From Mobula hypostoma (lineage: Eukaryota): a DNA stretch of 64,000 bases. The position numbers and the translations under genes are program-made. The stretch covers positions 151,032,001 to 151,096,000 of the forward strand of contig NC_086104.1 of assembly GCF_963921235.1 (NCBI RefSeq). The letters run 5' to 3'. Positions within the stretch are counted from its first letter, which is position 1; every line of letters begins with the position of its first letter. Under the pieces are notes generated by a model that saw nothing but the letters and a program-made list of their open reading frames with translations, was not told the DNA's origin and ran no database searches. Shown in pieces: positions 1-64,000 of this stretch.

Positions 1-2728
1 CTCATGTTCTCAGTATTAATTATTATTTTTCTTTCAACTTGCTCAATTTGATTTCTTTTACACATTGGCTTGTCAGTCTTTGTGTGGTTTTTCCACAGAT
101 TCTGTAGTACTTCAATCACTGCAATCAATAGCCTGTAACTTCCCTTTCGGAGTTAAGCTTTTGAACTGCCTGTAACCTGGCATTTCTGTGGTGTGAGCTG
201 AAATCTCAAAGGTGCAGGACAGTTGTAGCATGGCGTGTACAGTCCGAACTGAGACAGCAGGGCCCGGACACAACAGCAGGGGAAGAAGCCAATGCTTGGC
301 CATAGCTGGAGTGCACTTGGAGGCAACTCGATGCAGTAGAACCAAGGCCCGAGTCAGAGGAAAAAATTCGAGGTTTGACTGATATAAGCACCAGGCTGAA
401 TTGAAAAGTTCAGATACTGGCCAAATCGAGGCAGCAGGCCCTACGCCGAAGGGCACATCAAAGCAGCAGGGCCTGGAGCCAAGAGCAAGAAAGGGCCCTA
501 GCTTTGGCCGATTCAAGTGCCAGGCCAGATTGAGAAGGTCAGGGTGTCGGGACCGAAGGCGAGAGATGGGCTGTTATTCAGCTCGCTGCTCTCAAGGTTT
601 ACCTGTCTCTGCGCTGAACTGAGGCCGTGGCCTGCAATTAACAGGCTCCTGAATCGGCTGCAGTGATAACTGACTTAGAGGTTGTGGACTCACCTTTGTG
701 AACTTCAGTTCTGAATGTTATTAGCTTACTTTTATTGTTTGCACGATTTGTTTTTTTACCCCTGCTCATTGGGTGTTTGTTTAAAATGGGTTCTATTGTA
801 AGGAGATGAATCTCAAGGATGTATATAGTATACACACTTTGATAATAAATGTACTTTGAACATTTATTTCTTTAATTTCTTCTGTAAAAGCTTGCAAGAA
901 AATGATTCTCAAGGTTGTATATGGTAACGTATACTATGCACCTTGATAATAAATTCACTTTCATCTTTTAATATTTCCCCATTAAGTCATTTGTCTTGCC
1001 ATTCAGCAACTTCATAAAAATTTTACTATAAAATATACAGCATTTCAGCCTACCTTGGTCCTGCTGACATAACAGGGCAGCTTTGCTCCGTACAAAACTC
1101 TGTTATTGTTCCATATAACATGTTGATTTGGTTGAAGAAGTCCACAGCTGAAAAGAAATAACAATGTCATTTTTATGATAACCCTCAGGTCACTAAATTA
1201 ATATTTAAAATGTACTGTTAACAGCAGCCTCCAGCTTAAAACAACCACAGGAAATGTTCCCCATGTTGTTATAAAACTTTACCTAAAGCAACAAGGATCT
1301 AAACACCAAAAATGAATCTCATGTTTGGCAAACTAACCATTTAATTCCCAGACATGTCAATTTTATACTTCCAAAATAATTCAGTATTTTATTTTGTGGG
1401 GGAATGAAAGTTAAAGATTAGCTTTATAAATTAAGATAAAATTAACTTTGTCACTTGTACATTGAAACATACAGCGTCTGCATCATTGATGTGCTGGGGG
1501 GAAGCCACAAGTTTGCCATTCATCCAGCACCAACATAGAATGCCCACAACTTACTAACTCTGACCCGCGTCTTTGTGCGACGTGGGAGAAAACCAGAGCA
1601 CCTGGAGGAAAGCAACGCAATCATGGGGAGAATGTACAAACTCCTTACAGACAGTAGCAAGAATTGAATGCCAACCTTCCAATTGCTGGTGCTGTAGAGC
1701 ATTATAACACTATACTATTGTACCATCGGGGAGCAAAGCGGAAAAGGGAACAGAGAAACGGGGGGGGGGGCGGGGGAAGAAAAATACTCATTTCTGTAAA
1801 CACTTTTGGTGCTTTCAGTGATACAAGCCCAAAAAGGAATACAATTTGGAAGCCCAGTTTAAGATGGAACCATATTCCACTTTGTTTCAACAAGACGTTT
1901 CAATACAAGTTGTACAAACACTCAAATCAACAGAAAAAAAATCAAAGCTAGGAGGGAAGGCCATGGATCAAGTAAATGGTGGGAAATGTGATTAGTACAG
2001 ATGGTCTGCATGGACAAGGTGAGCAGAAGGGCTCTTCCAGGAAAACAAGTACAAGTGTCTTTAAAACACTGTATCGAGAATTTGCCACAGAATTGATCAG
2101 GAATACTTGATCAATCATTGGGCACTCAGTCCACATTTGGGAAATATTATACTGCACAGGCAGCACAGTATTGCAGAGCTACATCAGGCTTACAATCAAA
2201 GCATACCAGTGCTGGGTCTTTAGCCCATTCTCTCAGCAAAGGTGAACTCTAAGCCCATGATGTTTCAAACAACCAAACACTTTATATAAAAAAAAATCAA
2301 ATCCTGGAAAGAGCTGGTTTTTCAACTCGTAATTTGGGGCACACTCAATAGTACAAGCCAAAAAAATTAAAGTTCATAATGTAGAAAGAAATGAACAATA
2401 CTTTGTTCATATTTCTTCAAACTGTATTTGCAATCTTAACTTATTATGGCACTGAAGGCCATTCTGCCCACTGGATCCATACTAGCTTCCAGCAGAACAA
2501 TCCTATCAGTCCCATTCCCCTGTAGCCTTGCAATTGCCTCTAACATGACAATATCATGAAATATTATACAGGCAGCAGAGTATTCCAAAGCTTAGGGCCC
2601 TGGCAGCTGAGAAGATAATCTGCAATGGTACAGTTACATCTCATATTGTACAAAAGAATTATGCACACAAGTTAGGTAATGTTACTGTAGATTAGTTGGA
2701 GACAAAAATACAAATTTGCCAAACTTAC

Positions 2729-2895
2729 TATTGACGGCAATCCATTCATTAAGATCCTCGCCTTCTGGTAACATAACAGCCTGACGAAGATTACCACTGC
2801 CCAGGGTTGCTTCAGCGTGCTTTAGCAACTCATACTGGTGAGAACCTTCTGGAATGTTCTTTTTTGGTTTGAAAGTTCTATTACTTCGATTCCCA
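2729..2895 (-). CDS. MOB1A: MOB kinase activator 1A, coding exon 2 (167 nt); gene continues beyond the left edge of the window
   Basis: tttcag|T GGG AAT CGA ... GTC AAT A|gtaagt; encodes RTFKPKKNIPEGSHQYELLKHAEATLGSGNLRQAVMLPEGEDLNEWIAVN. LRQAVM and EWIAVN match MOB1A rather than MOB1B (LRMAVM, EWVAVN); linkage to MTHFD2 agrees. Confidence 0.93.
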
Positions 2896-3030
2896 CTGAA
2901 ATGAAATTGGTACAAGTTATTCCCAATGCAGGAGATGGATAGGAAATTGCCCAACGGGAAGCAGAAGGAAAGAGTGAAGGACTTGGAAACAGTGAAAAAT
3001 GTGCTAAAATACTTGTTGCTAGAGGGTAAT

Positions 3031-3232
3031 ACACAGAAAATACTGGCAGAACTCAGCAAGTAGGGCAGCATCTATGGAGAGAAATAAAGAGTTGACATTT
3101 CAGCCCCGATGAAGGGTCTCACCCTGAAAATTTGGCTCTTTATTCCTCTCCATAGATGTTGCCTGACTTGAGTTCCTCTGGCATTCTGTGTGTGTTAATC
3201 TGGATTCACAGCATCGGCAGAATCCTGTGTTT
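3031..3232. mobile_element. Miniature fold-back Penelope-derived element (degenerate)
   Basis: Inverted arms (cagcatctatggagag / ctctccatagatgttg) around the degenerate hammerhead ccgatgaagggtctcaccctgaaa. Confidence 0.65.
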
Positions 3233-5349
3233 CTAGAGTAGAAGTTTCCAACCTGGGGTCCCTGGGTTAAGGGTGTGGGTCCACAGCATTAAAAAAAAAG
3301 TTTGGGAACCCCTGATCCAGAGGGTGATGTAATTGCAACCATTTCCAGGAGGAGGCTAGCCACTCCAGAAATTTGATGAAACATTTCCATTCACAAGATA
3401 GCCATAAACAAGGCTATCTCAGAATCAGTCACATGTGCATTACAATACTGGAACATTAGGCCACATTGCTCCTAGTAGCTACAATCACTGGGCATATTCA
3501 TAGCTCTGATATTTCTGCAGTTTATTTTATTTGATAGGAGACTGCCTCTAACCAGGCACCAGTCCAACATCCTCAAACTCAGATCAAATCAAATTCAAGT
3601 TTAAATATCATTCAACCATAAATGAACACAGCTGAACGAAACAGTGTTCCTTTGGGGCCATGGTGCAAAACATACACAGCACATTCAAAAGAGAGAGCAA
3701 AAAACACAGACATAGCTGCTTGAAGCCTATTCCTATAATTTAACTGAATATCATTGTCCTCTTTAGCACACTCCACCATGTCGAACATTCCCCTAGTCCC
3801 ATAAACTCACAATAACCTCCACCTCAATCTCCGAACCCTAGGGAAAAAGACCAGGCAGGATCTCATTTTGCACTCTGAAAAAGGGTTCATCAAAAGCAGC
3901 CTTCAAAGTTCAAAGTAAATTTATTAACAAAGTACACTCGTGTTACCATGTACTATCCTGAGATTTTCTTGCAGGCATCCATGGTAGACCAAAGAAATAC
4001 AATAGAATCAATGATAAACTACACACAAAGACGGACAAACAACCAATGTGAAAAAGTGACAAATTGGGCTAATACAAACAAAATCATAATAGTAAATAAG
4101 TTGTAGAGTCCACAGATTGTGGTATCAGTCCAGAGTTGAGGTGAGGTTATCCATGCTGGTTTAGGAGCCTGACGTCTGAAGGGTAGTAACTATTCCTGAA
4201 CCTGGTGGTGTGGGACCCAAGGCTCCTGTACCTCCTTGTCTGATGGTAGTAGTGAGAAGACACCGTGGCCTGTATAGTGGGGGTCTTTGATGATGGAGGC
4301 TGCTTTTCTGTGGCAGCGCTCCTTGCAGATGTGCGATATTGAGGGAGGGGGCTTTATCAGTGATGGAATGGGCTTTGGCAGCTTTTCTGTTCAAAGGCAT
4401 TGGTGTTTCCAGACCAGGCAGCGATGCAACCAGTCAGGATATTCTGCACTGCACCTATAGAAGTTTGTTAATGTTTTGGACGACATGCTGAAACAGCACA
4501 AATCTCCAACAAAGCAGAAGCGTTGTCATGATTTCTTCGCAATGGCACTCAGGTGCTGGGATTGGACGTTTGCTATCACGCAGCAAAAAGAGGTGGTAGA
4601 ATTTGAAAACACCTGGTTCCACTACAATCAAATTTATTATCATTGAACTATATACATGTATACCGTCAAACGACATGTTTCTCTGAACCAGCGTGAAAAG
4701 CACAATAGTACACATCAAACACAATAACTGAGGAAAGCAAGGATAAAGGTGAATTTCGCATAAACAAAGTAAAGAGCATAAACTGAATATTGTAATGTAT
4801 AGATGGCTTGAGGGAAGAAACTGTTTTCTGTCCTGATCACTCCTGCTTTTACGCAGTCTCCTACCCGATGGTAGAAGATGCTGGATGGAAGGGAGGGATC
4901 TTTGATAATACTAAGGGCCCTGCATATGCAGCACTCCTGATAAATAACCCCGATGGATGGTAGGGATACCCTTATGATCCTCTCAGTCATTCTCACAGTC
5001 CTTTGTAGGGACTTCTGGTCCGATGCCCTGCTGATCCCATACCAGATGGAGATGCCACTCGTCAGGTTGCTCTCAATGGAGCTCCTATAAAATTCTGTTA
5101 AGATATAAACAAAGGCAAATATGAAGAGAAGAGAAGAGCCTTGGCCCTAGTTTAGTGGGCAGCTACACTGGAAAGTGTGATGGTGGACAGGCATTTAAGA
5201 AACAGTGCAGAAATTATTTACGTAATATACACAAAGACCAAAACAAAACAAATGGAGAAGCGATTCATCAATGACTAATTAAGGAAATTAGAAGTATTAA
5301 AACCAGTGGTATACAAAAATTGCTTACAAAAATTACAATACAGTTGATG

Positions 5350-8300
5350 AATGGGAATATTTTAGAATCCAGAAAAGAACCAAAAAAATTAATAAAGGAC
5401 AAAATAGTGGCAAAAGGTATAAAAGCAGACTGAAAACTTTACACAAAAAGCAAGAGCTTAGTGAGATCAAATGAAGTAATATTTATGTCAGTCCTCAGAG
5501 GTCTTCAATCAAGGGCCTGGCAAGTATGAGAAACTGGTGGAATTGAGAAATGACCCAAATTGTAATCCCTAGAAATTCTAACTGTAGCCAAAGGTCTCTA
5601 TAGTTTACATCCCAAAGTTCCGCAGATTTCCTAACATGTTCCTTAGAAATGGAAGGTGATAACTATAACCCAACTATTTAAGAAAAAGAGACACAGGCAC
5701 ACACAGAGGCACTAAAAGGTTTAGGGGGCATTTACACATTCTCTGGAGGCTGAGGGGAGACCTGATGGAGGTTTACAAGATTCTGAGAGGCAATGAGAGA
5801 GTAGGCAGGCAGTATCCTTTTCCCCAGGGTAGAAACGTCTAATACCAAAAGGCATGCACTGAAGGTGAGAGGGGGCAGGTTCAAAGGGGATGTGAGAAGC
5901 AAGTGTTTTTTTCCCCCACACTGACTGGTGGATGCCTGGAATGTGCTGCCTGCTATGGTGGTAGAGGCAAATACATCAGAGGACTTTTAAGAGACATTTA
6001 GATAGGTATCGGAATGAGGAAGATGGAGGGATATGGACATTGTGTAGGTAGGAGGGATTCGTTTTTGGGTTTACTTTTTAGCTAGATCGGCACAATACTG
6101 TGGGCTGAAGGGTCTGTTCCTGTGCTGTATAGCTCTAGGTTCTAAACTTGCTGAAGCAGGCAAAAAGTTGGAATCCACAACAAAGGGTGTAATAACATAA
6201 CACCTATTACCCGGTTAGAGGAAAGATGAAAAACACTGCCATGAATATTTACGAAAATGTTGGCAGGACTCAAGGACATGGGTTATAGGGAGAAGATGGG
6301 CAGGCTAGGACTTTACTCCTTGGAGTGCAGTAGGAGACTGAGGGGTGACCTTTTAGAGGTTTATAAAATTGTGAGGGGGCAGAGATAGAGTGAATGCAAA
6401 CAGATTTTCTCCCCAGGGACAGGGAAACAAGTACAGAACAGGAAGGGCCTGCTTCCATGATGTATTGTTCTGTGACTATGTGCATGCAGAGTCACGCTGC
6501 CTTTTTTTGAGGGAAAGGGAACCAAAAGTTAAATAGGTTTAAAGTGATGGGGGTGGGGTGGGGAGAGGAGATGTAAAACGGACCAGAGTTGCAACTCTTT
6601 CACACAGAGGACTGTGTATATATGGAACAAAGTGCCAGAGGAAGTGGTTGAAGCATGCACAATAATAACATATCAAGAGATTTAGATCATTAGCTGGATA
6701 AAAGAATATGGGCTACACAGGATTAGCTCAGGTAGGCTCCTCGTTTGCCATCAATGAGTTCATCTATATTATCCTATAACATTTTATCCCAGAGCAGAAA
6801 TTGCTAATATGGGGGGGGGGGGGCATAATTTTAAGGTGATTAGAGGAACGTATGGGAGGGTGGGATGTCATAGGTAGGTTTTTCTTTTTTTTTGTGTGGA
6901 ATTTGCTGCCGGGGTGGTGATAGAGACAGCATCAGGTACATTTAAGACAGCGGTCCCCAACCACTGGGCCACAAAGCGTGTGTTACCGGGCTGCGAGGAA
7001 ACAATACGATTTGGCGATATGAAACGATATGAGTCAGCTGAACTTTTCCTCATTCCCCGTCACGCACTGTTGAACTTGAACCCACCCCCCACCCCCACCG
7101 TTGGCTGGTCTGCAAGAATATTGTCAATATTAAACTGGTCTGTGGTGCGAGAAAAGGTTGGGGACCCCCGATTTAAGAGACTCTTGGATAGGCACATGGA
7201 TGAAAGAAAAATGGAGGGCAATGTAGAAGGGAAAGATTGAACCTACTCTAAGAGCAATTAAAAGGTCAGCAAAACATCATGAGTCAAAGGCCTGTTCGAG
7301 AGGAGCAGAATTAGGCCATTTGGCCCATCGAGTCTGCTATGCCATTTCATCATGACTGATCCACCACCCTCCCAACCCCATTCTCCCTCCTTTTCTCCCA
7401 GTAACCTTTCAAGTCCTGACTAATCAAGAAGCTATTCGCCTCTACCTTCACCACCAACTTAAACTGCAAAGGGAACCCTGCATGAGTGCTCCCAAGCCCC
7501 TTTGCACCTCAGAGTGATGAATTCTCTCTCTGGTTAGAAAACAGTCTATACTTTTATTCCTTCTACCAAAGTGCATGACCATACACTTCCCGACAGTGCC
7601 ATTTCTCTTACCCATTCCCCTACTCTGTCTAAGCCCTTCTACAGCCTATCTGCTCCTCCACTCATCTTTGCATCAAAACTTACTGTGCTGTACTGTCCAG
7701 TTTTCTATGATCTATCTCAGTAAGAGTAGTTGCAACGAGCAAAGTCAAAATGAAATTTGCATTTGACTAACCAAATGGACCTCTGAGGATATGACTGGTA
7801 GAATAGATAAGGGGAAAACCAGTGGATGTGTTGTATTTAGATTTTCGGAAACTTTTGATAAAGTCCCAGAGAGGAAGCTAGTCAAGAAGTTTAAAACACA
7901 TGAAATGGGGGATAACAGAGCCATTAACTGAAAATGCTTATCAGACAGAAAGCAAAGAATGGGAATGAATGCAACTTGCTCAGGTAGGAAGGGCGGAATA
8001 CTCCAATGATCAGTGCTTGGGCTCAAGCTATTCACCATCCATAATCTAGCTGAAGTGTACAAATTACACAGGCTTTTCAAGTTTGTTAATGTGGAAAAGC
8101 TGGGTGATTGTGTAAGGATATGTCAAGTGGAATGCACTGTGGAAAAACACGAGTCATTGACCTTAGTGCACACAACAGAAAAGCAGAGTTTTGAACGCCA
8201 AGTGACTGGGACAACGTTCAAAGAGACTAACTACATATGCCCCTGCACATCACTTAAGGCCAACATGGAGGTAGGGCAAGTGATTGGCAAGGTGTAAGAT

Positions 8301-9170
8301 ATGTTGCCATCATGAGAGGATTTGAATACAGGAGTAAGGAAGACATTGAAATTGTACAGGGCCTCGGTGGGACAGCACCCAGACTATATAGTACCCAAGT
8401 AAACTCGTGGAATGTGGATTCCAGGGTTTGCTGGATGAGATGCGATCAAGTATACTGGGATGAGGTTCTTTAAAATTCAGTAGAATAAGAGACCTTATCA
8501 AAACAAAATTCTTATAATGCTTGATGGGCTGGGGACAGAGATGTTTCCCCTTGTGGAAGAGTCTAGGACTAGGGGAAACAATTTCAGAATAAGAGGCAAG
8601 TCATTTAGGACTGAGATGAAGAGAAATTTCTTCATTTGGTAGGTATGAATCTTCAGAATTCTCTACCTCAAGGGCTATTGATGCTGTTGGTGTTCATTGG
8701 AATTTGAGAGTGGAAGATTTGTTTATACCAAGGGGACCAAGCAAACCAGGGAAATGCAGGAAAATAGTACTGAGATTTAAGATCTGCTATGAATAGCAGA
8801 GGAGGCTCAAAAAGGCAAATTGGCCTGCTCTGATTTTTTAAAAAATCTCTAGTGACTTTAAGGCTTTTTCTACTGAGGTTGGGTGAGACTAGCACTAGAG
8901 ATCATGGGTTAAAGGTGAAATGTTTAAGGGGAGCATGAGGAGGAGCTTCAACTAGAGTGTGGAACGAGCTGCCAGCAGAAGTGGTAGTGGATACAGGTTT
9001 GATGCAATGTTTAAGAGAAGTTTGGATAAGTACGTGGATGGGAGGGGTACGGGGGCTTTGATCTACGTTTGTAGGTACACGTCGATAGAACCAGGTAGAA
9101 TAATAGTTCAGCACTGATTACGTGGGCCAAAGGGTCTGGTTTTATGCTGTAGTGCTCTATGATTCCCAGT
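5350..9170. mobile_element. Cluster of truncated CR1-type LINE fragments and 3' ends
   Basis: Repeated CR1 3' motifs (gaggggagacctgat, ttttacacagag-like, gggctgaagggtctgttcctgtgctgtat) and RT-like remnants at 7780-8650. Confidence 0.7.
6948..7170. mobile_element. hAT (Charlie-like) MITE with perfect 8-bp TSD
   Basis: ATTTAAGA at 6940-6947 and 7171-7178; termini CAGCGGTCCCCAACC / GGTTGGGGACCCCCG. Confidence 0.85.
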
Positions 9171-9571
9171 CTTACGTGGTCCCTCTCACACATAACACAG
9201 AGCAACATTAGATCTTGTCTAATCTATGCTGGCGTCAACACCTTCTGGGATATTTTTCCATACCATTCCATCTCCTGGTTATTAAGTACTTATCCACCTC
9301 TATTTTAAAAGCTTCCTGGAAGAGGTGCAAATGAGATTCAGCAGGCCAATCTCTAAGCTCCTCGCCACCCCCAACCCTTCAAGAAGGCAGGTGTACAATC
9401 TGTGATCAGTGCTTATGGATGCACTGTGACAGACACTGGCCTCAGCAGGCTTACAATCAAAGTGCAACTGTAACGAATAACGAAAACCAATTTCCCCTGG
9501 GATTAATAAAGTATGACTATGACTATGAAAGCAAAACAGTCCTGGGTCTTAAGAGCACCTCTAGTCACAGT

Positions 9572-10400
9572 CAGTCATAGTCATACTTCATTGATCCCGG
9601 GGGAAATTGGTTTTCATCATCCGTTACAGTTGCACCATAAATAATAAATAGTAATAAAACCATACATAGTTAAATAGTAATATGGAAATTATGCTAGTAA
9701 ATTATGAAACAAGTCCAGGACCAGCCTATTGGCTCAGGGTGTCTGACCCTCCAAGGGAGGAGTTGTAAAGTTTGATGGCCAAAGGCAGGAATGACTTCCT
9801 ATGACGCTCTGTGTAGCATCTCGGTGGAATGAGTCTCTGGCTGAATGTACTCCTGTGCCCACCCAGTACATTATGTAGTGGATGGGAAACATTGACCAAG
9901 ATCACATGCAACTTCGACAGCATCCTCTTTTCAGACACCACTGTCAGAGAGTCCAGTTCCATCCCCACAACATCACTGGCCTTACGAATGAGTTTGTTGA
10001 TTCTGTTGGTGCCTGCTACCCTCAGCCTGCTGCCCCAGCACACAACAGCAAACATGACAGCACCGGCCACCACAGACTCGTAGAACATCCTCAGCATCGT
10101 CTGGCAGGTGTTAAAGGACCTCAGTCTCCTCAGGAAATAGAGACAGCTCTGACCCTTCTTGTAGACAGCCTCAGTGTTCTTTGACCAGTGTAGTTTATTG
10201 TCAATTCATATCCCCAGGTACTTGTAATCCTCCACCATGTCCACACTGACCCCCTGAATGGAAACAGGGGTCACCGGTACCTTAGCTCTCCTCAGGTCTA
10301 CTGCCAGCTCCTTAGACTTTTTCACATTAAGCTGCAGATAATTCTGCTCACACCATGTGACAAAGTTTCTTACTGTAGCCCTGTACTCAGCCTCATCTCA
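9572..10400 (-). mobile_element. Rex1/Babar-type LINE 3' fragment with (GACTAT)n tail
   Basis: LRMFYESVVAGAVMFAVVCWG...RKSFLPLAIKLYN, typical of the Rex/Babar RT C-terminus; microsatellite tail. Confidence 0.8.
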
Positions 10401-13240
10401 CCTCCCTCTATCAGTACATGTGATCTCCTAAGCCTTTGAGCTTTCAAACAATTAAAAGCTTTTTACCTTGAAAAGATTTGGCTTTACAACTCGTTATTTT
10501 AGATCACTCAAAAAGTATAATGCAAAAATATTAAAGTTCATAAATTAATATTAAAAAAACTGCCATTGAGCCTAACTACAAAGAGTTTTGCCACAAGAAA
10601 ACAGCGTCCATCATCAAGAAACCCACCATCCAGGATTTGTTCTCTTCTCGCTGCTGTCATCGGGAAGGAAGTACAGCAGGAGTCCCCAACTTGGGGTCCA
10701 CAGACCACGTGCTTAATGGTATTGGTCCATTGCATAAAAAGGTTAGGAAAGCCTGAGGTACAGGCACTTTAGGTCCCACACCACCAGGTTCGAGGACTGT
10801 TATTACTCTTCACCCATCAGGCTCCTGAACCAGTATGGATAACTTCACTCACCGCAACCCACGGACTCACTTGCAAGGCCTCTACAACTCATGTTCCAAG
10901 TTACTTTTGTGTGTATTTGCACATTTTTGCATCATTTTGCAGATTGGTTGTTTGTCAGGTGTGTGTAGTTTTTCATTAATTCTATTGTATTTTGTTCTAC
11001 TGTTAATGCCTCCAAAAAATGACGATCAAGGTAGTATATAGTGATATATATGCACTTTGATAATAAATTTACTTTGAGTTTGAAGGTCTTGAACTTTGAA
11101 ACGAACAATACATCTTTCTTAATTCTTCATAGTGCATTTACAATATTGACTTATGTCACTGTAGGAGGCCATTTAGCACACTGGATCCATACTAGCTTCT
11201 AGCAGTGCAATCCCATTAGTTCCATTCCCAGCTCCCTGTTGCCTCACAATTTATCCCCTCTCACATGACCATCAACTCTGTTTTGTCACATGCTCACACT
11301 AGGGGCAATTTACAGTAGTCATTTAACCTACTGTGTCTGTGGGACGAAGATAGAAATCACAGCCCCTGTAGTGGAGGAAAATCACACAATCACAGACAGT
11401 ACTTACAGTCAGCTTGCCACAGTTCAGCATCAAGCTTGTGTCGGCAAAACAGTGAGGCAGCAGCACTACCTGCCGCACCGCCCTAGCTTTAATTATAGCT
11501 AGAATTGCTACCCAAAGTATCAAAAACTGAAGACAAGACATCCAATATTTCTGCCATGAGCCAGAAATTGCACTGGGATTTATTAAGTTGAACACTGCTT
11601 CAGAAAAGGGGTGTGATAATAGTGTCTTTTTTTACCCTCACTAGTTCAGTTCACATGGTTTGGTGATCTCTGAGTCTTGGCCTTCAGCAGGACAAACCTT
11701 AACACTATGCAAACTTGTTAGAAAAAGAATGAAGATTTGTTTAAGAAATGTGTCAGAAGATTCATAATGATACAAGGCTACAAATCATACTTAATGATGG
11801 CAACATCCTGTAATAAGCAGCACTGCTACAACTGTGCATAGATTGCGCTATGAAAGTTATTTTAAATCTTGATTAAAAATAATAGCATTTCCAAAAAAGC
11901 AGAAGGAGTGAAAAAAATACTTTCAATAGATGCAGTTCAACGACCCTTATAAGACTTGCTGATTATAGGCAGCAACATACCACTCGGCAAATCCACTAAA
12001 GCACAATTTCAAGGTGATTGGAGGAAAGTATGGGGGGAAATAAGGTGTCGGAGAGCAACTTTCTTCATATCAGAGCCAAGCTTTTTTTAAAAAAAACAGT
12101 GATGGGTGTGTGGAACACACTGCTAGTGATGGTGGTAGAGGCAGATACACCCAGGGCATTCAGGAAACTCTTAAGCATGTGAATGATAAATAAAATGAAG
12201 GGTTATGTATTCTAAAGCAACTTGAGGCCCCATCTGTTGACAGCTTGCATCATCCATTTCAGAGAACATAAAATAATTAGTCACATGGACGTAACTGGGC
12301 AATGCAGGACGGAAGAGCCTGTTACCATGCTGAATCTCTAAATAAATAAATAGAAACATCTAAGATTATATAGGAGGGAAGGGTTAGATTGATCTTAGTA
12401 GATTAAAAGTTCAGCACAACCTCTATTTATTTATGTAGAGATACAGCATGGTAATAGGCCCTTCCGTCCTGCACCACCCAATCACACCCATGTGACCAAT
12501 TGTTCTACGTTTTATAAAGTGGATGACGCAAACTGAAATTCTACAACTGTCCTCAGGTGGCCCTTCAAATTACATTAAACTATGTCGTTAAAGGACTGGA
12601 AGAAGCAGGAAATGCAGAAAGACTCTTGCAAATCAACTGTAATGAAGAAACAACCAAGGACTACAGGAGGATACAGAGCAAGTTTGTTTGCAGAGAAAGA
12701 AGCTTGCAACAGCAGTGCCATCATCATTTTCCTACTATAGCCCTTCATTTGCTGAATGCACAAGATTAAAAATAATGCAAAAGGCAACTAAATAAATTAT
12801 GAATTTTCTAATGGCAGTTGGGGCAAGGTAATTGGAGCAAGTAAAAAGAGGCAAAAGTAGAGAATTCAGTGCTATAGATGCTGAGAACTTGGAATTAAAA
12901 GCCAGGAATTCATAGGTCAGTTGAGACACTTTCAACAGAATTGGAAGAGTTAGAGATGTAACTGGATTCAAGCAGATACAAAGACTGGAGAAACAGAACA
13001 GGGATGTCACACAAGATTAAATCTTGTGTGGCACAGTTAGAATGCTGCTGCAATGCCAGTGACCCAAGTTCAATTCCACACTGTCAGTGAGGAATTTATA
13101 CATACTCCCCGCGGTCGCAAGGGTTTCCTCAGGGTGCCCCTGTTTCCTCCCAGAGGCCAAAGACATTCAGGTTAGTGGTTAATTGGTTACGCAGGCACTA
13201 CAGGGCAAGGTGGGCTTGTTACTTTGCTGCATCTCCAAAT

Positions 13241-13320
13241 CAGGGGTTCTCAGCCTGGGGTCCATGGACCCTTTGGTTAATGGTGTTGATCCATGGCATA
13301 AAAAATGTTGGGAACCCCTG
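13241..13320. mobile_element. 80-bp hAT MITE; related copies near 3240-3314, 10677-10756, 14768-14855, 16133-16220
   Basis: CAGGGGTTCTCA...TGGGAACCCCTG termini; 8-bp TSD CTCCAAAT/CTCTAAAT. Confidence 0.8.
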
Positions 13321-13446
13321 CTCTAAATAAATCAACGACAAGAGGGGCAATATTCAATGTGGAAGTGAACAGTACTAAGGCAAGGAACACACATCAAAGT
13401 TGCTGGTGAATGCAGCAGGCCAGGCAGCATCTGTAGGAAGAGGTGC

Positions 13447-13482
13447 AGTCGACGTTTCAGGCCAAGACCCTTCGTCAGGACT
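13447..13482 (-). ncRNA. Minimal type I hammerhead ribozyme motif (mirror copy)
   Basis: Reverse complement reads AGTC-CTGACGA-AGGGTCTTGGCCT-GAAA-CGTC-GACT. Confidence 0.7.
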
Positions 13483-14598
13483 AACTGAAGGAAGAGTGAG
13501 TAAGGGATTTGAAAGTTGGAGGGGGAGGGGGAGATCCAAAATGATAGGAGAAGACAGGAGGGGGAGGGATAGAGCCAAGAGCTGGACAGGTGATAGGCAA
13601 AAGGGGATACGAGAGGATCATGGGACAGGAGGTCCGGGAAGAAAGTCAAGGGGGGGGGGACCCAGAAGATGGGCAAGAGGTATATTCAGAGGGACAGAGG
13701 GAGAAAAAGGAGAGTGAGAGAAAGAATGTGTGCATAAAAATAAGTAACAGATGGGGTATGAGAGGGAGGTGGGGCCTTAGCGGAAGTTAGAGAAGTCGAT
13801 GTTCATGCCATCAGGTTGGAGGCTACCCAGACGGAATATAAGGTGTTGTTCCTCCAACCTGAGTGTGGCTTCATCTTTACAGTAGAGGAGGCCGTGGATA
13901 GACATGTCAGAATGGGAATGGGATGTGGAATTAAAATGTGTGGCCACTGGGAGATCCTGCTTTCTCTGGCGGACAGAGCGGAGATGTTCAGCAAAGCGGT
14001 CTCCCAGTCTGCGTCGGGTCTCGCCAATATATAAAAGGCCACATCGGGAGCACCGGACGCAGTATATCACCCCAGTCGACTCACAGGTGAAGTGTTGCCT
14101 CACCTGGAAGGACTGTGAAAGCAGGATCTCCCAGTGGCCACACATTTTAATTCCACATCCTATTCTCATTCTGACATGTCTATCCACAGCCTCCTCTACT
14201 GTAAAGATGAAGCCACACTCAGGTTGGAGGAACAACACCTTATATTCCGTTTGGGTAGCCTCCAACCTGATGGCATGAACATCGACTTCTCTAACTTCCT
14301 CTAAGGCCCCATCTCCCCCTCGTACCCCATCTGTTACTTATTTTTATGCACACATTCTTTCTCTCACTCTCCTTTTTCTCCCTCTGTCCCTCTGAATATA
14401 CCTCTTGCCCATCCTCTGGGTCACCTCCCCCTTGTCTTTCTTCCCGGACCTCCTGTCCCATGATCCTCTCGTATCCCCTTTTGCCTATCACCTGTCCAGC
14501 TCTTGGCTCTATCCCTCCCCCTCCTGTCTTCTCCTATCATTTTGGATCTCCCCCTCCCCCTCCAACTTTCAAATCCCTTACTCACTCTTCCTTCATTT

Positions 14599-14634
14599 AG
14601 TCCTGACGAAGGGTCTCGGCCTGAAACGTCGACT
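14599..14634 (+). ncRNA. Minimal type I hammerhead ribozyme motif in the Penelope terminal repeat
   Basis: AGTC-CTGACGA-AGGGTCTCGGCCT-GAAA-CGTC-GACT: core CUGAnGA/GAAA, stem I AGUC/GACU, stem II AGG/CCU, palindromic ACGU stem III, GUC cleavage triplet. Confidence 0.7.
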
Positions 14635-15335
14635 GCACCTCTTCCTACAGATGCTGCCTGGCCTGCTGCGTTCACCAGCAACTTTGATGTGTGTTGCTTG
14701 AATTTCCAGCATCTGCAGAATTCCTGTTGTTTGCGTCTAAGGCAAGGAATGTGAGGATAGATCAACAGCAGGGGGTTCCCAACCTGCTTTTTAAAAAAAA
14801 GCCATGGACCCGTACATTAATCGAGGGACCCGTGGACTCCAGGTTGGAAACACTGATCTACAGGAAGGTTGCAAGTAAAAAACTGCTGACCATAGGTTTT
14901 AATGGATACATGATGTAGAATTAAGAGTCACAGATATCAGAACCTTCAGTCACACTTACTGTACAAAGTCAATGGAGTGGTTCCACAGTCTCAAATGTGA
15001 AGAATGCATTGTGATCAGCAAATATTGTACACAAACTGAAAGTAGTGCAAATAAATGTTCCACCTGGGAGAAAAGTTAGGCACCTTGGACAGTAGAAAGG
15101 CGAGTGGTAAGGGATATGTTGCACAGATCAAGGGAAATAATCACCGTTAAACAATGGAAAAGGAAGGGCAAAGAGTAAAACTGGGCACCCAGCACCATGC
15201 CAGAGCAGACAGAACAGCAGAGCGCAGCGGGGGTAGAAAGCAAAGACAAGTCGCTGTGGTTCTGAAGAGGAGGAAAATGGACAAGTGCTAAAGTCCAGAA
15301 AATGTTCTCAGACAAGTCGTGCAAAGAGAAAGATA

Positions 15336-15862
15336 CACTCAGTGTTCACTTTATTAGGTACAACTGCTTGCTAATGCAAATAGCCATTCATGTGGTAGCA
15401 ACTCAACGCATAAAAGCATGCAGACATAGTCAAGAGGTACAGTTGTTGTTCTCACCAAACATCAGAATAGGGAAGAAGTGTGATCCAAGTGATTTTGACA
15501 ATGGAATGATTGTTGATGACAGACAGGGTGGTTTTGAACATCTTAGAAACTGACCTCCCTGAACTTTCACTCACAAGTTTCTAAGATTACAGAGAATGGT
15601 GCAAGAGAAAAAAATACCTCCAGTGAGTGGCAGTCCTGTGGGCAAAAATACATTGTTAACGAGAGAGGTCAGGAGAGAATGGCCAGACAGGTTCAAGCTG
15701 ACAGGAAGGCAACAGCAAGTCAAATAACCATGCATTACAACAGTGGTGTGCAGAAGAGTGTCCTTGAATACACAGCAGGTCAAACCTCGAAGTAGATTGG
15801 CTACTGCAACTGAAGACCACACTGGGTTCCACTCCTGTACCTAATAAAGTGGCCACTGAGTA
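15336..15862. mobile_element. Tc1/mariner-derived non-autonomous element
   Basis: TA|CACTCAGTGTTCACTTTATTAGGTAC ... GTACCTAATAAAGTGGCCACTGAGT TIRs. Confidence 0.82.
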
Positions 15863-17645
15863 TGCACAGCTACCAGTAGAGAATCAGCATTATGGCATAT
15901 TGATGTGCCCGAGATGAAGAAACCAGAATCTTTACTGGAAAACTAAAAGGGCAAACCAGTCAAAGAGACTGAAAGTCTTGAGACTCACAGTTAATTTGAT
16001 CCATTACCAGGAATAGACAATAGAGAAAAAAAAATGGAGGTTGGAAGCAATTTTCTTACAGCTTGGAGACAGAGGGCGAGAGCAGGTGAAGAGCACAAGT
16101 AAGGCCATCAATGCACAGGAGAAATTCATAGAGCCAGGGCTCCCAGCCTTTTTTTTAAAAAAATGCCATGGGCGCCTACCATTAACCGAGGGGTCTGTGG
16201 ACCCCAGTCTGAAACCCCTACCATAAACAGCCTAGAAAGAATAGGATGAGGCTGGATCCACATTATTCACCAAGTAAAACCCCTTTAGCAAGAATGAACT
16301 GAGTCGATGAAGCGGTTTGGAATGAGTACAGGTTCAGACAGGCAACAGTGGAAGGGGGCCATCAGAACTCGGGTAAAGAAACGAACCACATCCTGCTAAC
16401 CCGTAACTCCTGAATACAAAGACATAGACTGTATAATGTGCCATGGACAATGAAAATAAAATCTCATTCCCAACCCAGAAAGCCAAACAGAAACGATGAC
16501 AAAAAAATCTGCAGATGCTGGAAATCCAAGCAACACACAGAGAAAAAACAAACAGAAAATTAGTCAGTCCTGAAGTTGATGTGAAGTACAGGTCCTCAGA
16601 AAATGATAAATTATTCCCAGCACAATTTAGAGAATTTCAATAACAAAGACAAGTCTCTCCCTATACTGACTTCATTTATAAATTAAGATACCTGAAATCA
16701 GTTAGAATGCAGTGCAAATTAAACATGATGTTCAAAACACAAGTAACTTAACCCTAACAACCTGAGCAACTTAAACTTATTACAATGTCCCTGATATCAA
16801 AGAAACATTTTAAATGTGGTACCAGGGAGCCCTTGTTGAAAAGAATTATGAAAAAATCTCTACTGGTTGCTGAAATGCTTTGTATAAGTAAGATTGTTGT
16901 AGAGGTTTTGAGGGGGGGGGGGAGGGAAAATGGGGTCTCTGCTTCAGAACATTTCTCCAGGGTAACCTTCTCAGCCCAAATACCATCAATGATCAAAAGT
17001 GGAATAGTGATGTTTACTGACAAGTGTACAATATCAAATTCCTACTGCAGCTCCCCAGAAAATCACCTCCATCCAATTATTCTTGAGCATCTTCCATCAG
17101 AGGCACTAGACTCCCTACCACTGAGAAAACTTTCAAAAAACAATTCCTCAAATAGGTGGCACCCATCATTAAGGACTCTAACCAATTGTGACATGTGTTC
17201 TTCTCATTTCTACCATCAGAGAAGAGAAGCAGGCCCCTGAAGACACAAACTCAACATTTTGGAATAGCTTCTTCCCCTCCGCCATCAGATTTCAGAATGG
17301 ATCATGGGCAGCACCGCGGTGAAGTGGCTAGCACAACACTTTACAGCAGCAGTGACCTGCGCTCAATTCCCACCACTGCCTGTAAGGAGTCCCTACATTG
17401 TCCCCGTGACTGTGTAGGTCTCCTCCCACAGCCCAAAGACGTACTGGTTGGGAAGTTCATTGGTCATTGCAACTTATCCCGTGATGGGGTTGGGTTAAAT
17501 CTGGGATCGCTGGGTGGCGTGGCTCACAGGGTCAGAAAGGTCCTCAATAAAAATTAAAACCCATGAACACTACCTCACTACTTTTTGTCCAAACACATTG
17601 CAAATGATGTGAAGGAAGATGCCAGGAGAACATCTCCTATCTTTA

Positions 17646-18311
17646 CACTCAGAGGCCACTTTATTAGGTACACCTGCTCGTTAATGCAAATATTTAATCA
17701 GCCAATCATGTGGCAGCAACTCAATACATAAAAGCGTGCAGACATGGTCAACAGGTTCAGTTGTTCAGACCAAACATCAGAAAAGGGAAGAAGTGTGATT
17801 TAAGCGATTTTGACCATGGAATGATTGTTGATGACAGACGGGGTAGTTTTGAGCATCTCAGAAACTGATCTCCTGAAGTTTTCATGAACAACAGTTTCTA
17901 AAGATTACAGAGAATGGTATGAGAAAAAAAAATACATCCAGTGAGCGGCAGTTATGAGGGGAAAAAACAGAAATTGATAGTTGATGCCAGATGGGGTGGC
18001 TTAAGTACCCCAGGAAGTGCTGTTCTTGTGGGATTTTCCACACACAAGTCTGAGGTTTACAGAGAGTGGTGCGGAAAAACAACAAACGTCCAGTGAACAA
18101 CAGATCTGTGGGCAAAGACACCTTGTCAACGAGAGAAGTCAGAGAATGGCCAGGGCGGTGCAAGCTGACAGGATGGCGACTGTAACTCAAACACACGTTA
18201 CAACAGCGGTGTGCAGAAGAGCATCTCTGAACGCACAGCACATCAAACCTTTAAGTGGATGGGCTACAGCAGCAGAAGACCACGAACATACACTCAGTGG
18301 CCACTGACTGT
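17646..18311. mobile_element. Tc1/mariner-derived element of the same family (internally rearranged); partial copy at 61415-61610
   Basis: Same TIR (CACTCAGAGGCCACTTTATTAGGTAC) and same internal sequence as 15336-15862. Confidence 0.78.
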
Positions 18312-18568
18312 GTACATCACCAGCATCTTCATCTCCTGTTTGCCAAAACCCTGTGGTTGTTATAAGCACATGAACATCCCCTACGCTTAAAAGCTAAGCA
18401 TGAACTTCAACCACAGGACATCAGACTACGGCCTAAGAGACTTCATCTGAACTGGATTATCTGTGGGCTACAGTATTCTGCAAAACCAGAAAAAGTAATC
18501 CTGCTTAGAAGCACAATATCTTTAAAGTAGGTATCCCATTTTTCTTCAAAACATGCCTGTTGTTTCAC

Positions 18569-18630
18569 TATATATTCAGGCGTTTCTCATCATCAGGAGT
18601 ATATATTCAGGCGTTTCTCATCATCAGGAG
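18569..18630. repeat. Perfect 31-bp tandem duplication
   Basis: TATATATTCAGGCGTTTCTCATCATCAGGAG twice. Confidence 0.95.
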
Positions 18631-20006
18631 TTGTCATAACAAAGTGAACTGGGCATATACTAACTAGGTAATTCAGAGCCAGCCAGTTTCCACAAACCTC
18701 AGTCGTATTTCTCTACAAAAACACACCACATTAAACAAAACTCCGACTTTCAAAATAAATTGAGTTCGAGATTCAATAGGATCTCAAGATTGTTATTATA
18801 AACTTTAATAGATATTTGCTATGATTTCCAATTCTAAGTAATGCATGGAGTAATCTGACCTTCACTTAATATTTTTATAATCACACATAACACCTACCCA
18901 CAAATGGGTGAATCTGTGGAAATCGTTGCCACAGACAGCAGTGGAGGCCAAGTTACTGGGGTAAATTTAAAGTGGAGGTCCCTGACTAGTAAGGATGTCA
19001 GAAGTTATGCGGAGTAGGCACAGGAGAATGGGGTTGAAAGGGATAATAAATCAGCCATAATAGAAAGGTGGAGCAGACTGAACGGGCCCAATGCTGTACC
19101 TATGTCTCTTGGTCGCAGGAAAATGCAAACAGACAACTGTTAGTAATAGGCAAAGGACAAAGTCAAGATTAGTAAATTCCAGGAAGTAGGAATGACAGAG
19201 AACAATGATTGAAACCCAAGGCAATTTATTTTGAAGAGTATTAATACAGTACAAAGCAGAAATGGACACTTGCAGCTGGAAGCCACGTTATTTTGGGGGT
19301 GGAGGAACTCTTACAAACACATCACCAATATGTACACAATAATCAAAAGAATATAAATGAAGAAATCAAACGTAATACAGTTCTCCCATCTTCACCAAAA
19401 TGGAAATAGAAACAAAATACATTTCAAACCGTTGTTATCTATAAGACTGCAACCATAGATTGCTAAACGAACGCCTTTTAAAACAAACTGTAAGATAGTA
19501 TTTCTTCAACTTGAGAAATGAAATTGGGATCAGAATCCCAAAAGTCAAAATCAAAGTGTATTTTCTAGCCATTAAAAAGAAGTATCAGTAATATTTGTTG
19601 AACATGAGAAGTGGAAACTGGGATCAGAGACAACAGAGTTCCAAAGTCAAAGATAAATTTAGATTTGCGACTAAAACTATGAATATTTGTGTCACGGGAA
19701 GTGAAATTAGAATCACGTAGAACAGAGCTCCAAAACTCAAGTTTTTTTTTTGTTTTAAATAGGGAAGTTACCAGGTAGAATAGTGTTTAATCAACAAAGG
19801 CACAAATGCAGCAATAGGTTAGGGTATTAACCGGTGCATGGCGCCTCAGAAGGAGATGCAGCCTCACCAAGGGCAGCAAGGAGAGAGAAAGCCCGAGGTG
19901 AAGAGAAAGACAGAGAGAGGTACAGGCCCAAAGTTACCACAGTTCTGCAGCGGAACAGGAAGAATGGAGGAGCCAGCCTGAGTCACAGCTGCCTACAGAT
20001 ACTTAC

Positions 20007-20020
20007 AAAAGGAAGCTCAT
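20007..20020 (-). CDS. MOB1A: MOB kinase activator 1A, coding exon 1 (MSFL + 2 nt)
   Basis: Reverse complement reads ATGAGCTTCCTTTT|gtaagt. It joins the 2895 acceptor in frame to give MSFLFGNRSNRTFKPKK, the MOB1 N-terminus. Confidence 0.92.
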
Positions 20021-20159
20021 TTTCTTCTAGTTTGCGCCACTCAAAAATCACCAGAAAAGACGGGTTAGAATATATCTGGCACAGACATTCCAATCCGAAC
20101 CACTTTAAGGAGACCAAAAGCTGCTTTAAAGCGTCAACTGCAAAACCTCCCCGTCAGAA

Positions 20160-20800
20160 ACAAAAAAAAACTTGACCAACTCTCCCACCACAGGCCACGG
20201 AATCTCGCGAAACTTGCCTCAGCGAGTTATTATGCAAAGCAAGGCTTTTTTAATGGCACCCGACGCACCCAATCAGAAGCTGCATCCCCTCCAGCTAATG
20301 GGCGGGGTGTATTTTTAACCAATAGCAAGAGGCGGAGATGGGGACGGTTTGGGAAAAAATACTTTCCCCCTCCCCAAGAATCCCAGAACCAGAGTTTATT
20401 ACCGCGTGCTTTTTTTCCCTTTTCAAGAAAGGGAGTGTAAAAAAAAAGTTGTCAAGCGGTTAAAACAAAAACAGGCCTGTTGATTGACATTTTGACAGGC
20501 GGATTGTTATAAGAAACGTCAAAAACGTGTCCCCCTATCAGCGCAGGGACGAGGCGGGCTCTGTGGCCACTGTTTTGATGAGGAGAATATTTTGGGAAGA
20601 AAATTATAAATTGTTTGAAAAGCTTTGCTTAAACGATGTTAAGCTGAAGATTTTCTTTAGTTAAAAGACCGAATACGTACGTGTACATAGAAATAAAACG
20701 TAATAATAACCGTAACTGACGACGGCACAGGGGTTTATTCTGACGTGCTGACGTAAGGACGCTGTGCGCGTGGGGCAGACGTTGAGCTGCGCGCTAAAGG
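20160..20800. promoter_or_regulatory. CpG-enriched divergent promoter between MOB1A and the hnRNP H-like gene
   Basis: TCTCGCGAAA 20203-20212 (9/10 to TCTCGCGAGA), CCAAT at 20269 and 20319, GC box GGGCGGGG 20300-20307, tandem TGACGT CRE-type sites 20741-20756. CpG density is high relative to the flanks. Confidence 0.7.
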
Positions 20801-20936
20801 TAGGGTGTTGTTTTCAGCTTTCCCTCAATTGTCTGCTTCACGCCGACCGTCGGTGGGTTTTTTTTCCTGACGCGAAGCGGTGGAGCGAATATGTTTTTTA
20901 TTCGGACGAGAGGGAGAGAAAGCAGCTGAAGCTAAG
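20800..20936 (+). other. Probable non-coding exon 1 of the hnRNP H-like gene (start uncertain)
   Basis: Lies in the CpG island downstream of the CRE sites; AAG|gtcggg donor at 20936/20937 followed by G-runs. Exon 2 has an acceptor at 22486 upstream of the ATG, so an upstream exon is needed. Confidence 0.45.
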
Positions 20937-21031
20937 GTCGGGCTGAGCGAGTGGTGGGTGATGGGGGCGGGAGGCTGGGGGCGTGGATGTGGCGAGGGCC
21001 CGGACTCCAGGACGCTGCGTTGTGAGGCGCG

Positions 21032-21043
21032 GCCGCCATTTTG
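21032..21043 (+). promoter_or_regulatory. YY1 consensus site GCCGCCATTTTG
   Basis: Exact match to the long YY1 motif just downstream of the presumed TSS. Confidence 0.6.
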
Positions 21044-22519
21044 CGGTGCGCCGCTGTGTAATGGACGGTGGTGGCGCCGCGTCCTCCCCTCACTCGACGG
21101 CTTTTCGACCCGTTACCCCTGTCCAGCCATTCCCCAGGGCGCCAGGTAGAAAAGCGGCACCGTTTGAATACCTGGAGTAGTTATTTAATATTATTTATTT
21201 AAAATTTACATTTGTTTTCTTGTGCACTCTGATCTCTCATTGATCCTGTTATAATTGCTATTGTATAGATTTGCGGAATATGCCCACAGATAAATGAATC
21301 TCAGGGTTGTATATGATGACACTGAAGTACTTTACTGCTTTCCCACTTCTTGAGGCTGTTCTGTTTCGGGAATCATTTTACGTTTCCCCGCAGCGCTTAC
21401 CGTTCTATCGCAACTAAAACTTGATTTCAGTGTTATAGTCCTGCAAGTAATCTGTACTTTGGCCCCTCCATGATATTTACCTCGACTTTGCTAACTGAAT
21501 CTCTTTCCCACTGGAATATCTACAGATCCACTTTTGAATGTATTTAAAACCTGAGACTCGGATTCTGGGGATCGCTACCTGATCGATGACGATCTTTTTT
21601 TCCCCATGTTTGTTGTTCTTTGCAACTGTTTAGCGATTCTAGACTAAGTTAGTTAATTCGACCCTAGTTCTTGTAAATGACTATAGGAACTAACTCTTTT
21701 GGGCGATCTTTCCTTTCTCTCTCCACGAATTTGGTTGCTCTATATATGCAGTGCTATGAGATCTGAGCGATCGTATTAGGACTCCCATTTCATTGCATTA
21801 AAAAGTCTTCCTCATGCATGCAAGTCCTTTTTAAAATAAAACGTATTAAGACACTGCCTGTGCGCGTTAAAATTATGTTTTTGCAGCACAATCTGGAGCT
21901 GATGTAAAGCAGTTTAATCTTGGCCCAAACTTTTTACCTTGGTAAACATTTGCCATCTTAAAATTTTGTGTCATTTGTCAGGCCATGAGGTGTTTATGCA
22001 TTCTTTTAAATTCTGTTAAAGTGGTCATCTTCTTGTTCAGTTTGACAGTTATAATGCCTTTGGTTCTCCAGAGTTTTTATTTGCATTTCAATTGTTTCTA
22101 TTCTATAGATTTTTTAAAGTATACCCACAAGGTAATAAATCTCAGAGCTGTAACTTACGTACTTTGATATATGAAATTCTTCAGTTCTTGACCTTCCCCA
22201 CTCACCTGGCTTCACCTACCATCTTCCAGCTAGCCTCTTCCCCTTCCCCACCACCTTTTTATTCTGGCATCTTCCTCCTTTCTTAGTCCTGAAGAATGCT
22301 TTTGGTCTGATGCTGTCTGACCTGAGTTCCTCCAGTGCTTTGTGTGTGTTGCAATAACATTTATTTTCAACTTTGAATACTTTGTTTTGTTTTTAAAAAC
22401 TATTTGCTTGTAAAGTACATTTAATATCTTGATTTTTAGAAACATTGTGGAGCTGCAGACCTGATAACTTAACTTTTTTTTTCCAGACGATTTTTAATTG
22501 ATCAGAATCGTGCATTCAA

Positions 22520-22598
22520 ATGGAAGAAGATTACATTGTCAGAATTCGTGGACTTCCATGGTCCTGCACTGCAGATGAAGTGTTGCGATTTTTTTCAG
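22520..22598 (+). CDS. hnRNP H-like coding exon 1 ([26 protein letters not shown]), start of qRRM1
   Basis: ttttccag acceptor at 22486, ATG at 22520, TCAG|gttttg donor; RGLPWSC motif. Confidence 0.88.
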
Positions 22599-22845
22599 GT
22601 TTTGTGAATTTATTCTTAATGGTTCGGCACTTGAAATTTTGGAATCTGAAGTTTGCTCGAAAATTTAAATAGAATGAATGTTTAATATATATTTGGACCA
22701 ATACTGGAGGAGGCCTTATGGCCTATCAAACACCTGCTGCTTTGCATTCTCAATAAGTCCATTCTCCCTCTTTATTTCTGTGTAGCCCAACCATTTTCTC
22801 CTGTCTTACAAGTTGATTTTTTTTCCAATCATACTTGCCAGTAAT

Positions 22846-24430
22846 TATAATCGAAATGGTGCTGGAGGACTGGAAAATTGCAAATGCCACTCCACTCTTT
22901 AAAAAGAGAGGGAGGCAGAAGAAAGGAAATTTTAGGTTAGTTAGCTTGACTTTAGTGGTTGGGAAGATGTTGGAGTCTAGTATTAAGGATAAAGTTTTGG
23001 AGTTACTTGGAGGCACAAAGACAGCATCATTTCCTTAGACCTTGCCTGACAAATCTGTTGGAATTCTTTGAGGAAATAACAGGCAGGATAGACAAAGGAG
23101 AGAGTCAGTGTATGTTGATTTCTTGGATTTTCAGAAGGCCTTTGACAAGATGCTGCATGTGAGACTGCTTTACAAGATGAGAGCCCATTGTATTATAGGA
23201 AAGATGGATAGAAGATTGGTTGACTGGCAGGAGGGAAAGGGTGGGAATAAAGGGGGGCATTTTTTTGGGTTGACTGTGAGTGACTAGTGCGGTTCTTCAG
23301 TGATCGCTGTTGGGACTGCTTTTCACATATGTCAATGATAAGTGATTGAATTGATGGCTTTGTGGCAAAGTTTGTGCGTGATACACAGGTGGAGGGGCAA
23401 ATAGTGTTGAGGAAGCTGGGAGTCTTCAGAAGGATTTGGACAATGGGCAAAGTGGCTGATGGAATATAGCATAGGGAAGTATATGGTTGTGCACTTTGGT
23501 AGAACGAACAAAGTCGTAGACTATTTTCTAAACCGAGAAAGTCAAAGGTGCATAAGAACTTGGGAGTTCTTATGCAGGATTCCCTGAAGATAAACTTGCA
23601 GGTTGATTCGATGGTAAGGAAGGCAAATGCAATGTTAGCATTCATTTTGGGAGAAGTAGAATATAAAAGCAAGGATGTAAAACTAGGGCTTCAAAAGGAA
23701 TTGGTTAGAGTGTACTTGGAGTATTGTGAGCAGTTTTGGTCCCATATCTAAGAAAGGGTATGCTGCCATCCAGAGGAGGTTCATGAAAATGATCCTGGAG
23801 ATGAGGAGCACTTGATGGCTCTGAGCCTGTACTTGCTGGCGTTCTATAAGAATTTGGGGGGGAGCCTTATTGAAACCTGTTGAATGTTGAAAAGCCTAGA
23901 CTGAGTGGACATGGAGAGGATGTTTCCTGTAGTGGAGGAGTCTAGGACCTAAAGGCGCAGCCTCTGAATAGAAATACACATCTTAGAACAGTGGTGATGA
24001 GGAATTTCTTTAGCCAGAGGGTAGTGAATCTGTGCAGTTCATTGCCACAGACAACTGGATGCCAAGTCACACTCTCAATGCGCTGGAGGAACTCAGCAGG
24101 TCAGTCAGCATCAGTTGAAAAGATTAGTCGACGTTTCGGGCTGAAACCCTTCGTCAGATTTCGGCCCGAAACGTGTACTAATCTTTTCAACAGATGCTGA
24201 GTTCCTCCAGCGCATTGTGAGTGTTCCTTTGACAACAGCATCTGCAGATTATTTTGTGTTTTGGATGCCAAGTCATTGGGTATATTTAAGGAGGATGTTA
24301 ATAGGTTCTTGATTAGTAAGGGCATCAAAGGTTCTGGAGAGAAGGCAGGAGAATGAGGTTGAACGGAGTATAATGGGCAGACTTGGTGGGCTGAATGGCC
24401 TAATTCTACTCCTATGTTTTGTGGTCTTAT
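22846..24430 (+). mobile_element. CR1-type LINE ORF2 remnant
   Basis: LEDWKIANATPLFKK..KKGNFRLVSLT; CLTNLLEFFEEIT; KANAMLAFI; LEYCEQFWS; RNFFSQRVVNL; multiple frameshifts. Confidence 0.88.
24070..24261. mobile_element. Miniature fold-back Penelope-derived element with 14-bp TSD, nested in a CR1
   Basis: TGGATGCCAAGTCA at 24056-24069 and 24262-24275; inverted arms; hammerhead core on the minus strand at 24126-24157. Confidence 0.82.
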
Positions 24431-24640
24431 TTTTCTCCTTTTTACAACTACCTGCAACCTTTGGTACCTCCAGTATTAGAGGCCAGTAGGCTAGTTACTA
24501 ACCAGTATTTGTGTAGATTCACAGTTCCCATAATGGCCTTTGCTTTTGATTTTTTTTGATTCCGAATGCTATATGATGTTTTGTCTTGTTCCCATGTTGC
24601 TTTTTCCTAAAATCACAGGCCAGTAATTAATTGTTTACAG

Positions 24641-24796
24641 ATTGCAAAATATTAAATGGAACTGCTGGGATACACTTCACTTATTTGAGAGAAGGCCGTC
24701 CAAGTGGAGAAGCTTACATTCAGCTGGAATCCAAGGATGATATAAAATGTGCCCTTGCAAAAGATCGGGAGAGCATGGGGCATAGATACATTGAAG
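24641..24796 (+). CDS. hnRNP H-like coding exon 2 (qRRM1)
   Basis: tttacag|...GAAG|gtaagc; [52 protein letters not shown]. Confidence 0.93.
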
Positions 24797-26121
24797 GTAA
24801 GCTTATTTTAAGTTGTAGGCTTGCCAAGGCCTAAGTTCAAGTCCTTCATTTACTGAATTCCTTGTGCTTAATGAAGTAATGAGTGAAACAATATTTCTGT
24901 TTGACACATCAGTAAATACTTGAGTGTTGTGGGACTATTGTTTATTTCAGTGATCTGACTATCTTCCCATTTTCTAAATTCCATGACTTGCCTTTATCCT
25001 AACTTTCACTCGATCCAGTTCATCCTTCTATACTCGTTGACCTACAGTGGTTTCTGCATGCTTAGTTTGAATCCAAAACTTACTTTAAGATAACTCCTGG
25101 GCCTTGCCCCTCCCTTCTTTACCTTTTCCGGCCCAAGGTGCTGCCAGATGAATAATGTCTCCATTTCTAACCTTGATGACTTTCATTCTGCTGGGATAAT
25201 TGTTTTGGGTGGGGGGGGGGTGCAGTGGAATAATTGTCCATAGGTATCAAGACTAATTTGGACAGTAGACTTGCTTCACCATGTTGCTTAAACCCTATTG
25301 TTCTCTTGTTTCCGGATGTTTGTGTAACTGGCGCCTTGGTGATTGTGGATGAGGTGCTGGCTGTTATAAAAAGGCATCGTACTATTTATCTGCTGTTTAA
25401 ATATGGGGGGATATGTAATGGAATTTAATTAGAAAGGAAAATGATACATGTACTCGCATACATTAGTGACCCAGCTGGAAACCTGACATGTTTCTGTTAA
25501 AACAAATGCAACTGTGGCCTATGAGTAGCTCAGGATTTGGCATAAGTTCTGAATGCTTATTGAATAATTAGTTAATTTGCAATACATAAATTAAATCAAG
25601 AATTGAAAATGGAAATGCCTGTTGCATAGTGGGGAGGAGGGCTTATGAATGATTATACAATCTGTATTTAGCCTTCAGAGAAGCTTGATTTTAGCTAGCC
25701 CGTTATTCAGCTCTGTAGTAAAATATTCAAATGTTTTCATTTAAGCAGCTGGCATTGAAATCACAAATTAAATAAGATTTAATTCAAGTTTAGGTGTACA
25801 TGTCAATAGAATTAACTTTTGCGCTGGTGGTGGGATGAGTAATAAAAGTTGTCTGTAGGTGGAGTGTGACGTTTACTTGGTCCTATTGAACTTGTTTGGC
25901 ACAGATGCAGGAAGGGATTGTTGGTGAAATGGAAAATTTCAAGTATACAGTTTAGTTGTGAGCTGTTCAATATAGATCAATTTTAAACTTGTAAGGATTT
26001 GTTTTCTATGCTAAATGTATTTGTCTGTCATGGGAATGCTTGGATCATTAATTCAGGCATAGTTCTTGTCATAGCGAAGAATAGTTTGTTTAGATTTCAG
26101 TATTTCAATTTGTATTTGCAG

Positions 26122-26265
26122 TCTTTGAGACTAAAGCCACTGAAATGGACTGGGTGCTAAAACATGTTAACCCAAGTCAGACAGAATCAACAAGTGATGG
26201 AACTGTACGCCTTAGAGGCTTACCATTTGGATGCAGCAAAGAGGAAATTTTACAGTTTTTCACAG
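26122..26265 (+). CDS. hnRNP H-like coding exon 3 (linker, start of qRRM2)
   Basis: ttgcag|...ACAG|gtactt; [48 protein letters not shown]. Confidence 0.93.
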
Positions 26266-29122
26266 GTACTTATTGTTTATTTCCTCCAGTATTGGAACGC
26301 CATATGTTTGGACATGGGGTTTAAATGTCATAATGTTAAAGCAGATTTTTTAATGGGAAAGGATTGGGAATGTTCATAAATGGCTACTCATAAGCTGTGC
26401 AATAATTATCAATGTTTGGTATAGATATACAAAGCTTGTTCCGTGTTTTGTCAGTTTGGGGGGGGATGGGATAGTGGAGCATTATAATCTTTACTCCATA
26501 GTGTGGCGCATAATATTGGGCACAAGGGTTTTTATTTGAATAGGATTCCTAAAATAATTTTTAAAGAATTTCTGCTGATGGATTCACAATTTATTGCAGT
26601 GATTTACAAAGAAGACACGTTTTGTCGTCTTGGCAACGTTTAATGCAATTGGCATAAATGTGTGAGCTAAAGAACTAGAAGATTTGGGAAAGCCCACAAG
26701 TTAGCTTAGTTCCAGCAAGAAGTATTGGACCATGTTTCTAAGGCATGCTTGTATTTTGCAGTGGAGTATTAAGTTATTTTTGGAAATATAGGTTAGATTC
26801 GTTGCCAAAATGGTAACTTAGTTTCTTTGACGTAATTGGGGCCAATATCACAAAATTGTAATATTGCCTCCATTTAAAGATATTCTGATTTCTGAAATGT
26901 CAATCCTTGAGTCCAATATTGTGAGCCAATAGTGTATGCATATTAATTGAAGGAATACTTTAGAAAACTATGCCCGATTTATCAATTTTTCAAACAGCAT
27001 TGCTTAAACGTATTTTGCAGGGTAGAATTCTGTACGACGTTTTACCAACTGCATCCAACAAATTCATTCTTGCACCACTTTATTCACCGATAAGCATTGG
27101 TATTTTAGAATTGATACTACAATGCAAGCGATTTTTGGTCATAATTTGTACATGATGCTGTTATTCTAAACTATTCCTTCTCAAATGTTAGTCCAGCTAA
27201 GGTTTGGGTCACTTGGTACAGGCAGTACAGTAGTGCTGAAATTCGAAATCTAAAGAGTTGCACTGCAGGATGGTAGATGCAGTTGTGTGTCTGCTGTCCT
27301 GAGCATTTACAAACCCAGCTTTGCCAGTGTAGGGGAAGTGTCTACTAAATGTTGGGCACTTACTCTGAACAGAGGAAGTGTAAACTGGGATAATGCACTT
27401 CTAGCTGTCTGCTACAGAGTTGCATTGAATGTTCCCTCAACCCTCCAAGCTTGTGCCTAAGTGGGGAAGCTCAAAAGGGATGATAATACAGTTGTTCTCC
27501 CATAGCTTAGAATCTTAGTTTACATCTTATCCTTTTGAAAAGAATGTAACATTTTACTTTGCTGATGTTTCAGTTACTGTCTGTGAAGAATTTTTACGGG
27601 ATGAACAGACTGAAGTAATAACAAAAAGTAGGATTATTTAGACATTTTAGACAACTGGTGGACTACCTAAGTTCTTCCAGGAGTGTTGCAAAACTTTTGT
27701 TCTCTCCTTTCCCCCTCCCCCTCCTGAAAGTGCCAACCATTTTGAGTTAAGTTTCACGTTGGTGGCTCCTTACTCCTGTTGGTTACATTTCAGGTGCAAG
27801 GCAATCAGTAAATATTTTCAACCAGTGGGAAATAGCAAAGCACTACTTGTGTACCATAGAGATAACTGGGTGGTAAGAGTAGGAATTGTGGTAAAGAAGA
27901 GGTGATTTAATGGAGACCAGTAATGAGAAATTCGCTTTCTGGGGCTGGGTGACTCGGCAGGCGATTGATTGCTTCTACAAGCTGCCATGCAGTTATTTTA
28001 AGATGTTGGGTGGTTTAGTTCAGTTAAACATTTTACTGAATTATTTTAATCTTAAATAAATACTAGGTAAATTAGATGAGCAAGTAAATATGGTTGGGGC
28101 AGTATCAAGTCACATGATTGTTGAGCTGGTAGTTGGTCTAATCCTTGCTGTTTCTTCACATTCAGTAACTTGCAGCTGACAGTATAAATGAACACTTGTA
28201 TTTAAAGACCATGCTAAATTTATCTTGACACAGTTTGCTCGGTAAATGCACTCACTATCTGTATGATGCTGATTATATAAAGCAAATGGATCTGGATTGG
28301 GTTTATTATACAGCCCTAAGAAGCAAACCTTGATGCCTTTAACTTTGAAATGATTAAAAAATTGAGTCACTTGGTATGGAATTAATGTGCGATGATTTAA
28401 TTTCCATAGTCTATTCCAGTTGGGTATCATTGAGCTATTGGTGTCATTGTGAGCTAGTTTCAAATCTCTAATACTGGAATTTGATTCATCACAACCAGAT
28501 AAAATTGTCTAGTTATTGATTTTGTTTAATCCAAGATCAACGATGAGCAGGAGTACAGAAACTCCACTTAGGTTTCACTCCGTCTCACATGACCCTGATT
28601 TGGAAATACAATACTATTCGTTCATCGTTTTATTGAAATCCTTGGAACTTCATCCAGCAGCAGAGTAGTCTGCTGCAGTACAAGCTGAATACCATTGCCT
28701 TGGTAGCAGTGTGATGCAAATACTGGACTTGATGTATTCCTTCCTGTTTTTTTTATACACGTTAATCACCTCTTTTATGAACTTTTATCTGTTGTTTAGG
28801 TTACTCAGACATTTAATAATGTAATGTTAAAAGTCAGCTGGAGTATTGCAAGGACGGTGTCTTTGCAGGCATATAAATTAAACCATGTCCCATGTTCTAT
28901 TGGGGTAAGATTAAACATCCACATTCTGTGCATGCCTGTTTTTAATTGATATCCTATATTTATCTTTGCTTTATTTAAACAGCATTATACTGCCTCTTGC
29001 CTCTTTAGTCAATTCTGATATCAGTACTCGCCATTTGATATGCTGTAGTATGTGTATAAGAGTAGGAATGTTTCAATTTTTAATATTGTTCCCCTTGTGG
29101 GGTATTTGTCCTTGGGTTGAAG

Positions 29123-29261
29123 GGTTGGAAATCGTGCCAAATGGGATAACATTGCCGGTGGACTACCAGGGGAGAAGCACGGGGGAAGCCTTCGTGCAGT
29201 TTGCATCAAAGGAGATAGCTGAAAAAGCACTGGGGAAACACAAGGAAAGAATAGGGCACAG
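29123..29261 (+). CDS. hnRNP H-like coding exon 4 (139 nt, qRRM2; homologous to the autoregulated HNRNPH1 cassette exon)
   Basis: ttgggttgaag|GGTTGGAAATC...GCACAG|gtggggatgg; [47 protein letters not shown]. Confidence 0.95.
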
Positions 29262-30152
29262 GTGGGGATGGACGGAAGGGTGGCTCATATGTCTTTAAGC
29301 CCACTTGTTCAGGTTGCAGAATTCATTCATTCTTGAAGAGAAAATAGTCAAACCACCCACATGCCTTTGGAAAACAGTGGGACTCAACTGATTTTTCTGA
29401 ATTGTGTAAAGATATCCTAAACTGTAGGGCCCTCAGAGTTGAAAGTTAATGGTAAATGTTATCTGCCAGAATTTATACTTGTGTATTTTTAATTTTCAAT
29501 ATTAAACTTATATAATTTTGAAAATCCAGAGGGCTTTACAGTTTAGGATTATCATAGATATGAATACTAAAATTTCAATTGTTTAAATTTGATTTGGTTT
29601 TTAAATGATTTTGTTACATTTGGATTAACTAAATTACATAAAATTACATTTTTTGTAATATTTGCAAACCATTATGACATTGCAAAAACTTTTGTTTTCT
29701 CATTTTAGTGCGTGAAACGCACAGCACTGCAGGCTTTAGTCATCATTTAACCTATGGGAAGGTGATGACTAGACAGCTTGCTGATTTGCATTCAATTCAA
29801 CCAGAGAATGCAATGTTTCATTGGATTGAAGTCAGTTTTTGAATTTGTACTTCGAAGCGTCGGTACTAATGCCCAATTGATGAAATTCGTCACATTTCCT
29901 TTTGTGTACTTTGCAACCTTGCACTAAGCTTTGTTTGAATCAAAATGTCTGACTTGGTGCTTAACACAATTTGGGAGTCTCGTCGCATTTGTGTTGCTAG
30001 GCCTGGTTTGTTTGTGGTCAAACAAAATTGGTCACAACATTAACATTCATATTTTTAGAGAGGGAAGTGAAATTTTCATAATGATTTTTTAAATTTGAGT
30101 AGAACTCTGAACAGTTGAGGCTCTTTAGAAACAACACAACAGCCTTTCCTTC

Positions 30153-31158
30153 GTAAACACGAGGAATTCTGCAGATGCCGGAAATTCAACACACATCAAA
30201 GTTGCTGGTGAATGCAGCAGGCCAGGCAGCATCTCTAGGAAGAGGTACAGTCAACGTTTTGGGCTGAGACCCTTCGTTAGGACTAACTGAAGGAAGAGCT
30301 AGTAAGAGATTTGAGAGGGGGAGGGGGAGATCCAAAATGATAGGAAAAGACAGGAGGGGGAGGGATGGAGCCAAGAACTGGACAGGTGATTGGCAAAAGG
30401 AATATGAGAGGATCATGGGACATGAGGCCCAGGGAGAAGGAAAAGGGGGAGGGGGGAAAAAACCCAGAGGATGGGCAAGGGGGTATAATCAGAGGGACAG
30501 AGGGAGAAAAAGGAGAGAGAGAATGTGTGTATATAAATAAATAACGGATGGGGTACGAGGGGGAGGTGGGGCATTAGCGGAAGTTAGAGAAGTCAGTGTT
30601 CATCTTTACAGTAGAGGAGGCTGTGGACAGACATATCAGAATGGTATGTGGAATTAAAATGTGTGGCCACTGGGAGATCCTGCTTTCTTTGGCGGACAGA
30701 GCGTAGGTGTTCACCAAAACGATCTCCCAGTCTGCGTCGGGTCTCGCCAATATATAGAAGGCCACATCGGGAGCACCGGATGCAGTATATCACCCCAGCC
30801 GACTCACAGGTGAAGTGTCGCCTCACCTGGAAGGACTGTCTGGGGCCCTGAATGGTGGTAAGGGAGGGAGGAAGTGTAAGGGCATGTGTAGCACTCGTTC
30901 CGCTTACAGGAATAAGTGTCAGGAGGGAGATCAGTGGGGAGGGATGGGGGGGACGAAAGGACAAGGGAGTCACGTAGGGAGCGATCCCTGCGGAAAGCAG
31001 GAGGGAGGAGGGAAAGATGTGCTTAGTGATGGGATCCCGTTGGAGGTGGCGGAAGTTACGGAGAATAATATGTTGGACTGGTGGGGTGGTAGGTGAGGAC
31101 CAGGGGATTCCTATTCCTAGTGGGGTGACGGGAGGATGGAGTGAGAGCAGATGTGAGA
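30153..31158 (-). mobile_element. 5'-truncated Penelope-like element with 12-bp TSD, in an hnRNP H-like intron
   Basis: GIY-YIG remnant (VIYCIRCSRCGLLYIGET) plus upstream HIILRNFRHLQRDP; AGCCTTTCCTTC at 30141-30152 and 31159-31170; degenerate hammerhead at 30249-30284. Confidence 0.88.
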
Positions 31159-32661
31159 AGCCTTTCCTTCTGCAGTTGTCAGTTTGAGTGCAGTTGATGT
31201 TGCAATACATCTACGGAGGGTAGTGTTAGGACATGGAGCATTTCAACCCATGATGTTATGCTGACCTTTTAACTTACTCAAGATCAATTGTCCTCAGCTT
31301 TTTCTGAATGTCCAGCAGATGACTTGCTCCCAGATTTCAATTTGAAATTGGCTACAATAACCATTGGAGAGTATACTTGCTCTGTTTGGTTTCAAGTGCA
31401 TCTTGTTTATTTTCATGAAATGTCTATCACAAGGGCCATGTAGAACAAAAGTAGGGAAGTGTTGCCAGTGAGCTTTTCTGACCTTGCAGATGCAGTTACC
31501 TTTAAGATAGTGGAAAAGATGGTTCATTTTGGTTGATTCACAAGACAAAGGGTGTTGTCTTAGGAGGAAAACTGTAAACTTGGCCTGTGCACTCACATTT
31601 AGAAGAATGCAAGGTGATCTTGTTATTTCTGGTTGCCTTAGCACAATAGATGTAAAGATAATACCTCAAGGCGGCAATGTAGGGTTTGCTGGAATGGTTT
31701 GGGAGGGGGGGCAGGTGTGGAAGGGCCACTAAACTGACTAATTCTTTCGGAAATGCTTTCCCAACAGTTTATAGATGGACATTTCAAAAACAAGAGTTTG
31801 TTAAACCACAGAACTGAAGATTGTTGGGGTTGTTTAGTAAAGTGGACAATCATCAGAGCAGCCATAATCATATTAAGTGGTGAAGAGTGCTTAATGGCCT
31901 GCACTTGTGTGACTTTCATTAACCTTGAGTGCATTTCTACTTTAGTCTTTAAGAGCACACATGCCTCTTAAATCCACCTCTAATTTTCAATTTAGCTATT
32001 CACTCCCTTGGTTCCAATGTGTTGTAACAAGTCAGACATTTAATCTAATAGATTTATTGTTAAAGGAAATCAGCTATTTTTATGGCTATTGTATTTATTC
32101 AATATAAATATTATCTATGCTAAGACAAAGATTGATTGCTCTGGTGAAAAGTTAATCATGTTTTCACTTTCCATCTAATTAACAAGTCTCTTACTGATTT
32201 TGAATGGTGCAAGACCTCTTATTTCCACTTGAATGTTGTAAATGGTGAGCACCTTTTAAAAATTTCATACTTCTGTTAACTAATGCAAAGTGCCATTAGT
32301 TTATCACCCACTGAATCTGAAAATATAGTAATGCCACAAACTGGGAGTCAAGTTATACTTTTATCTTGAACCATGTTGGCACGACATTCTAGATGGTTTC
32401 TGTAATGAAGAGTGACAAGGACTATCCACTTGAATTGCGGACAAAATGTTTTTTTTCTAATGTTAAGTGCGCACATTGAGAATATTTTGTAGTTATGATT
32501 TATTGTCAATTTAAAAGTGGGCTAGGGCAACGTAGCCAAAAATGAACAATGGGAGTTTTGTGATTCTTCTCACCAGAGAAATCCACAGTCGTGCCGTTAA
32601 CGTAACTCAGTTTTTAAGATGTCATAACCACAAGCTGATAATATTAATTGTGGCTGTTCAG

Positions 32662-32849
32662 GTATATTGAAATCTTCAGAAGCAGTAGAGGGGAGATTCG
32701 AACTTATCAGGACCCTCCAAGAAGGTTTATGGGGCAACGTCCAGGGCCCTATGACAGACCAATGGGTGGAAGAAGTGGCTATGGTGGTCCAGGTCCCATG
32801 AGAGGAGACATGTATGACCGTACACGGCGGGGCTCTGTATATGGTGGTG
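32662..32849 (+). CDS. hnRNP H-like coding exon 5 (end of qRRM2, PY-NLS)
   Basis: gttcag|G TAT ATT GAA...GGTG|gtaagt; [42 protein letters not shown]. Confidence 0.93.
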
Positions 32850-33112
32850 GTAAGTGAGCACAGTGATATTTTTGGTATGTTAGTAGATTTCAAATTAATG
32901 TGTTAATTACCAATCAGCATGAGTTTCATTTTGTGTGAATTTACACCTGTTAAGCTTGTGCCTCTAGAATTCATGTGCTGTTTGTGTCTCGGTAAACAAG
33001 ATGCTGCCTAATTGGGTCTTCACCACTCACAGGTTTTCAGTAATATCTTAAAGGACGTTTAGTTGCACAACTTATTTTTAGGTCAGATTGTAAAGTGTAC
33101 TTTTTATTCTAG

Positions 33113-33223
33113 GTTATGGCAATTTCGAGGACTATGGTTATAATGATGGTTATGCTTATGGCTACGGTTATGGACGTGATGGATTTGGACACAATATGAG
33201 AGGAGTTGGAATGATGGATAGAG
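33113..33223 (+). CDS. hnRNP H-like coding exon 6 (GYR low-complexity region)
   Basis: ttctag|...AGAG|gtatga; GYGNFEDYGYNDGYAYGYGYGRDGFGHNMRGVGMMDR. Confidence 0.88.
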
Positions 33224-33856
33224 GTATGAAACTCAGTTTGGCTTGTTTTGTTTTCAGTATATTGAAGAGGTCATAGTATATATCACGGGATGGGAATAGG
33301 TCTTTAAGCCCACACTAGCCATCCTTTATACTAATCCTACGTTATTCTCCATCTTCAACTACTCCATAACATAAGAGTGGCAATTTACACCTGGCTAATG
33401 AACCCACCAACCGGCTTGTCTTTGCATTGTGAGAGCAAAGCAGTGAATGAGAAAGGAAAAAGGGCACTGGAGGTTAGGATTGCTGGAGCTGGGGGTGATA
33501 CGATGGCAGCAGCTCTACTAGTTGCATCATACTAGATTGCCCCAAAGTGAAACTTGCATTGATTTTTAATTTTGGGCTCTATGTAAAGTTCTTCCAAAGA
33601 ATAAATTAGTTCATTACTCTAAGGGTCTTAAAGAAATTTAGAACAGTATAACACAGTACAGGCCCTAGAGCTGCATGTTCAGTGCATTTGAGGGGTGGGC
33701 ATGCAGCATGAGGGAAATGCTCCTCTCTGGAGACCTGCATGGGTATAATTGATTATTTGATTTGTACTTTTAATTTGTTGCGTTATATGTTAAATTTGTT
33801 TGCTTTACATCCTGGGTTTAGTGTCTAATGTTTCTATTAATGTTGAAAATTTACAG

Positions 33857-33978
33857 GGATGGGTAACCGTGGTTATGGTGGAGCAGGAGATGCCAGCCCA
33901 CTTTATCAGAATGGTGCAGGTCATTACGTACACATGAGAGGATTACCATTTAGAGCTACAGAAGGTGATGTTGCTGAT
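33857..33978 (+). CDS. hnRNP H-like coding exon 7 (start of qRRM3)
   Basis: ttacag|...GAT|gtaagt; [41 protein letters not shown]. Confidence 0.92.
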
Positions 33979-34364
33979 GTAAGTGGAATTTTTGGGATTG
34001 TATTCCTCACTAAATTTAACCTAAAGTTGAAATGATTAGGAAGCGTCTCATTACCTTTGTTATCTGAGTGTTTATTTCCCAATTAGACACACCTATGACT
34101 TTTTTAAACAAAAAGTAGAAGAGAAGCACTAAAACTAAGTTTTCATCTGAAACAACTCAAGCTGAATTTTGGTGGAAGCTCTTGTCATGTCAAGCAGCCA
34201 CAACCCAGAACATGACTGTATTTAGCACTGATAAGTAACTGGTTAGCTCTTAAGTTGAGTTTTTAAGTATTGTATTGTTTTATGCTTGGTTAAGAATGTT
34301 AACTGGCTATACTCTATACTGGCACCAGTTCCTTGAGCACTGGTGATGAGAATGATTTCCTTTA

Positions 34365-35085
34365 ATTTAGAACATAGAAATTTACAGCACATTACAGGCC
34401 CTTCGGCCCACAATGTTGTGCTGACCATGTAAGCTATTCTAGTGACTACCTAGAATTTACCCAGCGCTAGCTCCCTATTTTTCTAAGCTCCATGTACCTA
34501 TCTAAGAGTCTCTTTAAAGACTCTATTGTATCCGCTTCCGCCACCGCTGCTGGCAGTGCATTCCACGCACCCACCACTCTCTTTGTGAAAAACTTACCCC
34601 TGACATTCCCTCGGTACCTATTTCCAAGCACCTTAAACTATGTCCTCATGTTGACCATTTCAGCCCTGGGAAAAAGCCTCTGGCTATCCACACTATAAAC
34701 GCTCCTCATCTTATATGCCTCGATCAGGTCAATTCTCATCCTTTGTCGCTCCAAGGAGAAAAGGCCAAGTACATTCAACCTGTTCTCATAAGGTACGCCC
34801 TCCAGTCCAGGCAAAGTCCTTGTAAATCTCCTCTGCACTCTCTATAGTATCCACATCCTTCCTGTAGTGAGGTGACCAGAACTGAACACAGTACTCCAAG
34901 TGGGGTCTGACCAAGGTCTTAAAGAGCAGGGCTCTTGAGCTCAATCCCACAGTTGATGAATGCCAATACACCGCCTTAACAACACTCAACACTCAACCCA
35001 GCTTTGAGTGTCCTATCGACATGGACCCCAAGATCTCTCAGATCCTCCACACTGCCAAGAGTCTTGCCATTTATATTATATTCTG
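34365..35085 (-). mobile_element. CR1-type LINE 3' fragment
   Basis: LFKTLVRPHLEYCVQFWSPHYRKDV; QRRFTRTLPGLEG; LGLFSLERQRMR. Confidence 0.88.
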
Positions 35086-35141
35086 TCTTGGGTGGGAGTA
35101 ACCATTACTTGTTGACAATTATCATTTCTATTTCCCAATAG

Positions 35142-35277
35142 TTCTTTTCACCGCTGATTCCTGTAAAGATCAACTTTGAATATGGCTCAGATGGGCGCCT
35201 GACTGGAGAAGCTGATGTTGAGTTTGCTACTCATGAAGATGCTGTTGCAGCCATGTCTAAAGACAAAGCACATATGC
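35142..35277 (+). CDS. hnRNP H-like coding exon 8 (qRRM3)
   Basis: caatag|TTC TTT TCA...ATG C|gtgagt; [45 protein letters not shown]. Confidence 0.93.
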
Positions 35278-35489
35278 GTGAGTAATTAGCCTGGTCTGTA
35301 AATGCATATCTGATCAAACATTCTCAAAGGTATATTGTGCTTAAATGTGACCAACATCAATTTGGACATACTATCTTGAGGAGCAGCAACCATTAATCTA
35401 TATAACCTGTCATCTAAGGTTTATTAATGAAAGTTAGACTACTGCATATCTGATTTTGGGTTCTTCGGTTGTAAAATCTGTACCTTGTA

Positions 35490-36233
35490 CAGTCGGCCCT
35501 CCTTATCCGCGGGGGATTGGTTCCGGGACCCCCCGCGGATACCAAAAAATGCGGATGCTCAAGTCCCTTATTTAACTTGTCTCAGTGCGGGTGGGCTTTA
35601 GGACCCGGGGGAGCTCAGAACCCGTGGTCCGCGGCTGCTGCTGAATCCGCAGTGTTTCTGTTCCATTGACGGAAAACAATCACGTTTGAAAATAAAGTGG
35701 AAATAATAAAGCAATTGGAAAGAGGTGAAATGCCATCGGTCATTGGAAAAGCTTTAGGCTACAGTCGGTCAGTGATCGAATCAATTTTAAAGGATAAAGT
35801 GAGAATAATGGAGCATGTGAAAGGTCCTGCCCTGGTGAAAGCTACAGTTATTACTAAGCAACGCAGTGGTTTAATTATTGAAATACATAAGTTTCTTAAG
35901 TGTTTTATATGCATAGAAAGGTAAAATGTATACTATATACTAAGACAAACATTTGACTGACGCTAAATACTGGATGTACCTGTTCCGACTTGCGTACGAA
36001 TCCGACTTAAAGACTGCCTGTACTTTAAACCATCTCTGGATTACTTATAATATCTAATACAATGTAAATACTATGTAAATAGTTGTTAATACTGTATTGT
36101 TTAGGGAATAATGACAAAAAAAAATCTGTACATGCTCAAACAACGAGTGCTGGAGAGAGAACTCCTGGGTTTTCCCTATCTGTGGTTGGTTGAATCCGCT
36201 CATGCGGAACCCGCAGCTAAGGAGGGCCGACTG
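35490..36233 (+). mobile_element. Tigger/pogo-family non-autonomous DNA transposon
   Basis: TIRs CAGTCGGCCCTCCTTA / TAAGGAGGGCCGACTG, TA on both sides; internal CENP-B/psq-like HTH remnant (EIIKQLERGE..VIGKALGYSRS..ILKDK). Confidence 0.88.
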
Positions 36234-36402
36234 TAAATTCAGTCTTAATTTCTATTTTGTGTATTTGGTCCACTGCAAATTTTTTAATACTCTATTGTAA
36301 GATGTTAGTATTCAAATTTGTGCTGATTAATTTTGACCACATTGTTCATACTGAAACTGCTGTGTAAAGAGAAATTGTGCATTATTTATTGATTTTTTTC
36401 AG

Positions 36403-36507
36403 AGCATCGATATATTGAGCTTTTCCTCGACTCCACTGCTAATATGGGAAGTGGCTTTGGCTATGGAGCACATAGAATGGGCGATATGGGTATGGATCAC
36501 TATGGAG
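36403..36507 (+). CDS. hnRNP H-like coding exon 9 (end of qRRM3); alternative in-frame donor possible at 36489
   Basis: tttcag|AG CAT CGA TAT ATT GAG; QHRYIELFLDSTANMGSGFGYGAHRMGDMGMDHYG; donors G|gtatgg (36489) or G|gtgatt (36507). Confidence 0.85.
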
Positions 36508-37908
36508 GTGATTATCAGTTTTGACTTGATTTCTAACTTAATCATTTAACCATTTGGTAAAACGTGAAGGTTTTCAATAACTGTCCATTAGACTGGTGAT
36601 CCTGATAATTAGCACATTTGTAGAATGGATAGAGAAATTGAGTTTGTCTGGAGATCACTGCCAACTTTCTCAAATTGTCAGTTTATTAACATTATTTAGA
36701 AGCAGCCAGTTCTTTTCATCGGATAGTAAACTGGCAATGCTTGCTACACCTGCAGGTTTCAAGCACAGGAACAGGCGGAAAAAATGAAAAGCATTGGAAT
36801 TTGTTGGGCACAGATTTGAATGGGACAATCATTTTACTGGTTTTAACCAAATCTACTTAAATAGCCAAACTATATTTCATTAACGTGGCCAATATAAACA
36901 TGAGTTTCTGCGGATGCTGGAAATCCACACACACAAACACAGACACACAAGGCTGGAGAAGCTCAACAGGTTTGGCAGGCAGTGCCTATAAAAGGGATTA
37001 AACAATGATATTTTGGGCCAAGAACTTTTATTAAATCTTGAAGAATGGCCTCAACCTGAAATGTCGACTATTAAAATGGTATTATTGTCCTCAAGCTTCC
37101 TTTTTAACTTAAATGATTTCTGTCATAATTTTCAAATTAATCCTTTTTCTAATCAAAATCAAATTTTTGAAGTAAAATTATCAATCTGAGTAATTGAAGG
37201 TGGCAATTTTAAGAGGACAAGACAGTAGAAGTTCAGTAATCCAGCATGCTCAGGGCCTTGCTCTGTTGGTAGATTTTCTAGACTTTGATATTACTCTTAT
37301 ATGCTGCTGTTACAGTAGTATAAATTTCCACTGAAACCAATGAGTTTAAAGGGACAATGAGATCCAGGTGCTGAGCCACTTGGAAAATTTGAATGGTGGT
37401 TTTCTTTATCATGTTTGAACATTTTTTTCCATCAGTGGGTGATGTGTAATGGGCTATTGAGTTGTCAATACATTTTAAAGGTTTACTGGTTGTAGAGGTG
37501 TTTGAGAAAGTTAATTTGTCATGTTTAACTTAAACCAGGTTTGAAAAATGCTACAATGACTAGTTTCCTAAAAGGACAGGAAGGAGGGGTCCTGTGTTGT
37601 ATACAACAGCATATGTTAGACCATGCACTGTGGAAAATAAGTCGGTCATGGTGGAGCACACTTGGTGGGCTGAATGGCCTAATTCTGTTCCTGTGTTTTA
37701 TGGTATGCTGAAAGACTTCAGTACAGATGGCTAATGCTTGATATATTTTGCATTTGTTAATTGTACTCACAAATAGAATAATTTTATGCAGGGACATTGC
37801 TGTTTAAATGGCATACTGGTTGTCAAGTTTGTGGCATGCACATCAGACCAGCTTTACTGAAGATAGGATGAGGATAATCAATCATTTTTTCCCCGTTATT
37901 TCTGACAG

Positions 37909-38016
37909 GTAATCAAGGAGGCTATGGGCATAATGATCAGGGTATGGGAAATAGCTACGGCAACATGGGAAATAGTTATGCGGGCTATGGAAATTCTGCA
38001 AATGCACGTGGATATG
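37909..38016 (+). CDS. hnRNP H-like coding exon 10 (GY-rich tail)
   Basis: ctgacag|GT AAT CAA GGA GGC TAT...TAT G|gtaagt; GNQGGYGHNDQGMGNSYGNMGNSYAGYGNSANARGY. Confidence 0.88.
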
Positions 38017-38228
38017 GTAAGTGAAGTTCCTACTTGAAGGCTCCTTTGGGGAGTTACTGGCTGCTAGTTATAATAAAACCTGAAATAGGGGTGAAACAAT
38101 TGATTTCAGAACATTTCATAACCCCGCTACTTTTGCGGGGATTGTGTGAATCAAGCTGAACAAGTATGACAATTATAGACAAGGAAATTGATTTTTGTTT
38201 AAAACAAGATTTGCTGTTTAAATTACAG

Positions 38229-38317
38229 GCTACGGTGCTGTGGCAGGAGGATATTCCAACAATCAGACCATGGGAATGGGTAACATGGACGCAAACATGG
38301 CTGGATGGAGAATGTAA
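38229..38317 (+). CDS. hnRNP H-like last coding exon, ending ...AGWRM*
   Basis: ttacag|GC TAC GGT...TGG AGA ATG TAA; resembles the HNRNPH3 C-terminus (GWRGMY). Confidence 0.85.
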
Positions 38318-39429
38318 ACTGTTAAGTGGTTGGGCCATGAGTCAGAAGCTTCAAGAACCCTAGGACTGCCACATAATGGATGACCAATGCAGCAACACTG
38401 CTGTTTTCTTCCAAGCAGTAATATTTTTACTAATAGAGCTACTTTGCAGTTCTTTTTATTTTTTTACAGGTTTTGGTGTAAAAATCTTGAAATATTGCCC
38501 AATCAACAGGAATATTGGGTAACATAATTTGAAGCATCAGGTATTTGACCTGATGGTGAAAGGGAGAAATTTTTGAAATTTTGACTTGAGTAAATGTGGC
38601 AAATGAAAGTAAACATCTAGTGCTAAGCTTCTTTTGAACTTGTTTTGTTATTTTAAATCCAACTTGGATCATTTAAAAATCAAATGGAGCAAATTGTGTG
38701 ATTGTATGCAATCTTATACTTTGGTACCATTTGATATGTGGTGAGGTTCAGTGGTCTTTTTACATGCAGTCACCAGAAGCTCAACCACTGTAATGTTTAA
38801 TCTGCTCAGTGTTGTTACGATGCTGCAATAATGAGCATTTGGTAAACATGACTTTTTGTTTTGGAAGCTTATTTTTTACCATATTGCCCAGTATTGTTCC
38901 ACGTTCTGTTTGGTTGTATTTTTCATGTGTCATCCTGTTTACTTTTTGTCTCCATTGCCGTCTAGTAATGCAGTCATGGTACTCAGTTGGATTGAGATGG
39001 GGCAGCTCCTGGCCCATTCCAGTGCAGGGGCTTTCATCCAGTTGTGACTTCCTTGAATGCACTAATGATTAAATTGAGCAGGTGTTGGATATGAGCTGTC
39101 ACCCATCCAGTTGTTTCAGTGGATTCTTCAGCATTTAGCATTTGGAATTCAGCAAATATTTTTACCAACAGTTGCTATGTTAATTTTTTTAATGTGTCTG
39201 GTTCACTTGGAATTTTAACCTGATTCATTTTTTGATTGTTAGCAATGTAGTTTTAAAAAAATGAGAAGTGTATATTTGTACCTTTCTACAAGAGGTGCTT
39301 TTTTTGGGTTACTATTGTTTGACAAGTAAGATTCATTGCCTTTGGCACTTCAATGTGCAGTTTCTGAAATGTGCACATGTCAAACATCTGTGAAAGATTA
39401 CTTACTGTACATTTCTAATGGTAAAATAT

Positions 39430-39435
39430 AATAAA
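39430..39435 (+). terminator. Probable polyadenylation signal of the hnRNP H-like gene (3' UTR about 1.1 kb)
   Basis: AATAAA after a U-rich stretch with no recognisable repeats, with upstream TGTA motifs. Confidence 0.6.
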
Positions 39436-42400
39436 GTGTAATTTCAGAACTCTGGCATAGCCAATATCTGTTCATGGTGTGAAAAGGAAAATTGCTCAAG
39501 TGAACTGGTTATGGTTCTTCGCAAAAGTTTGTACAGGGAATCTTCTGCACTTTGGCATGGTGAAACTGGCAGAGCTTGTGTGGTAATGCTATCTGCACAA
39601 ACTTAGTGCTTACTTTGGGGAGGGGGGCTTGCAAACTTTGGAGATTCACTCAAGAAAGTGATTGTGGGCTTGGGGATTGATTTGGCAGTAGTAAATAGAG
39701 GAACCCAAGGGTTTCTTAAGGGCATAATTTTTGAATGGTGACAATGGGTTATTTATCCTCTTGAGCCTGTTCTAGTTACCATTATGACCAGGGCTGTTCT
39801 GAATATATTAAAGCCACAACACTATCACTTTAACTTTGAAATTTTGCTCCATATGTCAACACTTCAAGCTTTACAGCCCGTTTAAATGCTTTTGCTATGG
39901 TGTTTGAGCTTAAACTATTACAAATGTACGTGGTGATGGTTGCTCCTGGAGTACTAGGGGATCAGAATTGTCCTATCGTAAAATTGGATGCCTACTTGGA
40001 GTTTATAAGAATGAGAGGTTATTGAAACCTGTAAGATCCCAAGGAGGTCTAATGTGTAAATGTCTGAAGATCAACCCTTGGTGGGAGAACCATGAAATAG
40101 GGTTTGTGTAGCGACTTTAGAGGCTGGTGAATCTTGAATTCTGAAATCTGGAAGGCTGTTAATTGAAAGATCAATGAATTGAGGGCTGGAGGGATCCAGC
40201 ACAGAAGGAAGAAACGTGGTGGGAAATTCACACGGATAGACGAGGTAGAAACTGCTGTCTCCCTCTTCTGTTTAACTGCATATTCCCAATTGCCAGTGAT
40301 CACTACTAACTTCTTACCAAAAAGAAATTGGGCATGGCAAGCTATGTAGCCAGAGGTGGAGACTGGTAGCGTAGCGGTTCGTATGACACTATCACAGCTC
40401 AAAACTTTGGAGTTCAATTCCAGCACCGGCTGTAGGGAATTGGTACATTCTTCCCGTTGCTATGGGGGTTTCTACTGGTGCTCTGGTTTCCTCCCACAGT
40501 CCAAAGTCATACTGAGGTTAATTGTTCATTGTAAAATGTCCTAGGATTAAGCTAGTTTTAAAATAGTTGCTGGGTAGTGGGGCTTGTTGGGCTGGCAGGG
40601 CCTGCTCCACGCTGTATCTCTAAATTAAATAAGTAAAACTATCTAGCATAGTGGAGAAAGTGGTTGTAGAATTCAGCCATTTCAACATGTAAAGCAGCCA
40701 CCAACAACAGTTTAGATCCCTCACATCACAAAGACCACTACATCTCCAGCATCAGTTTTCCCAGGCAGCCTCTTCACACTGAGCTATGGGCGAATCATTG
40801 CTGGATTTCGTTAGGTTCCTGCCAGAGCAGCACTCAGTGATAGGAATGCTGATTTTGTTAGTCTTGACATGCCTGGGAATCCCATCCTCAGCACATGGCC
40901 AAGGTCCTAGTGTATGAATCAAAAGTGCTAATTGTATTGCAAGTATGAATTCTGCATTATCAAGCCGCCACTAGGTGCTGCACTGTCTAATGGTCTCTTT
41001 CCAGCAACTGACCTTTTGGCTGCTCCTGGTGTTTGCTGTCAGTCCATCTAGTCCCTGAAGCCACGCACCAAGTCAATCATGTCCTTTTACTGCAGCTAAG
41101 AGAAATGTAGTGGAAAATGCCCGATCCTATATCCCTTATTCAATATTCTCAGTGACCTCTCCTCCACAGCCCTCTTTTAAAGATTTATGGTCTGAAGAAT
41201 ATATTTCTCATCTGTTTTGAATGGCTGATGGCCTATTTTGAGACAACCAGTCATCCCACCCAAGGGGAAACCTCATCCCCAGAACCTGCTTTGTCAATCC
41301 TTGGTCACTATTTTATTTATTTGTTGAGATGCAGGAGCCACACCGCCCAGCAAACCTTACCCCCCCCCCCCACACCCCCAATTTAATCCTAGCCTAATCA
41401 TGGGACAACTTACAATGACCAATTAGCTTATCAACCAGTATGAATTTGACTTGAGAGGAAACCCACGAGGTCACAGGGAAAATGTACAAACTCCTTACTG
41501 GCAGTGGTGAGAATTGAACCTGTGTTGCTGGTACTGTAAAGCATTATCCTAACCACTATGCTACCCTGCTGCCCACTTTAGATATTCCTGTAAGTGATCT
41601 CCCTACATATCTCACACTCCAGGAATCAATCTGATGAAACTTGGCTGCATTATTCCCAGTGCAAATATTGCAAAGGGGTACCAGACCTATATCATTTTCC
41701 TGATGCCATTACACCAGGGCTGTATATAATTTTAGCAAGGCAACTCTTGCTAACAAGTACTTAGAACAAAAATGATGTCCAAAACAATAAAAAAACAGAA
41801 AAGACTGGAAAATGGTGCCTGTGATGAAGTATTTCAACAAAGAGAGCCTGGAATCTTGGCTTTGCACCTGTTGTAACTGCATACATGTACTTGTGCATTT
41901 GCCAACAAATTTGACTTTAACTTTGGAGCATCAGAAACTGAGGCATGACCATGTATAGCTATTCCTTTCCATAGATATTGTCTGACCTGCTAAGGTCCTC
42001 CAGAATTTCATGTGTGCGTTACTCTGGAGTTCCAGCATTTGCAGAGTCTACGGTAGAAAACTACAGTACAAACAGGCCTGTTCTGTTGCAGACTGAGAAA
42101 GCATATTACATGGTCTCCACCTGAAACGTCAACAGCTGGAACTGGTTATAAACTTGAGAGGGAAACCAGAGGTCCATGATCCAGCCCTCATCGGAGGACC
42201 AGAGATGGCGAGGCTCAGCAACTTCAAATTTCTGGGTGTTAGCTTTTCAGAGGACCTGTCCTGGACCCAGCATTTAAGTGCCTCTACTTCCTTAGGAGAT
42301 GCGGAGATTTGGCATGACATCTAAAACTGACAAATTTGTGTGCATGAGAGGGGGGGAGGAAATGTGTATGTGGGTGTGAGTGCGAGAGAGGTAGAGATGG

Positions 42401-42700
42401 GGGAGATGGAGAGAGATAGGGAGAGGTAGAGAGAGAAAGTGGGGGTGGGTGGGAGAGAAATAGCCCATATAATGACGGATGTGTAAGGACAGGTGAATAC
42501 ACAGACATGAGAATGTGCCGAGGTGGGAGAAGCAGGTTAAACACCCTTGGCCAATTTAATAACCACAAAGCATATTCAGGATGAGTGTGTATATATTCAG
42601 TGTGTGAGATTGACATGCCAATTCAAAAGCAATCAAACTTAAATTGTGTGAGTCTGTACCCATTATAGTGTAAATAAAGGCATGAAAGAAACTGCATCTG

Positions 42701-42843
42701 NNNNNNNNNNNNNNNNNNNNNNNNNNNNNNNNNNNNNNNNNNNNNNNNNNNNNNNNNNNNNNNNNNNNNNNNNNNNNNNNNNNNNNNNNNNNNNNNNNNN
42801 NNNNNNNNNNNNNNNNNNNNNNNNNNNNNNNNNNNNNNNNNNN
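42701..42843. other. Assembly gap (143 N)
   Basis: Run of N. Confidence 1.
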
Positions 42844-43654
42844 GGGCTCAGCCATAATGTTCCCAGAGTTAGCAGCTAACTGGTGTTTGCTGACTCATTT
42901 CACACCCGATTTCTGAGTGACTCCAGCCAGACTAGGGCAGCCTGCCCATGGGGAAGTGTGGGAAGCGGAGCAGGATTGCTCCACTTTCAGAATAGGCTGA
43001 GCCAAGCCCAGTTCACTTGCTGTGGGAATGAGGAAGTGTGTCAAAAGAGTGGATGATGTTTCCTCTGAGCTTCAGTCTCAACCTTTATCTGCCCTCAACA
43101 TTTATCCTTGTTATAGGATAACTCATCCCAGTTCCCATCCAGGTGACCAGTGCATCTGCTTAAGAGGGCGATTAACAATTTTCAGGGTGGGGTGGGAAGC
43201 TGAGTAAAAATCTGGGGAAGGAGGGCAAATTAAAAGGGATGTATGTTGACGTATTCTATTTACTGAGACCAGATATTAAATTCTAGACTTTTTCTTATGG
43301 GGAGAAAAAGGGGGGATCTCATTGAAACCTTCTGAATGTTGAAAGACTTAGACGGTAGATGTGGAAAGAATGCTTCCCATTGTGGGAGAGTCTAGGACAA
43401 GAGGGCAAGCCTCAGAATAGAGGGTGAATTTATGGAATTTGTTGCCACATGCAGCTGTGGAGGCCAGGTCATTGGGTGTGTGTAAGGCAGAGAATGATAG
43501 ATTCTTGATTGGACATGGCATCAAAGATTATGAGGAGAAGGCCAGGAACTGGGGTTGAGGAGAAGGAAATAAATCAGCCATGATTGAATAGCAGAGCAGA
43601 CTTGATGGGCCAGATGGCCTAATTCTGCTCCCAACTCTTGTGGTCTAAATTTCT

Positions 43655-44800
43655 ATAGATGTGTATTGAAGAGCATATCGACTGGCTGCATCACAGCCTG
43701 GTATAAAAACACCAATGCCTTTGAGTGGAAAATCTAAGAAAAGCAGTGGATTTGGCCCATTACATCATGGGTAAAGCCCTCCCAACCATTGAGCACATGT
43801 ATATGAAATACTCATAGGAAAGCAGCATCCATCATCAGAGACCCCCACTGCCCAGGTCATGCTCTCTTCTCTTACTACAGGTAGAAAGAACAAGAGCCTC
43901 AGGTCAAGCACCACCAGGTTCAAGAAAAGTTACTACCCCTCAACCATAAGACTCTTGAACCACACTCAACATGCCCCATCATTAAAATGTTACCACAACC
44001 AACAATCTCGCTTTCTAGGACTCTATCTCATGTTCTTGTTATTTATTGCTATTTGCATTTGCACAGTTTATTGTCTTCTGCACTCTGGTTGATCTTTCAT
44101 TGAGCCTGTTATAGTTACCGTTCTATAGATTTGCTGAGTATGCCCACAGGAAAATGACCAAGCAGAGTTCGCTGCAATGAAGGCCCACCAGCACCTTTAC
44201 TTCCTGAGAAAACTAAATAAATTTGGCCTGTCCCCTAAAACCCTCACTAATTTTTATAGATGCACCGTAGAAAGCATTCTCCTAGGGTGCATCACAACCT
44301 GGTATGGAAGTTGTCCTGTCCAAGACCGGAGGAAGCCGCAGAAGATTGTGAACACGGCACAGCACAGCACATCACACAAACCAATCTAACGTCCTTGGAC
44401 TCACTTTACACTGCACACTGTTGGAGCAGTGCTGCCAGGATAATCAAGGACATGACCCACCCAGCCAACACACTTTTCGTCCCTCGTCCCTCTTCCCTCT
44501 GGGAGAAGGCTCAGGAGCTTGAAGACTCATACGGCCAGATTTGGGAACAGCTTCTTTCCAACTGTGATAAGACTGCTGAATGGATCCTGACCCGGATCTG
44601 GACCTGCCTCTCGGTTTTTTTGCACTACCTCACTTTCCATTTTCTATTTATGAATTATAATTTAAATTTTTAATATTTACTAATGTTTACTATTTTTAAT
44701 ATTTAATATTTGTAATCCAGGGAGCGGGAAGCGCAGAATCAAATATCGCTGTGATGATTGTACGTTCTACTATCAATTGTTGGGTGAGAATAAAGTATAA
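43655..44800 (+). mobile_element. Two adjacent Rex1/Babar-type LINE 3' fragments
   Basis: TTRFKKSYYPSTIRLLN; KAHQHLYFLRKLNKFGLSPKTLTNFYRCTVESILLGCITTWYG. Confidence 0.8.
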
Positions 44801-45644
44801 TCCCTTCTCCCAACAAAACCCTCCCTGCACAATGATTGATCTGCTGAATTCCTCCAGCAGATAGTTTGTTGCCCCAGATTCTAGCATCTGGCTTCTCTTG
44901 TGTCACCAACTGAAGTTTTCTCATTTTCTCTTTCCAATTCCAATGAAAGGTAATTGATCTAAATATTAACTTTCCCTTTACATAGTTGGCACCTAAACTG
45001 TTGAGTTTCTCCAGTATTTTCTGTTTTTAATTCCTGCACCTCTGCAGATTGTTTTTAATTTTCACTTTCTTCTAGTGCAGTGAAGGGAACTGCACACAAG
45101 TCTCCTTAGCAGGGGCCTAACCAACGTTTACACACAGTGTTTTTCAAGACAGTGCCTCAAGAATGCATCACCCATTGCTAAGGACAGTCACCATCTGTGG
45201 TGTGCATTTCTTCTCATTACTACCACCAGATACAGCAGCCTGAATATCCACACCCATTTCAGGAGTAACTTCACCTCTGACATTATTTAATTTTTTTTCA
45301 CACAAGTATTTTTTGTAATCCATAGAATTTTTTGTAACATAGAAATTTCAGGTCTGCATTGAAATGCCACAAAATAATAAATTCCAAATAACAAATCAGT
45401 GATTTTAAAAAAACTGATTCTGATTTGTATCACAACTTCCTTGCCGGTGTAACCACCTATTTGTGTTACTACCTTCAAGGATCCTTGGACACATACACCA
45501 AGGGTGTTCTGTTCTGTAGTACTTCCTAAGGTCCTCCCATTCAAATGCCAATATGCATTGCAGTTTAGGAATATGGTGTAGATTAGACAATTGGGACTTA
45601 ACAGCCTTTTCTTTGACACCACCCACCCACCCACCCACCCAATA

Positions 45645-46140
45645 AACACAAGTGATTCTGCAGATGCTGGAAATCTTGAGCAAATTCCCATTCTCATTCT
45701 GACAAGTCTGGCCACGGGGTCCTCTGCAGAAATGACGAGACCAAACTCAGGAACACCACCTTATATTCTGTCTGAGTAGCCTCCAACCTGATGCCATGAT
45801 CATCGATTTCTCTCCCCCCCCCCTCATTTTCTATCTCCCATTCTGGTTACCCCTTTTATTCTCCTCACTTGCCCATCACCTCTCTGGTTCCTTTCTTCCA
45901 AGGTGTGCCGTGCTCTCGTATCATATTCCTTCTACTCCAGGCTTTTATCTCTTCCACGCCTCCCACCCCCCATTCGTCAACCCACCTACCCGCTTCACCC
46001 CCACCCAGCTGGTTTCACTTATTACCTGTCCGCTTGTAATCCTCCCCTTCCACCACCCTGCTCTTCTTATTTTTGCCTCCTTCCCCTCCCATTCCCTTCC
46101 TTTCCTTTCCAGTTCTAATGCAGCACCTCGGCCCAAAACC
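45645..46140 (+). mobile_element. Degenerate Penelope 3' fragment with a short inverted end
   Basis: Similar to the 14117-14630 arm (gaacaccaccttatattctgtctgagtagcctccaacctgatg). Confidence 0.65.
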
Positions 46141-46574
46141 TGGGCGCCATTAAGGTGACTCGCGATGGAAATCATCAGACATTCCCTTTCTAGACGCCCA
46201 GCATCCAGGACATCTTCAAAAATGCGGCATCCATCCTTAAAGACCCCCCATCACCCAGGATATGCCCTCTTCTCGTTGCTACCACCAGGAAGGAGGTACA
46301 GAAGCCCGAAGGCGCACACTCGACGATTCAGGAACAGCTTCTCACCCTCTGCCATCCAATTTCTGAATAGACACTGAATCCATGAACACTACCTTACCAC
46401 TTATTTAATAATTATATATATTTCTTACTGTAATTCAGTCTTTATGTATTGCAATGTACTGCTGTACAAATTTTCCGACATATGCCAGCGATACTGAAAC
46501 GTCGATTCTTTGTTCCACCCCACTCCCATAGATGCTAACCGACCCAGAGTTTCTCCAGCATTTTGTGAGTGAGC

Positions 46575-46779
46575 TATTTCCGCCGTGACGTCAACTCGTA
46601 GCTCGGCAACCGCTGATTGACAGCCATTTGGCCAATCGCCAGTTAAAGAGGTCTGTTACTGGATCCCCGGGCAGCCAATGGAAGAAGAAGGAGGGTGCCC
46701 GGCCCCCGGCTGACTGTAAAAGGCAGGTACGGGCGGCCGCGCGGCCTCGCTTTCCGCAGGGTTCATCAGCGTCGGCGGC
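46575..46779 (+). promoter_or_regulatory. MTHFD2 CpG-island promoter / 5' UTR
   Basis: Palindromic CRE TGACGTCA 46586-46593; CCAAT at 46632 and 46675; GC- and CpG-rich. Confidence 0.7.
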
Positions 46780-46862
46780 ATGGTTCCCGGTTCTGGTAAC
46801 TTGCTCCGCTTCTTCAGCGCCGGTCTAGTCAGTGTCTGTCGCCTGCACACCAGCGCCCCGAG
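46780..46862 (+). CDS. MTHFD2: MTHFD2 coding exon 1 (mitochondrial presequence MVPGSGNLLRFFSAGLVSVCRLHTSAPR)
   Basis: GGCGGCATGG Kozak context; CCGAG|gtagga donor. Arg/Ser/Leu-rich peptide with no acidic residues and an RLHTS-type end; phase 2 fits exon 2. Confidence 0.85.
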
Positions 46863-46954
46863 GTAGGACAACCGGGGGAAGGGGGTAGAGCCTGGAGTGA
46901 GCGATGCCCATCTCCCCTTTAGTCAGACTCCGTTTATTTCCCAGATAGTCTCAC

Positions 46955-47290
46955 TTGTCTCCTCATTCACCCTTATTCTCTCTCTTTCCCTTTATTCATC
47001 TTCCCCTCCCTTCCCTTCTTCAAGCCCCATTTTACCCCTCACCCTTCATTTCCCCTTCTTCCACGTTTTCCCTCATTTATTTCCCATTCCTCACCCCATT
47101 TTCCCTTCCTCTTTGTATTTCTCCTTCCCCATTCCTATTTCCCCTTACCCACTCCTATTTCCCCTTCCTCCTTTTCCTCTAACTGCCCTGCTCCTCCTCC
47201 CCTTCCTCAACCGACCTCATTTTCCTTCCTTTCCTCCCCCCTACCTAATTTCTCAATTCTTTCACTTCCTTTCTCTCCTCTCTTCTCTCC
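46955..47290 (+). repeat. Polypyrimidine low-complexity tract in MTHFD2 intron 1
   Basis: About 330 nt, strongly C/T-biased, with very few G. Confidence 0.85.
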
Positions 47291-48087
47291 ACCGGGTCGT
47301 GTGCGACGCGGACCCGTAGCCCCGGCCGGGAGTCTGATGAAATAGCTGGCGCCGTTTACGTGACAGAGAAATCTGCTCCTTGTCTGCTGTTGCTAGGCTG
47401 GGTTCTCGGTAGTGCAAACAGCGAGGAGATGAAAAGCTTCCGATGACACCTAATGTGGTGAACAGAGAGCTGAAATTTCAATTAACTGCGATTAAATTGT
47501 ACATCTGAAATTTCCACCTGGCTTCATTTCTCATTCCAGTTATCAGCCGCGTTTTAAAATGTATTTAACTTAGTGAGTGGAGTGGTATCTTTCCTTATTC
47601 GATTTCTCTCTGGTTTCGTGCCAGACTTGCAGCCAGTTTTCTTGCCTCTCTGATATAATCTTGTGTTCCATCTGCTCTGAAGTAACTTGCCGCAGAAGCA
47701 GGTTATAACTAAAGTTGCTTTGTTGTGTCAGTTCGCGCCTTTATCTTGATGTTTGCTAATCAGCCCTACCGGTTTTGACTGCGAGATTTGGCTGTCTACA
47801 AGGATTGAAATCAGTTTCCATTCCAAGTTGGCTAGCTGAGGCCTTACACTAGCAGAATGATGCAACAATTCGTCCCACTAGCCCAGCGTGTGAAATGTTG
47901 ACTGAAAGTTATTTTCATGACCGTAAAGGTTACTCAGTGGTATTCGATTGCATTTCATCGACGGGCCTCGAATCAAAACATGCTCAGAACAGGGGCTACT
48001 GCAAGCTTGCAGTTCCTTATTTGAACATCTCGAATGGGAATTCTTAAAAGGTACTTATAAAATAGCAGCGGCCAATACTAAATTGGA

Positions 48088-48350
48088 GGCGGCACGGTTA
48101 GCACAACTCTTTACAGTACGGGCGAACCGGGTTCAAATCCTGCCACTGCCTGTAAGGAGATTATTTGTTCTCTGTGTGACCGCCTGGGTTCCCTCCAGGT
48201 GCGCCGGTTTACCTGCACAGTCCAAAGATCGACCGGTTGGTAGGATAATTGGTCATTCTAAATTATCCCGTGGTTAGGGTCCGATTAAATCGGAGAATTG
48301 CTGTGCGGCGTGGCTCGAAGACCAGAAGAGCCTCTTAATAAATAAAAATA
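48088..48350 (+). mobile_element. V-SINE/HE1-like tRNA-derived SINE; related copies near 1550-1720, 13030-13240, 17308-17560, 40365-40630, 41330-41575, 50200-50470, 57630-57890, 60690-60910, 61670-61845
   Basis: ggcggcacgg head, gggttcaaatcc B box, ctccaggtgcgccggttt...cacagtccaaaga central domain. Confidence 0.7.
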
Positions 48351-48714
48351 AGTAAATCAGGAACTTGGGTTTTCACTACTGTAGACTCCATTGCCAAGAG
48401 GAACTGGTCCAATGAATGCGTTGTGAGCGGTAGGGCACTGGAGTACAGGTCCACAGTTCTTGAAAGAGGTGAAAGTAAATAAATCTTTCGGCTGCCACCT
48501 TGTGCGTCAGCACCACAGCCAAGTGTGGTATTCAAGCTGTGTTTGGTCTCCACACCCCCCCCCCCCCACACTAACAAAGGTGTGAAATCCAATTTTTCCA
48601 AATTCTGCTGAAAAGTGGTGAACTTAAAACCAACGTTAATCCTCTTATGCCCCCACAGATTCCATCTAGAGTAGACAGAAGGCTTAGAAAGGCATGGGGT
48701 AGGTCTGAAGTCTT

Positions 48715-49295
48715 AAATCAAAATATTGAGTGTAGGAATTGGGATGTTATGTTGAAATTGCATAAGGCCTAATGTGGAGTATTGTGTGTAGTTTTGGTTG
48801 CTTACCAAAAGATGTAAGATTGAAAGAATGCAGGGAAAATTTAAAAGGATTTTGCTGGGACTTGAGAACTTGAGTTATAGGGGAGGATTGAAAAGATTAG
48901 GACTTTATTCTCTAGAATGTAGAAGACTGAGAAGAGATTTGATAGAGGTGTGCAAAATTGTGAGGGGTATAGATTGGGTAAATGCAAACTTTTTCCACTG
49001 AGGTTGGGTGAGATTACAATCAGAGATCATGCGTTAAGGGTGAAATATTTAAGGAGAACATGAGTGGGACCTTCTTTACTCAGAGAGTGGTGAGAGTGTG
49101 GAACAAGCTGCCAGCACAAGTGGTGGATGTGGGTTTCATTTCAACATCCAAGAGAAACTTGGATAAGTACATGGATGGAAAGAGTATGGAGGGCTATGAT
49201 CCAGAAGCAGGTCATGGGAGTAGACAGGTCCAGTGGTTCCACACAGACTAGATAGACTGAAGGGCTTGTTTCTGTGCTATAGTGTTCTATGATGG
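48715..49295 (+). mobile_element. CR1-type LINE 3' fragment
   Basis: LGLYSLECRRLRRDLIEV; FFTQRVVRVWNKLP. Confidence 0.85.
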
Positions 49296-49689
49296 AGGAG
49301 GTTGGGAACCAGAGAGTGGTCGTGACAGTGGGGGAGAAGAGAAGGGGGTGCCAGAGGGCCAGCAGAATGGGGCAAACAAGAAATGGGAGGGGGGGGAAAT
49401 TGGAAGCGGTAGCCAGAAATTAAGAGACATTAGTGTTCATGCCCACTGATTTTACCTCGATACAATGTTCTCAAAAATTGGTCTCTATGATAGGTGTGCA
49501 GGAAAAGGTTTTCACTCTTTCTCAGTAACTATGACAACATTAATCCCCCTTATGAAGTTCATTTGAAGAGGATGTACAAATCACATACAAACAGCACCAG
49601 AGGTCAACCCAGGTCACTTCAGTATCATCCAGTGCAGGCATTCTAATCACACTGGAAATAATGTCATTGAAATAGATGTCTATAAAGAT

Positions 49690-49925
49690 CAAAAACAAGT
49701 GAAGATATGCAGATGCTGGAGATCCTCTCTCACTGTTCCCCCTCTGATCTCTGCTGCCCTCCAACTCTTCAACCATGTGCTCTTCCTCCCCTCCCCCCAC
49801 CTTGCTACTCCAACTCATCTTCTTTTTTCTTCAGTCCCGATGAGGGGTCTCAGCCTGAAACGTTGAATGTTTACTCTATTCCATAGATGCTGCCTGGCCT
49901 GCTGAGTTCCTCCAGCATTTTGTGC
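49690..49925 (+). mobile_element. Penelope-derived short element with degenerate hammerhead
   Basis: agtcccgatgaggggtctcagcctgaaacgttga followed by the family tail gatgctgcctggcctgctgagttcctccagc. Confidence 0.65.
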
Positions 49926-51598
49926 AGATTGTTATTCATAAACATTCTAGTTATATGCACAGCCAACACACCCATCACTATCACTTCCTTCCACCTTAGG
50001 CTGCAGACCTTTAAAGTTCAAAGTAAATTTATTATCAAAGTATATGTCACCACGTACAACCCTGGAATTCATTTTCTTGCAGGCATTCATGAGCAGCCTG
50101 CAAAATGTTACCATGTGTTGGCAGCACCAACTTGTTCCCCTTTATCCCTTTTAATTTAGCCAGCACTTTTTCCTCTGACAATTTTTTTTACATATTTATT
50201 GAGAGACTGCACAGAATAGGGCCTTTGAACAGTGCCGCCCAGCAAAAGTCCCGATTTAATCCTAGCCTAATCACGGGCCAATTTACAATGACCAATTAAC
50301 TTCCCAACTGGTATGTCTTTTGGACTGTTGGAGGAAACCGGAGCACCCGGAGGAAACACGTGGTCACAGGGAGAACGTACCAAATTCCTTACAGACTGCA
50401 GGTGGGAATTGAATCCAAGTTGCTGGTACCATAAAGTGTTGTGTTAACTGCTACGCTGCCGTGCCACCTCATTAAGATTGTCCTTCAAGTCTCTTTATAC
50501 TAGGATGCTTTTATTGTCTTCTGTTATGAAGACTGAGTTTAAATAATCATTTGGAGTCTCTTGCCATTTCTCTGTCCCATTACCAATTCCCCAGTCTAAT
50601 CCCTTAAGAGATCAGTCTTAGTTTTCATATTGTTTACTGCTTGTTTTTAAGTTGTATGCTTGTTCAGTCTTTTTTCTCCTTCTTTACATGTAGTTACCCA
50701 TGGCTGCTTCCTCTTTTTAAAAAAAACAATCCCAGTCCTCAGACCTACCTATGTCTTTCTAAGCCTTCTGTCTGCTCCAGTTCAGACGGCATCTGTGGGG
50801 GATTAATGTTGGTTTTAAGTTCACGGCTTTTCAGCAGAATTTGGAAAAATTGGATTTCACACCTTTGTTAGTGAAGGAGGGGGGTGTGCTGGAGACCAAA
50901 CACAGCTTGAATACCACACTTGGCTGTGGTGCTGACACAGAAGGCTGGTTAATCACAGCAGATCTGAGAGGAGCAAAGCAGGGGAAAAGAATGTGACTGG
51001 GACTAGAAGGCACAACAGTGCAGATGATGGAAGCCTGAAGCGAAGTCTGGAAACACACAGCAGGTCAGGTAGCGTCTTTGGATCCCTAAAACACTTGTGT
51101 ATCAATTTCCCTGTAGTCCTGATGAAGGGTCTTAGGGCAAAATATTGATTGATGCTGGCTGACTTGCTGGGATCACTCGTCCCATCACTGAGATGTTCCT
51201 GCAACCTATAGTCTCACTTTCTAGGACTATCCAGAATCAGAATCAAGTTTAGTATCAGCATATGTTGTGAAATTTGTTGTCTTTGCAGCAGCAGTACAAT
51301 GCAATACATAATGATAGAACAAAAACTGTATGAATTGCAGTAAGTATATGAATTAAGTAATTAAGTAGAGCAAAATCAGAAATAAAAGAAGTAGTGAGTT
51401 GCATTCGTGGGTTCAATGTCCATTCAGAAATCAGATGGCAGAGGGGAAGAAGCCTCTCCTGAATTGTTGAGTGTGTGCCTTCAGGCTCCTGTACCTGCTC
51501 CCTGATGGTAGCAATGAGAAGAGGGCATGTGATGGGGGTCCTTAATTTTTGAGACATCGCTCCTTGAAGATGTCCAGGATACTACAGAGGCTAGTGCC

Positions 51599-52110
51599 TG
51601 TTGTAGCGTGGATGAAATCACTGGAGAGACAAAGTCACTGCTAGATACAAAGCAGCTTCTTTATTTGACACAACAAGGTACAGCAGGCACCTACGTACCG
51701 AGACGCTTTCCGCAGAAAGGTCTGCTAGCTCAATGTGGGCTCGATATTAATATGCTAAGCACAAAGGCAATCGCTACTTAAAAAGTTATAGACAATGCTT
51801 CCTGTTGAAGCTACATACAAAATATCACACCATCCTTTCCTTCCGATGCCAACATGTCGGGGTTGGTATCCACAGCCTTTAGGAATGTAAGTTAAATCTA
51901 CGATACATTTATTTGGCATTTCCCCTGCTAACATTAGAAGACAATTAATATTTATAATGTATAGATAATACTGTCTTCAAAACTACAGCATCAGGCGCCA
52001 GAAGCATCTGGTATTCACAACTTTTAGGAAGCCCATTGTTAAATAGAAGTCTGGTGGCCAAAGTCATTTAAGTGTAAACAAATCATCTACCCAAAAAATT
52101 CACTCTAACA
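51599..52110 (-). mobile_element. Solo LTR (512 bp, TG...CA, 5-bp TSD GTGCC) nested in a Rex element
   Basis: GTGCC at 51594-51598 and 52111-52115; termini TGTT...AACA; AATAAA on the minus strand near 51660. Removing it restores the host Rex sequence seen at 56575-56610. Confidence 0.75.
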
Positions 52111-52624
52111 GTGCCCGTGATGGAGCTAAGTTTACAACTCACCTCATGTTCATGTACATCTCATGTTCTCAATGTTTATTGCTTATTTTAAATTATTTTT
52201 TTCTTTTATGTTTGCAGAATTTGTTGTCTTTTCCACATTGGTTATTTATTTGTGCAGTTGGGTGTGTTCTTTATTTGATTCTATTGTGCTTCTTGATATA
52301 CTGCTGTATGCCTGCAAGTAAACAAGTTTCAAGATTGTACATGGTGACATATCTGTACTTTGATAATAAATTTAATTTGAACATTGATGTCATCAGTTCT
52401 GAGTGGAAGTGAGCAAAGCTGAAGGCTAATTCAGAGAAAGGAATGGTAGTTCTCCTTTAACAGTGAACAAAATACTACACATTTAAAACTGTTCTGATTG
52501 GTGATTTGGTTTGATCTATTGCAGTCCCTGTGTGTCTTCGCTGGACATTTCCTCTTCTAGCTCCTCCTTTTGCACTTCCCGAAAGGCTTCAGTTCATGGT
52601 AAAATACACAGAAGGCTAGATGCA

Positions 52625-53170
52625 ATGTTTTTTGGGGCTGTTCAGCCCATAGCATCTGTTCCGCCATTCCAGCATGACTGATTTATTATTCCTTTCAACC
52701 CCATTCTCCACCTGTAACCTTTGACACTCTGATTAAAAAAAGAACCTGTCATCTTCTGCTTTGAATATACCCAATGACTTGGCCTCTACAGGTATTGGGG
52801 CAATGAATTCCACAGATTTAACCCTCTGGTTAAAGAAATTTCTCCTCACTTCTTTTAAAAGTACATCCTTGTATTCTGAGGCTGTGCCCTCTGATCCTAG
52901 ACTCCCCCAATATAGGAAACATACTCTCCACATCCACTTATCTAGCCCTTTCAATATTCGATGGGTTGCCGTGAGATCCTTCTTCATTCTTCTAACACTA
53001 GGGCCATCGAATGCTCCCCAGATATTAGCCCTTTCATTTCTTGGATCATTCTTGTGAATCTCCTCTGGTCCCTTTCCAACGCCAGCACATCCTTTCTTAT
53101 ATAAGAAGCCCAAAACTGCTCACAATATTCCAAGTGTGGTCTGAAGAATGCCTTATAAAGCCTCAGCTTC
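52625..53170 (-). mobile_element. CR1-type LINE 3' fragment
   Basis: RPHLEYCEQFWASYIRKDVLALE; RRNFFNQRV. Confidence 0.82.
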
Positions 53171-54960
53171 ACCTTAAAAAATGCATTGCCCATATTATAT
53201 TTTGTTGAATGAGTTTCCTTTCCATTAAATTGATTGGCCACAGATTAACCTTTAACTTTCTACTTCTTCCCTCATAAACTTCCTTAAACTTCGAAACTCG
53301 AGTGCCAGCCTAATTGTGTTATTCTTCCTTCACGTGTCACTCCATGTGTCATTCTCCTAAATCACAGGTTTATACAAATTAACAGCACAGAGGATCATTC
53401 AGCTCAACAAAGATTGGGGTTGTTAGATTGCATTTCCCAGCGCTGGGTGTGTCAGTCATCCACTGGCAGGATGTGAATGTCACTGTCAATGATGATAATT
53501 GCTCTCTATCCCTGACTGTCCTGAAGCTGATTTAAGACCGTTTGGTATGGAAGCAGAATTGGGAGATTTGGCCCAGTGAATCTACTCTGCCATTTCATCA
53601 TGGCTGATCTATTTCCCTTACAGCCCCAACTGCTTGCCTTCTCCAGGTATCCCTTCATCAAGACTTATCAATCTCTGATTTAAATATACCCACTTACTTG
53701 GCCTCTGCAGCTGCCTGTTGCAACGAATTCCAGATTCACCACCCTCTAGCTAAAGAAATTGCTCCTCATCTCTGTTCTAAAAGGGTGTTCTTCTATTCTG
53801 AGGCTACGTTCTCTGGTCTTGGACTCCCCCACCATAAGAAATATCCTCTCCACATCCTTCCTACTGAGGATTTGGTTAAGAAGCATTCACATCCGAGTTG
53901 GAATTGAATGATTGAAGATGAGATTTCCCTCCCTAGAGTTCTGTGTAATACCACGTGGTTCATTAAAATTAAATAATTTTGTGGCTGCCATTACTGACTT
54001 GTAGTATATTTTAATTATTGAAACTTTCCCTGGTGCCTTTGCAGATTTGAACTTGTACTTCCGATTACTAATCCAAAGCTCTAACTACTAGTCCATTAAT
54101 AGAACTACACACCACCTCTAAATAGATGCGTGTTCAGCTGCTTTGTAAGCTGCAGTCAATGTTTCTCCTTCCACTGTGCTTTCTGGGCAGCACAGTTGGC
54201 ATACATCACCAGCAATCACCAGTCAGGGTTCAATTCTCACCACCACCTATAAAGTTTGTGCGTTCTCCCCAGAACTGTACAGGTTTTTCTTCCATGTTTC
54301 AAAGATGTACAGTTAGGGTTAGAAGGCACGCTATGTTATTGCGGAAAGTATGGCAACACTTGTGGGCTGCCCCCAGCACAATCTTCAGACAACGAAAGAC
54401 AAAGCATTTCACAGTATAATTTGATGTACATGTGACAAATAAGGCTAATATTTAGAGTTCTTTCTCTCCACACTCTTATGGAAAAATCTTACTGTCAAAT
54501 CCATTTACTAGTATACCTCAAGTCTAATTATAGACCATTTTGCTAAGGAAATGGACTGTTATTAATTAAATTCTCCTTTATCTCCTTTTGTTCACGTTGG
54601 CCGAACCTGTCTGACATTTTACAATGTCCTTTGATACTTGTACATCCTTAATCTAATAACCTATTACACTGCACTGTGGCTATGTGGCCGATCTGTAGAA
54701 AAATCTGTTCCAGTATTTTACCTTTACCCCTTTCTGCCGTTGTGTGCTTTTTGGGCCATGGTGACTATTGTCCCATCTATTCCATTTTATTTCCTAACAC
54801 TGAATAATTATTTCTTCAACCGAATGTATTTACATATCGATCGTGAAGGTTCTTGATCGGTTATAAGATATTCAAGATTTTTTAGCACAATTTCTCTGGT
54901 ACCGTTAAAGTTTAAATCACAACTGTTGTTCCCATGTTGGTTTGCACTGAGCAGGTTTGC

Positions 54961-55215
54961 CTCTCTGTCTGTGTGTGTGTGTATGTCTGTCTCTCTGTCT
55001 CTCTCTCTCCCCCTCTCTGTGCCTGCTTGTCTCTCTCACTCCCTCTCTCTGTGCCTGCCTCTCACTCCCTCTATCTGTGCCTGCCTCTCACTCCCTCTAT
55101 CTGTGCCTGCCTCTCACTCCCCCTCTCTGTGCCTGCCTCTCACTCCCCCTCTCTGTGCCTGCCTCTCACTCCCCCTCTCCGTGCCTGCCTGTGTCTGCCT
55201 CTCACTCCCCTCTGT
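54961..55215. repeat. (TG)/(TC) microsatellite grading into a ~26-bp minisatellite (CTCTCACTCCCCCTCTCTGTGCCTGC)n
   Basis: About 7 visible units. Confidence 0.9.
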
Positions 55216-56068
55216 CTCGAGTAAGGTGCATGGAGCATGATTTCACCTTGCATCTCTGGTGTAGCTTAATAGGGACTTTGCCCACCCTGATAGTGTAACA
55301 AAGGCAGGCATTTCAGTTAATTCTGGTGTTCTATTTGCCCATGACATTTAATCTTCATTTGTGAATATGACTTCATCAGACCAAGCTTTACAAATGTTAT
55401 TAAATATTAGTTTGCCTTGCTTAGGGTTAGGAGTAAAGTGGATAATCTCCTGTTTGCCTGAGGTTTATTTTGCCCAGCAGCCTAATGACAGTTCTTGTAC
55501 TGCCCAAGTTCTTTTGGCATGGCTTTTTAGCTCATCTTGGTTGCTAATAAACAGTGATCGAGGTTCCAGCACCAGATTTTGCAATACTTTACGAGTCACT
55601 TCTTATCTGTGAACATAAGCTCTCAGCCTTCCCCATCCTGTCTCCTGCCCACCTGATAACTTGCCTCCATTTTCAGAAGATTATATTTGGCAAAATCATT
55701 GCTGAAGGAACTAGCCAAAGGCCATCTGAAACTTTATTATAAATAACATCCATGAGTGTTAAATACAAGATATTCTGCAAGTGCTAGAAATCCAGAGTAA
55801 CTCAAAATGCTGGTGAAACCCAATCAGTTCAAGTAGCATCTATGAAGAGGAATAAATAGTTGATATTTCTGCTAAGACTCTTCGACAGTACTGTTATCAT
55901 TGATGTGATTATCCATGAATTTTATTGTCCAAGGATATTAGTTAGATTTAGATATCGAGTAGCAATTCAAATCTTGGCCTTTTTTTGGGCTAACATTTGG
56001 GGTTGTGATACTGATTTAAGGTTTCAAGAAAAGTTTCATGCCCCTTTGTTTCCTTCTTTGAATTTCAG

Positions 56069-56253
56069 AAATGAGGCTGTCGTCATCTCAGGAAAAAGAC
56101 TGGCGCGGCAAATCCGAGGAGAGGCAAAGCTCGATGTAGAGCGCTGGGTTGCTGACGGGAATAGGAGGCCACATCTCAGCGTTGTCCTGGTTGGGGACAA
56201 CCCAGCCAGTCACTCCTACGTGAAGAACAAAACCAAAGCTGCAGCTGACGTGG
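56069..56253 (+). CDS. MTHFD2: MTHFD2 coding exon 2 (185 nt)
   Basis: tttcag|A AAT GAG GCT...GTG G|gtacgg; NEAVVISGKRLARQIRGEAKLDVERWVADGNRRPHLSVVLVGDNPASHSYVKNKTKAAADV. NEAVVISG and ASHSYV favour MTHFD2 over MTHFD2L. Confidence 0.93.
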
Positions 56254-58627
56254 GTACGGATTTTTGACTTTTTATTTTCTGATGGATGTGGCTCTCACAG
56301 GTCTTTCCCAGACCTTGTTACCCCTCAGAAGTTTACTTGAAATAGATGTTGCTTTGTTGGAAGCTTGGAGTTTACATTTCCCTTCTGGTTGGCAACCCTC
56401 TTCTAAGAACGATTTTGTGGGGAGGAATGCACAGTAAATATTTCATTTTTCCAGCAAAGCTCGAACTTCTACAGATGTACCATGGAGGGCATTCTGACTG
56501 GCTGCATCACTGTCTAGTATGGTTGTGGGGCAACTGCACAAGATCAAAGTAAGCTGCAGAAACTTGTAAAATTAGTCAGCTCCGTCATGGGTGCTAGCCT
56601 CTGTAGTATCCAAGACATCATTAAGGAGTGGTGTCTCAGTAAGACTGTGTCCATCATTAAGGACCCCCACCATCCAGGACATGCCTTCTCATTGCTACTG
56701 TTAGCAAGGAGGTACAGAAGGCACACACTCAGCGATTCAGGAACAGCTTCTTCCCCTCTTGCCATCCGCTTTCTAGATGGACTCTGAACCCATGAACACT
56801 ACCTCAGCAGTATTTTATTTCTATTTTTGCACCATGGCCTGAAACATCGACTACTTATTCTCCTCCATTGATGCTGCCTGGCCTGCTGAGTTCCTCCAGC
56901 ATTTTGTATGTGAAGAGTCGCCAGGGGAAGCAGTGTTCTAGGGCGGCTGGGCACAGGAAAGGTCCGTGCCTTCTTTCTGAATGTGGCTGCGTTGGCCAAG
57001 AGTCAAATTTTGTCAAAGTGCATTTCACAGAGGCCCTGCGGAATATTTTCTTGAATGAAACCGAGTAAATGCAAACTGTTGTAATTTCGCTCCAGTGACT
57101 CTGGCTTCCTCTCTCAGCAGAGCAGGAACTTCCTTGAATGAATAACTCAAATAAAGATGGATTGGAGCTTATTGAATTTGTGCACAAAAAAAAGTGTATT
57201 AATAGAAGCAAAAGTGCAAGAGGGCAAAAAGGAGTTTCTATGTGTCCTTTTGTAAGCGCAGCAATGAATTCTCAGAAAAGCTGCTTTCTTTGATGGTGTA
57301 CTGCTGCTGTTGCTAGACAGACCCTCGTGACTTGGCAGATAAGTGGCCTTATCAGTAACAGCTCACTGGGAGCAAGCAAGCTTCCCATCAGTAGAAAGAC
57401 TTCAGCGGTAGGAACTGTTGTGGTACTGTGCAGCAATCTGTCCTCAATAAGCAACACTAAAGGGCACTTGGTGTCATAATTACTAACTCCAAGTTGTCTG
57501 AATTATTTTAAAAATTGAAGTGAACTAGTTCCGTATAAAGTGGCTCCGTGGGCTTCCTGCTGGTTAGTGGAGCAGCTGAGTGAGCTCAATTGAACCATTG
57601 CCTGAATTATGCTGACTTTTAAAAAAAGATGAGCTTTATTTGTCATGTGTACGTCGGAACGTACAGTGAATCGTGCTGCTTGCTTCAAATCCAGCCAGCG
57701 AAGGCCGTGCTGGGCAGCCTGCAAGTGTCGGGTGCCAACATAGCATTCCCACAGCTCACTAATCCTAGCCCTAATTGCGTGTCTTTGGAGTGTTGGATGA
57801 AACCGGAGCACCCTCGTGGTCACGGGGAGGGAATTGAACCCGGGTCAGTGATCACAGTCGCTGTAAAATGATGTGCTGACTGCTACACTATAGTATCTCC
57901 GTTTCGGTTATTTCTGTTACACAAGGATCTTTTTTTTTATATATATAAATCCTCATCTTTGTGTTTTTTTTGATTCTCCTGTTGATATGTCTTTCTGCAT
58001 TCCAGTTCTGGCTCCGATAAAGTAGGATTTTGCTTCTGGATTTTTTTTTTGGCCTTTGTGCAATAACTCTTTGACATAAAACTAAGCTTTACTTTGAGGT
58101 GACATAATAAGAACAACAGTCAAGCTAATCTGTGACGGCCAGGCCCCTGGAGGGTTGGGGAGGAGGATTGGTGCCTCGGGTGCTGAGAAGGATAAATACT
58201 GTTAAGTGAGAGTCAGAATGTTTTCACCAGGCTACAAGGACAGAAATGATCCCAGTTAGGGATTTGGGCTGTTAGGAGTTTGTACGCTCTCCTCATGTGG
58301 GTATGTGGCTTTCCTTTGGCTGCTCTGGTTTCCTCCCACATTCCAAAGATATATGGATTGGTAGGTTAATTGGCCATATGGGGCGACATGATGGGTATGT
58401 AGGGTCTGTTGCTGGGCTGTGTCTCTTAAATTTAAAAAAAAACCTGATTTCATGTAGCAAGAATGAATGAACCAGTTTTCATAGAAGTTATAAACTGGCC
58501 ACCAGCAAACGATAACCAATGTTAAAATGGCTTACTATGATGAATGATGCTGTAGCTCTCAACAGTGAAATATTTGCACCTGGTAAGATTATTTTATAAT
58601 GGTTCTAATTTGGACTTGTTGATCTAG

Positions 58628-58750
58628 GTATCACGAGTGAGACCATTCTGAAGCCATCCAGCATCACTGAGGAAGAGCTGCTGGAGTTAATTAACAAACT
58701 GAACAATGATAATAAAGTTGATGGGCTGCTTGTCCAGCTTCCTTTACCCG
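58628..58750 (+). CDS. MTHFD2: MTHFD2 coding exon 3 (123 nt); gene continues beyond the window
   Basis: atctag|GT ATC...CCC G|gtaaga; GITSETILKPSSITEEELLELINKLNNDNKVDGLLVQLPLP. Confidence 0.93.
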
Positions 58751-59004
58751 GTAAGAATCTCATTCGGTGGCTGAGGTCTCGAGTTGCCTCTGTGTCCTTT
58801 ACACTGGATGTTTGATTTGTGGACTATTGTGCCTTGAGCTTGATGCTCCATTAGAAGATTTGTGACAATTAAATGAAAAACGATTTGTTTCTCTAACACT
58901 TGTTATTCTATCTGTTAACCGCTGGGACAGTCCATGCAGATTGGGAGTAAGCTCCTTGCTTCATTGCATCTGTTCTGGAGGTGGAGTCTGTGAAAGAATT
59001 AGAT

Positions 59005-59640
59005 AATCAAAGTAAATTTTATTATCAAAGTTCATATATGTCACCTATATCATCCTGAGATTCATTTTCTTCTAGGCATAATCAGCAAATCTATAGAATA
59101 GTGACTATAACAGGATCAATGAAGGATGAACCAGAGTGCAGGAGACAGCAAACTGTGCAAATGTAAATATAAATAAGTAGCAATAAATAACAAGAACATG
59201 AAATAATGAGGTCAAGAGTCCTTAAAATGAGATCATTGGTGTAGCAACATTTCAATGGAAGGGCAAGTGAATGTAGTTATCAGCTTTTGTTCAAGAGCCT
59301 GATGGTTGAGGGGTAGTAACTGTTCTTGAACCTGGTGGTGCGAGTCCTGAGGCTCTTGTACCTTCTACCTGATGGCAACAGCGAGAACAGAACTGGGTGG
59401 TAGGGATCTCTGATGATGGATGCTGTTTTCCTACAGCAGCATTTCATGTTGATGAGCTCAATGGTTGGGAGGGCTTTACCTGTGAGGTACTGGGCCAAAT
59501 CCACCACCTTTTGTAGGCTTTTCCATTCAACGGCATTGTTTCCATACCAGGCTGTGATGCAGCCAGTCAATATACACTCTCCACCACACGTGTATAGAAG
59601 TTTGTCAAAGTTTTCGACGTCGTGACGAATCTCCACAGAT
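59005..59640 (-). mobile_element. Rex1/Babar-type LINE 3' fragment; related copies at 3905-4560, 10560-11080, 51240-52140, 56465-56830, 63290-63790
   Basis: ILTGCITAWYGN..LQKVV..LPSGRRYKSLRTRTTRFKNSYYPSTIRLLN, plus the shared tail tttgataataaatttactttga. Confidence 0.8.
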
Positions 59641-59999
59641 AACATTCACCCAAATTTTCAATGTCCCTCTAGGATCATTATCACAATCAGAAATGACATT
59701 TTACATGAGTCAGATTGTATCATGGTTTGAGCTGAAGTTCCTGGGCATTTCACCAGCTCTTTTTAGCTCTTTTATTCCAAATGACCTGGAACAGTAATGG
59801 CTGTGATCCAGGCAGACACTAGGTCCCTCGAGGTAGACCCTAATCCTTGGCAGTTAATGCTGTCAAAATTTGTTTTCTTAATTGAAATTGTTTCGATATG
59901 GCTCTAATAATTGAGATATCTAGAAGTAGCTGGAAGACTAAAATCTATTGTTTTGGGGTACTTTAACCTGTTCATTAATTTGGGTGGCGGGTGGAGATA

Positions 60000-60570
60000 C
60001 TTAACTGCCAAAGGAGATGTAAGGTGCTCTGTTCCTCCGCTGGTCTACAGGTCACCCTTGGGCAAGGTGTAGCACCTGCTTAGCCCCCCTCTGATCAGGG
60101 TCAGGTGAAGCCACGGGAGCAGGTGGTGGATAGTTGTATGAGCAGCTGGTGCACATCTCAACTAATGGTTGTGTGACCACTGGTGCCAGGCAGACAAACT
60201 CTGAAGAGTATTGATAATGGCTGGGGTCACCCATCTTGTAAAGGCACTGTCCAGAAGAAGGCATTAACAAGCCATCACTAGAAAAACCCGGATCTGGGCT
60301 GTACCCGCCAACTATCCGGACCTCCCTCGGTTTTTTTTTGCACTACCTTACTTTCCATTTTTCTATTTTCTAGTTATGATTTATAACTTAAATTTTTAAT
60401 ATTTACTATCGATTTGTAATCCAGGGAGCAGGAAGCGCAGAATCAAATATCGCTGTGATGATTGTACATTCTAGTATCAATTGTTTGGCGGCAATAAAGT
60501 ATAAAATTTGCCAAGAACAATCATGGTCATGGAAGGACCATGACTGCAATTGCCCATATCATACAACAGG
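60000..60570 (+). mobile_element. Short RTE-tailed retroelement interrupted by a Rex 3' end (60286-60505)
   Basis: gaagaaggca...aaatttgccaagaacaatcatgg resembles an RTE tail; the insert matches 44590-44800. Confidence 0.5.
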
Positions 60571-62144
60571 GTGAATAACAAGCTAATTTAAAAATACTTA
60601 AAATAAATCAAATAATCAAATCACATGCACTGGTTAAACTTTTCCACCCTAGTCAGTCATCCCAATGAAATAAAATCAGTCGCAGTTTTACGTTGTCCCT
60701 GTGACCGTGTGGGCTTCCTTTGTGTGCTCTGGTTTCCTCCCACATTCCAAAGACGTATGGGTTAGGGTTAATTATTTCTGGGCACGCTATATTGGTACCG
60801 GAAGCGTGGTGACACATGCTGACTTCCCCCAGCACATCCTCAGACTGTAGTCATTGATGCAAACGATGCATTTCACTGTATTTTGATGCACATGTGACAA
60901 ATAAAGCTAATCTTTAGCTGATGGAAATACAAAACGAAAATTGAATGCTGCTTAAGATTAGTGGGGAATGTAAAATCCTTTTGGTGTGTAATATTTGTTA
61001 ACATTAAAGGATATTTTGAACCTTTGAGACTGGTAAAATCTGACCGGGAGGGGCAGGGTGTAATGGGCAGGAGTACGCATGAGATACCAGAATGGTTAGC
61101 ATAGCTGAAAGTCGGCATGTTGCCTGGTCTGTATAGAATGCAGAATGAAGCAAAATTAGACACGAGGCATCGCTTACAACCTTTCAATCCCCTTTGGATT
61201 GGACTTCTGAATATGCAGTACTACTGCATGTTAGGAGACCTGTAAACGTTACGACACACCAAGAGGAGGAGTGAATCCTGTTACAAAACAGGACCATTCA
61301 CTGCTGGAAACTGCTGATATGGGGGTGACTGTAACCGGGGGAAAACTATAGTCTGGTTTGTGGGCAGTCTGGACAACCTCCTGTCCTACTCGTCCCTGTT
61401 TCTATAGCTTATGCCCAGACTGGTTCAAGCTGACAGGAAGGCGACAGTAACTCAAATAACCACGCATTACAGCAGTGTTGTGCAGAAGAGCTTCTCTGAA
61501 TGCACAACGCCTTGAACATTGAAGTGTATGGGCTACAGTAGCACACGACCACATTGGGTCATCCCACGAACATGTGCCCAGGAAGTACCTAATAAAATGG
61601 CCACTGAGTGTATATTCTTGTCTGCCCTCGTACGTCTTCTGAGTCACTTTGCCAGCCTTTTGCAGTCATGCTGAACCACTGCCTCGTTGCACCAGTGACT
61701 TGGGTTCAATCCTGACGTTGGGTGCTGTGTGAGGTTTGAACATTCTCCCCGTGACTATGCAGCTTTCCCTGGGAGCTCTGTTTCCTCCCGCATCCCAAAG
61801 ATGTGTGGGCTGCCCAGTGGACACTAAGTTGTCCCTTGTGTATGGCTAAGAGATAGAACTTGGGGAATTGGTGGCTCGTTGGGAAAGTAGGACGAATAAA
61901 ATGGGTAATTGATTTATTATGATTATGTCATTTGCGATACACTGAAAAGCCTTGTTTGAGAGCCATCCAGACATAACATTCCATATATAAGTACACAGAA
62001 GAAGTTCAGAAGGAAAAGCAATGAGAGAATGCAAAATATAACACTTTAGTTACAGAGAAAATGCAGTGCAGGTAGACACAAATGTCATGAGATAGGCTCA
62101 GATCAAGAGTTGATTCTTATTGCACTAAGGAGACTGTTGAATTA

Positions 62145-63201
62145 CACTGGACAATACATTTTTTTTGAAAAGGTTGCTTCTTCAGTCTTTTTGTTTATGA
62201 TAGACTGCTTGAAGCTGAACACAAATATAATTTCAGACTACCTGTATCACAAGAAATTAACTTTTATTGAATATAATGAGCTTAATTGCGCATGGCCAAG
62301 TGGTTAAGGTGTCGGTCTAGTGATCTGAAGGTCGCTAGTTGGAGCCTCAGCTGACGCAGCGTGTTGTGTCCTTGAGCAAAGCACTTAACCACACATCGCT
62401 CTGCGACAACACCGGTGCCAAGCTGTATGGGCCCTAGTGCCCTTCCCTTGGACAACGTCGGTGGCATGGAGAGGGGAGACTTGCAGCATGGGCAACTGCT
62501 GGTCTTCCATACAACCTTGCCCAGGCCTGCACCCTGGAAACCTTCCAAGGCGCAAATCCATAGTCTCATGAGACCAACGGATGCCTATATAAATTGCATA
62601 ATGGTGCTGGCGTTTTGCAATAGTTTAACTAAGCTAAAAATGTTTTGTTGATGATTTTCATTTCTACTCTGTGTCTGGGGCCTTTCATTTAAGTTTCTAG
62701 CACTGATGAATTCCAGTTGGTCTGATACCATTTCTCCACGACTGCAGTGTCTTGGTGAAACCTTTCACCATGCTCATCACTGACAGGCCAAGATTTGCAG
62801 GGAAGAAATATAAATAGGAATGCAGAAAATGAATCTTTAGTGATGTGTTGCACTTCATGGTTTTGTATGCTTGAAGCATGTTGTCAACCAGCTGCATGTA
62901 GTTTGGTGCTCCGTAAATGCCAAGCAAAATTTCAATGACAGCCATGTGGTTTTTCTCTGGTCCCACAAGATGTTCTTGGAATTGCTTCTCACTGATGACC
63001 TATTTCATTTGTAGATCAACAAAAATGCTTTCCTTAATCTTGGCATCAGTTATTCTGACTTAAATTGACATAACAAATATAGATGATTTCAAAAAATGGT
63101 GCAAGATGTGGAAATTTCATGGTGACTTTCATGTTCAGCGTCCCAAAATCCATAAAATATGCCCAAAAATATTCAGGGAGCAAAATCTTTGTTGTCCAAT
63201 G
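62145..63201 (-). mobile_element. Internally deleted DNA transposon, probably Chapaev3 (CMC)
   Basis: Termini CACTGGACAA / TTGTCCAATG flanked by TTA/TAA; transposase remnant SLKIHFLHSYLYFFPANLG followed, after a frameshift, by SDEHGERFHQD. Confidence 0.65.
62289..62590 (+). mobile_element. tRNA-derived SINE nested in the DNA transposon
   Basis: A box TGGCCAAGTGG, degenerate B box, then CORE-like gtgtccttgagcaaagcacttaacc. Confidence 0.65.
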
Positions 63202-64000
63202 TAATCTTCTAACAGCAGGATAGCGGCTATTCTTGAGACTGGTTGCATGTGTTCTTGAGCTCTTGCGTCTTCTACCCAATGTAAGTTCTAAGTAAATTTT
63301 ATTATCAAAGTACATATATGTCACCATATACAACCCTGCAACTCCTTTTCCTGTGGGCATATTCAGCAAATCTATAGACTGGTAACTATAACAGGATCAC
63401 TAAAAGACCAACCAGAGTGCAGAAGATGACAAATTGCAAATGCAAATTTAAATACATAGAAATAAAAAACGAGAACATGAAATAATGAGATAGAGTCCTT
63501 AAAGTGAGATCATTGGTTGTGGGAACATCTCAATGGATGGGCAAGTGAGTGTAGTTACCGGCTTTTGTTCAAGAGCCTAATGATTGAGGAGTAGTAACTG
63601 TTCTTGAACCTGGTGGTGCGGGTCCTGAGGCTCTAGTACCTTATACCTGATGGCGGTAATGAGAGAGTGTATGGTTTGGGTGGTGGATGCTGCTTTTTTT
63701 TCTATGACTGATGTTTCATGTAGATGTGCTCAATGGTTGGGAGGGCTTTACCCATGATGTACTGGGCCAAATCCCAGTACCTTTTGTCAGATTTTTCCTT
63801 TCAAAGTTGCAGGGTGAAAGGAATAGCTGAGGTGGAAAGGGTCCTTGATTATGATGGCTGCTTTCCCAATGCAGTAGATAGTGTGGACAGTCGATGGAGG
63901 GGAGGAATGTTTTTGTCATGGTGGAAGTGAATGCTAAACTTCTAGTATGGTCTTCATGGTCTGAAGGCCCTGTTTCTATGTTTTGATGCCCGTTTGTGGC

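Follow-up and report, generated by a model that had tools for sequence, protein, structure and literature searches.

HX, a MOB1-linked hnRNP H-family gene of cartilaginous fishes and probably an ancient vertebrate paralogue

The textbook hnRNP H family (H1, H2, H3, F and GRSF1) has been defined from mammals. In the ray Mobula hypostoma, an hnRNP H-family gene, here named HX, is located on the plus strand between MOB1A and MTHFD2, at positions 22520-38317 of the window (the whole stretch of 64,000 nucleotides that was analyzed). This raises the question whether HX is one of the known members at a different place, a young copy of one of them, or a further member of the family. Our analysis leads us to propose, with a probability of roughly 0.7, that HX is a functional and distinct ancient hnRNP H paralogue linked to MOB1, which pre-dates the split of cartilaginous and bony fishes and has been kept in Chondrichthyes but apparently lost in bony vertebrates. 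A literature search found no paper on HX or on the ohnologue history of the hnRNP H family.

The HX gene, its product and its neighbors

The sequence-only reading of this locus had described an uninterrupted hnRNP H/F gene of 11 exons and 458 residues, and this description was borne out. The 11 coding exons (Table 1) are joined by introns that are all of the GT-AG type, and the coding sequence of 1377 nt translates without any internal stop into 458 aa followed by TAA. Since the translation is 100% identical (458/458 residues) to the database protein P0163, named 'heterogeneous nuclear ribonucleoprotein H3-like [Mobula hypostoma]' by NCBI RefSeq, our gene model agrees with the independent annotation; P0163 also represents HX in the protein trees. 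Use of the alternative donor in exon 9 leads to a product of 452 aa. In nucleotide-level comparisons of HX, exon 8 was skipped or positions 35208-35245 were masked.

The product carries three quasi-RRMs (qRRMs). Pfam RRM_1 was found in three stretches of the 98%-identical orthologue P0162, and HX matched the PDB structures of hnRNP H qRRM1-2 (6DHS, E 2.4e-95) and hnRNP F qRRM3 (2HGN, E 3.6e-39). The signature loops of qRRMs, as defined by the hnRNP F structures, are RGLP[WFY], GEA.V.F and HRY[IV]E.F. The HX translation shows RGLPW, GEAYIQL and HRYIEVF in qRRM1, RGLPF, GEAFVQF and HRYIEIF in qRRM2, and RGLPF, GEADVEF and HRYIELF in qRRM3. The linker after qRRM2 opens with QRPGPYDRP, which includes a putative PY-type nuclear import motif (RPGPYDRP), and GY-rich stretches are present in exons 5-6 and 9-11.

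Table 1. Positions of HX and of neighboring features in the window
Feature	Positions	Strand	Remarks
MOB1A coding exon 2 (part tested)	2730-2882	-	Pfam Mob1_phocein E 3.7e-07
MOB1A coding start	20007-20020	-	pattern search; ATG AGC TTC CTT TT then GTAAGT; ATG at 20020
CpG island between divergent MOB1A and HX starts	~20400-21200	.	CpG o/e 0.97-2.0, GC up to 0.58
HX coding exon 1	22520-22598	+	ATG; qRRM1 start
HX coding exon 2	24641-24796	+	qRRM1
HX coding exon 3	26122-26265	+	linker, qRRM2 start
Conserved block around HX exon 4	28962-29437	+	~160 nt intron, exon, ~176 nt intron; G-run-rich
HX coding exon 4	29123-29261	+	139 nt, qRRM2; ultraconserved; candidate NMD-coupled regulated exon
HX coding exon 5	32662-32849	+	qRRM2 end, RPGPYDRP motif, GYR region
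HX coding exon 6	33113-33223	+	Gly/Tyr-rich
HX coding exon 7	33857-33978	+	qRRM3 start
HX coding exon 8	35142-35277	+	qRRM3
HX coding exon 9	36403-36507	+	alternative in-frame donor at 36489
HX coding exon 10	37909-38016	+	GY-rich tail
HX coding exon 11	38229-38317	+	TAA stop included
Probable 3' UTR of HX	38318-39455	+	AATAAA at 39430; conservation with skate, elephant fish
MTHFD2 exon	56067-56255	+	Pfam THF_DHG_CYH E 8.8e-14
MTHFD2 exon	58630-58749	+	Pfam THF_DHG_CYH; PDB human MTHFD2 55.6 bits vs MTHFD2L 35.6 bits

The position of the gene between MOB1A on the minus strand and MTHFD2 on the plus strand, also part of the sequence-only reading, has been confirmed by the Pfam and PDB matches of the flanking exons. 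The ATG codons of MOB1A and HX lie head-to-head at a distance of 2.5 kb, and the CpG island between them, in which a 35-nt block (21017-21051) is 94% conserved with skate, is a probable bidirectional promoter of both genes and may include a non-coding first exon of HX. The 3' end of HX is conserved as well, with 74% identity to skate over 38215-39609 and 89% to elephant fish over 39402-39454. In four samples with very small runs (89-170 million letters, their kind guessed as RNA), a fraction of 0.84-0.90 of the words from the last exons and the 3' UTR of HX was present, which gives a hint of expression. A scan of the 64-kb window with Rfam yielded zero matches at gathering scores.

Relationship of HX to H3 and H1

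The automatic name 'H3-like' and the H3-like sequence motifs of HX would be in agreement with a relocated H3 or H1 orthologue of the Mobula genome, one of two readings that the earlier analysis had set against its own. We regard it as refuted, since both M. hypostoma and M. birostris possess a canonical H3 gene distinct from HX (XP_062927557.1 and isoforms), in tail-to-tail orientation to a RUN+FYVE gene, as well as a distinct H1-like gene adjoining a RUN/FYVE (RUFY-type) gene. Moreover, whale shark, catshark and elephant fish carry H3 plus HX. A member of the HNRNPH3 group would be expected at a RUFY2-linked locus, with one such gene per genome, whereas the neighbors of HX are MOB1A and MTHFD2 and Mobula has another, RUN+FYVE-linked H3. 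The other competing reading, a recent duplicate, fails because orthologues of HX that adjoin the same neighbor, MOB1, occur in skate, catshark and chimaera. The elephant fish 'H2' protein P0111 (UniProt V9KND) was considered as a further paralogue and was rejected as chimeric, its N-terminus being that of H1 and its C-terminus that of H3.

The search for orthologues started from the seed P0001, obtained in a representative search with HX exon 5 whose matches were mostly ORF fragments, and covered annotated proteins in 5.8 billion protein clusters, with the best 120 matches listed. Among the matches listed, HX orthologues came from cartilaginous fishes only (rays, skate, sharks, chimaera): with full-length HX they scored 755-1055 bits, followed by other matches of 604 bits or less, and with the C-terminal half 449-700 bits, followed by 341 bits or less. 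Similarly, the HX clade of a tree of 195 sequences holds no non-chondrichthyan taxon. No HX orthologue of bony vertebrates was found among the matches listed from the annotated proteins of the database. The sequence-only reading had proposed a loss in mammals; to judge from the protein database, the loss appears to reach across the bony vertebrates as a whole. The orthologues carry mixed automatic names ('H3-like', 'H-like', 'H2-like') that mask one orthology group, and HX merits a name of its own.

In ML trees, from which GRSF1, hnRNP F/H2 proper and invertebrate homologues were left out, HX forms its own clade (100/99-100). The H3 clade, comprising chondrichthyan and osteichthyan sequences, excludes HX (98/92-98/95), and the H1 clade is supported with 100/100, so that HX nests in neither of them, in line with the position expected by the sequence-only reading. 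That reading had further paired HX with H3 (2p13 with 10q); a test of such a pairing gave p 0.28 and hence no rejection, but HX groups with H1 in the best tree (83/52). A degenerate F-like protein, P0039, nests within amniote H1, so that hnRNP F does not derive from HX.

A duplicate of H3 that arose in the chondrichthyan stem, landed beside MOB1A and was pushed out of the H3 clade by fast divergence would explain why HX is nearest to chondrichthyan H3 in BLASTP (65-69% identity vs. ~61% to H1-like proteins), why the orthologues listed are chondrichthyan only and why the stem branch of HX is long (about 0.21-0.23). The AU test, in which HX and chondrichthyan H3 were forced together, weakly rejects a duplication specific to cartilaginous fishes (dlnL 13.9-14.2, p 0.047 and 0.038), p values that are themselves close to the threshold. 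It is the joint H3 group of cartilaginous and bony fishes without HX (98/95) that speaks against this explanation and, together with the AU test, weakly places the duplication before the split of the two lineages. Strict signature sites are few, and none of them joins HX to chondrichthyan H3 alone. Furthermore, HX has evolved at ordinary rates within its clade (dN/dS ~0.10 vs. skate and vs. elephant fish), and this explanation requires insertion of the copy head-to-head beside MOB1A, in just the arrangement that is known from GRSF1/MOB1B and from lamprey. We consider this explanation unlikely and retain the ancient paralogue as the preferred reading.

The MOB1-linked segment and the origin of HX

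The layout of the Mobula locus recurs in elephant fish, where MOB1(-) and HX(+) are followed downstream by THF_DHG_CYH(+), and its MOB1(-)/HX(+) part is present in catshark and skate. In lamprey, an hnRNP H/F gene (XP_032806035.1 and isoforms) on the plus strand lies head-to-head with a MOB1 gene of 216 aa on the minus strand, and zebrafish has the consecutive genes rufy3(+), grsf1(-) and mob1ba(+). Since lamprey shares the head-to-head arrangement of MOB1 and an hnRNP H-family gene, and zebrafish has it with MOB1B/GRSF1, HX lies at an ancestral position. The gene order in cattle is RUFY3, GRSF1, MOB1B, DCK, and SLC4A5, MTHFD2 and MOB1A are the sole genes listed in a 100-kb interval of the pig genome. 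Thus, the MOB1A/HX pair of four chondrichthyans parallels MOB1B/GRSF1, H1 and H3 adjoin RUN/FYVE genes, and GRSF1 adjoins RUFY3. We take HX to belong to the 2p13-type segment, GRSF1 to 4q13, H1 to 5q35 and H3 to 10q21. From the synteny and the lower bound on its age, HX is probably a 2R ohnologue. The proposal of the earlier analysis that HX is the family copy of the 2p13-type segment is supported by synteny, by the trees and by the separate H1 and H3 genes, and its paralogy argument gains strength from the zebrafish rufy3/grsf1/mob1ba run and the lamprey pair.

The common head-to-head partner family, MOB1, might also suggest orthology of the cartilaginous-fish HX with GRSF1, the family member that lies beside MOB1 in bony vertebrates. 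This is very improbable, given that the downstream neighbor is MTHFD2 and not MTHFD2L (Table 1), that the MOB1 exon is slightly nearer to MOB1A (101 vs. 98.4 bits for MOB1B in the PDB search), that the qRRMs of HX score far higher against structures of hnRNP H/F than against those of GRSF1 (qRRM1 154 vs. 94 bits; qRRM3 137-138 vs. 107 bits), and that HX shares its GY-rich regions with H1 and H3. HX could also be ancient and yet not derive from 2R: it may stem from an older or a small-scale duplication of a segment with MOB1 and hnRNP H, or it may represent the ancestral locus in its unduplicated form, H1 and H3 being copies of it. The order of HX, H1, H3 and lamprey, whose sequence forms a long branch, shifts between tree runs, and in some of them the MOB1-linked gene of lamprey groups with HX: the branch that unites H3 and H1 and leaves HX and lamprey on the other side received 91/85 in one run and 68/10 in another. 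Nevertheless, the four multi-exon members map one each to the four segments of a known paralogy group, which also carries MOB1A/B, MTHFD2/2L, SLC4A5/4 and RUFY1-3, and a non-2R origin seems unlikely to us, too.

According to the preferred reading, that of an ancient paralogue, HX would stand beside H1, H3 and GRSF1 and hold, within the MOB1A-MTHFD2 (2p13-type) segment, the MOB1-linked place that is ancestral for the family; it would have arisen before the cartilaginous/bony split, with the 2R duplications of vertebrates as the simplest source, and purifying selection has kept it in Chondrichthyes. Its protein, with three qRRMs predicted to bind G-tracts, a Gly/Tyr-rich linker with RPGPYDRP and a GY-rich tail, may act as a nuclear regulator of splicing and RNA processing that binds G-runs. 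Jawed vertebrates would then have begun with one further multi-exon hnRNP H member. The original setting of the family would be head-to-head with MOB1, and three of the four multi-exon members are tail-to-tail with a RUFY-type gene. HX would represent a clean case of a duplicate retained in cartilaginous fishes only.

Exon 4 and comparison with known family members

Exon 4 of HX is identical in skate at 139 of 139 nucleotides and in elephant fish at 138 (99.3%), and none of its 30 synonymous sites differs from either species. The conserved block around it is 88% identical to elephant fish over 481 nt, the core of the three-way alignment being near-invariant, and the exon-4 region is the sole part of HX that can be aligned at the nucleotide level with the lamprey hnRNP H/F gene (83% over 156 nt). 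G-runs amount to 36 per kb in exon 4, 25 in the block and 12 gene-wide. Skipping of exon 4 in silico breaks the frame: translation then ends at codon 173, which six exon junctions follow downstream. HX exon 4 thus combines a frame-breaking skip with poly-G motifs and conservation beyond coding need, as is characteristic of an NMD-coupled autoregulated exon of the HNRNPH1 exon 4 type. For human HNRNPH1, a model of an NMD-coupled, autoregulated exon 4 has been published (doi 10.1101/686956). The ultraconservation and the G-runs of HX exon 4 suggest NMD-coupled autoregulation of the same kind, and we infer the homology of the two exons from reading-frame logic, not from alignment. H-family proteins may bind G-runs in and around exon 4 and promote its skipping, by which a frameshift and an NMD target would result, so that the ultraconserved 139-nt exon might set the dosage of HX. 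In HNRNPH1 and HNRNPH2, dosage control of this kind is of interest to medicine, and HX could be a natural outgroup for ancestral functions of the H family, including this control.

More tentatively, HX may continue the ancestral MOB1-linked locus as the orthologue of the lamprey gene and complete a four-member 2R set, of which bony vertebrates dropped one member; the exon switch would then be more than 450 million years old and common to the paralogues, which would form one cross-regulated network. We hold this extended version to be possible, at odds clearly below even.

Among the known family members, HNRNPH3 (2H9) has the highest identity to HX. Both contain GYGGAGDAS and HMRGLPFRA, and H3 is likewise a multi-exon gene which, in non-mammals, encodes three qRRMs and GY-rich regions; it differs from HX by its separate clade, by its locus and by its coexistence with HX in the same genomes. 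The RUFY1-linked HNRNPH1, of a separate clade as well, has the qRRM signatures and RPGPYDRP in common with HX, along with a poly-G exon whose skipping breaks the frame, a feature that in HX has been read from the sequence. GRSF1 is mitochondrial and lacks a GY-rich tail. Its qRRMs are much more divergent than those of HX, as judged by the PDB scores; owing to the same head-to-head arrangement with MOB1, GRSF1, which is located between RUFY3 and MOB1B, corresponds to HX by its position in the sister segment. The lamprey hnRNP H/F gene resembles HX in its head-to-head position with MOB1 and differs in its long branch and in a placement relative to HX that varies between trees.

The HX gene and its neighbourhood

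The forward strand between 22.0 and 39.0 kb contains eleven pieces that are free of stops, bounded by canonical AG/GT sites and matched in phase; joined together, they give a coding sequence of 1377 nt and a protein of 458 aa. The start and end, the eleven exons and the 458 residues that the sequence-only reading had given for this hnRNP H-family gene (called HX here, together with its orthologues) were all recovered exactly. Within exon 9, two GT donors lie 18 nt from each other in the same frame, leading to 452 or 458 aa, and the distal one is used in the RefSeq model. At all 458 residues the translation agrees (100% identity) with that model, P0163 ('heterogeneous nuclear ribonucleoprotein H3-like [Mobula hypostoma]'), so that HX had already been predicted by NCBI; it is an automatically annotated, additional member of a known family. 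In the literature, no paper was found that describes HX or the duplication history of the hnRNP H family.

The protein contains three quasi-RRMs, each with the family signatures RGLP[WF], GEA.V.F and HRYIE.F, a Gly/Tyr-rich linker starting with QRPGPYDRP, and a GY-rich tail. The AATAAA after which the 3' UTR probably ends lies within a block conserved with elephant fish. For the last two exons and the 3' UTR together, 0.84-0.90 of the sequence words were present in four very small runs, of 89-170 million letters and guessed to be RNA, from four samples of this organism. Comparable small runs of the same study (two runs being common to both sets) contained 0.41-0.50 of the words of an intron-rich 5.8-kb stretch. 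Since such runs are too small to cover a given vertebrate locus as shotgun DNA, this suggests, short of proof, that HX is transcribed.

Features of the HX region (window positions)
Feature	Position	Strand	Remark
MOB1 exon 2	2730-2882	-	Pfam Mob1_phocein; upstream of HX
GIY-YIG endonuclease-domain ORF	13780-14265	-	MOB1A intron 1; Pfam E 5e-5
Inverted partner	~13.8-14.3 kb	+	
MOB1 start codon	20020	-	Upstream of HX
CpG island	~20.4-21.2 kb		Between the divergent MOB1 and HX start codons
HX coding region	22520-38317	+	ATG to end of TAA
HX exon 4 with both intron flanks	28962-29437	+	476 nt
HX coding exon 4	29123-29261	+	139 nt
GIY-YIG endonuclease-domain ORF	30596-31210	-	HX intron 4; Pfam E 1e-4
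HX exon 9 donors	36489 / 36507	+	452 / 458 aa
AATAAA	39430	+	Probable 3' UTR end follows
Run of 143 N	42701-42843		Between HX and MTHFD2
MTHFD2 exons		+	Pfam THF_DHG_CYH; downstream of HX

The predicted layout of MOB1A (-), HX and MTHFD2 (+) was borne out by Pfam matches and bit scores: one MTHFD2 exon scored higher against structures of human MTHFD2 (55.6 bits) than against MTHFD2L (35.6), and a MOB1 exon scored 101 bits for MOB1A and 98 for MOB1B, a marginal difference. The two GIY-YIG ORFs within the introns are probably remnants of Penelope-like retroelements.

Orthologues and placement within the family

Homologue searches were seeded with HX exon 5 and then with full-length matches. HX is 98% identical in the red stingray (Hemitrygon akajei), 90% in sawfish, 89% in little skate, 87% in electric ray, 86% in whale shark (whose cluster also contains zebra shark) and 79-82% in cloudy catshark, sawshark and elephant fish. 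Among the matches listed in the full-length search, the nine HX clusters scored 755-1055 bits and the next at most 604; with the C-terminal half, the listed values were 449-700 and at most 341 bits. Below this gap the listed matches were canonical H3 first and H1 after, with nothing else. Automatic names inside the HX group differ ('H3-like', 'H-like', 'H2-like').

In annotated-protein searches, the listed matches from gar, bowfin, sturgeon, bichir/reedfish, lungfish and amphibians were H1 and/or H3 in each case, with nothing HX-like. The absence of an hnRNP gene between human MOB1A and MTHFD2, as claimed from the sequence alone, agrees with a 100-kb interval of the pig, for which SLC4A5, MTHFD2, MOB1A and no other gene are listed. 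The proposed loss in mammals is consistent with this interval and was drawn too narrowly: because only H1 and H3 came from the bony-vertebrate groups sampled, HX appears, judged on annotated proteins, to be missing from bony vertebrates as a whole.

Trees were built with IQ-TREE (LG+C20 PMSF) from 54-60 proteins comprising HX, H3 and H1 of cartilaginous and bony vertebrates and one lamprey protein, GRSF1 and invertebrate outgroups being left out. Support (ultrafast bootstrap/SH-aLRT) was 100/99-100 for HX, 100/100 for H1 and 98/92 to 98/95 for a clade of chondrichthyan and osteichthyan H3 with HX outside. In a FastTree of all 195 full-length proteins fetched, no non-chondrichthyan sequence fell within the HX clade. 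A degenerate hnRNP F-like protein falls inside amniote H1. An apparent extra paralogue, P0111 (UniProt V9KND, Callorhinchus milii 'hnRNP H2'), was rejected as a chimera that is misplaced in trees: residues 1 to ~140 are elephant-fish H1 and the remainder H3, and its C-terminal part alone was entered. The sturgeon H3 model P0001 (Acipenser sinensis, 'UNVERIFIED_CONTAM') carries an internal duplication of a segment comprising the qRRM2 end and linker, probably an assembly or annotation artefact.

HX might be a moved H3 or H1, or a recent duplicate. In both Mobula hypostoma and M. birostris, however, canonical H3 is a gene of its own (XP_062927557.1 and isoforms), arranged tail-to-tail with a RUN+FYVE gene of 685 aa; an 'H1, like' gene likewise exists separately and is tail-to-tail with a RUN/FYVE gene of 690-706 aa. 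These settings correspond to HNRNPH3-RUFY2 and HNRNPH1-RUFY1. H3 and HX also coexist in whale shark, cloudy catshark and elephant fish, and these explanations are therefore ruled out. A lineage-specific duplicate sharing a clade with chondrichthyan H3 is rejected marginally by the trees, since forcing that clade costs 13.9-14.2 lnL (AU p 0.047 and 0.038); moreover, it would be remarkably coincidental for an H3 copy to land by chance at exactly the MOB1-linked site and in that orientation. As to the affinity of HX, the suggested 2p13/10q pairing with H3 is favoured by raw similarity (65-69% to H3 versus ~61% to H1) and is not rejected (p 0.28), whereas the best tree joins HX to H1 at 83/52. The trees give no firm order of HX, H3, H1 and lamprey, and the pairing is neither supported nor excluded.

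The MOB1/hnRNP-H divergent pair

Synteny is the stronger line of evidence and is independent of the trees. Immediately upstream of HX, cloudy catshark and little skate both have a MOB1 gene of 216 aa on the opposite strand, and in elephant fish MOB1 (-), HX (+) and a THF_DHG_CYH gene (+) lie inside 30 kb, which makes the layout as old as the chondrichthyan ancestor or older. In zebrafish, rufy3 (+), grsf1 (-) and mob1ba (+) are consecutive in a published gene table (PMC9210284). The order in cattle is RUFY3, GRSF1, MOB1B, DCK; together, these orders put MOB1B head-to-head and RUFY3 tail-to-tail with GRSF1. In the sea lamprey (Petromyzon marinus CM110123.1, L003:1-19836), too, an hnRNP H/F gene and a MOB1 gene of 216 aa stand head-to-head, as HX and MOB1A do in the ray and GRSF1 and MOB1B in zebrafish. 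A divergent pair of this kind was thus present in the vertebrate ancestor, and HX-MOB1A and GRSF1-MOB1B are both surviving copies.

A RUFY-type (RUN/FYVE-domain) gene follows H1, H3 and GRSF1, whereas none follows HX, either in the window (38318-46000) or in elephant fish (L002:19603-24172), where the 4.6-kb gap between HX and the MTHFD2 start has no gene called inside.

The core of the sequence-only reading holds: HX is an ancient MOB1A-linked hnRNP H-family member, apparently missing from bony vertebrates. A 2R origin is the simplest reading; it would put the four multi-exon members on four related segments, where MOB1A/B, MTHFD2/2L, SLC4A5/4 and RUFY1-3 are found as well.

Selection on HX and the conserved exon 4

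When codons of the window were compared with those of the loci in skate and elephant fish, exon 8 excluded, dN/dS came to 0.105 and 0.101, indicating clear purifying selection. The most interesting by-product is exon 4, an ultraconserved candidate regulated exon. It is identical to skate at 139/139 nt and to elephant fish at 138/139, with 0 changes at 30 synonymous sites, as against a pS of 0.36-0.57 in the other exons. Across the exon and its flanks the identity to elephant fish is 88% and the core is nearly invariant, and the exon region is the sole part of HX alignable with the lamprey gene at the nucleotide level (83% over 156 nt). G-run density there is 2-3 times the gene-wide value, and the intron flanks are G-rich. 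The exon length is not divisible by three, and skipping is computed to put a stop at codon 173, upstream of six junctions.

These features suggest that exon 4 and its flanks form a dosage switch of great age, acting through splicing and NMD. In the published model for human HNRNPH1, the protein recognises poly-G motifs inside and next to an exon, and skipping of that exon destroys the frame and leads to NMD (doi 10.1101/686956). By analogy, HX may be under the same auto- and cross-regulation, in which G-run binding would cause exon 4 skipping and NMD. Exon 4 resembles the regulated exon of HNRNPH1 in its G-runs and frame-breaking length, the homology of the two being drawn from frame logic rather than from an alignment.
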